Shown here piece by piece: positions 1 to 64,000 of a stretch of DNA of 64,000 bases; the stretch's first letter is position 1, and every line of letters starts with the position of its first letter. The DNA lies in NCBI RefSeq assembly GCF_006345805.1, contig NW_021835463.1, positions 1-64,000 on the forward strand, in the 5' to 3' direction. Made by a program: the position numbers and the translations under genes. This DNA comes from Octopus sinensis (Eukaryota). The notes under the pieces were generated by a model. That model was not told where the DNA came from. It searched no databases and saw only the letters and a program-made list of their open reading frames with translations.

Positions 1-55
1 TTGCCCAAGGTGCCATGCAGTGGGACTGAACCCGGAACCATGTGGTTACGCTTGT

Positions 56-759
56 ATAAACCCTGCGTCCACATACTCCCTCCACAACACTGATATCAAG
101 AAATCCTCTTGCGAGCGTGACCTAGGCATCACTGTCAGCAGTGATTTGCGTTGGACAAAGCATATCTCTAAAATTGTCAAGAAGGCTGAGGGTGTCTTGG
201 CATCACTCCGCAAGACTTTTGTTAGCCGCTCTCCAGCCATCTATTTAAAACTGTATACAGCTATGGTACAACTACACTTGGAATTCGCATCATCAGTTTG
301 GAACCCCTATCTTGCTCAGAACATTGACCTCCTGGAATCTGTTCAGAGACGTGCAACCAAACGCATACCCTCCATCAGACACCTACCATACTCTGAGCGC
401 CTTGTTTCCCTGGGCATGGATTCACTGAAGCTCCGGCGTCTGGCGATGGACTTGGTAAACACCCACAAAGTTATCAACCACCTCATCAACAACAACACTG
501 AACACCTTTTTGATCTCCATGTGTCTAACACACGTGGACATGCCTACGAAGTCAGAAAACAACACAGCTCCCATGACTTTCGGAAACATTTTTTCACGCT
601 TAGAGTTGCTGAAGCATGGAACAAACTGCCTGCGTCAGTTGTTGACTGCCATCACACTGCATCCTTTAAGGCCCTCATGCTTTCCGAAATCCGCCGAAAC
701 TACACCTGATTATACATACACTTTAGATGAGTTGTAGTGCACCTGAGCACTGTACACAA

Positions 760-792
<33 letters not shown>
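56..792 (+). mobile_element. 5'-truncated CR1/L2-type LINE 3' end with (TTA)n tail
   Basis: ORF2 C-terminal motifs RDLGITV, WNPYL, LESVQRRATK, TRGH, RKHFFTLRV..WNKLP; (TTA)10 tail at 762-792. Confidence 0.88.
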
Positions 793-1039
793 CAAGTTTA
801 TAATGAGTACTGTGAAGTTAGAAATAAATAACTCGAATAATTAACTGCATTTGTAAGTCAGTTTCGATTTCTGATCGCAGTCAACTACAGCTGCTAAATG
901 CTGTTGAGAAACGTTCTCCCATCTGCACGATCAATATCCCAATTTTGACATTGCTTTAGAGGAGTTAGGAACCCAAACAATTGAGTTTATCAAAGGGTTT
1001 CGATTTCGGAATGAAATCATTTCGTTCCACTTACATTTC

Positions 1040-1212
1040 TAAATGTTATTGGTGGGAGGAGTTGTTTTCTGTATAAACACGTTTGTTGTCTCAATTTTAA
1101 CTTGGAATAGCAATCTCAACTCAGATTGGCAGCATCAAAGTTTATTGTCACATGCTGACGCGTTTGCCTCCGTTTCTTTCTTTCTCGTAATTCTCATAGG
1201 CGGAGCTACAAA
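1040..1212 (+). promoter_or_regulatory. Probable proximal promoter/5' UTR of the nucleoside hydrolase gene
   Basis: ATTGG (reverse CCAAT) at ~1048, TGACGC at ~1156 and a GC-box-like AGGCGGAG at ~1198, just upstream of the ATG. Confidence 0.4.
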
Positions 1213-1289
1213 ATGCGACTTCTCGGAATAACGAAGAGAACGTTACATAACCTGCCTCGTGTAATTAACACCATCAGTCGAATGAATTC
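1213..1289 (+). CDS. Nucleoside hydrolase exon 1 ([26 protein letters not shown])
   Basis: ATG in ACAAAATG context. The phase-2 donor GTTAGT at 1290 matches the phase-2 acceptor at 5675 (tc|c = Ser). Second in-frame ATG at 1282. Confidence 0.7.
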
Positions 1290-1334
1290 GTTAGTATTTT
1301 ATCAATTTTATGATTATATTTCATTGTGTGCGCA

Positions 1335-1424
<90 letters not shown>

Positions 1425-3052
1425 CGTTTTTGTACTACTCTCCCAAGTACAATGTGCGCGCGCGCGTACGTCCGTGCATGTGTGCGTGTGTGCGTGAAAC
1501 CCAATATTTTTTTACTGTGTAATGATCGTAGCAGAGGAAGTTGATAAAAACTACCTCCTGCTGTGTTTAGTTACAATCTTCGCGTTGAATTATGACCATT
1601 AGGGTGGAGGTTTTTCGGCAGTTTTGAACGGATGTGGAACGAACTGACTGGTTTCATTATTATTGTTGGCTTCTCCCATCTTTTTACTCCTAAACTATAA
1701 TGATAAAAGCTCAAGGCTTAATGAATAAAACAATTAAGTAATATCCCCACAGCACAAGCTCATTTACATAACAGCACAAAATTCATGGCAGACAATTATT
1801 ACTAGAGCACCGGCAGAGCATGGAATATGAATCAATATACGTAGTAAAGGGAAAAAGAAATAATCGAATCGAAATAAAGAAATAATCTATGTGGTTCTCA
1901 ACCATCTAAAAATCATAGCTATATTCACTCCAATCACGTCCTATAATCTTTGATCAGCAAGGGCTCGTTGAACAACATAGTCCTATGTGTACAAAAAGTT
2001 GGGATGGGCACGATTGGAAGGTACTACTTGAGAACAGTGGTCCCGGTGTACGCACTCGCGTAGTCGCGCATCCGCGCTAGCTAGTCGTGACTGGTCGATC
2101 CTACAACGACTACCTAGCAAAGTAAATAAAACACAAAATAAATAATTTTTTTAAAACAAAGTAAATAAATCACAAAGTAAATAATTTTTGGCAATGTTTC
2201 GTTTGTTCGCCCAATTGGAAATTTTTTAAACAGCATAAATAACACAAAGTAAGGATCGACTAGTCATGACTAGCTAGCGCGGATGTGCGACTACGCACGT
2301 AGTACCTGATTGGAATACGTCTGATCATACAACTGCACACTCAGGGCGCCTGGTACTTTGATCGATGTTTAACATTAAAGAAAATGGTTAATGTTTACTA
2401 CTTGACCCGGAAATGAAAATCAGTAAAAAAATAGTGCAATGGGTGTAAAAAAAAAATGTGTAGGAAACGAATATGAGAAAAAAAAAATGCGCACAAAGCA
2501 ACGGGAGGGTGGGGAGAGGACCTCGGAAAATTCACAAGATCCGAGTTTTTCCCTCATAACTTTAAGGAAAATGGGATTTTTTCAATGAAATTTTCTAGAA
2601 ATACTTTTCAAATGGCATACATTACGATTATAAAGTAATTTGAGGGGAAAATCTTTTTCAAGGGGGTGGGGAGAATACCTCGGAAAATTCACAAGATCCC
2701 AGTTCTTCCCTCGTAACTTTTAGGAAAATGGGATTTTTTCAATGTAATTTTATATAAATACCTTTCAAACGGCATAGATTACAATTATAAAGTAATTTGA
2801 GGGGAAAATCTTGAGGTGGAGAGAGGACTTTCGGAGAATTCCTAAGATCCGAATTTTTCCTCGTTATATTCCGAAATCACATACCCTACAAATACCCTAG
2901 TGTAGTACCACTACACTACGTGGTGTTTATTTCTACCCACTTTCAATAATTGTTAGTGTTTTGGTTTCAATTTTGTTTTATTTTCAATTATTTTTACGCT
3001 TTTTTAACCCTTCGTCGTTATTCTCATTCACTCGTTATTACTTTCTCTCTAG

Positions 3053-3095
<43 letters not shown>

Positions 3096-3157
3096 CATAT
3101 ATAGTGATCTGATATATACACACACTTATATACACACATATATATACACACATGTAT

Positions 3158-3188
<31 letters not shown>

Positions 3189-3786
3189 TATACTGTTATG
3201 AGGGAAAAACTTGAATCTTGTGAATTTTCAGAAGTCCTCTCCCCGCCCCTTGGAAAAAATTTTCCCCACAAATTCCTTTATAATCGTAATGTATGCCCTT
3301 TTGATAGGTTGTAAACATTAACCAAGAAATTTAGGGTCATTAACCAAGAAAATTGTCACAAAACAATGACGAAAGGGCCGGGGGCTCAACGTTGACACTG
3401 TGTGCTATGCTCCATAGATTATACCATCTTAGCTTGAAAGTAGAGTGGGAGGCGCAATAAATTGTGTAGTCCTAGACATTCAGTGTCAGAGAGAAGAAAA
3501 GGATGGCCACCTCTGGAATATCTTTTATCATAGATTGGGTCAAATCTCGCCCTGTTATTTCAAAACTAGTGCAAAACCATTTGAATGTTGAAGTCTTAGA
3601 TATACAATGCGTGAGAAAAGGGCATGATTGTCAGGGTTAGATGGTAGGATCACCTGTTATGGCTGTGTCCTCTGTATAATGTATAATTTACTATAGAGCT
3701 CATCCATCATTAAAATTCATTGGATGGTTTTCAACACAGCAGTTATTAATGATGATGATGATGATGATGATATATATGCACACACA

Positions 3787-3832
<46 letters not shown>

Positions 3833-4449
3833 ACATATACTGTTATGAGGGAAAAACTTGAATCTTGTGAATTTTCAGAAGTCCTCTCCCCGCCCCTTGG
3901 AAAAAATTTTCCCCACAAATTCCTTTATAATCGTAATGTATGCCCTTTTGATAGGTTGTAAACATTAACCAAGAAATTTAGGGTCATTAACCAAGAAAAT
4001 TGTCACAAAACAATGACGAAAGGGCCGGGGGCTCAACGTTGACACTGTGTGCTATGCTCCATAGATTATACCATCTTAGCTTGAAAGTAGAGTGGGAGGC
4101 GCAATAAATGTGTAGTCCTAGACATTCAGTGTCAGAGAGAAGAAAAGGATGGCCACCTCTGGAATATCTTTTATCATAGATTGGGTCAAATCTCGCCCTG
4201 TTATTTCAAAACTAGTGCAAAACCATTTGAATGTTGAAGTCTTAGATATACAATGCGTGAGAAAAGGGCATGATTGTCAGGGTTAGATGGTAGGATCACC
4301 TGTTATGGCTGTGTCCTCTGTATAATGTATAATTTACTATAGAGCTCATCCATCATTAAAATTCATTGGATGGTTTTCAACACAGCAGTTATTAATGATG
4401 ATGATGATGATGATGATATATATGCACACACACAAACACACACACACAC

Positions 4450-4495
<46 letters not shown>

Positions 4496-4736
4496 CTATG
4501 AGTTTTTTCACTTTCCATCTATGCAATCTACTCACAAACCTTTAGTTGACTCAAGGGCATAGTAGAAACATTTGCCCAAGGTTCCATGCAGTGGGACTGA
4601 ACCCAGAACCATGTGGTTGGGAAGCTAACTTCTTACCACATATGTATGTATGTATTGTATATATGTGTTTATGTCTGTATGTATGTGTGTATATATATAT
4701 ATATACATAATTTTATTATATATATATATAACTATA

Positions 4737-4795
<59 letters not shown>

Positions 4796-6040
4796 GATAA
4801 TAATAATAATATTAGGGAGTATAATTCTAAACTTATTTTGATTTTAATCACCTTACTTTGAAATTGTATGGATAATACCATACTAAATTCTAGTGCCTCA
4901 ACTTAAGTACCATATTCATCTGAATCCAAATTTTTGCTGAACTCATCTACCATACCCAAAGTATATACAAACATACACACACACACACACACATACACAC
5001 ACACACACACTCATAAACAACAGGCTTCTTTCAGTTTTTGTCTACCAAATTAACTCACAAAGCCTTGGTTTACTCGTGAGAAATATAGAAAAGGATTACA
5101 GATAAGTTCACTGTGAAGGAAGTTCACCGCGAGGAAAGTTTACCAAGAAAATATATCCATAGTATCTCACCATTAACAGTTAAACACTATTTTACTGAGG
5201 AAAAAACTGAAAGTAATGGAGATCAAAACATGTAATCAGGGATTTTACCTTTTGGGTTAAAACATAGTATGTACTAAATAAGAAGAAAAATAAACTTAAC
5301 TTTCAATTCACACTTCTTTACAACATAAATCAACACAAAATTCAAATTTATATTATTCAAAATCCTGTTTGACATTAAAAAGCTATGATAAAATTGAAAA
5401 TTATTATAGAAAATTTGTAATTAAAAGGTTTTTAAAAATTGTCAAATGGAGATTCCCTGTGGTGAATTGATGATGGTGAACTTTCCCTGCAGTGAATTGA
5501 TGACAATGAACTTACCGGACATGGTAGAAAACACTTACCCAAGGTACCACACAGTGTGATTGAACCTGAAATGTGTGTTTGGGAAACAAATTTCTGAACC
5601 ACACTGCCATGCTTGCACCTTTTTCATTTGGTTTTATTTCATTTCTTGTTCCTTTTGTTTTTTTCTTTTACCAGCAATAAGAAAATCATAATTGATACAG
5701 ACCCTGGTATCGATGATGCTCAGGCTATTTTGATGGCCCTGGGTAAGGACAGCAGTGTAGATGTTGTTGCCATAACAACTGTTCAGGGCAATGCCCCTGT
5801 TATGAATACTAGTTTGAACACGCTACGGTTACTGAAGGTAGCCAATAGACAAGATGTAAGTATTCTTTTATTTCCCTCCTTTCTCAACAAATAACAAAGA
5901 CTTCAGGGTGTTCAGCTCATAATGACAAACAAGGTTGTGTGTTCAATTCCAGAACTAGGTGGCATGTTGTGTGTTTGAATAAGGGTATTTCACATTGCTT
6001 TAGTCTTCTCAGCTATAAATGAGTACTGGTACATCTCTAA

Positions 6041-6101
<61 letters not shown>

Positions 6102-8168
6102 ACTGTTGCATTTTGTATGTCTTTCTGGGTCGAGGGAGAGTAGGCTGAGGTGTCTCTGTCTGCTCACGACTACACAGGCATCTAAAACAATTAGTAAAAG
6201 CATAGTATATGTTACCAAGGCTAGCTGTTCTCTACTTTGTACTAAACAGAAAAGGAAGAGCAACAACGTCCCTGGCCTTTTTACTGGGCCTCTGAGACTG
6301 GCGAGAATTAAAGGAGAAAGTTATACTCAGAGCATATGATCAGAGCAGAGGGGACTCAGCTATAGGTACCTAAGAACCAGATGGTGATATTAAATGGGGT
6401 GATCTATTTAATCAGCCACTTAAGAACAAGTGCAATCATTCTGATGAGCTTCTGCTAAAGGTATTTCCATTTTTTTTATCTTAAAAATAAAAATTGGAAA
6501 TGCCTTTATTTCACCATTTCCATCTACTTAACTATATCATGGGTTTCTGAACCAGGTGGCATGTTGTGTCCTTGAGAAAAGCATTTCATTTCCCATTTGT
6601 GAAAATTACTACTAGCGATAGCTGGAGTTTAACACAGTGACAGATTAGTGTCCTGTTCAGGAACAAAAGGGGATCTTGTACTTTCAGTCTAAACTCCTTG
6701 AACATTCAAACAAATTCTGACCTCACTGAACCTGTAGGCTTGAGGCAGACTTTTAAAACTCCTCCATATTATTGTACAGCTATATAACTACTACACTAAG
6801 TACTGTAAAACACTGTTGCTATATTTATTAAGTCAAGCAACCATATAGAGATGATGGTAACAAACTTTTGTTTTTCCACTGAAAATTTTCATAAGGCTGG
6901 AACCATGGTTGCATGTATATATATATATATATGTTTGTGTGTGTACATACACACAAATAGGTGAATGTACTGTAGTCATATAGTACCAAGATTGACATCT
7001 ACTGTGCAGTGCCTTGAGCAAATATCCTCAGTCATAATTTGAAGTTGACCCAAACTTTATAAGATAGAAATGGCATGGAAGCTTATCAGGGTGATTATAC
7101 CTGGTCATGGATGATAGATTTAATTGATAACCTAGTTTAACACCACCACCTGACTCTTGGGTGTCTATAGTAGAGCATGCTCTGTTTCAAGTATCAACGT
7201 TCAGTTTAACTTTCTTCTTTCATCCCACCAAAGGCCCAGGGATGTTGCTCTTCTTTTCCTCCCCTAATTACTCACCAATTAACTCCTACCTCTAGCCTGT
7301 AGACTTTCTGTAGCTGTAGTGTGATGGAGGAAAGGACAACAGAAAAAGAAAGAAATACAAAAGGCCTTACCTGTAGACCTCGGCGGGATGAGCGATCACT
7401 ATCAAGAAATAAACATGTCCTTTCACGCTGCCGTTTCTGTTTGAACTGACCACATGTGCTTCCTGTGCACACATGCCCCGTGGCTGCCCCACAGGCCCCC
7501 GCAGTCTTCACTTCTGTCTACTTCATCTGCAATCCCCTCCACCAACACCACACAGCTCATCACAGCCCATAACACCACTAACACTACAGTAGCTATTGAC
7601 TCTGTACCTTTCTACTTACAATTACAATGGCATCTGCTTGTTGGAACTAGGCCATAGTGTATCAACCTCCATCAAAGCCCACCTGGCACACTCCATCATT
7701 CATACTGCACCCATCCTTCCTTCCCAACCTTAACCACTATATATCCAATCCTTCCTTTCCTGAGTGTGAAGCCCTGGAATTCCTTCTTCTCCCATGTTTT
7801 TGCCTTTGTTCATCAGTTTAGATTTACAGGTGTGTAAGGTGAACAGTAATTGCACACGTCCAGCAAAACAATCTCTCAATTCTTATACCAAAATATTGTT
7901 TCAGATACCAGTGTTTCAAGGTTGTAAGTATCCATTAATGCAAAGAGCCCAGCATGCCCAATATTATCACGGCAAAGATGGTTTGGGAGATGTTCCAGAC
8001 AGTGAAGCACCGGGTTTGGATCACCTTCAGAAGGAACATGCTGTAAATGCTTTAATTCATCTCGTGAACCAAAACCCAGGTAAATTGATGTTGTTGTCAT
8101 TGCCACCACCACCACCACCACCACCACCACACCACCACCACCGCCGCCGCCGCCACCACCACCATCAC

Positions 8169-8203
<35 letters not shown>

Positions 8204-11200
8204 CCATCATCATCATAGTCATCATTGATGTCATCATTGTTATTGCTACCATCACCACCTTCATTGTTAACATCAACATCATCATCACCACCATCAACCA
8301 AATTCTTAAAAAAAAATGACATTTGCTCAAGTTGATGTGCAGTGAGATTGAGCCTGAGACCTTGTGGTTGTGAAGCGAAATTCTTAACTGTTCAGCTGTA
8401 CTGCATCTACTGAGATTTAAATAACATTTTAATTAAAGATCAACTCTTTTGATGACACTTTTCATGGCTTATCAAAAACAATTACTGTAGAACCCATGTA
8501 ATTTACACACCTTTTTTTTTTTTGCAAAAATAAAATAAACATTAGTGGGTGCGTAAATTACATGAGGAGATTGTTTCCAGAATTTTTTTAGAAATTTTTT
8601 TTGTTGAAAAATGACGTACAAAGCATAAACATCCATACTGGAAGTTGACTCATTTAATATCAGAATAGGTTTTTACAGAAAAAATAATACTCTTTTTACT
8701 CTTTTACTTGTTTCAGTCATTTGACTGTGGCCATGCTGGAGCACCGCCTTTAGTTGAGCAAATCGACCCAGGACTTATTCTTTGTAAGCCTAGTACTTAT
8801 TCTATCAGTCTCTTTTGCCGAAACGCTAAGTTACGGGGTCGTAAACACACCAGCATCGGTTGTCAAGCGATGTTGGGGGGACAAACACAAACACACACAC
8901 ACATATATATATACACATATATTCGACAGGCTTCTTTCAGTTTCTGTCTATCAAATCCACTCACAAGGCTTTGGTCGGCCCGAGGCTATAGTAGAAGACA
9001 CTTGCCATGCAGTGGGACTGAACCCAGAACCATGTGGTTGGTAAGCAAGCTACTTACCACACAGCCACTCCTGCACCTAATGTTGACTTTTATTTATGTT
9101 GGACAGTATAATATTTACTTTTTCTGTATAAATTTACTAAAACCATTAAATGGTTAACTACTTTTGAAATCTGACGTTCATGCTGGTAATCATGGTCCAG
9201 GCCATATTTTACATATTTTACTCGGTTGCGTAAAGTGTCATTCAAACTGATGTTTATTGGTAATTAAACTTAATTTGCAATACCTGTGTGTATTTATCAG
9301 CTTTGTTTTTGTTGGTAATTCTTATCAACAACTTTTCCTGTGATTGTGGTTTGAGAAGACATACAGCAGTACGCTAAAGATCAGACATAATCTCTTGTGG
9401 GCAAGAAATGTAAAATAAAGTTTATTATAAATAACGCAAACCCTTTGTAATTTAATAGCTTTCAATGTGATACTGTTAAACAGAAATTATTTTTATTTAA
9501 TGAAAATGTAATAAAATCTCATCATAAGTAAATGAAATTATGCTAAATGCAACTAAATTGTAAACCTTTTTCTCCTGGCTATATCGGCAATTCTGAAAAC
9601 TTTTGGGTGCGAATTTTACATGAGTAGAAGCTTTTTTAACAAATTTTATCCTGAAAATCACCTGCGTAAGTTACACAGGTTTGCAAATTCCATGGGTTTT
9701 TACGGTAATATAAAACTTAATCAGAAAATCTCACTGAAGTTCAATATCAGTTTCAAATTGTAGCACAAGGTCAGCAATTCCAGGGGAGGGGGCTAACTTG
9801 ATTAAATCAATCCTAGTACTCAACTGGTACTCATTTTATTGATGGAAGGCAAAGTTGACCTCAGAACCTGACGATGAATGAAATGCAGCTAAGAATTTTG
9901 CCTGACTTGGTAACAATTCTGTACCAGTTCACTATCAATAAGCAGGTAGTGATAGCTAATGTTCCAAAGTTCATTGATAACAAGAAAACTTGTTTTTGAT
10001 ATTTTTCTTTATAGTTCAAAATCCAAATTAAAACACTCTAAACCACATTGCTTATAAGCAAACAACTAATTGTTAATGATCTTTTTCATATTTTCTCTTA
10101 TGGTCACCTTGTAGCTGGAGAGTTTGCTTTGGCACTCCTTCACTACTTTCCTTTTATCTCCTCTACTATTCCCATCCACCTCCCTATATAACAGAGGTTA
10201 GCCATCTATCTCCTTTATAGCAAGATGCCTGTGCTTGTCCCTCAATCCCCTCTCAAATACGCCCCATTTAGCAGTGTGAGTTTTTTTTCCTTTTCCTCTC
10301 CTTGTTCTTCTGTCTTGCAAGTTACTTGGTACATTCACACACACAAAAAGCACTCAACACACTCTGTAAAGTGGTTGGTGTTAGGAAGGGCATCAAACTG
10401 TAAAAACTGCCAAAAGCTGACATTGGAGCCCATTGTAGCCTTGTGGCTCACCAGATCCAGTCAAATTGCCCAACTCATGTCAGCATAGAAAGTGGATGTT
10501 AAATGACGAGGATGATGATTATATCTATATGTATATGTATATGTGTCTGCTTCTTTACTCTAGAACATTAAAAATGTTCACTGCAAAATTTCTCTGTATT
10601 CACTTAACATTTCTTGAACTTCACCTCAATGTGTGTGTGTGTGTGTGTGTAAAACACCACACCAATAGAATGTAGAAGGCAATCACTGTGCAGCGGAATC
10701 TTGTTTGGGAAAAATTTTCCTTCAATAGATTTTGTGTGTAAAACACCACACACACACACACACACAAAATCTATTGAAGGAAAATTTTTCCCAAACAAGA
10801 TTCCGCTGCACAGTGATTGCCTTCTACATTCTATCAGAAATATATTAAAAAACTAAACTGTACACATCTTAAATATGTGACGGCTGCTGCTTCATGTGTT
10901 TGTACTAAAATATACAGATTTTGCATTTTTTACTTTTCAGGGGAGTTACATCTTGTTTCCTTAGCTCCTCTTACTAATATAGCCACTGCAATTACCTTAG
11001 ATCCAGATTTTGGTTCAAAGCTCAAGAGTTGCTATATAATGGGCGGAAATTATAAAGGTAATCTTTCATTTGTTTTCAATCTTACTTTCATATTTTTCTT
11101 TTCTTTTTTTATTTACCTTATTTTAATTCACCTTAATTCTGTATTTTATATTCATTTTGTTATCTTTTATCTTTTACTTGTTTCAGTCATTAGATTGTGG

Positions 11201-14200
11201 CCATCCTGGAACACCACCTTGAAGAATTTTGGTTGAATGAATCATATTTTTTTAAAGTCTGGTACTTATTCTGTTGATTCTCAAGCAGTGATGGGGAACA
11301 GTTTCCATCTACCAAATCTACTCACAAGGCTTTAGACAGCTTGAGGTTATAGTCCAAGGTGCCATGTAGTGGGAATGAACTTGAAACCATGTGGTTGGAA
11401 ACCTTGTGGTTGGGAAACAAGCTTCTTACCACACAGTCACACCTGTGCCTAAACGTTATGTTCAATTTTTCTGCCTCAAAAAAGCACTGATAAAACATGC
11501 ATATGATTAAAAGTGTCTTGTGACCATCACTTTTGTTTCCCAGACACTGGGCACCCAAGACCAATGTGTCCCTTTCAAAACAATAAGGTCTGATTTGAAA
11601 ACAACTTGGCTGCTATTTCTAGAAAGCTGATTCCCTCAGATGGCCTATGACATGTAGGGATTTCTTCATTTGATTGTGACATGTTGGTATTTTAAGTAGG
11701 GTGAAGTATATGCATCAATTTCATTACAGGAATATTAGAAAAACCATGTTATAACATCAGTTGTAATTATGTGTAGAGTTCACACACAGAATTGTTGAAT
11801 CATGGATCAGTTCTTACGTCACAACACTGCATCCTTCAAATATATCTTGCTTCCTGAAATTCACCAACACAGTTCCTGATGTGCATCCTTTCCTCTTTAT
11901 CGTCCTTTTACTGTTCACTACATGTGTCTATGTACTATGCATGCGATTTTGGCTGTCATAGCTCTTTTTCTTGACTTAGACATTTCTTTCTGTTCCTTCT
12001 TTTACTATTTTCCTGATGAGTTGTGCATCTGAGCACTGTATAGCATATGCTCATTATTGCTATTATTATAATTATGTATCAAGACAACACCTTTCTCAAC
12101 TGCACACACAACACTTCTTTGTGCTTTGTAATTATACTCACATAATTATTTCAACGATATCCAAATATAAGAAAACCTTCCCACTCAAGATATATTGTGA
12201 AAATGGATGTGGAATAACCAAACCATTTTGCAGGCTATAAATCTAAAATGAAAACTCTACAAAGTGACTAAAAGCTATGAAGTGACTTAAACAGACGTTT
12301 TTTTCTTCTGTCATATATATTCCAGGAGTTGGCAACATATCAAGAAGTGCTGAGTTCAACTTTTACAATGACCCGGAAGCAGCAAGCATTGTTCTTAAGA
12401 AACTTTCTTGTCCAATAACACTGATAACATGGGAACTATGCGAAGATTTAAAGCAACCTTCAGTAAGTATCAGAAATTCAGGAATCAAATAATGGAAACG
12501 GATCTGTTGGTGCGGTTGTCAATTAGCTTCAGTTCTACTGCAGGGCATCTCAGGCAAAAACCTTCCACCACAGACTTCAGATGACCAATACTTTGTCCTT
12601 GTAAGTAGACGATGAGTGAATTTCTCAACCATGCAGCCATACCAGATTCATTCCTAAAGGATCCAACTCAGACCATTCCTATGAAGTCTATACCTCTACC
12701 ACCCTTAGACACACTTAGAAAAAAAAAAAATAATTTCAGCATATACAAGGTCTGATGAGCAAGTATCCAGACTGTTGCCATAGTAATGAAGCTAAAGCAT
12801 GCAGAGTGAAGCTGCATGGCAAAGATTGACCTTGAATTCTGCTGTGCATATGAGCACTGAGTTTTGATGTTCTCACTCACTTCTGCTGCTTACAGCAGTG
12901 CTTGGAAGGAAGGTATGTAGCGTGTGTTCGTCACATTGACCATGACAAAGAAAATTGACATGGCAATACCTGCTCAGAGGTCTACACAAAGTTGTAGAAA
13001 GCGTATGAGTTGCACACAAGTGTACAAGTGGTTCAGACGTTTCCAAGATGGCTGAAAAAATGTTGATATTGATGAATGCTCTGGGAGACCTGCAACCAGC
13101 AGAACTGAGAAAAATGTTGCAGATGTGTGTGTCGCTGTGAGGGGAAATTGTCAAATCACCATCCGTGAGTTATCAGAGGATGTGCAGATTATTTATGGTT
13201 CATTTCAGTCCATTATCAATGAAGATTTGAGTATGAGACGTGTGTCTGCCAAGTTTGTGCTACAACTACTTTCAGCTGACCAAAAAGACATTTGGGTTTT
13301 AGTTGCACAAGATCTCCTTGATTCTGCTGAGAATGATGAAAACTTTTTGAAAACTTTTGGCAAAATTTGATGCAGATTCTCTGCTTAACTTTCACATCCT
13401 ACACACCTTCCTTCCAAGCACTGCTGTAAACAATGGAAGTCATCGAGAATGTTAAAATTTGGTGCACATGCACTGCAGAGTTCAAGGTTAATCTGTACCA
13501 AGCGGCTTCACTCTGTGTGCTTTAGCTTTGTTACTATGGCAACAGTCCAGATACTTTTTGATCAGATCATGTATAGAATATACTCCTTATGTCTGTTGAT
13601 AGCTGACAAAACACTACATCCTTTAAATATTCCATACTTCCCAAAATTCACCAACACTACTCCTGACATGCCCATATACCCTTACCTTTTTATGGCTTTT
13701 TTACTGTTTACTTCTCCGTCTCATGTTTTATCCTGTGTGCTTTCCCTGTATTTCTCACTTCCATTGCTGTTTTTCTTTCTTTTTGCTTATGACTACTTTC
13801 TCTCCCCTCTTTTACCCTTTTTTACAACCGCTTTGTACAAAAATCTCATTTCTATTATCGTATTTGAATTTTCTTTTTATAGTCTTTTTTTGAAAAGCTG
13901 CTAATTCATCCTGGCAAGAAAACTGCTCTTATGCAAAAAGTCTTCAAAAATGCAATGAAACAGGCAGAGGCACGCCAACGTTATGCAGTAATGTGTGATG
14001 AACTAGCTATGGCAGCTATCGTGAACGATCAGTGTGTGTTAGACAGTGTGGAACTTTATGCAGAAGTAGAACTGAATGGATCTAAAACAAGAGGTCAAAT
14101 GGTACCAGATTGGACAAACATAACAGGCAAGCCAAGTAATGTTCAGATTGTGACAAAAATGGATCTGAACATTGTGGTAGACATCTTGAAGAAATGTTAT

Positions 14201-14209
14201 GATTTTTAA
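1213..14209 (+). CDS. Inosine/uridine-preferring nucleoside hydrolase family gene (6 coding exons, 337 aa): join(1213..1289,5675..5855,7905..8079,10941..11057,12326..12462,13883..14209)
   Basis: The spliced translation has the family motifs [11 protein letters not shown] (DxDxxxDD), [38 protein letters not shown] and [16 protein letters not shown]. All introns are GT..AG with matching phases 2,0,1,1,0. Total 1014 nt. Confidence 0.93.
1336..1422. repeat. (ATCT)n microsatellite
   Basis: About 21 perfect copies; explains the SIYL ORFs. Confidence 0.98.
2058..2296. mobile_element. MITE-like element with 45-bp inverted repeats
   Basis: 2058-2102 and 2252-2296 are reverse complements with 3 mismatches; AT-rich core. 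Confidence 0.75.
2495..2880. repeat. Tandem copies of a ~160-bp dispersed repeat (CCTCGGAAAATTCACAAGATCCGAG family)
   Basis: About 2.5 copies here; related copies at ~3200, ~3850, ~23670-23860, ~24770-25240, ~25680-25790 and ~26400-26580. Confidence 0.8.
3181..4480. repeat. Near-perfect 647-bp tandem duplication bounded by (CA)n
   Basis: TACTGTTATGAGGG at 3191 and 3838; apart from (CA)n length, only one indel seen between copies. Confidence 0.95.
5675..5855 (+). CDS. Nucleoside hydrolase exon 2 ([22 protein letters not shown]...ANRQD)
   Basis: Polypyrimidine tract + CAG at 5672-5674; donor GTAAGT at 5856; contains the DxDxxxDD Ca2+-binding motif. Confidence 0.95.
7905..8079 (+). CDS. Nucleoside hydrolase exon 3 (IPVFQG...HGKDGLGD...NQNP)
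   Basis: TTTCAG acceptor, GTAAAT donor, phase 0 to 1; family motif HGxDGLG. Confidence 0.95.
8100..8295. repeat. (CCA)n/(CAT)n trinucleotide microsatellite in intron 3
   Basis: Directly visible; source of the poly-His/Asp/Met ORFs. Confidence 0.95.
8485..9705. mobile_element. Non-autonomous Tc1/mariner-superfamily (pogo/Tc2-like) element with nested SINE
   Basis: Ends TA-CTGTAGAACCCATG and CATGGGTTTTTACGG-TA are imperfect TIRs flanked by TA. Confidence 0.65.
8686..9080 (-). mobile_element. Full-length tRNA-derived SINE (octopus type)
   Basis: Minus-strand head with A-box-like TGGCTGTGTGG and B-box-like GGTTCAGTCCC, internal (TA/CA)n, AAAAGAGT tail. Other copies or fragments at ~1-45, 4520-4630, 11160-11450, 19525-19693 (+), 25320-25440, 36690-37105, 42400-42680 and 45190-45520. 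Confidence 0.85.
10665..10834. repeat. Perfect 75-bp inverted repeat with 20-nt loop
   Basis: 10665-10739 is the exact reverse complement of 10760-10834. Confidence 0.95.
10941..11057 (+). CDS. Nucleoside hydrolase exon 4 ([12 protein letters not shown]...MGGNYK)
   Basis: TTTTCAG acceptor, GTAATC donor, phase 1 to 1. Confidence 0.95.
12326..12462 (+). CDS. Nucleoside hydrolase exon 5 ([19 protein letters not shown]...KQPS)
   Basis: TCCAG acceptor, GTAAGT donor at 12463, phase 1 to 0. Confidence 0.95.
12746..13571 (+). mobile_element. Internally deleted mariner derivative with ~180-bp inverted arms
   Basis: Both ends flanked by TA; the arms are degenerate reverse complements. Internal mariner transposase N-terminal remnant ([35 protein letters not shown]). 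Confidence 0.88.
13883..14209 (+). CDS. Nucleoside hydrolase terminal exon 6a (SFFEKLL...MCDEL...KKCYDF*)
   Basis: TTTTATAG acceptor at 13881-13882, phase 0, open to TAA at 14207-14209. Confidence 0.9.
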   Translation, partial: SFFEKLLIHPGKKTALMQKVFKNAMKQAEARQRYAVMCDELAMAAIVNDQCVLDSVELYAEVELNGSKTRGQMVPDWTNITGKPSNVQIVTKMDLNIVVDILKKCYDF

Positions 14210-14439
14210 ACCACAAACACTATACATGCATGCATACCCTTCTGATGTTACGTGACGATTATATACAATGACATTGTCATACAAATGGTCTCTTACATTT
14301 CCAGTTTTCTGGGAAAACATGAATCTCATTGTTCTGATGCAAGCATGGAAGAGTGAACTTTATGATGATGATGATGTTGATACATTGAAACAAGTGTGTG
14401 TGTGTGTGTGCATATGTTCCTTATGCATTCTAAAACCGA

Positions 14440-14683
14440 GTTGCCAATTTTGATGTATGGGGTATCAAAAGATTCAGTACTATTTCCACTACCAACTAAA
14501 CTTTATGTTCATTGACATATTTCCATTACAAAAACTTAAAATTATAATCTTTTCCATAACTCAAATATCGGAAATATTTTATACAACGACGATGACGTCA
14601 CATTTTCTATATGAGTGTCTACCTTAAAAGGCATCCATCATTACGACACACACCTCCATTCACTCACTCTATCTCTCTCTCTT

Positions 14684-14714
<31 letters not shown>

Positions 14715-14720
14715 AATCCA
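14440..14720. repeat. Interspersed repeat; inverted copy at ~22860-23120
   Basis: GGGGTATCAAAAGATTCAGTACTATTTCCACTA here versus AGTGGAAATAGTACTGAATCTTTTGCTACCCC at ~23075-23110. Confidence 0.75.
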
Positions 14721-16149
14721 TTTCATATACATGTACATACATCTTTCACCTCATTTCCTCCACTCTCTGCTCTCTCTCTCCCCTTTTCACTTTCGCTTTT
14801 CTTTCAATTTCTGCTCTCTTCAAGCTTAAAGAAATTAATTTTTACAGAATGACCAAGTGAAACACAGAATGAGAAAAAGATAGAGACACAAGAGAAAGAA
14901 ACAGAGACAGGAAACAAGTTTCTATAGAAGTTGAAAGATGGGTGAAAGGGAGATGCTGGTGTTTCATACCCTATGTATGTTCTATTGTTGTAAGTGAAAG
15001 AAAGCCAGCACAAAATTGATACTGTATGTTCTATAGGTGAAGGTGAAAGAAAGCGACACAAAGAGAGGGGGAAAGCAGGAGAAAAGGAGTAGCCAAACCC
15101 CCAGAAATGAGGTCATGTCGTACAATTTTAAGGTCATTTTCACTTTCGTCCTATGTTTCCCACATGCATAGAATTTGGCATTATCTTTGTCTTTCAATTT
15201 CTCATTAAAATGTACGGAGACCTTCTGCTGTTAACATATTACAACTACACTACTTTTTCTTCCTTTAGAATTACAAAAGGTATGCAAAAGTAACTTCCTT
15301 TGGCACACAGTTAAAGTTCTGTATGAATTATGTTATTTTTTGCTGTGCAATAAATTACAGCTCAAATTCTATGGAAATTACCTTTTCCTATTCTATCATT
15401 CCTGTTTGTGATGTGCATATTCCAAAACCTGATTTTCCATTTAAACATACAAGCAGGTTATCTCAGAAATCCTGTCCTTTACCTGTTGTTTCTAGCATGT
15501 CTGAGATGACATTTGCATACCCCCACCCCCACCACCATTTACTTATTTCTTTCTTCAATTTACCTACATTTCTGTTTTCCATACAGGAGATTTCAATTTC
15601 GCCTGAAAGCAGGTAGCTGATGGGTGACCGAGGTAGGGGAAGGGGCATTTAATATTTCTTTCAGAAAAATTAAATTTTCAAAAACAAATTATATTTCCCA
15701 CATTCGTAATCTCTGTATTTTATCACTTGCATAAAAAAACAAAATTCGAAAAACAGTTCAAAATTAGGAAATTTCGATGGGGAGGGGGGAAATTATAATT
15801 TTGAAAACATGATTTCTGGCCAAAATCATATTAACCCCTTTTTACTCCATGAAACAATACATAGTTTGTGATCCTTCTTGAGAACACAAATCACTTTCAT
15901 GCAAATTGTAACCCTCCCCGCCCCCACTTCACTTCTGGACAAACAATAACTTCCATTAAGCCAGTAATCCACTCCACTATATATCAACTAACAGAATGCA
16001 TTATGCTTATCAAGACAGAGTAAAGCCAGATCATTCACAGTTTACCGCTTCTTCTCATAAATAGCAGCATACAAATTGACATATTAATTTTTGCATATCT
16101 TTTCATTTGTTACTAAAAAATCAAATTATACAATGCACAACTTCAAATT

Positions 16150-17786
16150 GCTATGTCTTCCATTTTATATGTTCCTTAATTGTTCACTCTTTTCAGCCAT
16201 GCTGCCAAAATGAAGACATTCTCATTTATCTCCTCAAACAAGGGCCACAAAGAAAACTGCCTCTATTTGTGCTCAGGAAAACTCACTTCAGCGATGCCCA
16301 AATATGTAATATTTCAAAACGATCACTGACGGCAGAGATTTTGCTCTAAATTACACTTATTGACTGGGATGAATGCATAATGGCACACCATGATGCACTA
16401 GAAGCCCTAGATAAGCCGCTAAGGGATATTAGAAACAATACTGCCATTATAGGGGTGGGGGGCTTAACTGTTGTTCTTGCAGGGGATTTCAAATATTACC
16501 AGTCATACTACAGGGTACACGAGCTGATGGCATCCATGTGTGTCTGAAGTTTTCACCTCTGTGGAGGTTTGTTTGTCAGCTTTCATTAAGCAGCAATATG
16601 TGAGCTCACCTCTACAATGACCCCTTAGCTGAGGAATTCTTTCATCAACATAGACAAATTTGAATTGGTGCCTTACCATTGAATAACATCTTGCAACAGC
16701 ATGTGCTGCAATATGGGCACATGGTGTCTACATTGGCTGAGCTTAAAGAAAATGTATTTCTCACATTGCAACACAACTTCAAAAACATAGCATGGTTCAC
16801 AAATAGAGCTATTTTAACACCTTGAAATGAAAGCATTGATAAAATAATCCATGAACTCCCCCACATTCTACCTGGAGATGCTTCAACGTTTGTTTCCATT
16901 GATACTACCATAAATGAACATGCCACTGTTGAGCATCCAGTTGAATTTCTCTCTCTCTACAACCCACAGGACTGCCACTGCATTAGTTGTTCCTAAAGAA
17001 AGGTGCACCTATCATGCTCTTGAGGAATTTCGATCCACCACAACTATGCAATGGTACAAGATTGACTGTATCTCCAATGACAAGTCATGTCCTACAAGCA
17101 ACCATTATTGCTGGCTGTCATCGAGAAGAGATTGCATACATTCCATGCATGCTCCTCATTCCTTCAAATGTGCCATTTCAGTTCAAGTGCCTCCAGTTCC
17201 TGGCGCGATTATGCTTCGCTATGACAATCAACAAAGCCCAGGATCAAACTTTAAAAATTATGGGTCTCAATTTACAACTACCCTGCTTTTCTCATGGACA
17301 ACTATATGTCACATGCTCACAAGTTAGCAGTGCAGATGACTTGTTCATTTATTCTCTCAATACTTGGCTTATGCAAAACATAGTTTACCCAGAAGCATTT
17401 CACTTAACACATGTTGAAGTGTGCTGTCTGCCCAAACATTAGAGATGATGCTTTTCACAATGAAGCAGCTTTCTTTCCATGTACCTTACTTTCTGCAATG
17501 CAGATACCTATACATCCTCATACGTCATCCAATTCTTTAAATCCGTAAGTGTAAGTCATTTTGAGGGCAATATTAGGATTTCATTCTAATTTAAGCTGCC
17601 ATTCTACATGTTTTTGGTGTCAACAATTTCAGCATTGTTCTTCACAAAATGACCGAAAAACAAGTTTATAAAGAAGAGTTGTTTGTTTCACATTCCTTGA
17701 GTGCTGATTCTGCCCATAAGAAAGAAACAAATAATACAATGTGGCTGTAAGTCATAACATCCAGGCAACACCGGGATGCATTGCTA

Positions 17787-17787
<1 letters not shown>
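16150..17787 (+). mobile_element. Helitron remnant: PIF1 helicase pseudogene plus 3' terminus
   Basis: Motifs WDECIMAH, VLAGDF, KGAPIMLLRN..LCNGTRL, FAMTINKAQDQTL, FSHGQLYV, with frameshifts. Hairpin ATCCAGGCAACACCGGGAT followed by CTAG|T at 17784-17788. Confidence 0.88.
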
Positions 17788-17826
<39 letters not shown>

Positions 17827-18172
17827 ATGAAAATCATTTTAGCATTTATGACTTATGAAAAAATTTCTATACACTCAGAATTATGAAAGCTGTCAGGACA
17901 CTACACAAGCCTCAAAGATTCCATGCTTCCCAAAATTCACCAACACTACTCCTGACATACCCATATACCCTTTCTTTTTATGGCTTTTTTACTGTTTATT
18001 TTTCAGGCTTTTTGTGTTGTATCTTGTGTGCAAACCATGTATTTGTTACTTTCTTTGCTGTCTTTGACTCATGGCTGCCCTCAGTCCTCTCTTTTACTCT
18101 TTCTTGACCGCTTGTAGTGCACTTCATGCAAAGAAGCTCATTTCTGTTATCTCTTTCGAATTTTTTTTTCAG

Positions 18173-18496
18173 TCTTTTCTTAAGAATCAGCTATCACTTC
18201 CTGGCAAGAAAGCTGCCTTTATGCAAAAAATCTACAAAAGTACAATGGAACGGATAGACAAAGACCAAAGCTATATATTGTGTGATGAACTAACTGTGGC
18301 TGCTATCATGAACGATCAGTGTGTGTTAGACAGTGTGGAACTTTATGCGGAAGTAGAACTAGATGGATCTATAACAAGAGGTCAAATGGTACCAGACTGG
18401 AGAAACAGAATGGGCAAAGCAAGCAATGTTCGGATTGTGACAAAAATGGATATGAACATTGTAGTAGACATCTTGAAGAAATGTTATGATTTTTGA
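18173..18496 (+). CDS. Duplicated terminal exon 6b (SFLKNQL...LCDEL...KKCYDF*), candidate alternative last exon
   Basis: TTTTTCAG acceptor at 18171-18172, phase 0, no stops or frameshifts, 75/108 aa identical to 6a. Flanking intron and 3' UTR are also homologous; AATAAA at 18784. Confidence 0.85.
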   Translation, partial: SFLKNQLSLPGKKAAFMQKIYKSTMERIDKDQSYILCDELTVAAIMNDQCVLDSVELYAEVELDGSITRGQMVPDWRNRMGKASNVRIVTKMDMNIVVDILKKCYDF

Positions 18497-18783
18497 ATCA
18501 CAGACATTATACGTGTGTGTGTAACCTTCTCCTGATGACACATGACAGTTGTAAATAGCATTGTCATACAGGTGGTGTCTTTCATTTCCAGTCTTCTGTG
18601 AAAACATGTCTGATCATGGAGAAATTATTACCTTGCTCGGAGACAGGTGAGAGTTAAGCATTTGAAAGGCATCCAGCCATAGAAACTTTGTCTCAATGAA
18701 TCCCATTGAACTCATGGAAGCATGGAGAAGCAGACATTATAATGATGATGATACATTGAAACAAGTGTGTGTGTTTGTGTGGG

Positions 18784-18789
18784 AATAAA
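18784..18789 (+). terminator. Poly(A) signal downstream of exon 6b
   Basis: AATAAA about 290 nt after the stop codon. Confidence 0.55.
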
Positions 18790-18820
18790 ATGGAAAATGT
18801 TAAAAGATTTGGTCTGAAAT

Positions 18821-18837
18821 TTTATTTAATTTTTATT
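18821..18837 (-). terminator. Two poly(A) signals for the convergent minus-strand gene
   Basis: TTTATT occurs twice on the + strand, about 320 nt past the minus-strand stop. Confidence 0.5.
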
Positions 18838-19157
18838 TTAAAATATATTGGAGAATTCATATTGGTGGCCAAGGCTCTTAAAAGCCCAGTCCTCCATATA
18901 TGTATCTAGGGTAGGTAGGTAATGTAAAAATGTAAAATTCATTTCCAGAAGCAGCATTGGAAGCACTGTCAAATTAAATATTTTGCAAGATTTTAAAGAA
19001 ACCAGGGTTTCATCTCTTCCCGTGGATTTAATTTCTAGAGGAATGGATTCTGTCAATTTGATATTCTCTAGTTACAGAGCATGAGGGTCTCCAGAAACTA
19101 GGTGATGACGTTCAATCTAGCAATGATTAAGTCCACCAACAAATAATTACTTTTGAT

Positions 19158-22100
19158 TTATGCTCCAAGATATTCCAGCCATGGCTGTCCCATTTTTAAT
19201 TCAGGCACAATTTTTGTTGGCCTGTATTGTTTAATGTGTTGTTCTTGTTTTGTAAATTGTAAGATGTGATGAGATGGAGATTTGACAGCTACTTCTAGCA
19301 GGTCATGCAACCACACTGCAACACTGGAGTTCTCATCTCTGAATGTAGAGGAAATTGGTGAAGCAAGTAAAGGATTAGATGAATCATTCAAGAAACAGCG
19401 GTCCAAATCTAATAATGGTTTTACATTTTGAGAGAAAATCTAAAATGGAAACCCACAGATTACTGAAGCATTGTGTTCCTTAAAATCTTGTCATAATGTG
19501 GAATTCCATAATGCATCATTTCAACAGCTAAGACACAGGAGTGGTTGTGTGATAAGTAGCTTGCTTACCAACCACATGGTTCCAGGTTCAGCCCCACTGG
19601 GTGGCACCTTGGGCAAGTGTCTTCTACTATAACCTCGGGCCGACCAAAGCCTTGTAAGTGGATTTGGTAGACAGAAACTGAAAGAAGCTCGTCAGGAGTT
19701 ACAACTCGTCAGGATCCAGTTAGCTCAAGACATCATCAGGAGGAACCACGTCCGGTTTCGGCCCCTACTCCTCTACCGTTTTGACGTGGCGGTCCCCCCC
19801 CCACTTTCGGAGGTGTCTTCAGCTCTGGTGTTGGGTGCATGTCTTCTTTCTTCTTCTTTCTTCTGTTCCCTGGCCTCTTCAATGTATCGTCAGCGAGTGT
19901 CAGCCAGTGACTGACTGTCTTGTCAAATTTCTCCCTTTAAATACCTGCCACATAGGCTCCTGCAGGCAGCCCCAGCAAGTTGTCACGTGACACTGTCTCA
20001 CCTTAACTGACTAGTGAAGGCGGGTAGTTTTAGCCTGCTCTTTTTCTAAACGACCGTCACCTGTCAGTCAGCGAAGCTGATTCAGTCAGCTTGTCTCACC
20101 TAATGATATTATTTCCCGTCGGCGTGTTTATGACTTTCAAGCCATTTTCGGTCTTCCCGCTTAAGCCATATATAGAAGCTGGCTTTTTCAACCGCCTCCT
20201 GTACTCTCCTTATTAGTTTATGCAGCTCGGGGCTAGAAAAAACAAATCTTCTTTTGAAAAGCGTTGTCATTTTCTTTTCAATGAAGCCTCTAGCCCCCAC
20301 TGATAATATTCGACATTCCATCCCTGTTCTCTGCATTCTTCGATTAGCTTTTCATACCTCTTCTCCTTTCGTTCCTCTGCATTGCCGATGTTCTCTTCCC
20401 AAGGTACTGTCAGTTCTAGTAAAATTCCCATTTTCCGGTCTCTGTTCCATTGAACTAAATCCGGTCTTTTTGTTGTTTTTATTAGTGGAAATACTACTTG
20501 TCTTTCCAAGTCTGTGGCCACCTCCCAGTATCCCTTCCATCTTTCGTCTATCTCGTATACTTTACTTGTAGGCCTGGTTTTATAACCTTTTCCCTCCTTG
20601 TGGAAGTATACTTTCCTGCGCTTTTCTACTTTTGGGTACTCTCCCTTATTGTACCTCTCAATCTTCTCCTTGAGTGCTGCGCTTATGACACCGAGGACTT
20701 GATTATGCCGCCATGTATATCTTTCAAGTGCTAGTCTGCAACCTGACAGAACATGTCTAACCATTGCTTTCTCTCCGCATCTACACTCATCGGTTTTGTT
20801 TATGTTCCACCGGACTAAGTTCGCTGGTGAGGGTAGAACGTCGAAGGTAGACTTGATCAGGAAGGATGTCCTTGCTTGTTCCCAAGCCCAAAGTTCCTTC
20901 CATGATATTCTGCGGTTGATCACATATTCCTCCCATCTCAGGCACTGTCCCTGTTGACTGCATTGCACCAAATGTACATTTCGCCTTTCTTCTTCCTCCT
21001 TTCTCACTTCGTATACCACTGCCTCTTTCATCTCTTTTACACTGCTCTTGCAAAATGGCTTGAAATTTTGTGACCCTAGGCCGGTTCTAGCTTCTTGTGT
21101 CACTCCGACTATCTGCGTGCTTTAGTTTTCCGATCGCCCTGTTTACTGCCTCTTCCGCCTTCCATTTCCTCCCTGTTCGTACCTTTGGTGGATTTTCCCG
21201 GATGCTCTGATCTTTTGAATACCTTAGCATCATTACTGCCCTTGCCTTTCCTGCCTTATATTCTTTGGTGATTGATGTTATTAGTAGTTGCAGCATGGGT
21301 TTTCCATATAGTGCAGTTGTATTCAGTGGTTTCGGCAGACCAGGCCATTTTCTGATAAACACACTGCATCATTGCTCCATCCTTTCTACTCTACTCGAGG
21401 CTATTTTGTACATTTGCAATGGCCACATTATTCTTGGGTACAGCCCAAATTGCAGTATTCAACATTTGAATTTTCCCGGCAGCGTTGTTCTGTCAATTGC
21501 CTTTAATCCTTGTTCCACTAACTCGTGTGTTTCTTTCCCTTGCTACTTATCATTTAATAAATCTCTATACCATCTGCCGAGACTCTTTACTGGTTGTTCT
21601 TTCACCGTTGGCATGTCTTCACTTCCTATCCTGAATTTCACTTCTTCTTGCCTTCCTTTCACGAAAGCCACACTTCGAGATTTTTTGGCTTTGAATTTCA
21701 TCCTTGCCCATCCTATCAGTTCGTCCAACTGCTCTAATGTTCCCTCTGCTGCTTCTCTACTTTCTGATAATATAGTTACGCCGTCCATAAAAGCCCTTAA
21801 TGGTGTCTTTGTAACAGCTTTCTCACAGTTTGTAGATCTGAGTAGCATTTTCATGACTAGCACTAATAAGATGACTGATATGGTGCATCCGACTGCAATA
21901 CTTATTTCAAGCTGTTGCCACTCCGTTGTGAACTTTCCTGCTGTAAATCTCATCTTCAGGTTGTCGTAGTACAACATGAGCATTCGTTGAACATCTTTGG
22001 AATCCAAACGAAGTCCATCGCTGTTTTTATTATTGTGTGCAGAACAGATCCATAAGCATTGGCAAGATCTAGCCAAACAATAAATAGGTTTTTCTTCATT

Positions 22101-25100
22101 GTTTTTGCACAGGTGATGGCTTCCCAGATGGAAAATGCGTGTTCTATGCACCCAGGGATTCCTGCTTTTTGAATCGCTTCATTAACGTATCTGTTATGCT
22201 GTACGAATCTTATGATTCATCTAGCAAATGATAGGAATGAGGGTGACAGCATCTCTTCTGTTGCCCTCATCACATTCGGTCAAAAGTGGAATCATAAACG
22301 CTTAGCATTCTAGTCCACCAAAAAGCCAGACCGTTTTGATTATCCTGCCACGTTATTTTCGACGGACCAGAACCGTTTTAGCGATCTCATTTTCAACCCC
22401 ATCTCCTCCGATCATATTTTGGTGGTTTTCTGCCCCAAACTGGCAAACCTCAGCACAGAAAGACAGCCAATTTACAGAGGTTTTACAGCAGAATCCGAGA
22501 TTTTCCTCGATTAATCTGTGCTGAAGAAGTGATTTATGAAAATCAAAATCTTCCAAGGCGGAACATGGGTGTTTTCCAGAAAGGAGTTCTTCAATAAAGA
22601 TTCAGAATATCCACAATCCCTTCTGGATTGGCGACGTCGTCGTACCATCCTACGGCAACACTACAAGTTCGTTTCCTTGTGCAAAATACATGGAAAATTA
22701 TATGTCGGACAATTGTGGGTTAACGGCAGGACACCGTGTTCCATGAAAAACGTAATGGTAGTATTATTTTTACCGTGGAAACGGAGAACTCCTTCATAAA
22801 GAGTGATATTGCAACAGTTGCATAGAGCTAGGATGTTAGAGAAAAATTAGGATTTTGTGTATCTGTGCGCGCACATGTGTAAATAGAAGAGAAGAGAGAA
22901 ATAGAGTGAGTGAAGGTGATGATGGATGCCTTTTAAGGTACACACTCATTTTGAAAATGTGACAGCATGGTCGTCGCATAAAATGTTTACGATAGATAAC
23001 TTATGGAAAAGATTATTTTAAATTTTTGTAATTCAAATATGTCCTGTCAATGAAAATAAAGTTGGCGTAGTTAATAGTGGAAATAGTACTGAATCTTTTG
23101 CTACCCCATACGTGAAAACTGATCCACACACCCCTCCCTACTCAGCAATAGAGGGTGCGTGAGCGCAACAATCTCTACAACTCAAAGAAAATGAACGGCT
23201 TAAACAAATGGAACAGCATGTTTTACATAAGGGTTGTGTAGGTCGGTCTTGTTTTTTCGCTTTAAAGGTAAACGATTCTCATAGAAGCAAACACGATATT
23301 GAATAATTCGGTACTACTTAAGAAGAGTGGTCCCTCTCCTTCTCTCTCTCCAGCTCCCTCCCCTCCTCTCTCTCTAGCTCCAACTCAACCTCTCACTCTC
23401 TCCAGCTCTCTCAGCAGACGACATTGAAGCGTTACTTCTGAACGGCTGAAAATTTCTTCGCTCCAATTAATAAAGGTAATTTTTTGCAGCTTATACATCC
23501 AGAAATCAATATATAGAGTAATTTTAGCAGGTATGTAAAACATTGTTTTCATAAACTTTGACTTGTTTCACACAAACATTAAAAAGGTTTATTTTTTTCT
23601 CCAGACATCGTTACCACTAACTTTTATAACTTCAGCATTCGTTTATCACCAATTGTCATCTCGGAAAAAAAAATTTTTTCCACAAATTTCTTTATAATAG
23701 TCATGTATGCCGTTTGAAAGGTGTCTGTTTAAACTTTTATTGAAAAAAAACTGCATTTTCCCAAAAGTTACGAGAGAAAAGCTCGGATCTTCTGAATTTT
23801 ACGAGGTCTTCTGGTCGCCCTCTTGCAAGAAATTTTCTCCACAAATTTCTTTATAATCGTCATGCTTTTCAATCTTTTTGCTGGAGCCGAACCCCAAGGA
23901 AACATTCCACTGGCTTGAGGAACCCCTGTGCAATAATCTAATTGTCTTATGCAAAAAAAACAGCATTTAATTAATGAAATGAAAATACTCATGTTCAGAT
24001 TTATTTACAATTAAATCACAAACTAAAAAAATTGTCATGTACATATGCAATTTTATTCTTGCATCTACGTTATTATTAAAACGTGTATTAAAAAACTTTA
24101 GTTTTAATAGGTTACATTTATTCTCATCAAAAACTCAACGAGAAACTTGAGCCTGGTGTTTCTTGCACAACTCTTTAAGATTGGGTCGTGTTTCTGATAG
24201 ATACACACAAAGTTCATCTTCCACAGACCGCAATTGTGCTTGATGGTTGTCAGGACTAAAAATCCAAATTCACAGGAGTAGGAGTTGAAAACTGCACAAG
24301 AAGTCGCAGCGCTTTCTGGGCGATTGCAGGATACTCCTTTTCAACCAGCAACCAAAATGCATCCAGGTGAAGCTCAGAATGTTCTGTCATTTAAAACACT
24401 GGCAAGTTCTTCTTCTGTTAATGTGAACTGTTCTTCAAATGGCTCAAATTCCACAAATAGGTTTCTAATCCAGTCATACTGGTCAACAGATATCCATGGA
24501 AAATATTTGTCAAGATTTGTTAACAAAGTGTGTAAATGGTTCAAAATCAGTAGCGCAGCTTCTTGACAATTCCTTTTAAAAACACTTGGAAACATTTCCA
24601 AATTTCCTGCAGCTATGCGTTTCTTCCATATTGTCAGTTTCTTCTGAAAAGCATTTATTTTGTCAGTAGAAGACAAGATATTTTCGTTCCTGCCCTGCAT
24701 GCCATTGTTCAAGAGGCTTACCTCATGAAATATATCGGCAAGATATACTAACTTGGAACCCTATTTTCCTTAAAGATACGAGGGAAACGCTCGGATCTTG
24801 TGAATTTCCAGAAATCATCTCACCACCTTTTTTGGAAAAGACTGTCGCCATAAACTTCTAGGAAATCTGAATGTATGTCAAAAGGAATATATTTCAATTA
24901 TATTTCATAGAATAAAAAAACCCATTTTCCTTAAAGATACAACGAAAACGCTCGGATCTTGTGAATTTCCAGAAATCATCTCCCCATAAACTTCTAGGTA
25001 ATATGAATGTATGCCAAAAGAAATGCATTTCTATTAAATTTCATTGAATAAAAACCCCATTTTCCTTAAAGATACGACGGAAACGCTCGGATCTTGTGGA

Positions 25101-25634
25101 TTTATAAAAATCATCTCCCCACTCTTTTTGGAAAAACTGTCCCCATAAAATTCTAGGTAATCTGAATGTATGCCAAAAGAAAAGCATTCCCATTAAATTT
25201 CATTGAAGAAAACCCCAACGTTTCTTAAAGATACGACAGAAATAGTCTTTTTATGTCGAATAGTTTAATGGCGAAGATGTAAACACACCAACGCAGGTGA
25301 GGGATAAACACGCACACATACGACAGGCTTCTATTAGTTTGTTTACCAATCCACTCACAAAGCTTTGGTTGGCCCAAGTAAATAGTTGAAGACATTAGCC
25401 CAAGGTGCCATGTGGTTGGGAAGCAAACTACTTACTACATATTTAATATGACTTATTCCATTTATTACTTAATTTATGTATGCATTTTCTTCCGTTTAGC
25501 GTAATTAGTAAAAAAAGTTCGAGTGTATAAACAGGGCGAAGGTGTAGAATATGCACACCATTCGTTTTCGGGTTAGGGTTAGAGTTAGGATTATGCCGAA
25601 GACAGGTGGTGTGTGTATTCTTTACCTCCGCCAT
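19158..25634 (-). CDS. Uncharacterised ~96-aa protein, two coding exons: join(complement(25626..25634),complement(19158..19439))
   Basis: AAAATGGCGGAG|GTAAAG gives a phase-0 donor; TTTCCATTTTAG|ATT gives a phase-0 acceptor. 282-nt open exon to TAA; AATAAA on the minus strand at 18821-18837. Protein family not recognised. Confidence 0.6.
19694..22290 (-). mobile_element. Restriction-like-endonuclease non-LTR retrotransposon (HERO/R2-superfamily-like), 5'-truncated and frameshifted
   Basis: RT motifs (QKAGIPGC..WLDLANAYGSV, RAFMDG), CCHC knuckle CRCGEKAMVRHVLSGC, RHNQVL, and REL motif RPDLV..LELTVPWE..KRYE. Confidence 0.88.
22290..22830 (-). mobile_element. Merlin (ISXO2/IS1016-like) transposase remnant
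   Basis: Translation VNWLSFCAEVC..MIGGDGVENEIAKTVLVRRK*RGRIIKTVWLFGGLE resembles the ISXO2 IGG..VEIDES...RK..RGR.....WVFGG..E motif. Confidence 0.7.
23860..24760 (-). mobile_element. hAT (Charlie/Buster-like) transposon 3' portion
   Basis: MQGRNENILSSTDKINAFQKKLTIWKKRIAAGNLEMFPSV and downstream C-terminal remnants; hAT-like terminus near 23860. Confidence 0.82.
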
Positions 25635-25937
25635 TTTTTAAAATTACACTCAAGCAAAAGTATAATTTATGAATATTTTTTCTATTCGAAAGTCCTCTCC
25701 CCATTCCGCCCGAAAAGATTTTCCCCACAAAATTCTTCATAATCGTAATCTATGCCATTTGAAAGGTATTGATTCCGTAACTCCTTAAAAGGTTTTAAAA
25801 AAAGAAAGAAATTAATGAAAATGTTCAATTTTTTTTCTTCTAATAATATTACGAACTGTTAAGTCTAGTCCCTATCCCAGCATGCCTCTCTCTCTATCGT
25901 CTGCTTTTTTTTACATTTGTACAAGACACGAGTCGAC
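25635..25937. promoter_or_regulatory. Possible bidirectional promoter region
   Basis: Lies between a minus-strand AAAATGGCG start with donor and a plus-strand ATGCTTCAG|GTAAGT first-exon candidate (donor at 25947). Confidence 0.35.
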
Positions 25938-26699
25938 ATGCTTCAGGTAAGTAATTTCTTAAAGCAGAGAGTAAAAAAAAAGTGTGAGAATGACTATTTG
26001 TTGTTTAAATTATTCATTAATAAAGACTCACAAATGTTTTATTGTTCAATGTATATATTATTGTATATTATATTTATTGTTCAATGTATATATAACTGTA
26101 TATTAATATTTACTCTAGATTAAGTCGTCCAAATTTGAAATAGCTACAATATTGACATAATCAACAAAGGATTTGTAGAAACTTGAGCCAGCCTTTTATA
26201 TTGTATTTACTTTTTAGTAAATATGAATGATAGATTCGTTTTGTATAGCATTATGAAGTTATAAGAAAATTTAACATATGTTAGTGATTAATCTGGTTAA
26301 ACTAAAGCGTTAAACCCGGTCAAAAAAAAAAAAAAATGTGTAACATGTGTAAAACAACTTGCTCTAAACGAATATGACAAAAAAAAATGCACACTCGCGA
26401 AAGTGGGGTGGGTAAGAGGCCTCGGAAAATTCACATCGGGAATTTCCGAAAGCGTCTGACACGAGCACAAAAACAAAAATAGTGTAATAGGTGTAAAACA
26501 ACTTGCTCTAAACGAATATGATGAAAATAATGCGCGCTCGCGAAAGTGGGGTGGGAGAGAGGCCTCGGAAATTTCACATCTTCAGTCCATGGCCTTTAAA
26601 AAAAATAGTGTAATTGGTGTAAAACTACTTGTTCTAAACGATTATCAAGAACACACACTCACACATGAATCATAAACTCCGTATTTTTGTACGTGATTC

Positions 26700-27420
26700 G
26701 CCAAAAAAAAAAGAAGAAAATAAACTGTAAATGTATATCATCTATTTTACAACCGTGCAAATACGGAACTATAATGGCTGAAAATTGGTGTCTGACTTTT
26801 CGCAAAGCATTGTGGGATTGTCGTCTGTATGATATCAATGGCGCGAGATTCAGTTTTTTATTGAAATTTTTATTGAATATTGGTCCTGCAGAGTGAAAGA
26901 AGTAAGTAAGAAATTATTATTAGACTGGAGAATGATACTCCACATCCCCATTAAGGACTTTTCGTTTTCAATGTACTCGAGTGTTGTTGTTTCTGTTATT
27001 GTTGTGATGTGTGGTTGCATGTTCGAAATGTAATTAGATAAGTTTTCAACAGACATTCTAACTGATTTGTCAGTCGAGAAGCATACAATCTCTCTATTTT
27101 TTAATTTGTTATGGCCTTTCTTAATTTTGGTGTCAAGATCACGGGTCTTATTTTGTGTTCGTTTTTGTTTATGCCTTGGGTGTGTAATTAGAGAAAGCTG
27201 ACAGGAGTTTGGATTTAGTAAGGGTAAACTTTGCTGTACTGGAACGAAAACAATTGCAGCATGGAAGGTGTTTATAAGCCATTTAAGAAACACACAAAAA
27301 CCGTTAGATTCACTTTAATATTAAATTTAATTTGTCAAAATATTTTCGTTGTTTTGAGACTGCGACTTCACTGACAAAATTCCGTGCTGCATCTGAGAAA
27401 GTAACAGTTAGTTCATGATA
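26700..27420 (-). mobile_element. Penelope-like element fragment (N-terminal RT region)
   Basis: FSTDKSVRMSVENLSNYISNM resembles the PLE TDKS..V....Y motif. Confidence 0.45.
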
Positions 27421-27634
27421 TATATGTACGTACGTATGTATGTATGTATTTATGTATGTATATGTGTGCATGTATGTATGTACTTATATACTTACGTATG
27501 TGAGTATTTAGGAGAAATAGACGTGTCTGTGTATGTACTTGCGAACGTATGTTTATGTAATATGTGTCAGTTCAATTTGTATACTTGATTGTTACCTTGC
27601 CACTCGCTATGCAAGTACATCACTTTCTCTCTCT

Positions 27635-27731
<97 letters not shown>

Positions 27732-29479
27732 AGCAGATTGTAACATAGATAAATATATAGACAGAAATAGATAGTCAGAAGAAGAATAGACATACCAACT
27801 ACCAAACACCAAGAAAGATAGACTGTTTGATAGCTCGATAGATATATAGATAAATAGATAGATGCTTATGTTTTTTATTGCTACGCATCACTCATTTTGT
27901 CCATTTTATGTTTCTCACCTGTACTGCCCTTTGTAAAGAATTAGCAAACTGAGCTGTTTTGCAATAAAGGCTTGAATGGATTGAGAGCCATATGATAAAC
28001 TGGTGAAGGAAGCATGGATTTAAACTCTGCCTTATTAATTGCTTATTGGTGAAATAGCATAAAAAAATTGTTTATGGTTAAGATTTCTTAATTAATATCA
28101 GTTTCTATATTAGTGTATGCATCTTTAGTGAAATGATGATGAACTCTCTTACAATATGACTATGTGAATTGCTGAAATTATGGTATATTGTAAATTTCAC
28201 GAATATTTGAATGACAGGAAAGCTATCCTGTTTCCTAACATGCAGATTTATTTTTCCCAAGTCATTTGATTAATTGGTCATGTTTGTAAAACAGGGGAAT
28301 GCCTCAAATTTTAGAGGAAGTGGTTAATTGATTAAATTGATCTTATTACTTGACTTGCACTTTTTTTATCAACCATGAAAGGAAGAGAAACAAAGTTAGC
28401 CTCAACAGGATTTGAAACTAGAATATAAAGAGCTGGTAGAAATATTGGAAGGTATTTTGCCAACACTCTAACAATTGTGCCTCTCCACCATCTTAAGTTT
28501 AATAGAATAAAATCTGTGAATGAATTTTGATGAATTTCTTGTGTAGTTTTAATGAAAGTTGGTCTCACATTGCTTGCATTTATATCTTTCCTGAGACATG
28601 TAAAAGTTTTCATTTGTATAATACTTGGCTGCTTGTCACTTCAAATAAAGAGTAGTGAACTGATATTAAAGCCAAAATTTTCCTTTCGCTACTATTAGGA
28701 TGTTTTTCATTTTTACTTTCAGGGTTAAAAAATGAATGATTACACTTATTGGTTTACATGCAAACTTTTGTTTATTTTATATCCTTCTATATGTTGGATA
28801 TGCAAATTTCACAAAGCGGGGATAGACACAACTGTCTTCACACAACCTACTTCAGATTACTCCACTAAACACAATACTCTAATAAATAGAAACTCTGAAC
28901 AATGTCAACAACTTCCATGAACTCCCAATGACTCTCTTTGTCTCAACCAATATGCTAATTTTTTTATAAGAGTTTTGCTAGTCCATTCTTCCAATCCCAT
29001 AGGGGTGCCAATGACTCTCACCACAACAGTTTATACATGTATATTTTACCAAAACAAGTATCCCATGCGAAGCTTCACCTGTATGTAAGTACATAACTTT
29101 TTTGTTAATTTAAGTTTCTGTAGTTAACCATAGCTGTTTGTAAATTGAACACCTGTTTCTCTGTGTATATTGAACAATTTCCATAAGATATATATGTTTG
29201 TTTCCCAATGCCATGGTTTAGGGTCTAGTTCTACTGTGTGGCATTTTGGGCAAGAGTCTTCGACTATAGGTAGAGATCAACAAATGCATTTTTAGTGAAA
29301 GTGGTTGATGGGAACTCTATGAAGCTTATTGCATGTGTGTGTATACACCATATCAATTATGTGATGCATGTTATAGGTAACTGTTGACAAAAAGTGCAAA
29401 ATACTCATTGAAAAATCAAAATAATTTAGAGTAATGTCAAGAAGGGATGTAGAATGGATAGTGGAAGGTGTCCCACAGT

Positions 29480-30150
29480 ATTGCAGCCTAGGCCTATGTG
29501 TCATCTTGCTACTGCAAGAGAGTACAGACCATTGAATGTTTGTGAAATATTGGCAGCTAAGATTATGAACTCTTTGGATTTACTGATTACCTTGATGTCA
29601 GTGAGATTGCCATTGTCAAACAAGAGATTTGTTACCTTAGTAAGTGTCTACCCTCCAACCATGTGTTCCTCTGAAGAGAAAAAAAGACTAATATTTTATC
29701 TTTCATGAAAAAAGCTTCTACGCAGTGTTCTTTCTGCTATATAAAATCTTCATACTTGGTGATTTGAATGAAAGCATTTGCAGAGATAAAAAAATTTGGG
29801 ATATAATTGGGAAACATGAAGCCAGAAAATGCAATAGTAATGGCTTGTTTAGTACTGCAAGTGTGTTCGATTTTTGCATATACTGGGTGACTGTCAATCT
29901 CCTAGTGTGGAGCATGCTGTATTTGAGCACCAAATATGTGGGAGTATTTATGTGATCAAGATGAAAGGCAATTAGGTCTCTCATTAATTTCTGTTTGGTG
30001 AGTTGGCCCTGAGGAAAAATCTAGGCAACAAATTGAAATTAAGGCATGAATGCATTAGAGACACTTAGAGGATCTAGATCAAATTAGAGAAAGTGAAAAC
30101 ATCACTAAGTTTTTGATGGAAAAAATTGTTTCATGTTGGAATGAGTGAAT
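29480..30150 (+). mobile_element. RTE-type LINE APE endonuclease remnant
   Basis: SVRLPLSNKRFVTLVSVYPPTM..EEKK; ILGDLN..IGKH....CNSNG; frameshifted. Confidence 0.75.
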
Positions 30151-30299
30151 TTGAATGAATCTCAATAAAATCTTAGTGTGCATGAAAAGCTTGAGAGAGA
30201 TTTTTGAAAAGGTCTTAATGTTAATGTTTCCATTGTGTTTTGCTTCAAAAACTATGTAGACATGACAGAATTAAATAGACATCCTTATAATTGTTAAAA

Positions 30300-31350
30300 T
30301 TTATTTAAATTATTAATTATTATAATGTGAATATCTAATATTTAGTAGACAGGCTCCTTGCATTTTTGAATGCAAGGACCCTAGCAGGCATGCTACTGAT
30401 CTGATGAATATTCTCTTCATGATTTTCTTGCCAAGTTTCTTCTTGCAGTAATATCAAAAGATCTGGCTTTAAGGATGCTTTCTTTTCTTTTTAGGAAGTA
30501 TCCCATCCATCATGCCTCAGAGGTGTTCAGTAGGGTTCATATCTGGTGATTGGCTTAGCTATGGAAGCTTTTTAATGCCATTCTCTTCCAACCAATCCTG
30601 GGTCTTTTAGTTGTGCAAGAAAGCCCTATCTTCCATAAATAGTGTTATTTAATCATTTTACCCCTGGAGGTTATAGGAAGAAGATTTTTCTATAATATGG
30701 ACACATTTATCTGAGTTTATGTATCCCTCACATTCCACCATTTCTGATTGACTATTGCTCCAAACTGCTCTCCAGACCATCACATGTTTCATTGTTGGCT
30801 GCAATATATTCACGTGAAAATATTGGTGACTGATTCTCCAGACCCACATTCGACCAGTGTCAGAAAATACAGCAAATCTGGATTCATCAGAGAATTTGAC
30901 AGTGTCCCAAAGTGCTAGTGACCTCTCTACCATTTCACTTGTCCAATCTTTTCTCCATTTGATATTGGCTGGTCGAAGCAGTGTCTTCTTTCTTGCTGCT
31001 CTGCCATAATAGCCAATTTTGCAGAGATAACTGACAGCTATTCTGGGACTGACATCAACTTATTCTGCTATATTGGAGGCCTTGCAATGAGGATTATCTT
31101 ACACACTTCTCTTAAGAAAGCAAAGTGTTCTGTCAGAGGGCCTTAGTCTACCTGGGTAAGGTGATATGGACTACTTTCCCGTTTAGTGAATTGAAAAATT
31201 ACTCTATTTACTGTAGAAAGTGGAATCACAATGTTTTCTGTGGTTTTAGGCTAAGTCAGCCTTGAAATAGGCGCAGCATATGGCCTCTTTGTAAATTGGA
31301 CATTTTTAAGGCTTCTTTTGTACATGGCATGATTAAACAGTTACATATAG
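30300..31350 (-). mobile_element. Tc1 transposase remnant
   Basis: HTH region (GYYGRAARKK.LL), WDTVKFSDESRF, VWR, PTMKH.VMVW. Confidence 0.85.
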
Positions 31351-33069
31351 AACCTGAAACATATAAATGTCAATTAATAAAAAAAATATAAACCTCTTCA
31401 AGTTATAATAACAATGTGTTAATGGGTATCTATTTACTTTTGTGTTTGTGTACAAATGTATCATTTGTTACAACTGCACTTTGAAAGAAAAAGAAAACCT
31501 TTAGTAGAAAATTAGCATTAGCTACGACAACGTTACCCAACTATTAAATCTTATATTTTTCAAACTCATGCTAGGATGGAAAAATGAACGTAGGTATGAG
31601 ACTTATTTTTACACATGTATTGATGCATAAAACATGAAATTATGTTGTCTACATACTTAAATACTTGCAATTAATTCATTGTAAGAACATAGAATTTTGA
31701 CAGGTTTTCTTGAGTTGTTGCTCATCTACAATAATCTGATAAATTTGAGGTTATTGTTGGTTGCATAAGATTGTCATTGAATTTTCTCTCGACAGAAATA
31801 TCTAATCATTTTATCCATACTAGCATGGGTTGTGTGTGTCATGTTGATATCTGTTTCAGTTTAATTCCCTCTGCAATAGTTTCTTTTTTTTTGTGTTTAT
31901 GCAATATGGTACTCTCATAAAATACAGTTGTCTCTTGCCTTACACAGTATTCTGTTTCTTAGTTCACTTTTGCACAATTTTGCTCATTTTCCTCTATTTG
32001 TTTCTTTTTGTTTTTACAAATATAGAAGTAGTACTTGCTTCAGTTTCTCATTATATTTTGTTAAATATTTTTGAATTTGAAATATTAAAATTGATTTCAC
32101 TGGAAATGAAAATTCAATGTATAAAATTAACTTTAAACTAGATGTTCAGCATCAAATGCAAAAGTTTTACAAAAAGAATTGTCCTCATCATCATCATCAT
32201 CATTTAATGTCCATTTCTATGCTGGCTTGGGTTGGACAGTTTCATCAGGGCTGTAAGCTGAGGGTCTGCAGCAGACTCCAGTCTTGATTTGTCATTGTTT
32301 CTATGGCTGGATGCCCTTCTTAACATCAAGCACTCCATGAGTGTTGTGGGCAGGGGTTGTGAAAAAATTAATTGATGGGAAATTAATTACAATATATTGT
32401 CTTCTAAGGCACGGCATGTCATGAAAGGTGTCAGTCATTAGTCATTGCCTTTATAAGTTCCAACAGTCAAAGATCATGCATTACCACCTTGTCCAATGCC
32501 TTCTTATGTCTACTTCTTCTGCCATGTAGCATAGTTGTCTGCACAGGTATAATAAATCTGGCTTTCACTCTGAAGGAGAGACCCTTAGTTACTAAACAGA
32601 GGAAGGAGCTCTCTGAATTTGCTCAGCCTATTTTTATTCTTGCAGCCTCACTCTTGGTTCATCCACCTCTGCTACTGACTTTGTTGCTCAACAATCTTTA
32701 TCGTACTCCTCTGGTATTTGATGAAGCCCATTTTCTGTACACTTTTAGTGTTTACTGTACATGTGCACCTTCCACATGCAAAAAATATTTTCCCAGTTTA
32801 CCTTCCTCTGATATTGCTACACCTATTATGTGTTATACAGAGTACATCTACCTACCTGTTTCCTTCATATTGAGGATGGCCATGTACCTGAAGGGCTTTA
32901 CGATTTATCTGTTTTCCTACTTACTAAGACTTTGGGTTAGGGTTGGGTAGGTTAATTCTGTGACCTTTCAATTCTAGACCTTGCTTCCGTACGCACAATT
33001 TGTTCTCTAGTTCTGGTAGTGATTTAGCTATAAGAAGAAGCTCATTAGTAAATAAGTGTGAAAACTCTT

Positions 33070-35000
33070 TGCTTTCACAAACACTTTATGTACACTGATT
33101 GAAGCAATGAAAAAGAAGGTCTCGGTATACATGAAACGTGAAGGAAAATATTTGGATAATGAAACTAATAATGTATGGCTAATTGAATGTAATGTAATAA
33201 ATGATAATATATGAGTGTTCAGTTGTCATCCTCTATGCCCTCCCCAATTCCTTTGAGAGAAGCAAAGAAGACTAATAATATGTATTAAATGATTAACGAA
33301 AATAATAATTAGTGCAAGAGACCCTTAATCAATATTGACGGTGTGACGATCAAGGAGCAACGTGTCAGTTGTGCATCAGGCTTTTGTGTCAGTCTTTGCG
33401 AGTCTGGCAGAGCGACAAACAGGACAATTGCTGGATGGAGGATAAACTGCATCAGGCAAGGGTCACTTTTGGAAAGCAGGGGTTTCAAGGGGTGTTGGGG
33501 TATGACCACTTGTGGTAAAGGTGGGGTAAGTTGGCGTGGCTCTGTGGGTAGGCGGTGGTGAGATGCTTTTCTGGTCATGGTAATTTGGAATCGGGAAGTG
33601 GGCATTGGTGTTGCAGCTGCATGAGGTGCTGTTAAAGTCGGTTGAGAAGGTAGTCTCATCACTGGTGTTGGCGTAGGGAACGCATGTGGTCCAGACACCA
33701 TGAGCAGTGGGCCATGGGGAAGAAGCAGTAGATACTTCCAGAGGAATTTTGTTGCACAGTGTGACTTGGCCTGATCCATCCACTCTCAACATGTACAGAT
33801 CGAAATGACGTACATCTAAATGGCACCAGTTTTCCCCCCATTTGTAGGATTGGGTCAAACTTGGCTCTGGATTAGGACATAGTTCGAAAGAAGTGAGCAT
33901 GTGTGTTTTGACAACCGTTCAGTAGCACTCATGTTGTGTTTACGCAGGTCTTCTTTTCAATAAGTCATAGTTTCATGCCATGTGGAATGTAGCTTGTACT
34001 TGCCGGGATGGATGGGAATAAAGTATTGTATAGGGCTGCCAAAGATGCACATGGCTGGGGACAAGTGTGTGTCCCAGTCAGGTGTATTTCTTTATTGTAG
34101 CATTGTGCACTGGAAACTGTCAGTGTTAAGGAAGCCATTGGTGTCAGTGTTGTCTGTAACGAGGCCCTTTATTGTCTCAATACCGACTTTGCGCTTGGCG
34201 CGGCAGTTGTCATGGGGAAAATGCAATGGCGGTGATTCTCCCCAATTGTGGAAGAAGGTACAATGTCAGCTCATAGCTGATAGGGCAGTGTTAAGTGCCT
34301 GTGCGCCATTCGATGCTCCTTTAAGATGGTTTTCCAGACCTGTTAGGACATACCACCATTGTCTGTCACCAATTGACAGATGTACCAATGGGAATAGGCT
34401 TGATAACTCCAAGTGGAACATTCCGGTCGAGACCTGCTTTTACTTCCTCTTGCCAATGAACCAGGACTGGTATGGGCGTATGGTGGGCGACTGGTTTAGC
34501 ATTAAGCGGATCGGTTGGTCAGACATCTTGGAGAATTGCCGATGGTTGCAGACGTTGAATGTGCTGGAGCTGTAGTATTGTAGCAGCTACTTCCTCAGGC
34601 GACAACGTTTTTCCTCAGTGGCTGGGAATGGTAGTGTAGTTGGAGGAGGGGGTTGTATTTGTTGTAGGTGGCAGGTGCATACATTCTGTGTCATTGTTGC
34701 AGATGATCGATGAGGCTTGTCAGTACTCTCTCCCATGGATTGTTTACAGGCCAACTCATGGCACAATCAGGTGCAGGACAGGGTACGTTGGTCATACTGA
34801 CTCGCTTTTGTCATAAATAAGTCTGACAACTGTTTGCTTTCACCAATATTTTATGCAGTCTGAAGCAATGAGTAAAGGGTCTTCAGTATACCTGAAATGT
34901 GAAGGGAAAGATGATGGATAATAAAATGAATAATATATGGCGAATTGAATGTAATGTAATAAATTGTAATATATGTGTGTTTAGTTGTAATCCTGTAATC
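33070..35000 (-). mobile_element. Ty3/Gypsy integrase remnant flanked by degenerate direct repeats
   Basis: Minus-strand NWG...[37 protein letters not shown]. Repeats at ~33093-33230 and ~34858-34995 are roughly 75% alike by eye. Confidence 0.75.
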
Positions 35001-35909
35001 AGCATAGAGGAGTTGCTAGGGTCTGCCTGTTTTATATTTATCTGTTATTACCTGAATGATTATGATACCAACAAAAGTCAAGTACATAGGTTTATACTTG
35101 GTTAGGTACTTCTCCTGGGGTTTCTTACCAGAAATATATCATGACTGGTGTTTCTTCCTGATACAAAACCAAATTGCATCTCATCTAGATTAAGTCTTTT
35201 CCTAATAAGTTGGGCTATGATCCTCTCCGTGATTTTCATCATCTGAAGAAATTAGTGCCAGTGCAAGCACTTTATTTTTAAAGCACACATCAGGCATATG
35301 TTAACATATTAGCAATGAGAAAGCGCTCTAATCGATGTCTACCTATATACATACATATATGCAGGGTAGCCATGTACTTTCTCTACAGCGACACACCTCT
35401 GCCTGTCTCTCTATCATACTACAGGTTAGGATGAAGCCACTCTCTCACTACTAGCAGTCCACTCATCCTTGAAATTTACTTTTTAATTTTACTAGTGTCA
35501 GTGTTACCAAAACTTTTCTCAGACATAGAAACCATGTGAAAACAGACATTAGATGTACGTGTAGTAATTCATCTCAGATAGTGTGAAATAGTCCAACCCA
35601 TGACAACATGAAAAACGAATGTTAAATGATGATGACACACATACACGTTAATTGTATTTCTTATATTAATTTCAATAATTAATTTGTTTCTATTATAAAT
35701 AAAAACAATTGATTTCGCATCAGAATGATTAGTTTGATGACTTGTGGAAGCAATGTACTGTGTAAATGTAAGGACAACTGTATTTATTAAACAAGTGTAT
35801 ATCATGATTCGACACAGATAAAACTTGACTTTCAAATGTTGGTTGATATTTTGCTTGTTGTTTGCATATCATGCCTTGTATTATAGATCCCAAATGGCCA
35901 AAGGTAAGT

Positions 35910-36610
35910 GGTCTTTCTTATTTTGGTGTGGGTTTACTGTTAGGATTGGTTTTCAGAGTTTAGTCTATATTAGGGTCAGCTTGAGGATTTGTGAAGGGTT
36001 TTTAGAGAGAATAGTCAAGTAAGAGATCAAAGTTTGAACTAGAGGTTGGGATTTGGGGTGATGAGGAGAGTAGAGATTGAACAGGTTTATTTATAGTGTT
36101 GATGACTGTTTTATATCGGGTTTAGCATTGAAAAGCAGGGATGGGGGCTGGGTGCTTGGATAAGATGCGGATGTCAGGTTGATCCAAGTTATCTCCATGG
36201 TGGTCTTTGGCATGTTGGTAGAGTATAGAAGACTGTTTTCTGTCGTCAAGTTGTCTTAAATGTTCATTTATCCGTTCCGCAATGCTCTTAGACGTCTCTT
36301 CTATGTACATCATGTTCATGTCCTTACAAGCACCTTCTATGCATCTTATATTGTAAACTACATTTCGAGTTCTACAGTTAATACCAGGGCTAATTCTACA
36401 TGCCATGCAGTTATCAATTGTGCATATGGTATTCTTAAACGGGCATGTCCTTCATAATTGTGACCTGACGGAGTTCCTTGGCTTTTCAACAATTTTAATG
36501 TTGAGTTTGGTCTCTTTCAGAGCTTTTCTAAATCTACGGGCTAGTTCTCCATGGGCTCTGGCCTCTACTAATATCACTCCTTGAATTTTTACTGGTGAGT
36601 GTGTATTTAA
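35910..36610 (-). mobile_element. Penelope-like element GIY-YIG endonuclease remnant
   Basis: NCRTRNVVYNIRC..C..MYIEETSKSIAERINEH..SILYQHAKDHH. Confidence 0.88.
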
Positions 36611-36865
36611 TAATAAGGCACTAAAAGAGAAAGACTATCCCCAGACACAACAGAATATACACTGTTTTCGCTAATTACTCTTTCACTCACTTTTGCTACT
36701 TTCAGTTATTTGACTGCGGCCATGTTGGAGCACCGCCTTCAGTCAAAGAAATAGAGCCCAGGACCTATTCTCTTTTGCCGAACCGTTCAGTTACGGGTGC
36801 GTGAAAACAGCAGCATCGTTTGTCAAGCACTGTTCGATGGATAAAGAGGCATACAAACGTATATG

Positions 36866-36898
<33 letters not shown>

Positions 36899-37119
36899 AT
36901 ATATATATATGTATGTATGTATATATATATATATATATGTATACACACACGATGGGCTTCATTTAGTTTCCGTCTACGAAATCTATTCACAAGGCTTTGG
37001 TCACCCCGAGGCTATAGTTGAAGACACTTGTCCAAGGTTCCACGCAGTGGGACTGAACCCAGAACACAGTGTGGTTCGTAAGCAAGCTACTTATCACAAA
37101 GCCGCTCCTACGCCTAGCA

Positions 37120-37154
<35 letters not shown>

Positions 37155-37259
37155 CTATTTATAAAACTGAAATGCGAAAAGTTTGTTTGTTTGTTTGTCT
37201 GGAACGGTTTAAAGACCACTACATCCCGTCGGATTGACTCCAAAATTTACCGTTCGTGA

Positions 37260-37991
37260 TCAATCATTCTCACAGAAATGCGTGCACAAACAGACACAGA
37301 ATGTCATGGTTTAAAGGTCAACATGTTTAAAACATAAATAGCTACGAGTTTGTGTATATGCATGTATCTATGTGCATGAGTGCGGACGTGTTTTCAGAAT
37401 GTCTCAGTTTTAAAGTCAACATATTTAAAACATAAATAGGTACGAGATTGCGTCTTTGCATGTATCTATATTCGTGGGTGTGGACGTGTGAGTGTTTGTG
37501 CGTGTGTGAGCACAGTCCACCTATACCCAAGCTGGTTGCATCGTCTCATAAGAAACAGCCGTGAAAGTTCCGGACCACATTAATGAACGCATTTGCATAC
37601 AAACAATTAGGGTTCGACTTGAACTTGTCCGGTTAACAAACAGTAGTGTCTGAATGGGAATTAGCTTGCTTACCTAACAAATGTTTCCGAGTTCAGTCCC
37701 ACTGGGTGGCATGTTGGGCAAATGTCTTCTACTATAGTCTCGGGACGACCAAAGCCTTGTGAGTGGATTTGGGAGACGGAAACTAAAAAAAGACTGTCGT
37801 ATGTATATGTATATATATATATATGTAGCAGTAAGAGTGGCTATGTAGCTTGCTTTCCAAACACGGTGTTTCTGGTTCAGTCCAACTGCGTGGCCCCATG
37901 GGCAAGTGTCTTCCAATATAGCCTCAGACAGACCAACGTTTCTGAGTAGATTTTGTACACCGAAACAGAAAGTAGCCCGTGGTATATAGAT

Positions 37992-38048
<57 letters not shown>

Positions 38049-38115
38049 GGAGTAAACACATAAATGTGAAACAAGGTGGAAAAAAGAGTACTGAATTTCT
38101 GCTGCTTAAAATAAA

Positions 38116-38186
<71 letters not shown>

Positions 38187-39076
38187 CATAGGTATATATT
38201 GATAGATATATGTATATACATATAGATATTTAAACATATATGGGATGGCCATAATGGGACATCCGACTCACTAGAGAGAGCAGTTATCTTGCTCATTATA
38301 ATTTATTAAAAGTAATATATTATATGTAAGGAAAGTAACTCTGGAAGATGTTATCTAGTTATCTCCCTTCCAAGAGTTAATTTCCCTTCATATTTTTTAT
38401 TGTTAAATTATAATATTCAAGAGAAGTAACTGTAGAAGATACTTTGTAGTTATCTCCCTTAAGTATGTAGTTATCGTAATATACACTTTGTCGCTCTTAG
38501 ACTATTTCAGTTATTTCACTGTGACCATGGTGGAGCACCGCCTTTAGTGAAGCAAATCAACCCCAGGAATTATTCTTTGTATGCCTATTACTTAATGCAT
38601 AGGTCTCTTTTGCAGAACCGAAAAGTTACGGGGACGTAATGTTCGATATACTGATTTAGTAGGTATTTATTTATTGTAAGAACTTCAATTATCATAAATT
38701 ATGGGCTAGGAAAAATACTAGAAACTTTTTTGATATACCTATTGGGGCTCCTTGTGTGTGTGGGACTGTTTTTATTTATGTGAGTGTGGGTATTTTAATT
38801 TCAGTGTTTGTGTGTGAGAGTGTTTTTATTTCTGCATGCGCGAGTGTGTGAGCGACTGAGTGTTTCTATTTGTTTGTGTGTGTGCGACACTTACAACTAC
38901 AACAAACACTTTGACCATTTGTAAGATACCCACATTTGAGATCACTAAATACTAAATCAAAATAAGTTTAATTTATTGCACATTTATATATATACACGCA
39001 CACACACATGTATGTGTTTGTGTATTTATATGTCGTATATATATATATATGTATATATATATATTTTATATATATT

Positions 39077-39108
<32 letters not shown>

Positions 39109-39333
39109 ATATATATATAATTTATATATATTTATATATATTTATATATATATATATATATACACACATACAGATATACGTGAATATACCAACACGCGTA
39201 TATGTAGTATCTAAAACAAAAAGAAACTGTAAGGGATGGAATGGGGTTCTTTCCGTTTTATTAAGAAAACTTGCATCTGTATGTGTGATAGTACGTGCGT
39301 GCGTGCATTCTCGTGTGCCCTTCGAGTGCAAAC

Positions 39334-39368
<35 letters not shown>

Positions 39369-40227
39369 TTAAATATATGTACGACGAGATTCTGTCAGTT
39401 TTGTTCCACTAAATCCCATCACAAGGATTAGCTAGGCCCTGGGCTACAATAGTAGACAATTGCAGAAGATGACAGGCAGTCGGAATGAACCCGAAACCAT
39501 GTGGTTCGTAAGCAAACTACTTACAACATAGCCATTCATACGTCGATATTCATGTATACGACGGCTATTTCAGTTTCCCTCTACAAACTCCACTCAGAAA
39601 ACATTGGTCGGCCCTAGGCTATAGTCGAATACACTTGCCAAAGGTGCAACGCTGTTGGTTTGAACTCAGCACATTGCGGTTCGTGAGCAATCATTCTCGC
39701 TGAAATGCGAGCACAAACAGACACAGAATGTCACGGTTTAAAGGTCAACATGTTTAAAACATAAATAGCTACGAGTTTGCGTATATGGATGTATCTTTGT
39801 GCCTGGGTGCGGACGTGTGTTTCCAGAATGTCTCAGTTTTAAGGTCAACATATTTAAAACATAAATAGGTACGAGATTGCGTCTTTGCATGTATCTATAT
39901 TCGTGGGTGTGGACGTGTGAGAGTTTGTGCGTGTGTGAGCACAGTCCACCTATACCCAAGCTGGTTGCATTGTCTCATAAGAACCAGCCATGAAAGTTCC
40001 GGACCACATTAATGAACTCATTTGCATACAAACAATTAATTCTCGCCTTGAACTTGTCCGGTTACCAAACAGTAGTGTCTGAATGGGAATTAGCTTGCTT
40101 ACCTAACAAATGTTTCCGTGTTCAGTCCCACTGGGTGGCATGTTGGGCAAATGTCTTCTACTATAGTCTCGGGACGATCAAAGCCTTGTGAGTGGATTTG
40201 GGAGACGGAAACTAAAGAAGACTGTCG

Positions 40228-40281
<54 letters not shown>

Positions 40282-40445
40282 GCAGTAAGAGTGGCTATGT
40301 AGCTTGCTTTCCAAACACGGTGTTTCTGGTTCTGTCCAACTATGTGGTCCCATGGGCAAGTGTCTTCCAATATAGCCTCGGACAGACCAACGTTTCTGAG
40401 TAGATTTGGTACACTGAAACAGAAAGTAGCCCGTGGTATATAGAT

Positions 40446-40495
<50 letters not shown>

Positions 40496-41900
40496 CATAT
40501 ATATATCTATATATATATATTGCCATGTCTGAATATATATTCGAAAGTTACTTCCTCTTGCTCATTATAATTTATTAAAAGTAATATAATTGTATGTAAG
40601 GAAAGTAACTCTGGAAGATGTTATGTAGTTATCTCCCTTCCGCGAGTTAATCTCCCTTCATATTTTTTTTATTGTTAAATTATAATATTCAAGGGAAGTA
40701 ACTGTAGAAGATACTTTGTAGTTATCTCCCTTAGACTGTTTTTCAGTTATTTCACTGTGACCATTGTGGAGCACTGCCTTTAGTGAAGCAAATCAACCCC
40801 AGGAATTATTCTTTGTATGCCTATTACTTAATGTATAGGTCTCTTTTGCAGAACCGATAAGTTACGGGGACGTAATGTTCGATATACTGATTTAGTAGGT
40901 ATTTATTCATTGTAAGAATTTCAATTATCATAAATTATGGGCTAGGAAAAATACTAGAAACTTTTTGATATACCTATTGGGGCTCCTTGTGTGTGTGGGA
41001 CTGTTTTTATTTATGTGAGTGTGGGTATTTTCATTTCAGTGTTTGTGTGTGAGAGTGTTTTTATTTCTGTGTGCGCGAGTGTGTGAGCGACTGAGTGTTT
41101 CTATTTGTTTGTGTGTGTGCGACACTTACAACTACAACAAACACTTTGACCATTTGTAAGATATCCACTTTTGAGATCACTAAATACTAAATCAAAATAA
41201 GTTCAATTTATTGCACCTTTAGTGGCTTCAGATGTTGCTCATATTTTTCCCATGTGTCGTCAATGTATTAATTTCACAAGTGGATGACAGAAATTCTAAT
41301 ATAGGCGTGGAGGGAGTTGATATTCTAACTGCGAGTGCAAAGCACCCAATGCCCCTCTACATTCTGAATAAATTGTATGTTTGTGCTAGTTACGGTTAGG
41401 GTTTTATGTGTGAGTGTGTAACTGCGTTTTCATTTCTGTGTGTGGGTGCTTATGTTTGTGTGTGTGTTTGTGCGTATGTTAGTGTGTGAGAGTTTGGATG
41501 TGTTACCGTATTTTCCATTTGTATTTGTGTGTGTCTGTGTTTGTGCATGTGTAGGTATGTAACTGTTTTCATTTCTGTGTTTGTCCGCGTGTTTGAGTGT
41601 GTGAATATGTATCTGTATTTTTATTTGTGTGTTTGTCTTTGTGTGTATGTGAGTGTTTTTGTGAGAATTTTTTTTTCAGTGTTTGTGTGCGTGGGACTTT
41701 TTATATGTGTGTGTGTTGCTATTTTCATTTAAGTGTCTGTGTTTGTGTGAATGTTTTTATTTCTGTGTGTACGTGTGTGTGAGCGACTGTGTTTTATTCG
41801 TTTGTTTGTGCGACAATTACAGCTACAACAAACACTACTGTACCCCAAGGCCGACCTAATCCTTGTGATTGGATTTAGTGGAAGGAAACTGATAAAATAC
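37260..41900. repeat. Tandemly duplicated composite repeat block (37260-38980 ~ 39690-41215)
   Basis: Co-linear near-identical text offset by ~2.2-2.4 kb; submodules recur at ~48700-49770 and ~50640-52370. Confidence 0.88.
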
Positions 41901-42949
41901 CATCGTATATATGTTTAAATGTGTGCGTGTGTGTGTGTGCGCGTTTGTTCGCACTCGAAGGGCACAACTTATTGAAAACAAAATAGCTTTGCATGTATCT
42001 ATGTGCATGAGTGCGGAAGTGTGGGTATTTGTTCGTGTGTGAGCACAGTCCACACATACCCAAGGTTGTCGCATCGGCTGTGACCCAACCGCGAAAGTCT
42101 GTTTTACCCAGACATACACATACAGATATACGTGTATATACCCACGCACGTATATGTAGTGTCTAAAACAAAAAAGAAGCTAAGGGATGGAATGTGAGTT
42201 CTTTCCGTTTTATTAAGAAAACTTGCATCTACATGTGTGATAGTACGTGAATGCATTCTCGTGTGCCCTTCGAGTGTCATTATTACTTTATTACAGATAT
42301 TACAACATGAAACGTATTATATGACGTTAGGGAAGTAACTCTAGGAGATATTTTCTGCTATCTCCCTAGTGAACATGGACTTTTCTCGTTATTTACTCTT
42401 TTACTCTCATTTGTTTCAGTCATTTGACTGTGGCCATGTTGGAGCACGACCTTTAGTCGAGCATACCGACCCCAGGACTTATTCATTGTAGGCCTAGTGC
42501 TTATTCTATCAGTCTCTTTCGCTGAACCTCTAAGTTATGGGGACGTAAACAGACTAATATCCGTTGTGTAGCAATGTTTGGGAACAAAGACACACACGCA
42601 CACATAAACATATATATGACTGGAGTTTTCCAGTTTCCTTCCACCAAATCCAATCACAAGGCTTTGGTCGGCTCGGGGCTATAGTAGATTTTTCAAACGA
42701 TGCTGGGTGTTTTTCGCCCTGTATTTCAGCGGCTCGGCAGAAAAGAATAAGTTAGAATAAATACTAGGCTTAGAAAGAATAAGTGCTGCTGACGATGTGC
42801 TCGAAGAAGATAGATTGGTATATATATATATATATATATATATTTATAAAGATATATCAGATATATATAAACTTAGATATGTTTCGACCAAAGATTGGTC
42901 CAGGACATGTCTAACTTAATAGCACCACCTGATAGGATTATTCGAATCC

Positions 42950-44450
42950 TGTTTAAGTCAAGTTTTGTTCAAGTAGTGAGTTCTTGTTGGGTGAGTTGTA
43001 TCCAGTTTTGTTCAAGTAGTGAGTTCTTGTTGGGTGAGTTGTATCCAGTTTTGTTCAAGTAGCGAGTTCTTGTTGGGTGACTTGTATCCAATTATGGGTG
43101 GCTTATCTGGTATTCTTTGAAGGAATCTATCCAGACTCTGTTTAAAGTTGATGGGATCCTTTTCCTCTTTGATCTCTCTCGGGACAATGTTAATAGGGCA
43201 GGGCCTGTTGAGGAAAAGAAATTATGTTGCAGTGTACATGTATGTTGTGATCTTGAATTGGGCAGGGGACGTATAGCCCGTGGTCCAAGTCTTGGATGAA
43301 CCTTGAAGCTAATGTTTAGGTCGTTTGGGCATAGTTGGCGGTATATTTTCCACATCGTACAAATGATGTACCGCTCACGCTGGAGGGAGTAAAGTTTCAA
43401 GGCTTTAAGGCAATCCCAATAATCGAGAGCAGCCATGCCTTCAATTCGTTTAGTGAGTGCCCTCTGGGGTGACTCAATTCTGGAGATGTTTAGTCTTGTT
43501 TGAGGAGACCACAGTGGGCAGCAGTATTCAAGGTGTGGCCGTACAAAGGAGGAAAAAAGTGGTATGATGACACCTTGTTCTCTGGACCGGAAAGTTCTTA
43601 AGATCCAGGAACTCATCCTACGAGCTATATCGACCTTCTTGTTGATGTGTGCACTCCAACTGTGATGGTCATCAACAATTACACCCAGTTCTCTGATATT
43701 GTTAGAGTCTGTGAGCGGTTCCCCTGAAGGAAGAGAGTATGGCTGTTTTAGTGAGGAGTTTCTTCCAAAATGCATCAGCTCAAATTTTCCCTCGTTTAGT
43801 TGTATTTTGTTTCTGTTTGCCCATTGACTCACAGCATATAGATCAGACTGGAGTTGAGTTCGGTCTGCTTCTCATTGACGATTTACTGGAGCTTGGTGTC
43901 ATCAGCAAATATTTTCACTTTGCAGTAATGTACGACACTGGAAAGGTCGTTTATGTAGATTATGAAGAGTAGCGGACCCAAGACAGTCCCCTGGGGGTCA
44001 CCGCTGGTGGTGACTTTTGCTGGGCTTGAGTGGACTCCATCAACTACAACATGTGTTGTATTCGCCAGGAAATACTTGATCCAGTGTAGAACTTCAATGT
44101 GGTGTAAGAGCTGTGTTAGACAGTCCCTGCCACAGCGAAAGCCATGCTGTTTTGCATTTAGGAGTTTGTGGGTCTCAGGCAGGAAGTCAGCCATCCTTGA
44201 TCTTAACACTCTTTCAAACACTTTGATGATGTGGGAGGTGAGTGAGATTGGGCGATAGTTGAGTGCGAGGGATCTGTTTCCCTGTTTGAAAACCGGGATG
44301 ACTGACTGGGATAGAAACTGTTTTGGTATATACCTGCATGTAACGAATTTCTCCAGAGGTTGGTCAGTGGGACTGCAAGTTGGTGTTTACATTCCTTCAG
44401 GAGACTAACGGGGAATCCTATCAGGGCCTAACAGAGTAGAGTAGTATTTG
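42950..44450 (-). mobile_element. CR1/L2-type LINE RT remnant
   Basis: QHGFRCGRDCLTQLL, GDPQGTVLGPLLFIIYINDL, IFADDTK, RPHLEYCCPLWSP; frameshifts and deletion. Confidence 0.9.
42961..43089. repeat. 43-bp tandem repeat x3
   Basis: AGTTTTGTTCAAGTAGTGAGTTCTTGTTGGGTGAGTTGTATCC starting at 42961, 43004 and 43047. Confidence 0.95.
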
Positions 44451-45625
44451 ACCTCATTTATTGCTGCTACGATGTCAGTGGGAGTGAAGGTTGTCTGCAA
44501 TTTTGTGTTGGGAGTCAACTTCGTTCGCTTCTCTTACGTCAATATCAGTGGGAACACTAAAGACAGCAGTATTGTTTTTGCAATATATATATATATAGAG
44601 AGAAACATGTATATACATATAGATATTTATATATATGTATATGTGTGTATGTTTCGGTGTCCCCAAAACCGCTTGACAACCAATGCCGGTGTTTTTTACA
44701 CTCCATTAACTTATCCGTTCGGGAAAAGAAGACCAACAGAATAAATACTAGACTGACGTAGATAAAAGTCCTAGTGTCGATTTGCTCTAGAAAAGGCCGT
44801 GCTCTAGCAGTGGCACAGTGAAATGACTAAACAAGGAAAAGAGTAAAAGTGTATGCGGTACATCTGAACATTATATTGTAGAGTTAATTAGCTTCCATAA
44901 TACATTTTGATAATAGTCATGTATTTAAATGTAAGGGAGGTAACTTTTGAAGATTTTTAAAGTTATCCCCCTTTGTAGAGTTACCCCCATTGAACTTTAC
45001 AATTTAATAATACATAATAGTTATTTAATTAGATGTAAGGGAGGTGACTCTGAAAGATTTTTTAGTTATCTCCCTTTCTAGAGTTACTCCCCTTCTATAT
45101 TATTATTAACTTATAACGTGAAGGTAAGTAACTATACGAAGGAAGATAACTCTAAAATCTTCCCGAGTTCCCTTATATCTAATTAAATTACTTTTACTCT
45201 TATACTTGTTTCAGTCATTTGACTGCGGCCATGCTGGAGCACCACCTTTTAGTACTTATTCTATCGGTCTCTTTTTGTCGAACCGCTAAGTGACGGGGAC
45301 CTAAATACACCAGCATCGGTTGTCAAGCGATGCTAGGGGGACAAACACACACACATACATATACATACGACAGGCTTCCTTCAGTTTCCGTCTACCAAAT
45401 CCACTAACAAGGCATTGGTCGGCCCGGGGCTATAGCAGGAGACACTTGCCCAAGATGCCACGCAATTGGACTGAACCCGGAACTATGTGGTTGGTTAGCA
45501 AGCTACTTACCACTGCTGCGCCTATTATCTATTAAATTATATATTCTAGGGAAGTGACTCTAGAAAGGGAAATAGGTACAAGATTTTCCACAGTTACTTC
45601 CCTTACATGTAATTACATTACGATT

Positions 45626-45685
45626 GGGGTTGGGTTGGGTTGGGTTAGGGTTAGTTTCAGGGTCGGGGTTAGGGTTGGGGTTAGC
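45626..45685 (+). repeat. Degenerate telomere-like (GGGTT/TTAGGG) tract
   Basis: GGGGTTGGGTTGGGTTGGGTTAGGGTTAG..GGGGTTAGGGTTGGGGTTAG. Confidence 0.7.
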
Positions 45686-47185
45686 CTCGTTCACACATCA
45701 TGCGTCCATGGAAACAAGCCTCGTTCACACATCATGCGTCCATACAAACAAGCCTCGTTCACTCGTCATGCGTCCACACAAACAAGCCTCGGTTACCCAT
45801 CATGCGTCCATACAAACAAGCCTCGTTCACACATCATGCGTCCATACATACACGCCTCGTTCACACATCATGCGTCCACACAAACAAGCCTCGTTCACCC
45901 GTCATGCGTCCATACAAACAAGCCTCGTTCACCCGTCATGCGTCTATACAAACAAGCCTCGTTCACCCGTCATGCGTCCATACAAACAAACCTCGTTCAC
46001 CCGTCATGCGTCCATACAAACAAGCCTCGTTCACCCGTCATGCGTCCATACAAACAAGCCTCGTTCACCCGTCATGCGTCCATACAAACAAGCCTCGTTC
46101 ACCTCGTCATGCGTCCATACAAACAAGCCTCGTTCACCCGTCATGCGTCCATACAAACAAGCCTCGTTCACCCGTCATGCGTCCATACAAACAATCCTCG
46201 TTCACCCGTCATGCGTCCATACAAACAATCCTCGTTCACCCGTCATGCGTCCATACAAACAAGTCTCGTTCACCCGTCATGCGTCCATACAAACAAGCCT
46301 CGTTCACACGTCATGCGTCTATACAAACGAGCCTCGTTCACACATGCGTCCATACAAACAAGCCTCGTTAACACATGCGTCCATACAAACAAGCCTCGTT
46401 CACCCGTCATGCGTCCATACAAACAAGCCTCGTTCACCCGTCATGCGTCCATACAAACAAGCCTCGTTCACCCGTCATGCGTCCATACAAACAAGCCTTG
46501 TTCACCCGTCATGCGTCCATTCAAACAAGCCTCGTTCACACGTCATGCGTCCATACAAACAAGCCTCGTTTACACGTCATGCGTCCATACAAAAAAGCCT
46601 CGTTCACACATCATGCTTCCATACAAAAAAGCCTCGTTCACACATCATGCTTCCATACAAACAAGCCTCGTTCACACATCATGCGTCTATACAAACAAGC
46701 CTCGTTCACCCGTCATGCGTCTATACAAACAAGCCTCGTTCACCCGTCATGCGTCTATACAAACAAGCCTCGTTCACACATGCGTCTATACAAACAAGCC
46801 TCGTTCACCCGTCATGCGTCCATACAAACAATCCTCGTTCACCCGTCATGCGTCCATAGAAACAATCCTCGTTCACCCGTAATGCGTCCATACAAACAAG
46901 CCTCGTTCACCCGTCATGTGTCTATACAAACAAGCTCGTTCACATGCGTCAATACAAACAGCCTCGTTCACACATCATGCGTCCATACAAACAAGCCTCG
47001 TTTCACACATCATTCGTCCATACAAATATCTTCGTTCACATCATGCGTCCATACAAACAAGCCTCGTTCACATCATTCGTCCATACAAACAAGCTTCGTT
47101 CACACATCATTCGTCCATACAAACAAGCTTCGTTCACAAATCATGCGTTCATACACAAGCTCGTTCACACATGCGTCCATACATA
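45683..47185. repeat. 34-bp minisatellite (GCCTCGTTCACCCGTCATGCGTCCATACAAACAA)n, ~44 copies
   Basis: Direct tandem reading; explains the repetitive ORFs in three frames. Confidence 0.97.
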
Positions 47186-47199
47186 GATTTTATACATTC

Positions 47200-47330
47200 A
47201 GGGGCTTTTATTCAGGGACAGGTAATCAGGGGCAGTAATCATGGGATGGTAATTCAGGGGCAGGTACTTAAGGGGATGTAATTGAGGAGCGTACTTCAGG
47301 GGCATGTAATCACATGTAATTCAGGGTTAG
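47200..47330. repeat. Short degenerate island of the 15-bp satellite
   Basis: AATTCAGGGGCAGGT-like units. Confidence 0.75.
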
Positions 47331-47579
47331 TGCGTGTTGTAAATATTTTTCATTCTATTTGTGTGTGTTGTTTGTTGTGCATGTGTAGTATGTAACTGTT
47401 CATTTCTGTGTTTCACCGCGTGTTTGAGTGTGATTGTATCTGTATTTTATTTGTGTGTTGTGTTGTGTATATGTACAGTGTCATGTGTGTCTGAGTAGTT
47501 TTATTCGTTTGTTTCGATCTATATACATAGTCATATATATTTACCTATATCACAATAATCTTCGTTCTAATATTAATAA

Positions 47580-48255
47580 GATTGAGAAATAGATCTAATT
47601 AATAGTATATCTATTCTACACCAAGTGGCCTAGTGCTCCGAGACCTGGATTATATAATATTTATAATATATTTAATTATTTTTACCACATAAATAAAGAG
47701 AGTGGTCATATATGGCTCACTTAGCACCAGTTAATCCAAAAGTTTCAACACAAATACAGGTTCCATGAAAGTCGGTATTTGTTTTCCGTGAAAATTTGGC
47801 GCGCTGTTAGTTGGGGCATTTGAATTATAACGTCGGATGTAATCAATTGAACCACACGCGTATTTATCGTTATGGTCAAACTGGCGTGTGATTGGTGGAT
47901 TTCATCCAGATAGTTTGGCTGAGGGCTACAAGTGGAGTTTTTTGTAAGTATATTACATTTATATTAATAGCGAACAATGTCCCAAATATCTGTATTTTTT
48001 TATTTTTTATTTGCCCTGTCCGTGGAGCTAACACATCGTACCGACTTTCATGGGAAACATGTATTTGTGGTTGAAATTTTGGATTAATGGTGCTAGAGTG
48101 AGCCATATAGTGACCACTCTCTTATATTTATTTTGTAAAAATATTATAATATATTATAAAATATTTAATCCAGGTTTCTCGGAGCACTAGGCACTTGGTG
48201 TAGAATAGATATACTATTAAATTAGTATCTAATTCTCTCACCCTTATTAATTAAT
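47580..48255. mobile_element. Foldback/MITE with ~190-bp inverted arms; partial direct copy at 48280-48650
   Basis: 47590-47775 is the reverse complement of ~48037-48240, with many small indels. Confidence 0.75.
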
Positions 48256-48652
48256 TATAATTATGCTGCATTTATTTCTAAATGCTGTATTTGTTTTCCG
48301 TGAAAATTTGGCGCGCTGTTAGTTGGGGCATTTGAATTATAACGTCGGATGTATCATTGAACCACACGCGTATTTATCGTTATGGTAAAATCTGGCGTGT
48401 GATTGAGTGGATTTTCATCAGATATTTTGGCTGAGGAGCTACAAGTGGATTTTTTTGTAAGTAATATTACATTTAATTCATTAATAGCGAAACATTGTCC
48501 CAAAATAATCTGTATTTTTGTTATTTTTTATTTGCCCTGTCCGTGTGAGCTAACAATCGTACCGACTTTCATGGGAAACATGTATTTTTGTGGTTGAAAC
48601 CTTTTGGATTACTGGTGCTAGAGTGAGCCATATAGTGACCACTCTCTTATTT

Positions 48653-48684
<32 letters not shown>

Positions 48685-48698
48685 GTTTAGGAGATATG

Positions 48699-48734
<36 letters not shown>

Positions 48735-49931
48735 TGGATGGCCATAATGGGACATCCGACTCACTAGAGAGAGCAGTTAAACTCCAAAAAATCGTAAAAG
48801 TGTGTCATATCTGAATAATATAATTGAGAGTTACTCCCCTCGCATATTATAATTTAACGAAAGTAATTAAATTACATTTACGGAAAGTAACTCTGGAAGA
48901 TGTTATCTAGTTATCTCCCTTCCGAGAGTTAATTTCCTAAAATAATTTTATTATTGTTAAAATATATATTCAAGGGAAGTAACTGTTAGAAGATACTGTG
49001 TAGTTATCTCCCTTAAGTATGTAGTTATCGTAATATACACTTTGTCGCTCTTAGACTCTTTCAGTTAATTCACTGTGACCATGGTGGAGCACCGCCTTTA
49101 GTGAAGCAAATCAACCACAGGAATTATTATTTGTAAGCCTATTACTTAATGTATAGGTCTCTTTTGCAGAACCGATAAGTTACTGCGTTTTCATTTCTGT
49201 GTGTGTTTGTGCGTATGTGAGTGTGTGAGAGTTTGGATGTGTAATTGTGTCTTTTTCGTTGCTATATGTGTGTGTGTGTTTTTGCGTGTGTAGGTATGTA
49301 ACTGTTTTCATTTCAGTGTTTGTGTGTGTGTGTGAATGATTTTATTTCTGTGTGTAAGTGTGTGTGAGCCTCTTTGTGTTTTTATTCGTTTGTGTGTGTG
49401 CGACAATTACAGCTACAACAAACACTTTAAGCATCTCTAAGATACCCACATTTGTATATCCCTAATTTCTAAATGAAAAGAAGTTCAATTTATTGCACCT
49501 TTAGCGACTTCAGATTTGCGAGTGTTAAGCACCCCGTATATACATACCTTGATCGGCCATAATTGGCCTCATTCGGAGATCTCTCGGGTGTGGAATATTT
49601 ATGACTATAGAAGTTAACTTGTTACAGGTTTTGTTTTTGGCTCAACTTTTGTAGATTTTGGAAGTCCATAGATGTTACTGGCTTTGCAGTCAAATCTAGT
49701 CAAGCAATTTGTCTCCTTGTTTGTTAAACCGTGTTGGAACTGGTGGATAAGAGTAGACAGTTTGGTCATTATCTTCGATTGACTGTAGTTGTTGATGCTT
49801 TTAACCGATACAGGTGTGTTTTACTCCCTGTATTTTAGCGGTTCGGCAAAAGAGAACAAGTTAGAATAAATACTAGGCTTACAAAGAATATGTGCTGCGG
49901 ACGATGTGCTCGATTAAAGGCGGCGCTCCAG

Positions 49932-49965
<34 letters not shown>

Positions 49966-52371
49966 CACATACAGATATACGTATATATACCCACACACGC
50001 ATATATATATAATCTAAAACAAAAATGAAACTTGATTATGTCCGAAGAGTAGTACTAGATAACATTATTACTTTATATATTTGTGGGGTGTAGTGAAATG
50101 TAAATGATTAGCTGGTCAATATTTATTTGACGTGTGGGTGTTTGTGCGTGTGTGAGGACAGTCCACCCATACCCAAGATTGTTGCGTTGTCTTATGGGAC
50201 CAGCCGCGAAAGTTCCAGACCCCATTAATGAACTCATTTGCATATCAACAATTAGGGCTCACATTGAAGTTGTCCGGTTAACAACAGTAGTGTCTGAATG
50301 GGAATTAGCTTGCTTACCTAACAATTACTTCCGAGTTCAGTCCCACTGAGTGGCACGTTAGGCAAATGTCTTCTACTAGCATATAGGCTCGAGGCGATAA
50401 CTGTCTCGAGTCTATATGATATTACTTTTCCAAATCCACCACTCTCGCGTGGTTTTCTCAGCAGTAAATATAAACTAGATAGATATTTATATATATGTTT
50501 CTGTGTCCCCAAAACCGCTTGACAACTGATGCTGGTCTTTTTACACCCCAGTAACTTCGGGAAAAGACGACCATAAATAATATTCTAGGCTGTCATAGAG
50601 TAAGTCCTAGTGTCGATTTGCTCTAGAAAAGCGTTAAAGGGTGTGTGTCACGTCTGAATTATATATTCTAGAGCTATTTCTCTCGCATATTATAATTTAA
50701 TAAAAGTAAAATAATTATATGTAAGGAAAGTAACTCTGGAAGATGTTATCTAGTTATCTCCCTTCCGAGAGTTAATATCCTAAAATATTTTATTATTGTT
50801 AAAATATAATATTCAAGGGAAGTAACTGTAGAAGATACTCTGTAGTTATCTCCCTTAAGTATGTAGTTATCTCCCTTAAGTATGTAGTTATCGTAATATA
50901 CACTTTGTCGCTCTTATACTCTTTCAGTTATTTCACTGTGACCATGGTGGAGCACCGCCTTTAGTCAAGCAAATCAACCCCAGCAATTATTCTTTGTATG
51001 CCTATTACTTAATGTATAGGTCTCTTTTGCAGAACCGATAAGTTACGGGGACGTAATGTTCGATGTACTGATTTAGTAGGTATTTATTTATTGTAAGAAC
51101 TTCAATTATCATAAATTATGGGCTAGGAAAAATACTAGAAACTTTTTTGATAGACCTATTGGGGCTCCTTGTGTGTGAGGGAGTGTGTTTATTTATGTGA
51201 ATGTGGGTATTTTCATTTCAGTGTTTGTGTGTGTGAGAGATAGTTTTTATTTCTGTGTGCGCGAGTGTGTGAGCGACTGAGTGTTTCTATTTGTTTGTGT
51301 GTGTGCGACATTTACAAAATACAACAAGCACTTTGACCATTTCTAAGATACCCACATTTGAGATCACTAACCACTAAATCAAAATAAGTTCAATTTATTG
51401 CACCTTTAGTGACTTGAGATGTTGCTCATATTTTTCCCATGTGTCGACAATGTATTAATTTCACAAGTGGATAAAAGAAATTCTCATACTGGCGTGGAGG
51501 GGGCTGATATTCTAACTGCGAGTGGAAAGCACCCAATGCCCCTTTACATTCTGAATAAATTGTATGTTTGTGCTAGTTAGGGTTAGGGTTTATGTGTGAG
51601 TGTGTAACTGTGTTTTCATTTCTGTGTGTGGTGCTTATGTTTGTGTGTATGTGTGTTTGTGCGTATGTTAATGTGTTAGAGTTGGATGTGTTACCGTATT
51701 TTCCATTTGTATTTGTGTGTCTGTGTTTGTGCATGTGTAGGTATGTAACTTTTCATTTCTGTGTTTGTCCGCGTGTTTGAGTGTGTGAATATGTATCTGT
51801 ATTTTTATTTTTTGTGCGTATGTGAGTGTTTTTGTGAGAATTTTTTTTTCAGTGTTTGTGTGCGTGGGACTTTTTATATGTGTGTGTGTTGCTATTTTCA
51901 TTTCAGTGTCTGTGTTTGTGTGAATGTTTTTATTTTTGTGTGTACGTGTGTGTGAGCGACTGTGTTTTTATTCGTTTGTTTGTGCGACGATTACAGCTAC
52001 AGCAGACACTTTAAGCATCTCCAAGATACCCACATTTGCAGATCCCTAAGTTCTAAATGAAAAGAAGTTCAATTTATTGCACCTTTAGCGACTTCAGATT
52101 TGCGAGTGTTAAGCACCCAATGCCTCCCGTATCTACATACCTGGATTGGCCATAATTGGCCTCATTCGGATATCTCTCGGGTGTGGAATATTTATAACTA
52201 TAGAAGTTAACTTGTTACAGGTTTTGTTTATGGCTTACCTTTTGTAGATTTTGGGAAGTTCATAGATGTTACTGGCTTTGCAGTGAAATCTAGTCAAGCA
52301 ATTTGTCTCCTTTTTTGTTAAATCGTGTTGGAACTGGTGGATAAAAGTAGACAGTTTGGTCATTACCTTGC

Positions 52372-55300
52372 AATTCAGGGGCACGTAATTCAGATGCATG
52401 TAATTTAGGGGCAGGTACTTCAGGTGAAGGTAATTTAGGGGCATTTAATTCATGGGCAGGTAATTGAGGGGCATGTAATTTAGGGCCAGGTAGTTCAGGT
52501 GCAGGTTATTCAGGGACTCAGGGGTAGATACTTCAGGGGCATGTAATTCTGGGGCAGGTAATTCAGGGGCATGTAATTCAGTTGCATGTAATTCATGGGC
52601 AGGTAATTCAGGGGTATGTAATTCAGGAGCATGTTATTCAGGGGCATGTCATTCAGGGAAGGTAATTCAGGTGCAGGTAATTCAGGGTTAGGTAATTCAG
52701 CGGCATGTAATTGAGGTGCAGGTAATTCAGGGGTAGGTAATTCAGGGCCATGTAATTCGTGGGTGGGTAATTCAGAGGAATGTAATTCAGGGGCATGTAA
52801 TTCAGGGGAAGGTTCCAGGGGCAGGTAATTCAGGGGTAATTCAGGGGCAGGTAATCCAGGGGCATGTAATTCAGATACAAGGTAATTCAGGGCATGTCAT
52901 TCACGGGCAGGTAATTCAGGGGCTGGTAATTTAGGGATAGATAATTCAGAGGCATGTCATTCAGGGGCAGGTCATTCAGGGTCATGTAATTTAGGGGCAG
53001 GTAGTTCATGGCCATTTAATTCATGGGCAGGTAATTGGGGGGCAGGTAATTCATGGGCAGGTAATTGAGGGGCATGTCATTCAGGGGCAGGTAATTTAGG
53101 GGCAGGTAATTCAGGTGTATGTAATTCAGGTGCAGGTTATTCAGGGACTCAGGGTTAGATAATTCAGGGGCATGTAATTCAGGTGTATGTAATTCAGGGG
53201 CATGTAAATCAGTTGCATGTAATTCAGGGGCATGTAATTCAGGTGTATGTTATTCAGGGGCAGGTTATTCAGGTATAGGTTATTCAGGGGCAGGTAATCC
53301 AGGGGTAACTAATTAAGGGGCAGGTCATTCAGGGGCATGTAATTTAGGGGCAGGTAATTCACGGGCAGGTAATTCACGGGCATGTAATTCAGGTGTATGT
53401 AATTTATGGGAAGGTTATTCAGGGGTATGTAATTCAGGGGCATGTCATTGAGGGGCAGGTAATTCATGTGCGGGTAATTGAGGGGAAGGTAATCCAGGTG
53501 CAGGTGATTTAGAGTAATGTCATTCATTGGCAGGTAATTCAGGGGCAGGTAATACAGAGCAATGTAATTTAGGGGAAGGTAATCCAGGGGGAGGTAATTT
53601 ATAGGAATGTCATTCATGGGCAGGTAATTCAGGGGCATGTAATTGAGGTGCAGGTAATTGAGGGGCTCGTAATCCAGGTGTATGTAATTCAGGGGCATGT
53701 AATTCGTGGGTGGGTAATTCAGAGGAATGTAATCCAGGGGCAGGTAATTCAGGCGTAATTCAGGGACAGGTAATTTAGAGGAATGTCATTCATGGGCAGG
53801 TAATCCAGGGGCATGTAATTCAGGGGCAGGTAATCGAGGTGCATGTCATTCACGGGCAGGTAATTTAGGGATAGATAATTCAGAGGCATGAAATTCAGGG
53901 GCAGGTCATTCAGGTGCATGTAATTAAGAGGCAGGTAATTCAGGTGCTTGTAATTCAAGGGCACGTAATTCAGATGCATGTAATTTAGGGGCAGGTACTT
54001 CAGGGGAAGGTAATTTAGGGGCATTTAATTCATGGGCAGGTAATTCACGGGCAGGTAATTCAGGGGCATGTAATTCTGGGGCATTTAATTCAGGTGCATG
54101 TAATTCATGGGCATGTAATTCAGGGGCAGGTAATTCAGGGTTAGGTAATTCAGCGGCATGTAATTGAGGTGCAGGTAATTGAGGGGCATGTAATTCAGGT
54201 GTCTGTAATTCAGGTGTATGTAATTCAGGGGTAGGTAATTCAGGCGCATATAATTCAGTGGCATGTAATTCGTGGGTGGGTAATTCAGAGGAATGTAATT
54301 CAGGGGCATGTAATTCAGGGGAAGGTAATCCAGGGGCAGGTAATTCAGGGGTTATTCAGGGCCAGGTAACTTAGAGGAATGTCATTCATCTGCAGGTAAT
54401 TTAGGGGCAGGTAATCCAGGGGCATGTAATTCAGATGAAAGGTAATTCAGGGGCATGTCATTCACGGGCAGGTAATTCAGGGGCTGGTAATTTAGGGATA
54501 GATAATTCAGAGGCATGTCATTCAGGGGCAGGTCATTCAGGGTCATGTAATTTAGGGGCAGGTACTTCAGGGGCATTTAATTCATGGGCAGGTAATTCAT
54601 GGGCAGGTAATTGAGGGGCAGGTAATTCAGGTGTATGTAATTCAGGTGCAGGTTATTCAGGGACTCAGGGGTAGATAATTCAGGGGTGTAATTCAGGTGT
54701 ATGTAATTCAGGGGCATGTAAATCAGTTGCATGTAATTCAGGGGCATGTAATTCAGGTGCATGTAATTCATGGGCAGGTAATTCAGGGGTATGCAATTCA
54801 GGGGCATGTCATTCAGGGAAGGTAATTCAGGGGCATGTAATTCAGGTGTATGTAATTCAGGGGCATGTCATTCACGGGTGGGTAATTTAGGGATAGGTAA
54901 TTCAGGGGCACATCATTCAGAGTCAGATCATTCATGTGCATGTAATTAAGAGTCATGTAATTTAGGGGCAGGTAATTCAGGGGTAATTCAGGGACAGGTA
55001 ATTTAGAGGAATGTCATTCATGGGCAGGTAATTCAGGGGCTTGTAATTCTGGGTTAGGTAATCCAGGGGCATGTAATTCAGGGGCAGGTAATCTAGGTGC
55101 AGGTAATTCAGGGTTATGTCAATCACGGGCAGGTAATTTAGGGATAGATAATTCAGGGGCAGGTCATTTAGGTGCATGTAATTGAGGGGCAGGTAATTGA
55201 AGGCCATGTAATTCAGGGGCAGTTAAATCAGGGGCATGTAATTCTGGGGAAGTTAATTCAGGTGTATGTTATTCAGGGGCAGGTTATTCAGGGGCAGTTA

Positions 55301-58300
55301 ATCCAGGGGTATATCATTCACTGGCAGGTAATTCCGGGCAGGTAATTTAGGGATAGATAATTCGGGCATATCATTCAGGGTCAGATCATTCATGTGCATG
55401 TAATTAAGAGGCATGTAATTGAGGGGCAGGTAATTCAGGTGTTTGTAATTCAGGGGCAGGTAATTCAGATGCATGTAATTTAGAGGCAGGTAATTCAGGG
55501 GTATGTAATTCAGGGGCAGGTAATTCAGGGGCAGGTAATTCAGAGGCAGGTAATTTAGAGGTATGTCATTCATTGGCAGATAATTCAGGGACATGTAATT
55601 AAGGGGCATGTATTTTAGGGGCAGGTAATTCACGGGCATGTAATTCAGGTGTATGTATTTTAGGGGCAGGTAATTCACGGGCATGTAATTCATGGGTAGG
55701 TAATTGAGGGGCAGGTAATTCACGGGCATGTAATTCAGGGACTCAGGGGCAGATAATTCAGGGGCATGTAATTCAGGAGCTGATAATTCAGGTGTATGTA
55801 ATTCAGGGGCATTTAATTCAGGTGCACTTCATTCAGGGGCAGGTAATTCAGGGGCATGTAATTCATGGGCGGGTAATTGAGGGGAAGGTAATCCAGGGGC
55901 AGGTGATTTAGAGGAATGTCATTCATTGGCAGGTAATTCAGGGGCAGGTAATTCAGAGGAAGGTAATTCAGGGGTAATTTAAGGACAGGTAATTTATAGG
56001 AATGTCATTCATGGGCAGGTAATTCAGGAGCTTGTAATTCAGGGGCAGGTAATTCAGGGGCATGTAATTCAGATGAAATGTAATTCAGGGGCAGGTATCT
56101 AGGTGCAGGTATTTCAGGGGTATGTCATTCACGGGCAGGTAATCTAGGTGGAGGTATTTCAGGGGTATGTCATTCACGGGCAGGTAATTCAGGGGCAGAT
56201 AATTTAGGGATAGATAATTCAGAGATATGTCATTCAGGGACAGGTCATTCAGGTGCATGTAATTAAGAGACATGTAATTGAGGGGCAGGTAATTCAGGGT
56301 CATGTAATTCAGGTGTTTTAATTCAGGGGCAGGTAATTCAGATGCATGTAATTTAGTTGCAGGTAATTCAGGGGCCGGTACTTCAGGGTTAAGTAATTAA
56401 GGGGCATGTCATTCAGAGCAAGGTAATTCAGACGCAGGTAATTGAGGGGCATGTAATTCAGGTGCAGGTAATTCAGGGGCATGTAATTAAGGGGCATGTA
56501 ATTCAGCGGCATGTAATTGAGGAGCAGGTAATTGAGGGGAATGTAATTCAGGGGAAGGTAATTCAGGGGCATGTAATTCAAGGGCATGTAATTCGTGGGT
56601 GGGTAATTCAGAGCAATGTATTTCAGGGGCATGTAATTCAGGTGCAGGTAATTCAGGTGCATGTAACTCAGGGGCAATAATTGAGGTGCAGATAATTGAG
56701 GGCAGATAATTGAGGGGCATGTAATTTAGGTGTATGTAATTCAGGGGTAGGTTATTCAGGGGCATGTAATTTAGGGGCATGTAATTCGTGGGTGGGTAAT
56801 TCAGAGCAATATATTTCAGGGGAAGGTAATCCAGGGGCAGGTAATTCAGGGGTAATTCAGGGACAGGTAATTCAGAGGAATGTCATTCATGGGCAGGTAA
56901 TTTAGGGGCAGGTAATCGAGGGGCATGTAATTCAGGGGCATGTAATTCAGATGAAAGGTGATTCAGGGGCATGTAATTCAGGGCAGGTAATCTAGGTGCA
57001 GGTAATTCAGAGGCATGTCATTCACGGGTAGGTAATTCAGGGGCCGGTAATTTAGGGATAGATAATTCAGAGGCATGTCATTCAGGGCAGGTCATTGAGG
57101 TGCATGTAAATAAGAGGCAGGTAATTCAGAGCCATGTATTTCAGGTGTTTGTAATTCAGGGGCAGGTAATTCAGATGCATGTAATTTAGGGGCAGGTACT
57201 TCAGGGGTATGTAATTCAGGGGCAGGTAATTGAGGGGAAGTTAATTCAGGTGTATGTTATTCAGGGGCAGGTAATTCATGGCCAGGTAATTCAGGGGCAT
57301 GTAATTTTGGGGCAGGAAATTCACGGGCAGGTAATTCACGGGCATGTAATTCAGGGGCAGGTAATTCAGGTGCAGGTTATTCAGGGACTCAGGGGTAGAT
57401 AATTCAGGGGCATGTAATTCAGGGTCAGGTAATTCAGGTGTATGTAATTCAGGGGCAGGTAATTCAGGGGCAGGTTAATCCGGGGCATGTAATTTGGGGG
57501 CAAGTAATTTAGGGGCAGGTAATTCATGGGCGGGTAATTGATGCGAAGGTAATCCAGGGGCAGGTGATTTAGAGGAATGTCATTCATTGGCAGGTAATTC
57601 AGGGGCACTTAATTTAGAGTGTAATTCAGGGGAAGGTAATCCAGGGGCAGGTAATTCAGGGGTAATTCAGGGAAAGGTAATTTATAGGAATGTCATTCAT
57701 GGGCAGGTGATTGAGGGGCATGTCATTCAGGGAAGGTAATTCAGGGGCCCATAATTTAGGGGCAGGTAATTCAAAGGCACGTAATTCAGGTGTATGTAAT
57801 TCAGGGGCAGGTAATTCAATTGCAGGTTATTCAGGGACATGTGACTCAGGGGCAGGTAATTCAGGTGTATGTAATTCAGGTGCATGTAATTCATGGGCAG
57901 GTAATTCAGGGGCATGTAATTCAGGGGAAGGTAATTTAGGGGCAGGAACTTCAGGGGCAGATTATTGAGTGTCAGGTTATTCAGGTATAGGTTATTCAGG
58001 ACAGGTAATCCAGGGGTATGTAATTAAGGGGCAGGTCATTCAGGGGCACGTAATTCATGGGATAAAATTCAGGGGATGGTAATTCAGGGGGAGGTAATTC
58101 AGGGGCACGTAATTCAGGGGCATGTTATTCAGGTGCAGGTAATTGAGGGGCATTTAATTAAGGGGCATGTAATTCTGGGTTAGGTAATCCAGGGGCATGT
58201 AATTCTGGGTTAGGTAATCCAGGGGCATGTAATTGAGGGGCATGTAATTCAGGGGTAGGTAATTCAGGGGCATGTAATTAATGGGTGGGTAATTCAGGGG

Positions 58301-61300
58301 AAGGTAATTCAGGGACAGGTAATTTAGAGGAATGTCATTCATGGGCAGGTAATTCAGGGGCATGTAATTCTGGGTTAGGTAATCCAGGGACATGTAATTC
58401 TGGGTCAGGTAATCCAGGGGCATGTAATTCAGGAGCATGTAATTCAGGGGCAGGTAATCTAGGTGCAGGTATTTCAGGGGCATGTCATTCTCGGGAAGGT
58501 AATTCATGGGCAGGTAATTTAGGGATAGATAATTCAGGGTCAGGTCATACAGGTGCATGTAATTAAGAGCCATGTGATTGAGGGGCAGATAATTCAGGGC
58601 CATGTAATTCAGGGGCAGGCAATTCAGATGCATGTAATTTAGGGGCAGGTAATTCAGGGGCATGTAATTCAGGTGTATCTTATTCTGGTGTATGTTATTC
58701 AGGGGCATGTAATTCAGGGGCATGACATTCACGGGCAGGTAATTCCGGGGCAGGTAATTTAGGGATAGATAATTGAGGGGCATATCATTCAGGGTCAGGT
58801 CATTCATGTGCATGTAATTAAGAGGCATTTAATTGAGGGGCATCTAATTCAGTTGTTTGTAATTCAGGGGCAGGTAATTCAGATGCATGTAATTTAGGGG
58901 AAGGTAATTCAGGGGTATGTAATTCAGGGGCAGGTAATTTAGAGGAATGTCATTCATTGGCAGATAATTCCGGGACATGTAATTCAGGGGCATGTAATTC
59001 AGGGAAAGGTAATTCAGGGGCAGGTAATTCAGGGGTATGTAATTCAGGGGTAGGTAATTCAGGGGCATGTAATTGAGGTGCATGTATGTAATTCAGGGGT
59101 AGGTAATTCAGGGGCATGTAATTCAGGGGCATGTAATTCAGGGGCATGTAATTCGTGGGTGGGTAATTCAGGGGAAGGTAATTCAGGGGCATGTCATTCA
59201 GGGGCATGTAATTCTGGGTCAGGTAATCCAGGGGCAGGTAATTCAGGGGCATGTAATTCAGATGAAAGGTAATTCAGGGGCATGTCATTCACGGGCAGGC
59301 AATTCAGGGGCTGGTAATTTAGGGATAGATAATTCAGAGGCATGTCATTCAGGGGCAGGTCATTCAGGGTCATGTAATTTAGGGGCAGGTACTTCAGGGG
59401 CAGGTAATTCAGGGGCAGGTAATCTAGGTGCAGGTATTTCAGGGGCATGTCATTCCGGGGCAGGTAATTCAGGGGCATGTAATTTAGGGGCAGGTAATTC
59501 AGGTGTATGTAATTCAGGTGCAGGTTATTCAGGGACTCAGGGGTAGATAATTCAGGGGCATGTAATTCAGGTGTATGTAAATCAGGGGCATTTAAATCAG
59601 TTGCATGCAATTCAGGGGCATGTCATTCAGGGGCATGTCATTCTGGGAAGGTAATTCAGGGGCAGGTAATTCAGGGCTAGGTAATCCAGGGGCAGGTAAT
59701 TCAGGGGCATGTAATTGAGGGGCATGTAATTCAGGTGTATGTAATTCAGGTGTATGTTATTCAGGGGCAGGTTATTCAGGTATAGGTTATTCAGGGGCAG
59801 GTAATCCAGATCTAACTAATTAAGGGGCATGTCATTCAGGGGCATGTAATTTAGGGGCAGGTAATTCACGGGCATGTAATTCAGGTGTATGTAATTTATG
59901 GGAAGGTAATTCAGGGGTATGTAATTCAGGGGCATGTCATTGAGGGGCAGGTAAATCGGGCATGTAATTCATGTGCGGGTAATTGAGGGGAAGGTAATCC
60001 AGGTGCAGGTGATTTAGAGTAATGTCATTCATTGGCAGGTAATTCAGGGGCAGGTAATACAGAGCAATGTAATTTAGGGGCAGGTAATCCAGGGGCATGT
60101 AATTCAGATGAAAGGTAATTCATGGGCATGTCATTCACGGGCAGTTAATTCAGGGGCTGGTAATTTAGGGATTGATAATTCAGAGGCATGTCATTCAGGG
60201 GCAGGTCATTCAGGGTCATGTAATTTAGGGGCAGGTAATTCAGGGGCATTTAGTTCATGGGCCGCTAATTGGGGGGCAGGTAATTCATGGGCAGGTAATT
60301 GAGGGGCATGTCATTCAGGGGCAGGTAATTCAGGGGCATGTTATTTAGGGGCAGGTAATTCAGGTGTATGTTATTCAGGTGCAGGTTATTCAGGGACTCA
60401 GGGGTAGATAATTCAGGGGCATGTAATTCAGGTGCATGTAATTCATGGGCAGGTAATTCAGGGGTATGCAATTCAGGGGCATGTCATTCAGGGGCATTTC
60501 ATTCTGGGAAGGTAATTCAGGGGCAGGTAATTCAGGGCTAGGTAATCCAGGGGCAGGTAATTCAGGGGCATGTAATTGAGGGGCATGTAATTCAGGGGTA
60601 GGTTATTCAGGGGCAGGTAATCCAGGGCTAACTAATTAAGGGGCATGTCATTCAGGGGCATGTAATTTAGGGGCAGGTAATTCACGGGCAGGTAATTCAC
60701 GTGCATGTAATTCAGGTGTATGTAATTTATGGGAAGGTAATTCAGGGGTATGTAATTCAGGGGCATGTCATTGAGGGGCAGGTAAATCGGGCATGTAATT
60801 CATGTGCGGGTAATTGAGGGGAAGGTAATCCAGGTGCAGGTGATTTAGAGTAATGTCATTCATTGGCAGGTAATTCAGGGGCAGGTAATACAGAGCAATG
60901 TAATTTAGGGGCAGGTAATCCAGGGGCATGTAATTCAGATGAAAGGTAATTCATGGGCATGTCATTCACGGGCAGTTAATTCTGGGGCTGGTAATTTAGG
61001 GATAGATAATTCAGAGGCATGTCATTCAGGGGCAGGTCATTCAGGGTCATGTAATTTAGGGGCAGGTACTTCAGGGGCAGGTAATTCAGGGGCATTTAGT
61101 TCATGGGCCGGTAATTGGGGGGCAGGTAATTCATGGGCAGGTAATTGAGGGGCATGTCATTCAGGGGCAGGTAATTCAGGGGCATGTAATTTAGGGGCAG
61201 GTAATTCAGGTGTATGTTATTCAGGTGCAGGTTATTCAGGGACTCAGGGGTAGATAATTCAGGGGCATGTAATTCAGGTGTATGTAATTCAGGGGCATGT

Positions 61301-64000
61301 AAATCAGTTGCATGTAATTCAGGGGCATGTAATTCAGGTGCATGTAATTCATGGGCAGGTAATTCAGGGGTATGCAATTCAGGGGCATGTCATTCAGGGG
61401 CATGTCATTCAGGGAAGGTAATTCAGGGCTAGGTAATCCAGGGGCAGGTAATTGAGGGGCATGTAATTGAGGGGCATGTAATTCAGGTGTATGTAATTCA
61501 GGTGTATGTTATTCAGGGGCAGGTCATTCAGGGGCAGGTAATCCAGGGGTAACTAATTAAGGGGCAGGTCATTCAGGGGCATGTAATTTAGGGGCAGGTA
61601 ATTCACGGGCATGTAATTCAGGTGTATGTAATTTATGGGAAGGTAATTCAGGTGTATGTAATTTATGGGAAGGTAATTCAGGGGTATGTAATTCAGGGGC
61701 ATGTCATTGAGGGGCAGGTAAATCGGGCATGTAATTCATGTGCGGGTAATTGAGGGGAAGGTAATCCAGGTGCAGGTGATTTAGAGTAATGTCATTCTTT
61801 GGCAGGTAATTCAGGGGCAGGTAATACAGAGCAATGTAATTTAGGGGAAGGTAATCCAGGGGGAGGTAATTTATAGGAATGTCATTCATGGGCAGGTAAT
61901 TCAGGGTCTTGTAATTCAGGGGCATGTAATTGAGGTGCAGGTAATTGAGGGGCTTGTAATCCAGGTGTATGTAATTCAGGGGCATGTAATTCGTGGGTGG
62001 GTAATTCAGAGGAATGTAATTCGGGGGAAGGTAATCCAGGGGCAGGTAATTCAGGCGTAATTCAGGGAAAGGTAATTTAGAGGAATGTCATTCATGGGCA
62101 GGTAATCCAGGGGCATGTAATTCAGGTGCATGTAATTCAGGGGCATGTCATTCACGGGCAGGTAATTCAGGGGCTGGTAATTTAGGGATAGATAATTCAG
62201 AGGCATGTCATTCAGGGGCAGGTCATTCAGGTACATGTAATTAAGAGGCAGGTAATTCAGGGCCATGTAATTCAGGTGCTTGTAATTCAGGGGCACGTAA
62301 TTCAGATGCATGTAATTTAGGGGCAGGTACTTCAGGGGAAGGTAATTTAGAGGCATTTAATTCATGGGCAGGTAATTTAGAGGCATTTAATTCATGGGCA
62401 GGTAATTGAGGGCCATGTATTTTAGGGCCAGGTAGTTCACGGGCAGGTAATTGAGGGGCATGTCATTCAGGGGCAGGTAATTCAGGTGCAGGTTATTCAG
62501 GGACTCAGGGGTAGATAATTCAGGGGCATGTAATTCAGGGTCAGGTAATTCAGGTGTATGTAACTCAGGGACAGGTAATTCAGGGGCATGTAATTCATGG
62601 GCAGGTTATTCAGGGGCATGTAATTTAGGGGCAAGTAATTTAGGGGCAGGTAATTTAGAGGAATATTGGCAGATAATTCAAGGACATGTAATTAAGGGGC
62701 ATGTAATTCATGGGCAGGTAATTTAGGGGCATGTAATTCATGGGCGGGTAATTGAGGCGAAGGTAATCCAGGGGCAGGTAGTTCAGGTGCAGGTGATTTA
62801 GAGGAATGTCATTCATTGGCAGGTAATTCAGGGGCAGGTAATTCAGGGGCAGGTAATTCAGGGGTAATTCAGGGAAAGGTAATTTAGAGGAATGTCATTC
62901 ATGGGCAGGTGATTGAGGGGCAGGTAATTCAGTGGCAGGTAATTCACGGGCAGGTAATTCAGGGGTAATTCAGGGACAGGTAATTTATAGGTATGTCATT
63001 CATGGGCAGGTGATTGAGGGGCATGTCATTCAGGGACAGGTAATTCAGGGGCCCATAATTTAGGGGCAGGTAATTCAAAGGCATGTAATTCAGGTGTATG
63101 TAATTCAGGGGCAGGAAATTCAGATGCAGGTTATTCAGGGACATGTGACTCAGGGGTAGGTAATTCAGGGGCAGGTAATTCAGGTGTATGTAATTCAGGG
63201 GCATGTAATTCAGGTGCATGTAATTCATGGGCAGGTAATTCAGGGGCATGTAATTCAGGGAAGGTAATCCAGGGGTATGTAATTAAGGGGCAGGTCATTC
63301 AGGGGCATGTCATTCAGGGGCAGGTAATTCATGGGCATGAAATTCAGGGGATGGTAATTCAGGGGCACGTAATTCAGGGGCATGTTATTCAGGGGCATGT
63401 AATTAAGGGGCATGTAATTCAGGTGCATGTAATTCTGGGTTAGGTAATCCAGGTGCATGTAATTCTGGGTTAGGTAATCCAGGGGCATGTAATTGAGGGG
63501 TAGTTAATTCAGGGGTAGGTAATTCAGGGGCATGTAATTCAGGGGCATGTAATTCATGGGCGGGTAATTCAGAGGAATGTAATTCAGGGGAAGGTAATTC
63601 AGGGACAGGTAGTTTAGAGGAATGTCATTCAGGGGCAGGTAATTCAGGGGCATGTAATTTAGGGGCAGGTAATTCAGGTGTATCTTATTCTGGTGTATGT
63701 TATTCAGGGGCAGGTCATTCAGGGGCAGGTAATTCAGGGGCATGTATTCAGGTGTATGTAATTCAGGGGCATGTAAATCAGTTGCATGTAATTCAGGGGC
63801 ATGTAATTCAGGGGCAGGTAATTCAGGGGTATGCAATTCAGGGGCATGTCATTCAGGGGCATGTCATTCAGGGAAGGTAATTCAGGGGTAGGTAATTCAG
63901 GGGCAGGTAATTGAGGGGCATGTAATTGAGGGCCATGTAATTAAGGGGCATGTAATTCAGGTGCATGTAATTCAGGGGCAGGTAATTCAGGGGCAGGTAA
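52372..64000. repeat. 15-bp satellite array, consensus TAATTCAGGGGCA(T/G)G, ~775 units, runs off the window end
   Basis: Continuous tandem units with recurrent variant monomers. Confidence 0.98.

Follow-up and report, generated by a model that had tools for sequence, protein, structure and literature searches.

A tandem duplication of the last exon in an Octopus nucleoside hydrolase gene and its possible effect on the active site

We identified a single nucleoside hydrolase (NH) gene with two last exons, 6a (13883-14209) and 6b (18173-18496), in the first 64 kb of the Octopus sinensis scaffold VCDQ01004248.1 (the window). The best overall explanation, to which we give a probability of about 0.7, is that the last exon was duplicated in tandem in the Octopus lineage and that both copies were kept as alternative last exons; that their exchange also retunes the active site is a more tentative part of this reading, somewhat less likely than not. 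The called gene (1213-18496) and its surroundings comprise the following features:

1213-1289, forward strand: alternative first coding exon, one of several (25 residues plus 2 nt, donor GTTAGT), placed by the peptide match to XP_029657176.1 and by reading the DNA
5675-5855, forward strand: common exon A, with the Ca2+ fingerprint DTDPGIDD, ending in phase 0
7905-8079, forward strand: common exon B, which contains a 10-residue loop sequence
10941-11057, forward strand: common exon C, located by tblastn with the spliced products
12326-12462, forward strand: common exon D (exon 5 of the preliminary description), ending in phase 0, with a GTAAGT donor at 12463 that is common to both last exons
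13597-13882, forward strand: duplicated intronic segment, copy a, with polypyrimidine tract and AG acceptor, 78% identical to 17884-18172 (blastn)
13883-14209, forward strand: last exon 6a, proximal copy, 108 codons and a stop, 100% identical to the C-terminus of XP_029657175.1
14210-14410, forward strand: 3' UTR of copy a homologous to copy b (self-BLAST)
14411-17883, no strand: inter-copy spacer, rich in repeats
17884-18172, forward strand: duplicated intronic segment, copy b, with T-rich tract and CAG acceptor
18173-18496, forward strand: last exon 6b, distal copy, 107 codons and a stop (the ancestral length), 100% identical to XP_029657176.1
18497-19043, forward strand: 3' UTR and flank of copy b, with an 87-nt insertion (18609-18695) and an AATAAA (18784-18789)

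The remaining annotated first exons (starting with MG, MPTT and MYVM) were not found in the 64-kb window. The spacer between the copies also carries a fragment of a Pif1 2B domain, Helitron-like, at 16987-17442.

Self-BLAST matched 13597-14321 with 17884-18608 (78.0% identity over 745 nt, E=2e-170) and 14319-14410 with 18696-18781 (79% identity), the second match resuming after the extra 87 nt of copy b. Beyond the exon, the homology extends over 286 nt of intron on the upstream side and ~200 nt on the 3' side, in line with the ~280 nt of intron and the 3' UTR given in the preliminary description. The block thus measures at least 0.8 kb at 78% identity in O. sinensis, where, as in O. vulgaris, the homology stops at 14410. 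In O. bimaculoides, the counterpart of 18497-19043 finds a homologue in the flank of copy a as well, and the original duplicated block must therefore have been at least 1.1 kb long. From a single-copy gene, it took the last coding exon, ~290 nt of the preceding intron together with the 3' splice site, and the 3' UTR including the poly(A) signal. The exons themselves, 327 nt (6a) and 324 nt (6b), lie 4.29 kb apart. They are open, end identically (KKCYDF*) and have phase-0 acceptors that fit exon D, as first described; reading of the polypyrimidine tracts, the AG acceptors and the GTAAGT donor bore this out. One gene holds two homologous terminal coding exons of the same phase and similar length, as expected of tandem-duplicated alternative last exons. 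The preliminary description had found no second copy of the upstream exons in the window, and tblastn with both spliced products indeed found exons A to D only once each in the 64 kb. The AATAAA at 18784, downstream of 6b, has been retained by both b copies and also by the a copy of O. bimaculoides. This ancestral signal was lost from the 3' region of copy a in this O. sinensis haplotype, and the next hexamers 3' of 6a are at 15204 and 15349. The similarity between the copies is far beyond chance. It is not an assembly artefact, since the second haplotype of O. sinensis (chromosome CM016880.1, with 99.75% identity over 19.8 kb), O. vulgaris and O. bimaculoides all share this arrangement.

The two isoforms are not new, since they are already present in the public annotation of three Octopus species. 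RefSeq XP_029657176.1 is the exact product of exons A to D and 6b, and XP_029657175.1 is the 6a product. All three species (O. sinensis, O. vulgaris and O. bimaculoides) have RefSeq and ENA models that end in 6a or 6b, each last exon being combined with at least two first exons. The splice forms of O. vulgaris are PASA additions from Iso-Seq and RNA-seq (PMC10700109). The O. bimaculoides isoform X3, which ends in GKPVFS*, is exactly reproduced by an internal donor of 6a joined to the acceptor of 6b. RefSeq XP_036355901.1, a mixture of 6a and 6b, is impossible by GT-AG splicing and looks artefactual, which means that the annotation of the NH locus is not flawless. With models in three species and exons intact over ~34 My, the earlier proposal that 6a and 6b are alternative last exons of one gene is well supported; the use of 6b is suggested by the annotation models and by signatures of selection. 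The choice between them would be an ordinary competition between alternative last exons. The donor of exon D at 12462 would be joined to the proximal acceptor at 13883, with the transcript cleaved and polyadenylated beyond 6a; when the proximal site is skipped, the donor would be joined to the distal acceptor at 18173 and the AATAAA at 18784 used.

Both products belong to the nucleoside hydrolase family. They match the Pfam profile PF01156 (IU_nuc_hydro) with 293 and 292.6 bits for a cut-off of 34.2 (E ~1e-87 for both, profile positions 1-293 of 297). AlphaFold2 gave confident NH folds (pLDDT 92.6 for the b isoform and 91.8 for the a isoform), and the best 50 Foldseek matches of the b model were all NH structures (TM 0.76-0.92). 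The Ca2+ fingerprint DxDxxxDD is encoded in exon A, and the third Ca2+-binding Asp, expected some 230 residues further on, occupies the invariant column (D267/D272) in both 6a and 6b. Both exons carry the motif (M/L)CDEL, whose CD aligns with Cys253-Asp of the C. elegans NH (5mj7) and with His-Asp of the Leishmania IU-NH (8ctm); a Cys is found at this catalytic column in 85 of 113 animal homologues. In group III enzymes a Cys replaces the His241 of group I or the Trp260 of group II directly before the last Ca2+-binding Asp (PMC8910321, PMC10526354). Its residues place the octopus gene product in group III (Cys type), with hydrolysis of the N-ribosidic bond as its predicted activity. The best-scoring solved structure by sequence is the group III C. 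elegans NH (CeNH, PDB 5MJ7, E=7e-47), and we found nothing to suggest alternative last exons in the C. elegans gene. The second, paired active-site Cys, usual but not obligatory in group III, is absent from the octopus protein, where 'QGN' aligns with the 'HGC' of CeNH and thus places an Asn at this position. The second active-site Cys of CeNH was reportedly described by Singh et al. in 2017, and we take it to be Cys42.

The duplication arose in the Octopus lineage. In all four assemblies (two haplotypes of O. sinensis, O. vulgaris and O. bimaculoides), both last exons are intact, in synteny and preceded by a preserved acceptor, which bears on the question raised at the outset on the presence of the pair in other octopods: neither of the two other species shows decay of 6b. 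In the 10 kb downstream that we examined, Argonauta and the cuttlefish Acanthosepion have one last exon only, and 6a and 6b are monophyletic in the tree of last exons. Among quartet sites, those for orthology outnumber those for concerted evolution 31:1 in the intron, 11:0 in the exon's 5' part and 20:1 in the UTR, so the duplication predates the ~34-My split. It occurred after the split from Argonauta and cuttlefishes, before that between O. bimaculoides and O. vulgaris-sinensis, and is more than ~34 My old. Both copies have since been conserved under selection, with an omega below one in the 3' part of the exon, clearly for 6b (0.22 among orthologues) and weakly for 6a (0.68).

Residues 1-203, which include the Ca2+/ribose site, are common to the two proteins. 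Of the next 37 positions, up to the CD motif, 22 are different, and of the 71 from there onward 11; our recount of identities (15/37 and 60/71) gave exactly the figures of the preliminary description. The segment-wise analysis that it called for showed that this unevenness is real. In O. sinensis, the dS between the copies is similar in the 5' and the 3' part of the exon (0.205 vs 0.197) and close to the intron distance, whereas dN differs five-fold (0.367 vs 0.071). Gene conversion that homogenised the 3' two-thirds of the exon might account for the unevenness without any difference in selection, and its traces are visible there. The orthology signal is lost in the 3' part (two quartet sites for orthology, three for concerted evolution), and three species-specific sites, Val/Glu at codon 99 among them, are common to both paralogues when ~0.4 are expected (P ~0.006-0.016). 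In this part the two O. bimaculoides copies reach 96.3% identity, i.e., more than either orthologous pair, with a deficit of synonymous differences (P 0.007-0.02). Yet, equal dS together with a five-fold difference in dN means that conversion cannot have been the main cause in the O. sinensis genome, which makes this explanation very unlikely. The uneven divergence results mainly from a difference in amino-acid constraint, with conversion of the 3' part as a secondary process, mainly in O. bimaculoides.

Two further explanations concern what the divergence means. One sees 6b as left over from a partial duplication, at most spliced as noise and undergoing slow decay. The imperfect annotation of the locus gives it some room, but we find it hardly credible for an exon that four assemblies spanning ~34 My all show intact and with its acceptor preserved, that appears in transcript-based models of three species and that retains family-consensus residues gone from 6a. 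The low omega of its 3' part points the same way. Among 6b orthologues, the 3' part accumulated 8.5 synonymous and 8.5 nonsynonymous changes and the 5' part none and 16 (P of no synonymous change among 16: 0.006-0.027), and such a difference in pattern between the two parts (Fisher's test, 0.001-0.003) is not produced by neutral decay. The other explanation takes 6a and 6b as real alternative last exons but regards the protein difference as neutral: the pair would be kept for regulation (3' ends or UTRs, subfunctionalised expression) while the 5' part drifts. No other 37-residue window of the family varies as much as the divergent segment (start 197-201; 2.33 bits of mean entropy vs 1.1-1.9 elsewhere), so that weak constraint might explain a large share of the divergence, and the omega of 1.8-2.1 between the copies is not significantly above one. 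The nonsynonymous rate in the 5' part of 6b (0.185) is 2.4 times the local neutral rate (0.075, P ~0.001), which speaks against drift, as does the lack of synonymous changes. However, five of the 16 changes match the 6a state in O. bimaculoides and are possible conversion imports; once these sites are removed the excess over neutral is not significant (P ~0.09-0.25). Regulation by the UTRs receives little encouragement, because their homologous parts are 91.5% and 93.2% identical between species, no more conserved than the neutral intron (~92.5%), and constraint is thus not visible. Moreover, the fixed differences between the copies cluster at the conserved positions 219, 223, 227 and 231 and beside the catalytic Cys. 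We therefore regard a purely neutral protein difference as unlikely, if worth keeping in mind.

The octopus gene resembles known systems in which a homologous terminal coding exon is duplicated and each copy has its own acceptor, stop and 3' UTR, e.g., the C-terminal tandem-duplicated exon substitutions, the 3' exons of tropomyosin and the arrays of mutually exclusive terminal exons of Drosophila pipe (PMC9741552, PMC9013439). In these systems one copy is used per mRNA and the isoforms are otherwise identical, which the annotated models suggest for octopus too. Among the 236 human tandem-duplicated exon substitutions, 77 are C-terminal (PMC9741552, PMC9013439). Most human events are older than 500 My, whereas the octopus one is young (~78% DNA identity, Octopus-specific, at least 34 My), and its copies, unlike those of older terminal-exon systems, still show detectable gene conversion. 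The octopus swap lies inside a globular catalytic domain, beside the active site, and does not concern a tail, a transmembrane helix or a coiled coil. Tandem alternative last exons at the identical NH boundary (after LPW/QPS) are also found in the clams Ruditapes philippinarum (locus L006, 12467-12805 and 12885-13217) and Mya arenaria and in the nemertean Lineus longissimus (locus L007, 10817-11146 and 11665-11985), each with isoforms X1 and X2 that are identical up to the exon boundary, as in octopus. Those pairs are old (33-40% amino-acid identity), unlike the octopus pair, and the bivalve swap alters the residue at the catalytic position itself (Cys/Ala vs Val), whereas octopus keeps the Cys in both copies. 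Since octopus 6a and 6b cluster together in the tree of last exons, the octopus event is independent of the clam and nemertean ones.

By alignment, the divergent segment is the counterpart of helix alpha8 and of the loop directly before the catalytic residue; in the models it folds into two helices, one short and one long (16 residues in b, 19 in a), with a loop ahead of the Cys. The homologous helix and loop of E. coli RihB/YeiK and C. fasciculata IU-NH, both of group I, precede a catalytic His instead of the octopus Cys. The preliminary description had linked this segment to base contacts and specificity, and the literature on group I enzymes agrees: the alpha8 region sets the efficiency on purines vs pyrimidines, its C-terminal part becomes ordered upon base binding, purine hydrolysis is governed by two hydroxylated residues of alpha8, and a YeiK variant with two added Tyr had a 50-fold higher kcat/KM for inosine (PMC8910321). 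These rules derive from group I, whereas the octopus enzyme is of the Cys-type group III. The Tyr pair is absent from octopus; in a pairwise HMMER alignment with indels, Tyr225 and Tyr229 of IU-NH align with octopus 227 and 231, which are Ala and Ala in 6a and Thr and Ile in 6b. The fixed differences lie on the conserved inner face of alpha8 and beside the catalytic Cys, rather than at variable surface positions: 219, 223, 227 and 231 are all among the nine (P ~0.002 in a stripe test defined post hoc). At 219, 223 and 227 most homologues have Phe (101 of 113), Ile (93 of 113) and Ser/Thr (82 of 113). Exon 6b agrees with this consensus (F219, I223, a hydroxylated residue at 227). Exon 6a shows states of the minority (L219, V223, A227) and, three residues ahead of the catalytic Cys, an inserted codon that occurs in none of the 113 homologues. 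The residues thus mark 6b as the canonical version and 6a as the derived copy. Given this position of the fixed differences, the exchange of the last exon could, as a tentative reading, retune the nucleobase side of the active site, affecting kinetics or base preference. It is plausible that the enzymes with 6a and 6b handle substrates differently, and the octopus gene may in this way switch specificity by its choice of last exon.

Over its first 28.5 kb the window matches the beginning of the unplaced O. sinensis scaffold VCDQ01004248.1 (72,916 nt) without a difference, and the nucleoside hydrolase (NH) gene is called at 1213-18496 on the + strand. The copy on chromosome CM016880.1 is 99.75% identical to the scaffold across 19.8 kb. 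Hence, scaffold and chromosome carry alternative haplotypes of one locus. The alignment between the two haplotypes ends at 19814. The coding exons are the following:

1213-1289, + strand: first coding exon, one of several alternatives
5675-5855, + strand: coding exon A
7905-8079, + strand: coding exon B
10941-11057, + strand: coding exon C
12326-12462, + strand: coding exon D, the last common one, ending in phase 0 with a GTAAGT donor
13883-14209, + strand: last exon 6a (proximal), preceded by a pyrimidine tract and AG, starting in phase 0, uninterrupted, ending in KKCYDF-stop
18173-18496, + strand: last exon 6b (distal), preceded by a pyrimidine tract and AG, starting in phase 0, uninterrupted, ending in KKCYDF-stop

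The preliminary description reported two intact phase-0 last exons with identical ends, and every element of it was borne out by the reading of the DNA, self-BLAST and tblastn. Its identity counts, 15 of 37 residues before the catalytic Cys-Asp (CD) motif and 60 of 71 from CD on, were exact on recount. The duplicated block has a main segment (13597-14321 with 17884-18608, 78.0% over 745 nt, E=2e-170) and a second one (14319-14410 with 18696-18781, 79%), copy b being longer by 87 nt. Each of the exons A-D was matched only once by tblastn in the 64 kb, in agreement with the absence of a second upstream part, and we therefore rejected a hidden second copy of the gene. We also rejected an assembly artefact or a collapsed haplotype, because the copies are 22% diverged and both are present in four assemblies. 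At the other end of the gene, at 1213-1289 and upstream of the window, the annotation places four or more alternative first coding exons: an Arg-rich one resembling a targeting presequence, one starting MG.., a 72-residue extension starting MPTT.., and one starting MYVM... Several of them (at least two) are combined with each last exon in the annotation, and subcellular targeting may therefore also be variable.

The window also contains repeats. The 5' ends of the two copies of the block (13597-13712 and 17884-17995) share ~74% similarity with a ~110-nt element in the intron 5' of exon D (11805-11940); this element may be an interspersed repeat that was the substrate of the unequal crossover that made the block. 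The first intron contains a tandem duplication of ~646 bp (3127-3839 and 3773-4487, 97.6% identical) with microsatellites on either side. Transposon remnants are found between 6a and 6b (a Helitron-like Pif1 2B-domain fragment, 16987-17442, + strand) and downstream of 6b (a reverse-transcriptase fragment, 21543-22151, - strand). A 15-bp minisatellite (consensus AATTCAGGGGCAGGT, ~784 copies, 74% matches) occupies 52372-64000, up to the end of the window. It causes the strong GC skew of this region (+0.45) and probably accounts for the scaffold being unplaced.

Both spliced products match the Pfam profile IU_nuc_hydro across the whole domain (293 and 292.6 bits, cut-off 34.2). Among solved structures, the C. 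elegans nucleoside hydrolase 5mj7 is the closest to them in sequence (E=7e-47). The second Cys of the C. elegans enzyme aligns with an Asn in the octopus protein. The CD of 6a and 6b aligns with the Cys-Asp of 5mj7 and with the His-Asp of the Leishmania IU-NH; group III NHs are defined by a Cys at this position (PMC8910321, PMC10526354). AlphaFold2 gave confident models for both isoforms (pLDDT 92.6 and 91.8, pTM 0.89 and 0.88), and the model with 6b superposes on solved NHs with TM of 0.8-0.9.

Isoforms with either last exon are annotated in three Octopus species. The RefSeq protein XP_029657176.1 (O. sinensis isoform X2) is exactly the product of exons A-D and 6b (100% identity and coverage), and the 6a product is XP_029657175.1 / XP_029649592.1. 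The chromosome copy has models ending in 6b (XP_036368219.1) and in 6a (XP_036368218.1). The same holds for O. vulgaris (CAI9738686, CAI9738687 and CAI9738688 with 6b, CAI9738689 with 6a), for which PASA, run on Iso-Seq and RNA-seq assemblies, supplied the alternative splice forms of the annotation (PMC10700109), and for O. bimaculoides (XP_014774676.1 with 6b, XP_014774668.1 with 6a). Splicing from a donor inside 6a (CCAG|GTAATG) to the acceptor of 6b yields exactly the O. bimaculoides isoform X3 (...GKPVFS*); the reading frame is lost at this junction and the enzyme is truncated. This junction (38051 / 42048 in L002, the O. bimaculoides locus) provides independent evidence that in this species the 6b acceptor is used and transcription continues beyond 6a. 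The equivalent donor in O. sinensis, at ~14135 in the window, is the weaker CCAA|GTAATG, and no such model is annotated there. That 6a and 6b are alternative last exons of one gene, as initially proposed, is well supported, and they already stand as such in public annotation. Another RefSeq protein, XP_036355901.1 ("isoform X3"), is a chimera in which 6a codons 1-15 (13883-13927) are joined to the rest of 6b (18218-18496). We rejected it as a genuine isoform because GT-AG is missing from all six junctions that could produce it; it is probably an artefact of template switching or alignment at the shared CCTGGCAAGAAA stretch. A protein search of Logan assemblies with exon D and 6b (153 aa) for transcript-derived fragments returned 17 candidates, none of them useful.

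The two exons are found in the same order and with the same spacing (~4.25-4.3 kb) in O. vulgaris and O. bimaculoides. Only one last exon is present in Argonauta hians and in the cuttlefish Acanthosepion pharaonis, and no similar sequence follows it within 10 kb. In the quartet of O. sinensis and O. bimaculoides copies, sites favour orthology over concerted evolution in the intron (31:1), the 5' part of the exon (11:0) and the UTR (20:1). The duplication is therefore older than the split of these species, placed at ~34 My (PMC10700109). The distance between copies in the intron (p ~0.21-0.22) exceeds the one between species (p ~0.075-0.11) by a factor of about two to three, which suggests an age a few-fold above that of the split, if the intron has been free of conversion. 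In O. bimaculoides the flank downstream of copy a still matches the b flank to ~19043 of the window, and the original block thus spanned at least 1.1 kb, including the AATAAA now at 18784. Copy a of O. sinensis and O. vulgaris is rearranged past 14410 and has lost this ancestral hexamer of the 6a 3' UTR; in the window, 14411-15290 contains a 150-nt segment copied in inverse orientation. The duplicated intron and UTR are about as similar between species as neutral sequence would be, without the additional conservation that would hint at a regulatory RNA structure.

The divergence between 6a and 6b is strongly uneven, as first described, and three contributions to it can be told apart: selection on amino acids, gene conversion in the 3' part, and weak constraint on the segment throughout the family. 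In O. sinensis the synonymous divergence is 0.205 before CD and 0.197 after it, whereas the nonsynonymous divergence is 0.367 and 0.071, respectively. The contrast in this species is therefore due to constraint, not to age or conversion. Conversion has nevertheless left traces in the 3' part, where the orthology signal vanishes (2 orthology and 3 concerted sites). Three substitutions there, including Val/Glu at codon 99, are common to both paralogues within a species (~0.4 expected), and in O. bimaculoides the two copies are 96.3% identical, above either orthologous pair, with a synonymous deficit (P ~0.007-0.02). Conversion of the 3' part is genuine, yet it plays a secondary role and is most pronounced in O. 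bimaculoides. As for the family, across 113 aligned animal homologues no 37-residue stretch of the protein varies more than the one starting at 197-201, which is this same segment. Part of the divergence is thus expected in any NH, which tempers the earlier inference that the two exons differ in nucleobase preference.

Other evidence may speak for functional differentiation. Between 6b orthologues, the 5' part shows 16 nonsynonymous and no synonymous changes (P between 0.006 and 0.027 depending on kappa). Its nonsynonymous rate of 0.185 exceeds the local neutral one of 0.075 (P ~0.001), and the 3' part of the same exon has a different N:S ratio (Fisher 0.001-0.003). Five of the 16 changes correspond to the 6a state in O. 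bimaculoides, and the excess is no longer significant if these are conversion imports; the Argonauta outgroup suggests that at least two of the five would be genuine changes in O. sinensis 6b. Nine differences between 6a and 6b are fixed in both species, among them all of positions 219, 223, 227 and 231 (P ~0.002, in a post-hoc test), which form an i, i+4 stripe on alpha8, the long helix preceding the catalytic Cys. No position of the segment is more conserved than 219 (Phe in 101 of 113 homologues) and 223 (Ile in 93 of 113). The stripe reads Phe, Ile, Thr, Ile in 6b and Leu, Val, Ala, Ala/Val in 6a, and 6a carries an inserted codon, three residues ahead of the Cys, that is absent from the 113 homologues, from 6b and from Argonauta. 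These minority residues and the unique insertion indicate that 6b is the canonical exon and 6a the derived one.

Positions 227 and 231 align (HMMER) with Tyr225 and Tyr229 of the Leishmania IU-NH. In group I enzymes, efficient purine hydrolysis requires two hydroxylated residues on alpha8, the introduction of two Tyr in YeiK raised the inosine kcat/KM 50-fold, and the C-terminal part of this helix becomes ordered upon base binding (PMC8910321). The long helix of our models is longer in a (19 residues) than in b (16), and confidence falls just before the Cys. Taken together, these findings make a change in nucleobase handling between 6a and 6b plausible, at somewhat less than even odds; the specificity rules come from His-type enzymes. 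Specificity switching can reasonably be proposed and has gained some support.

Isoform pairs that share their sequence up to the exon boundary seen in octopus and diverge beyond it were also found, among the first 120 homologues, in Ruditapes philippinarum, Mya arenaria (P0028/P0031) and Lineus longissimus. Genomic loci gave the tandem exons of two of them:

12467-12805 and 12885-13217 of L006: tandem last exons of Ruditapes philippinarum
10817-11146 and 11665-11985 of L007: tandem last exons of Lineus longissimus

The bivalve and nemertean pairs are old, with 33-40% identity between exons. In the two bivalves the catalytic position is a Val in one exon and a Cys or Ala in the other. Octopus 6a and 6b group together, adjoining Argonauta and cuttlefish, when last-exon peptides are placed in a neighbour-joining tree, and the octopus duplication is therefore independent. 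Our literature search found no paper linking nucleoside hydrolases with exon duplication. We tentatively propose, with a probability of about one in four, that lophotrochozoan NH genes repeatedly and independently duplicated this terminal exon (recently in octopus, long ago in heterodont bivalves and a nemertean) as a self-contained "nucleobase module" comprising alpha8, the residue at the catalytic Cys/His position and alpha9. The choice of last exon would then produce from one gene two enzymes differing in base preference or leaving-group chemistry, and the alpha8 segment of the distal Octopus exon would be under positive selection.

The mechanism is not of a new kind. C-terminal substitutions of tandem-duplicated exons form a known class, and an enriched one, with 77 of 236 human events (PMC9741552). 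The octopus case belongs to it, and Drosophila pipe has arrays of mutually exclusive terminal exons (PMC9013439). Most known C-terminal events affect tails, whereas this one lies inside the catalytic domain beside the active site; it is unusual only in this and in being young and still converting. For annotation, it offers a clean, datable example of a young C-terminal tandem-exon substitution with measurable gene conversion, and its isoforms are already in public databases. The physiological role of animal NHs is largely unknown and group III (Cys-type) is barely characterised. A natural isoform pair differing almost only in the base-facing helix would be a ready-made experiment on group III specificity, and the independent duplication of the same exon in clams and a nemertean suggests that it is a favoured evolutionary handle.
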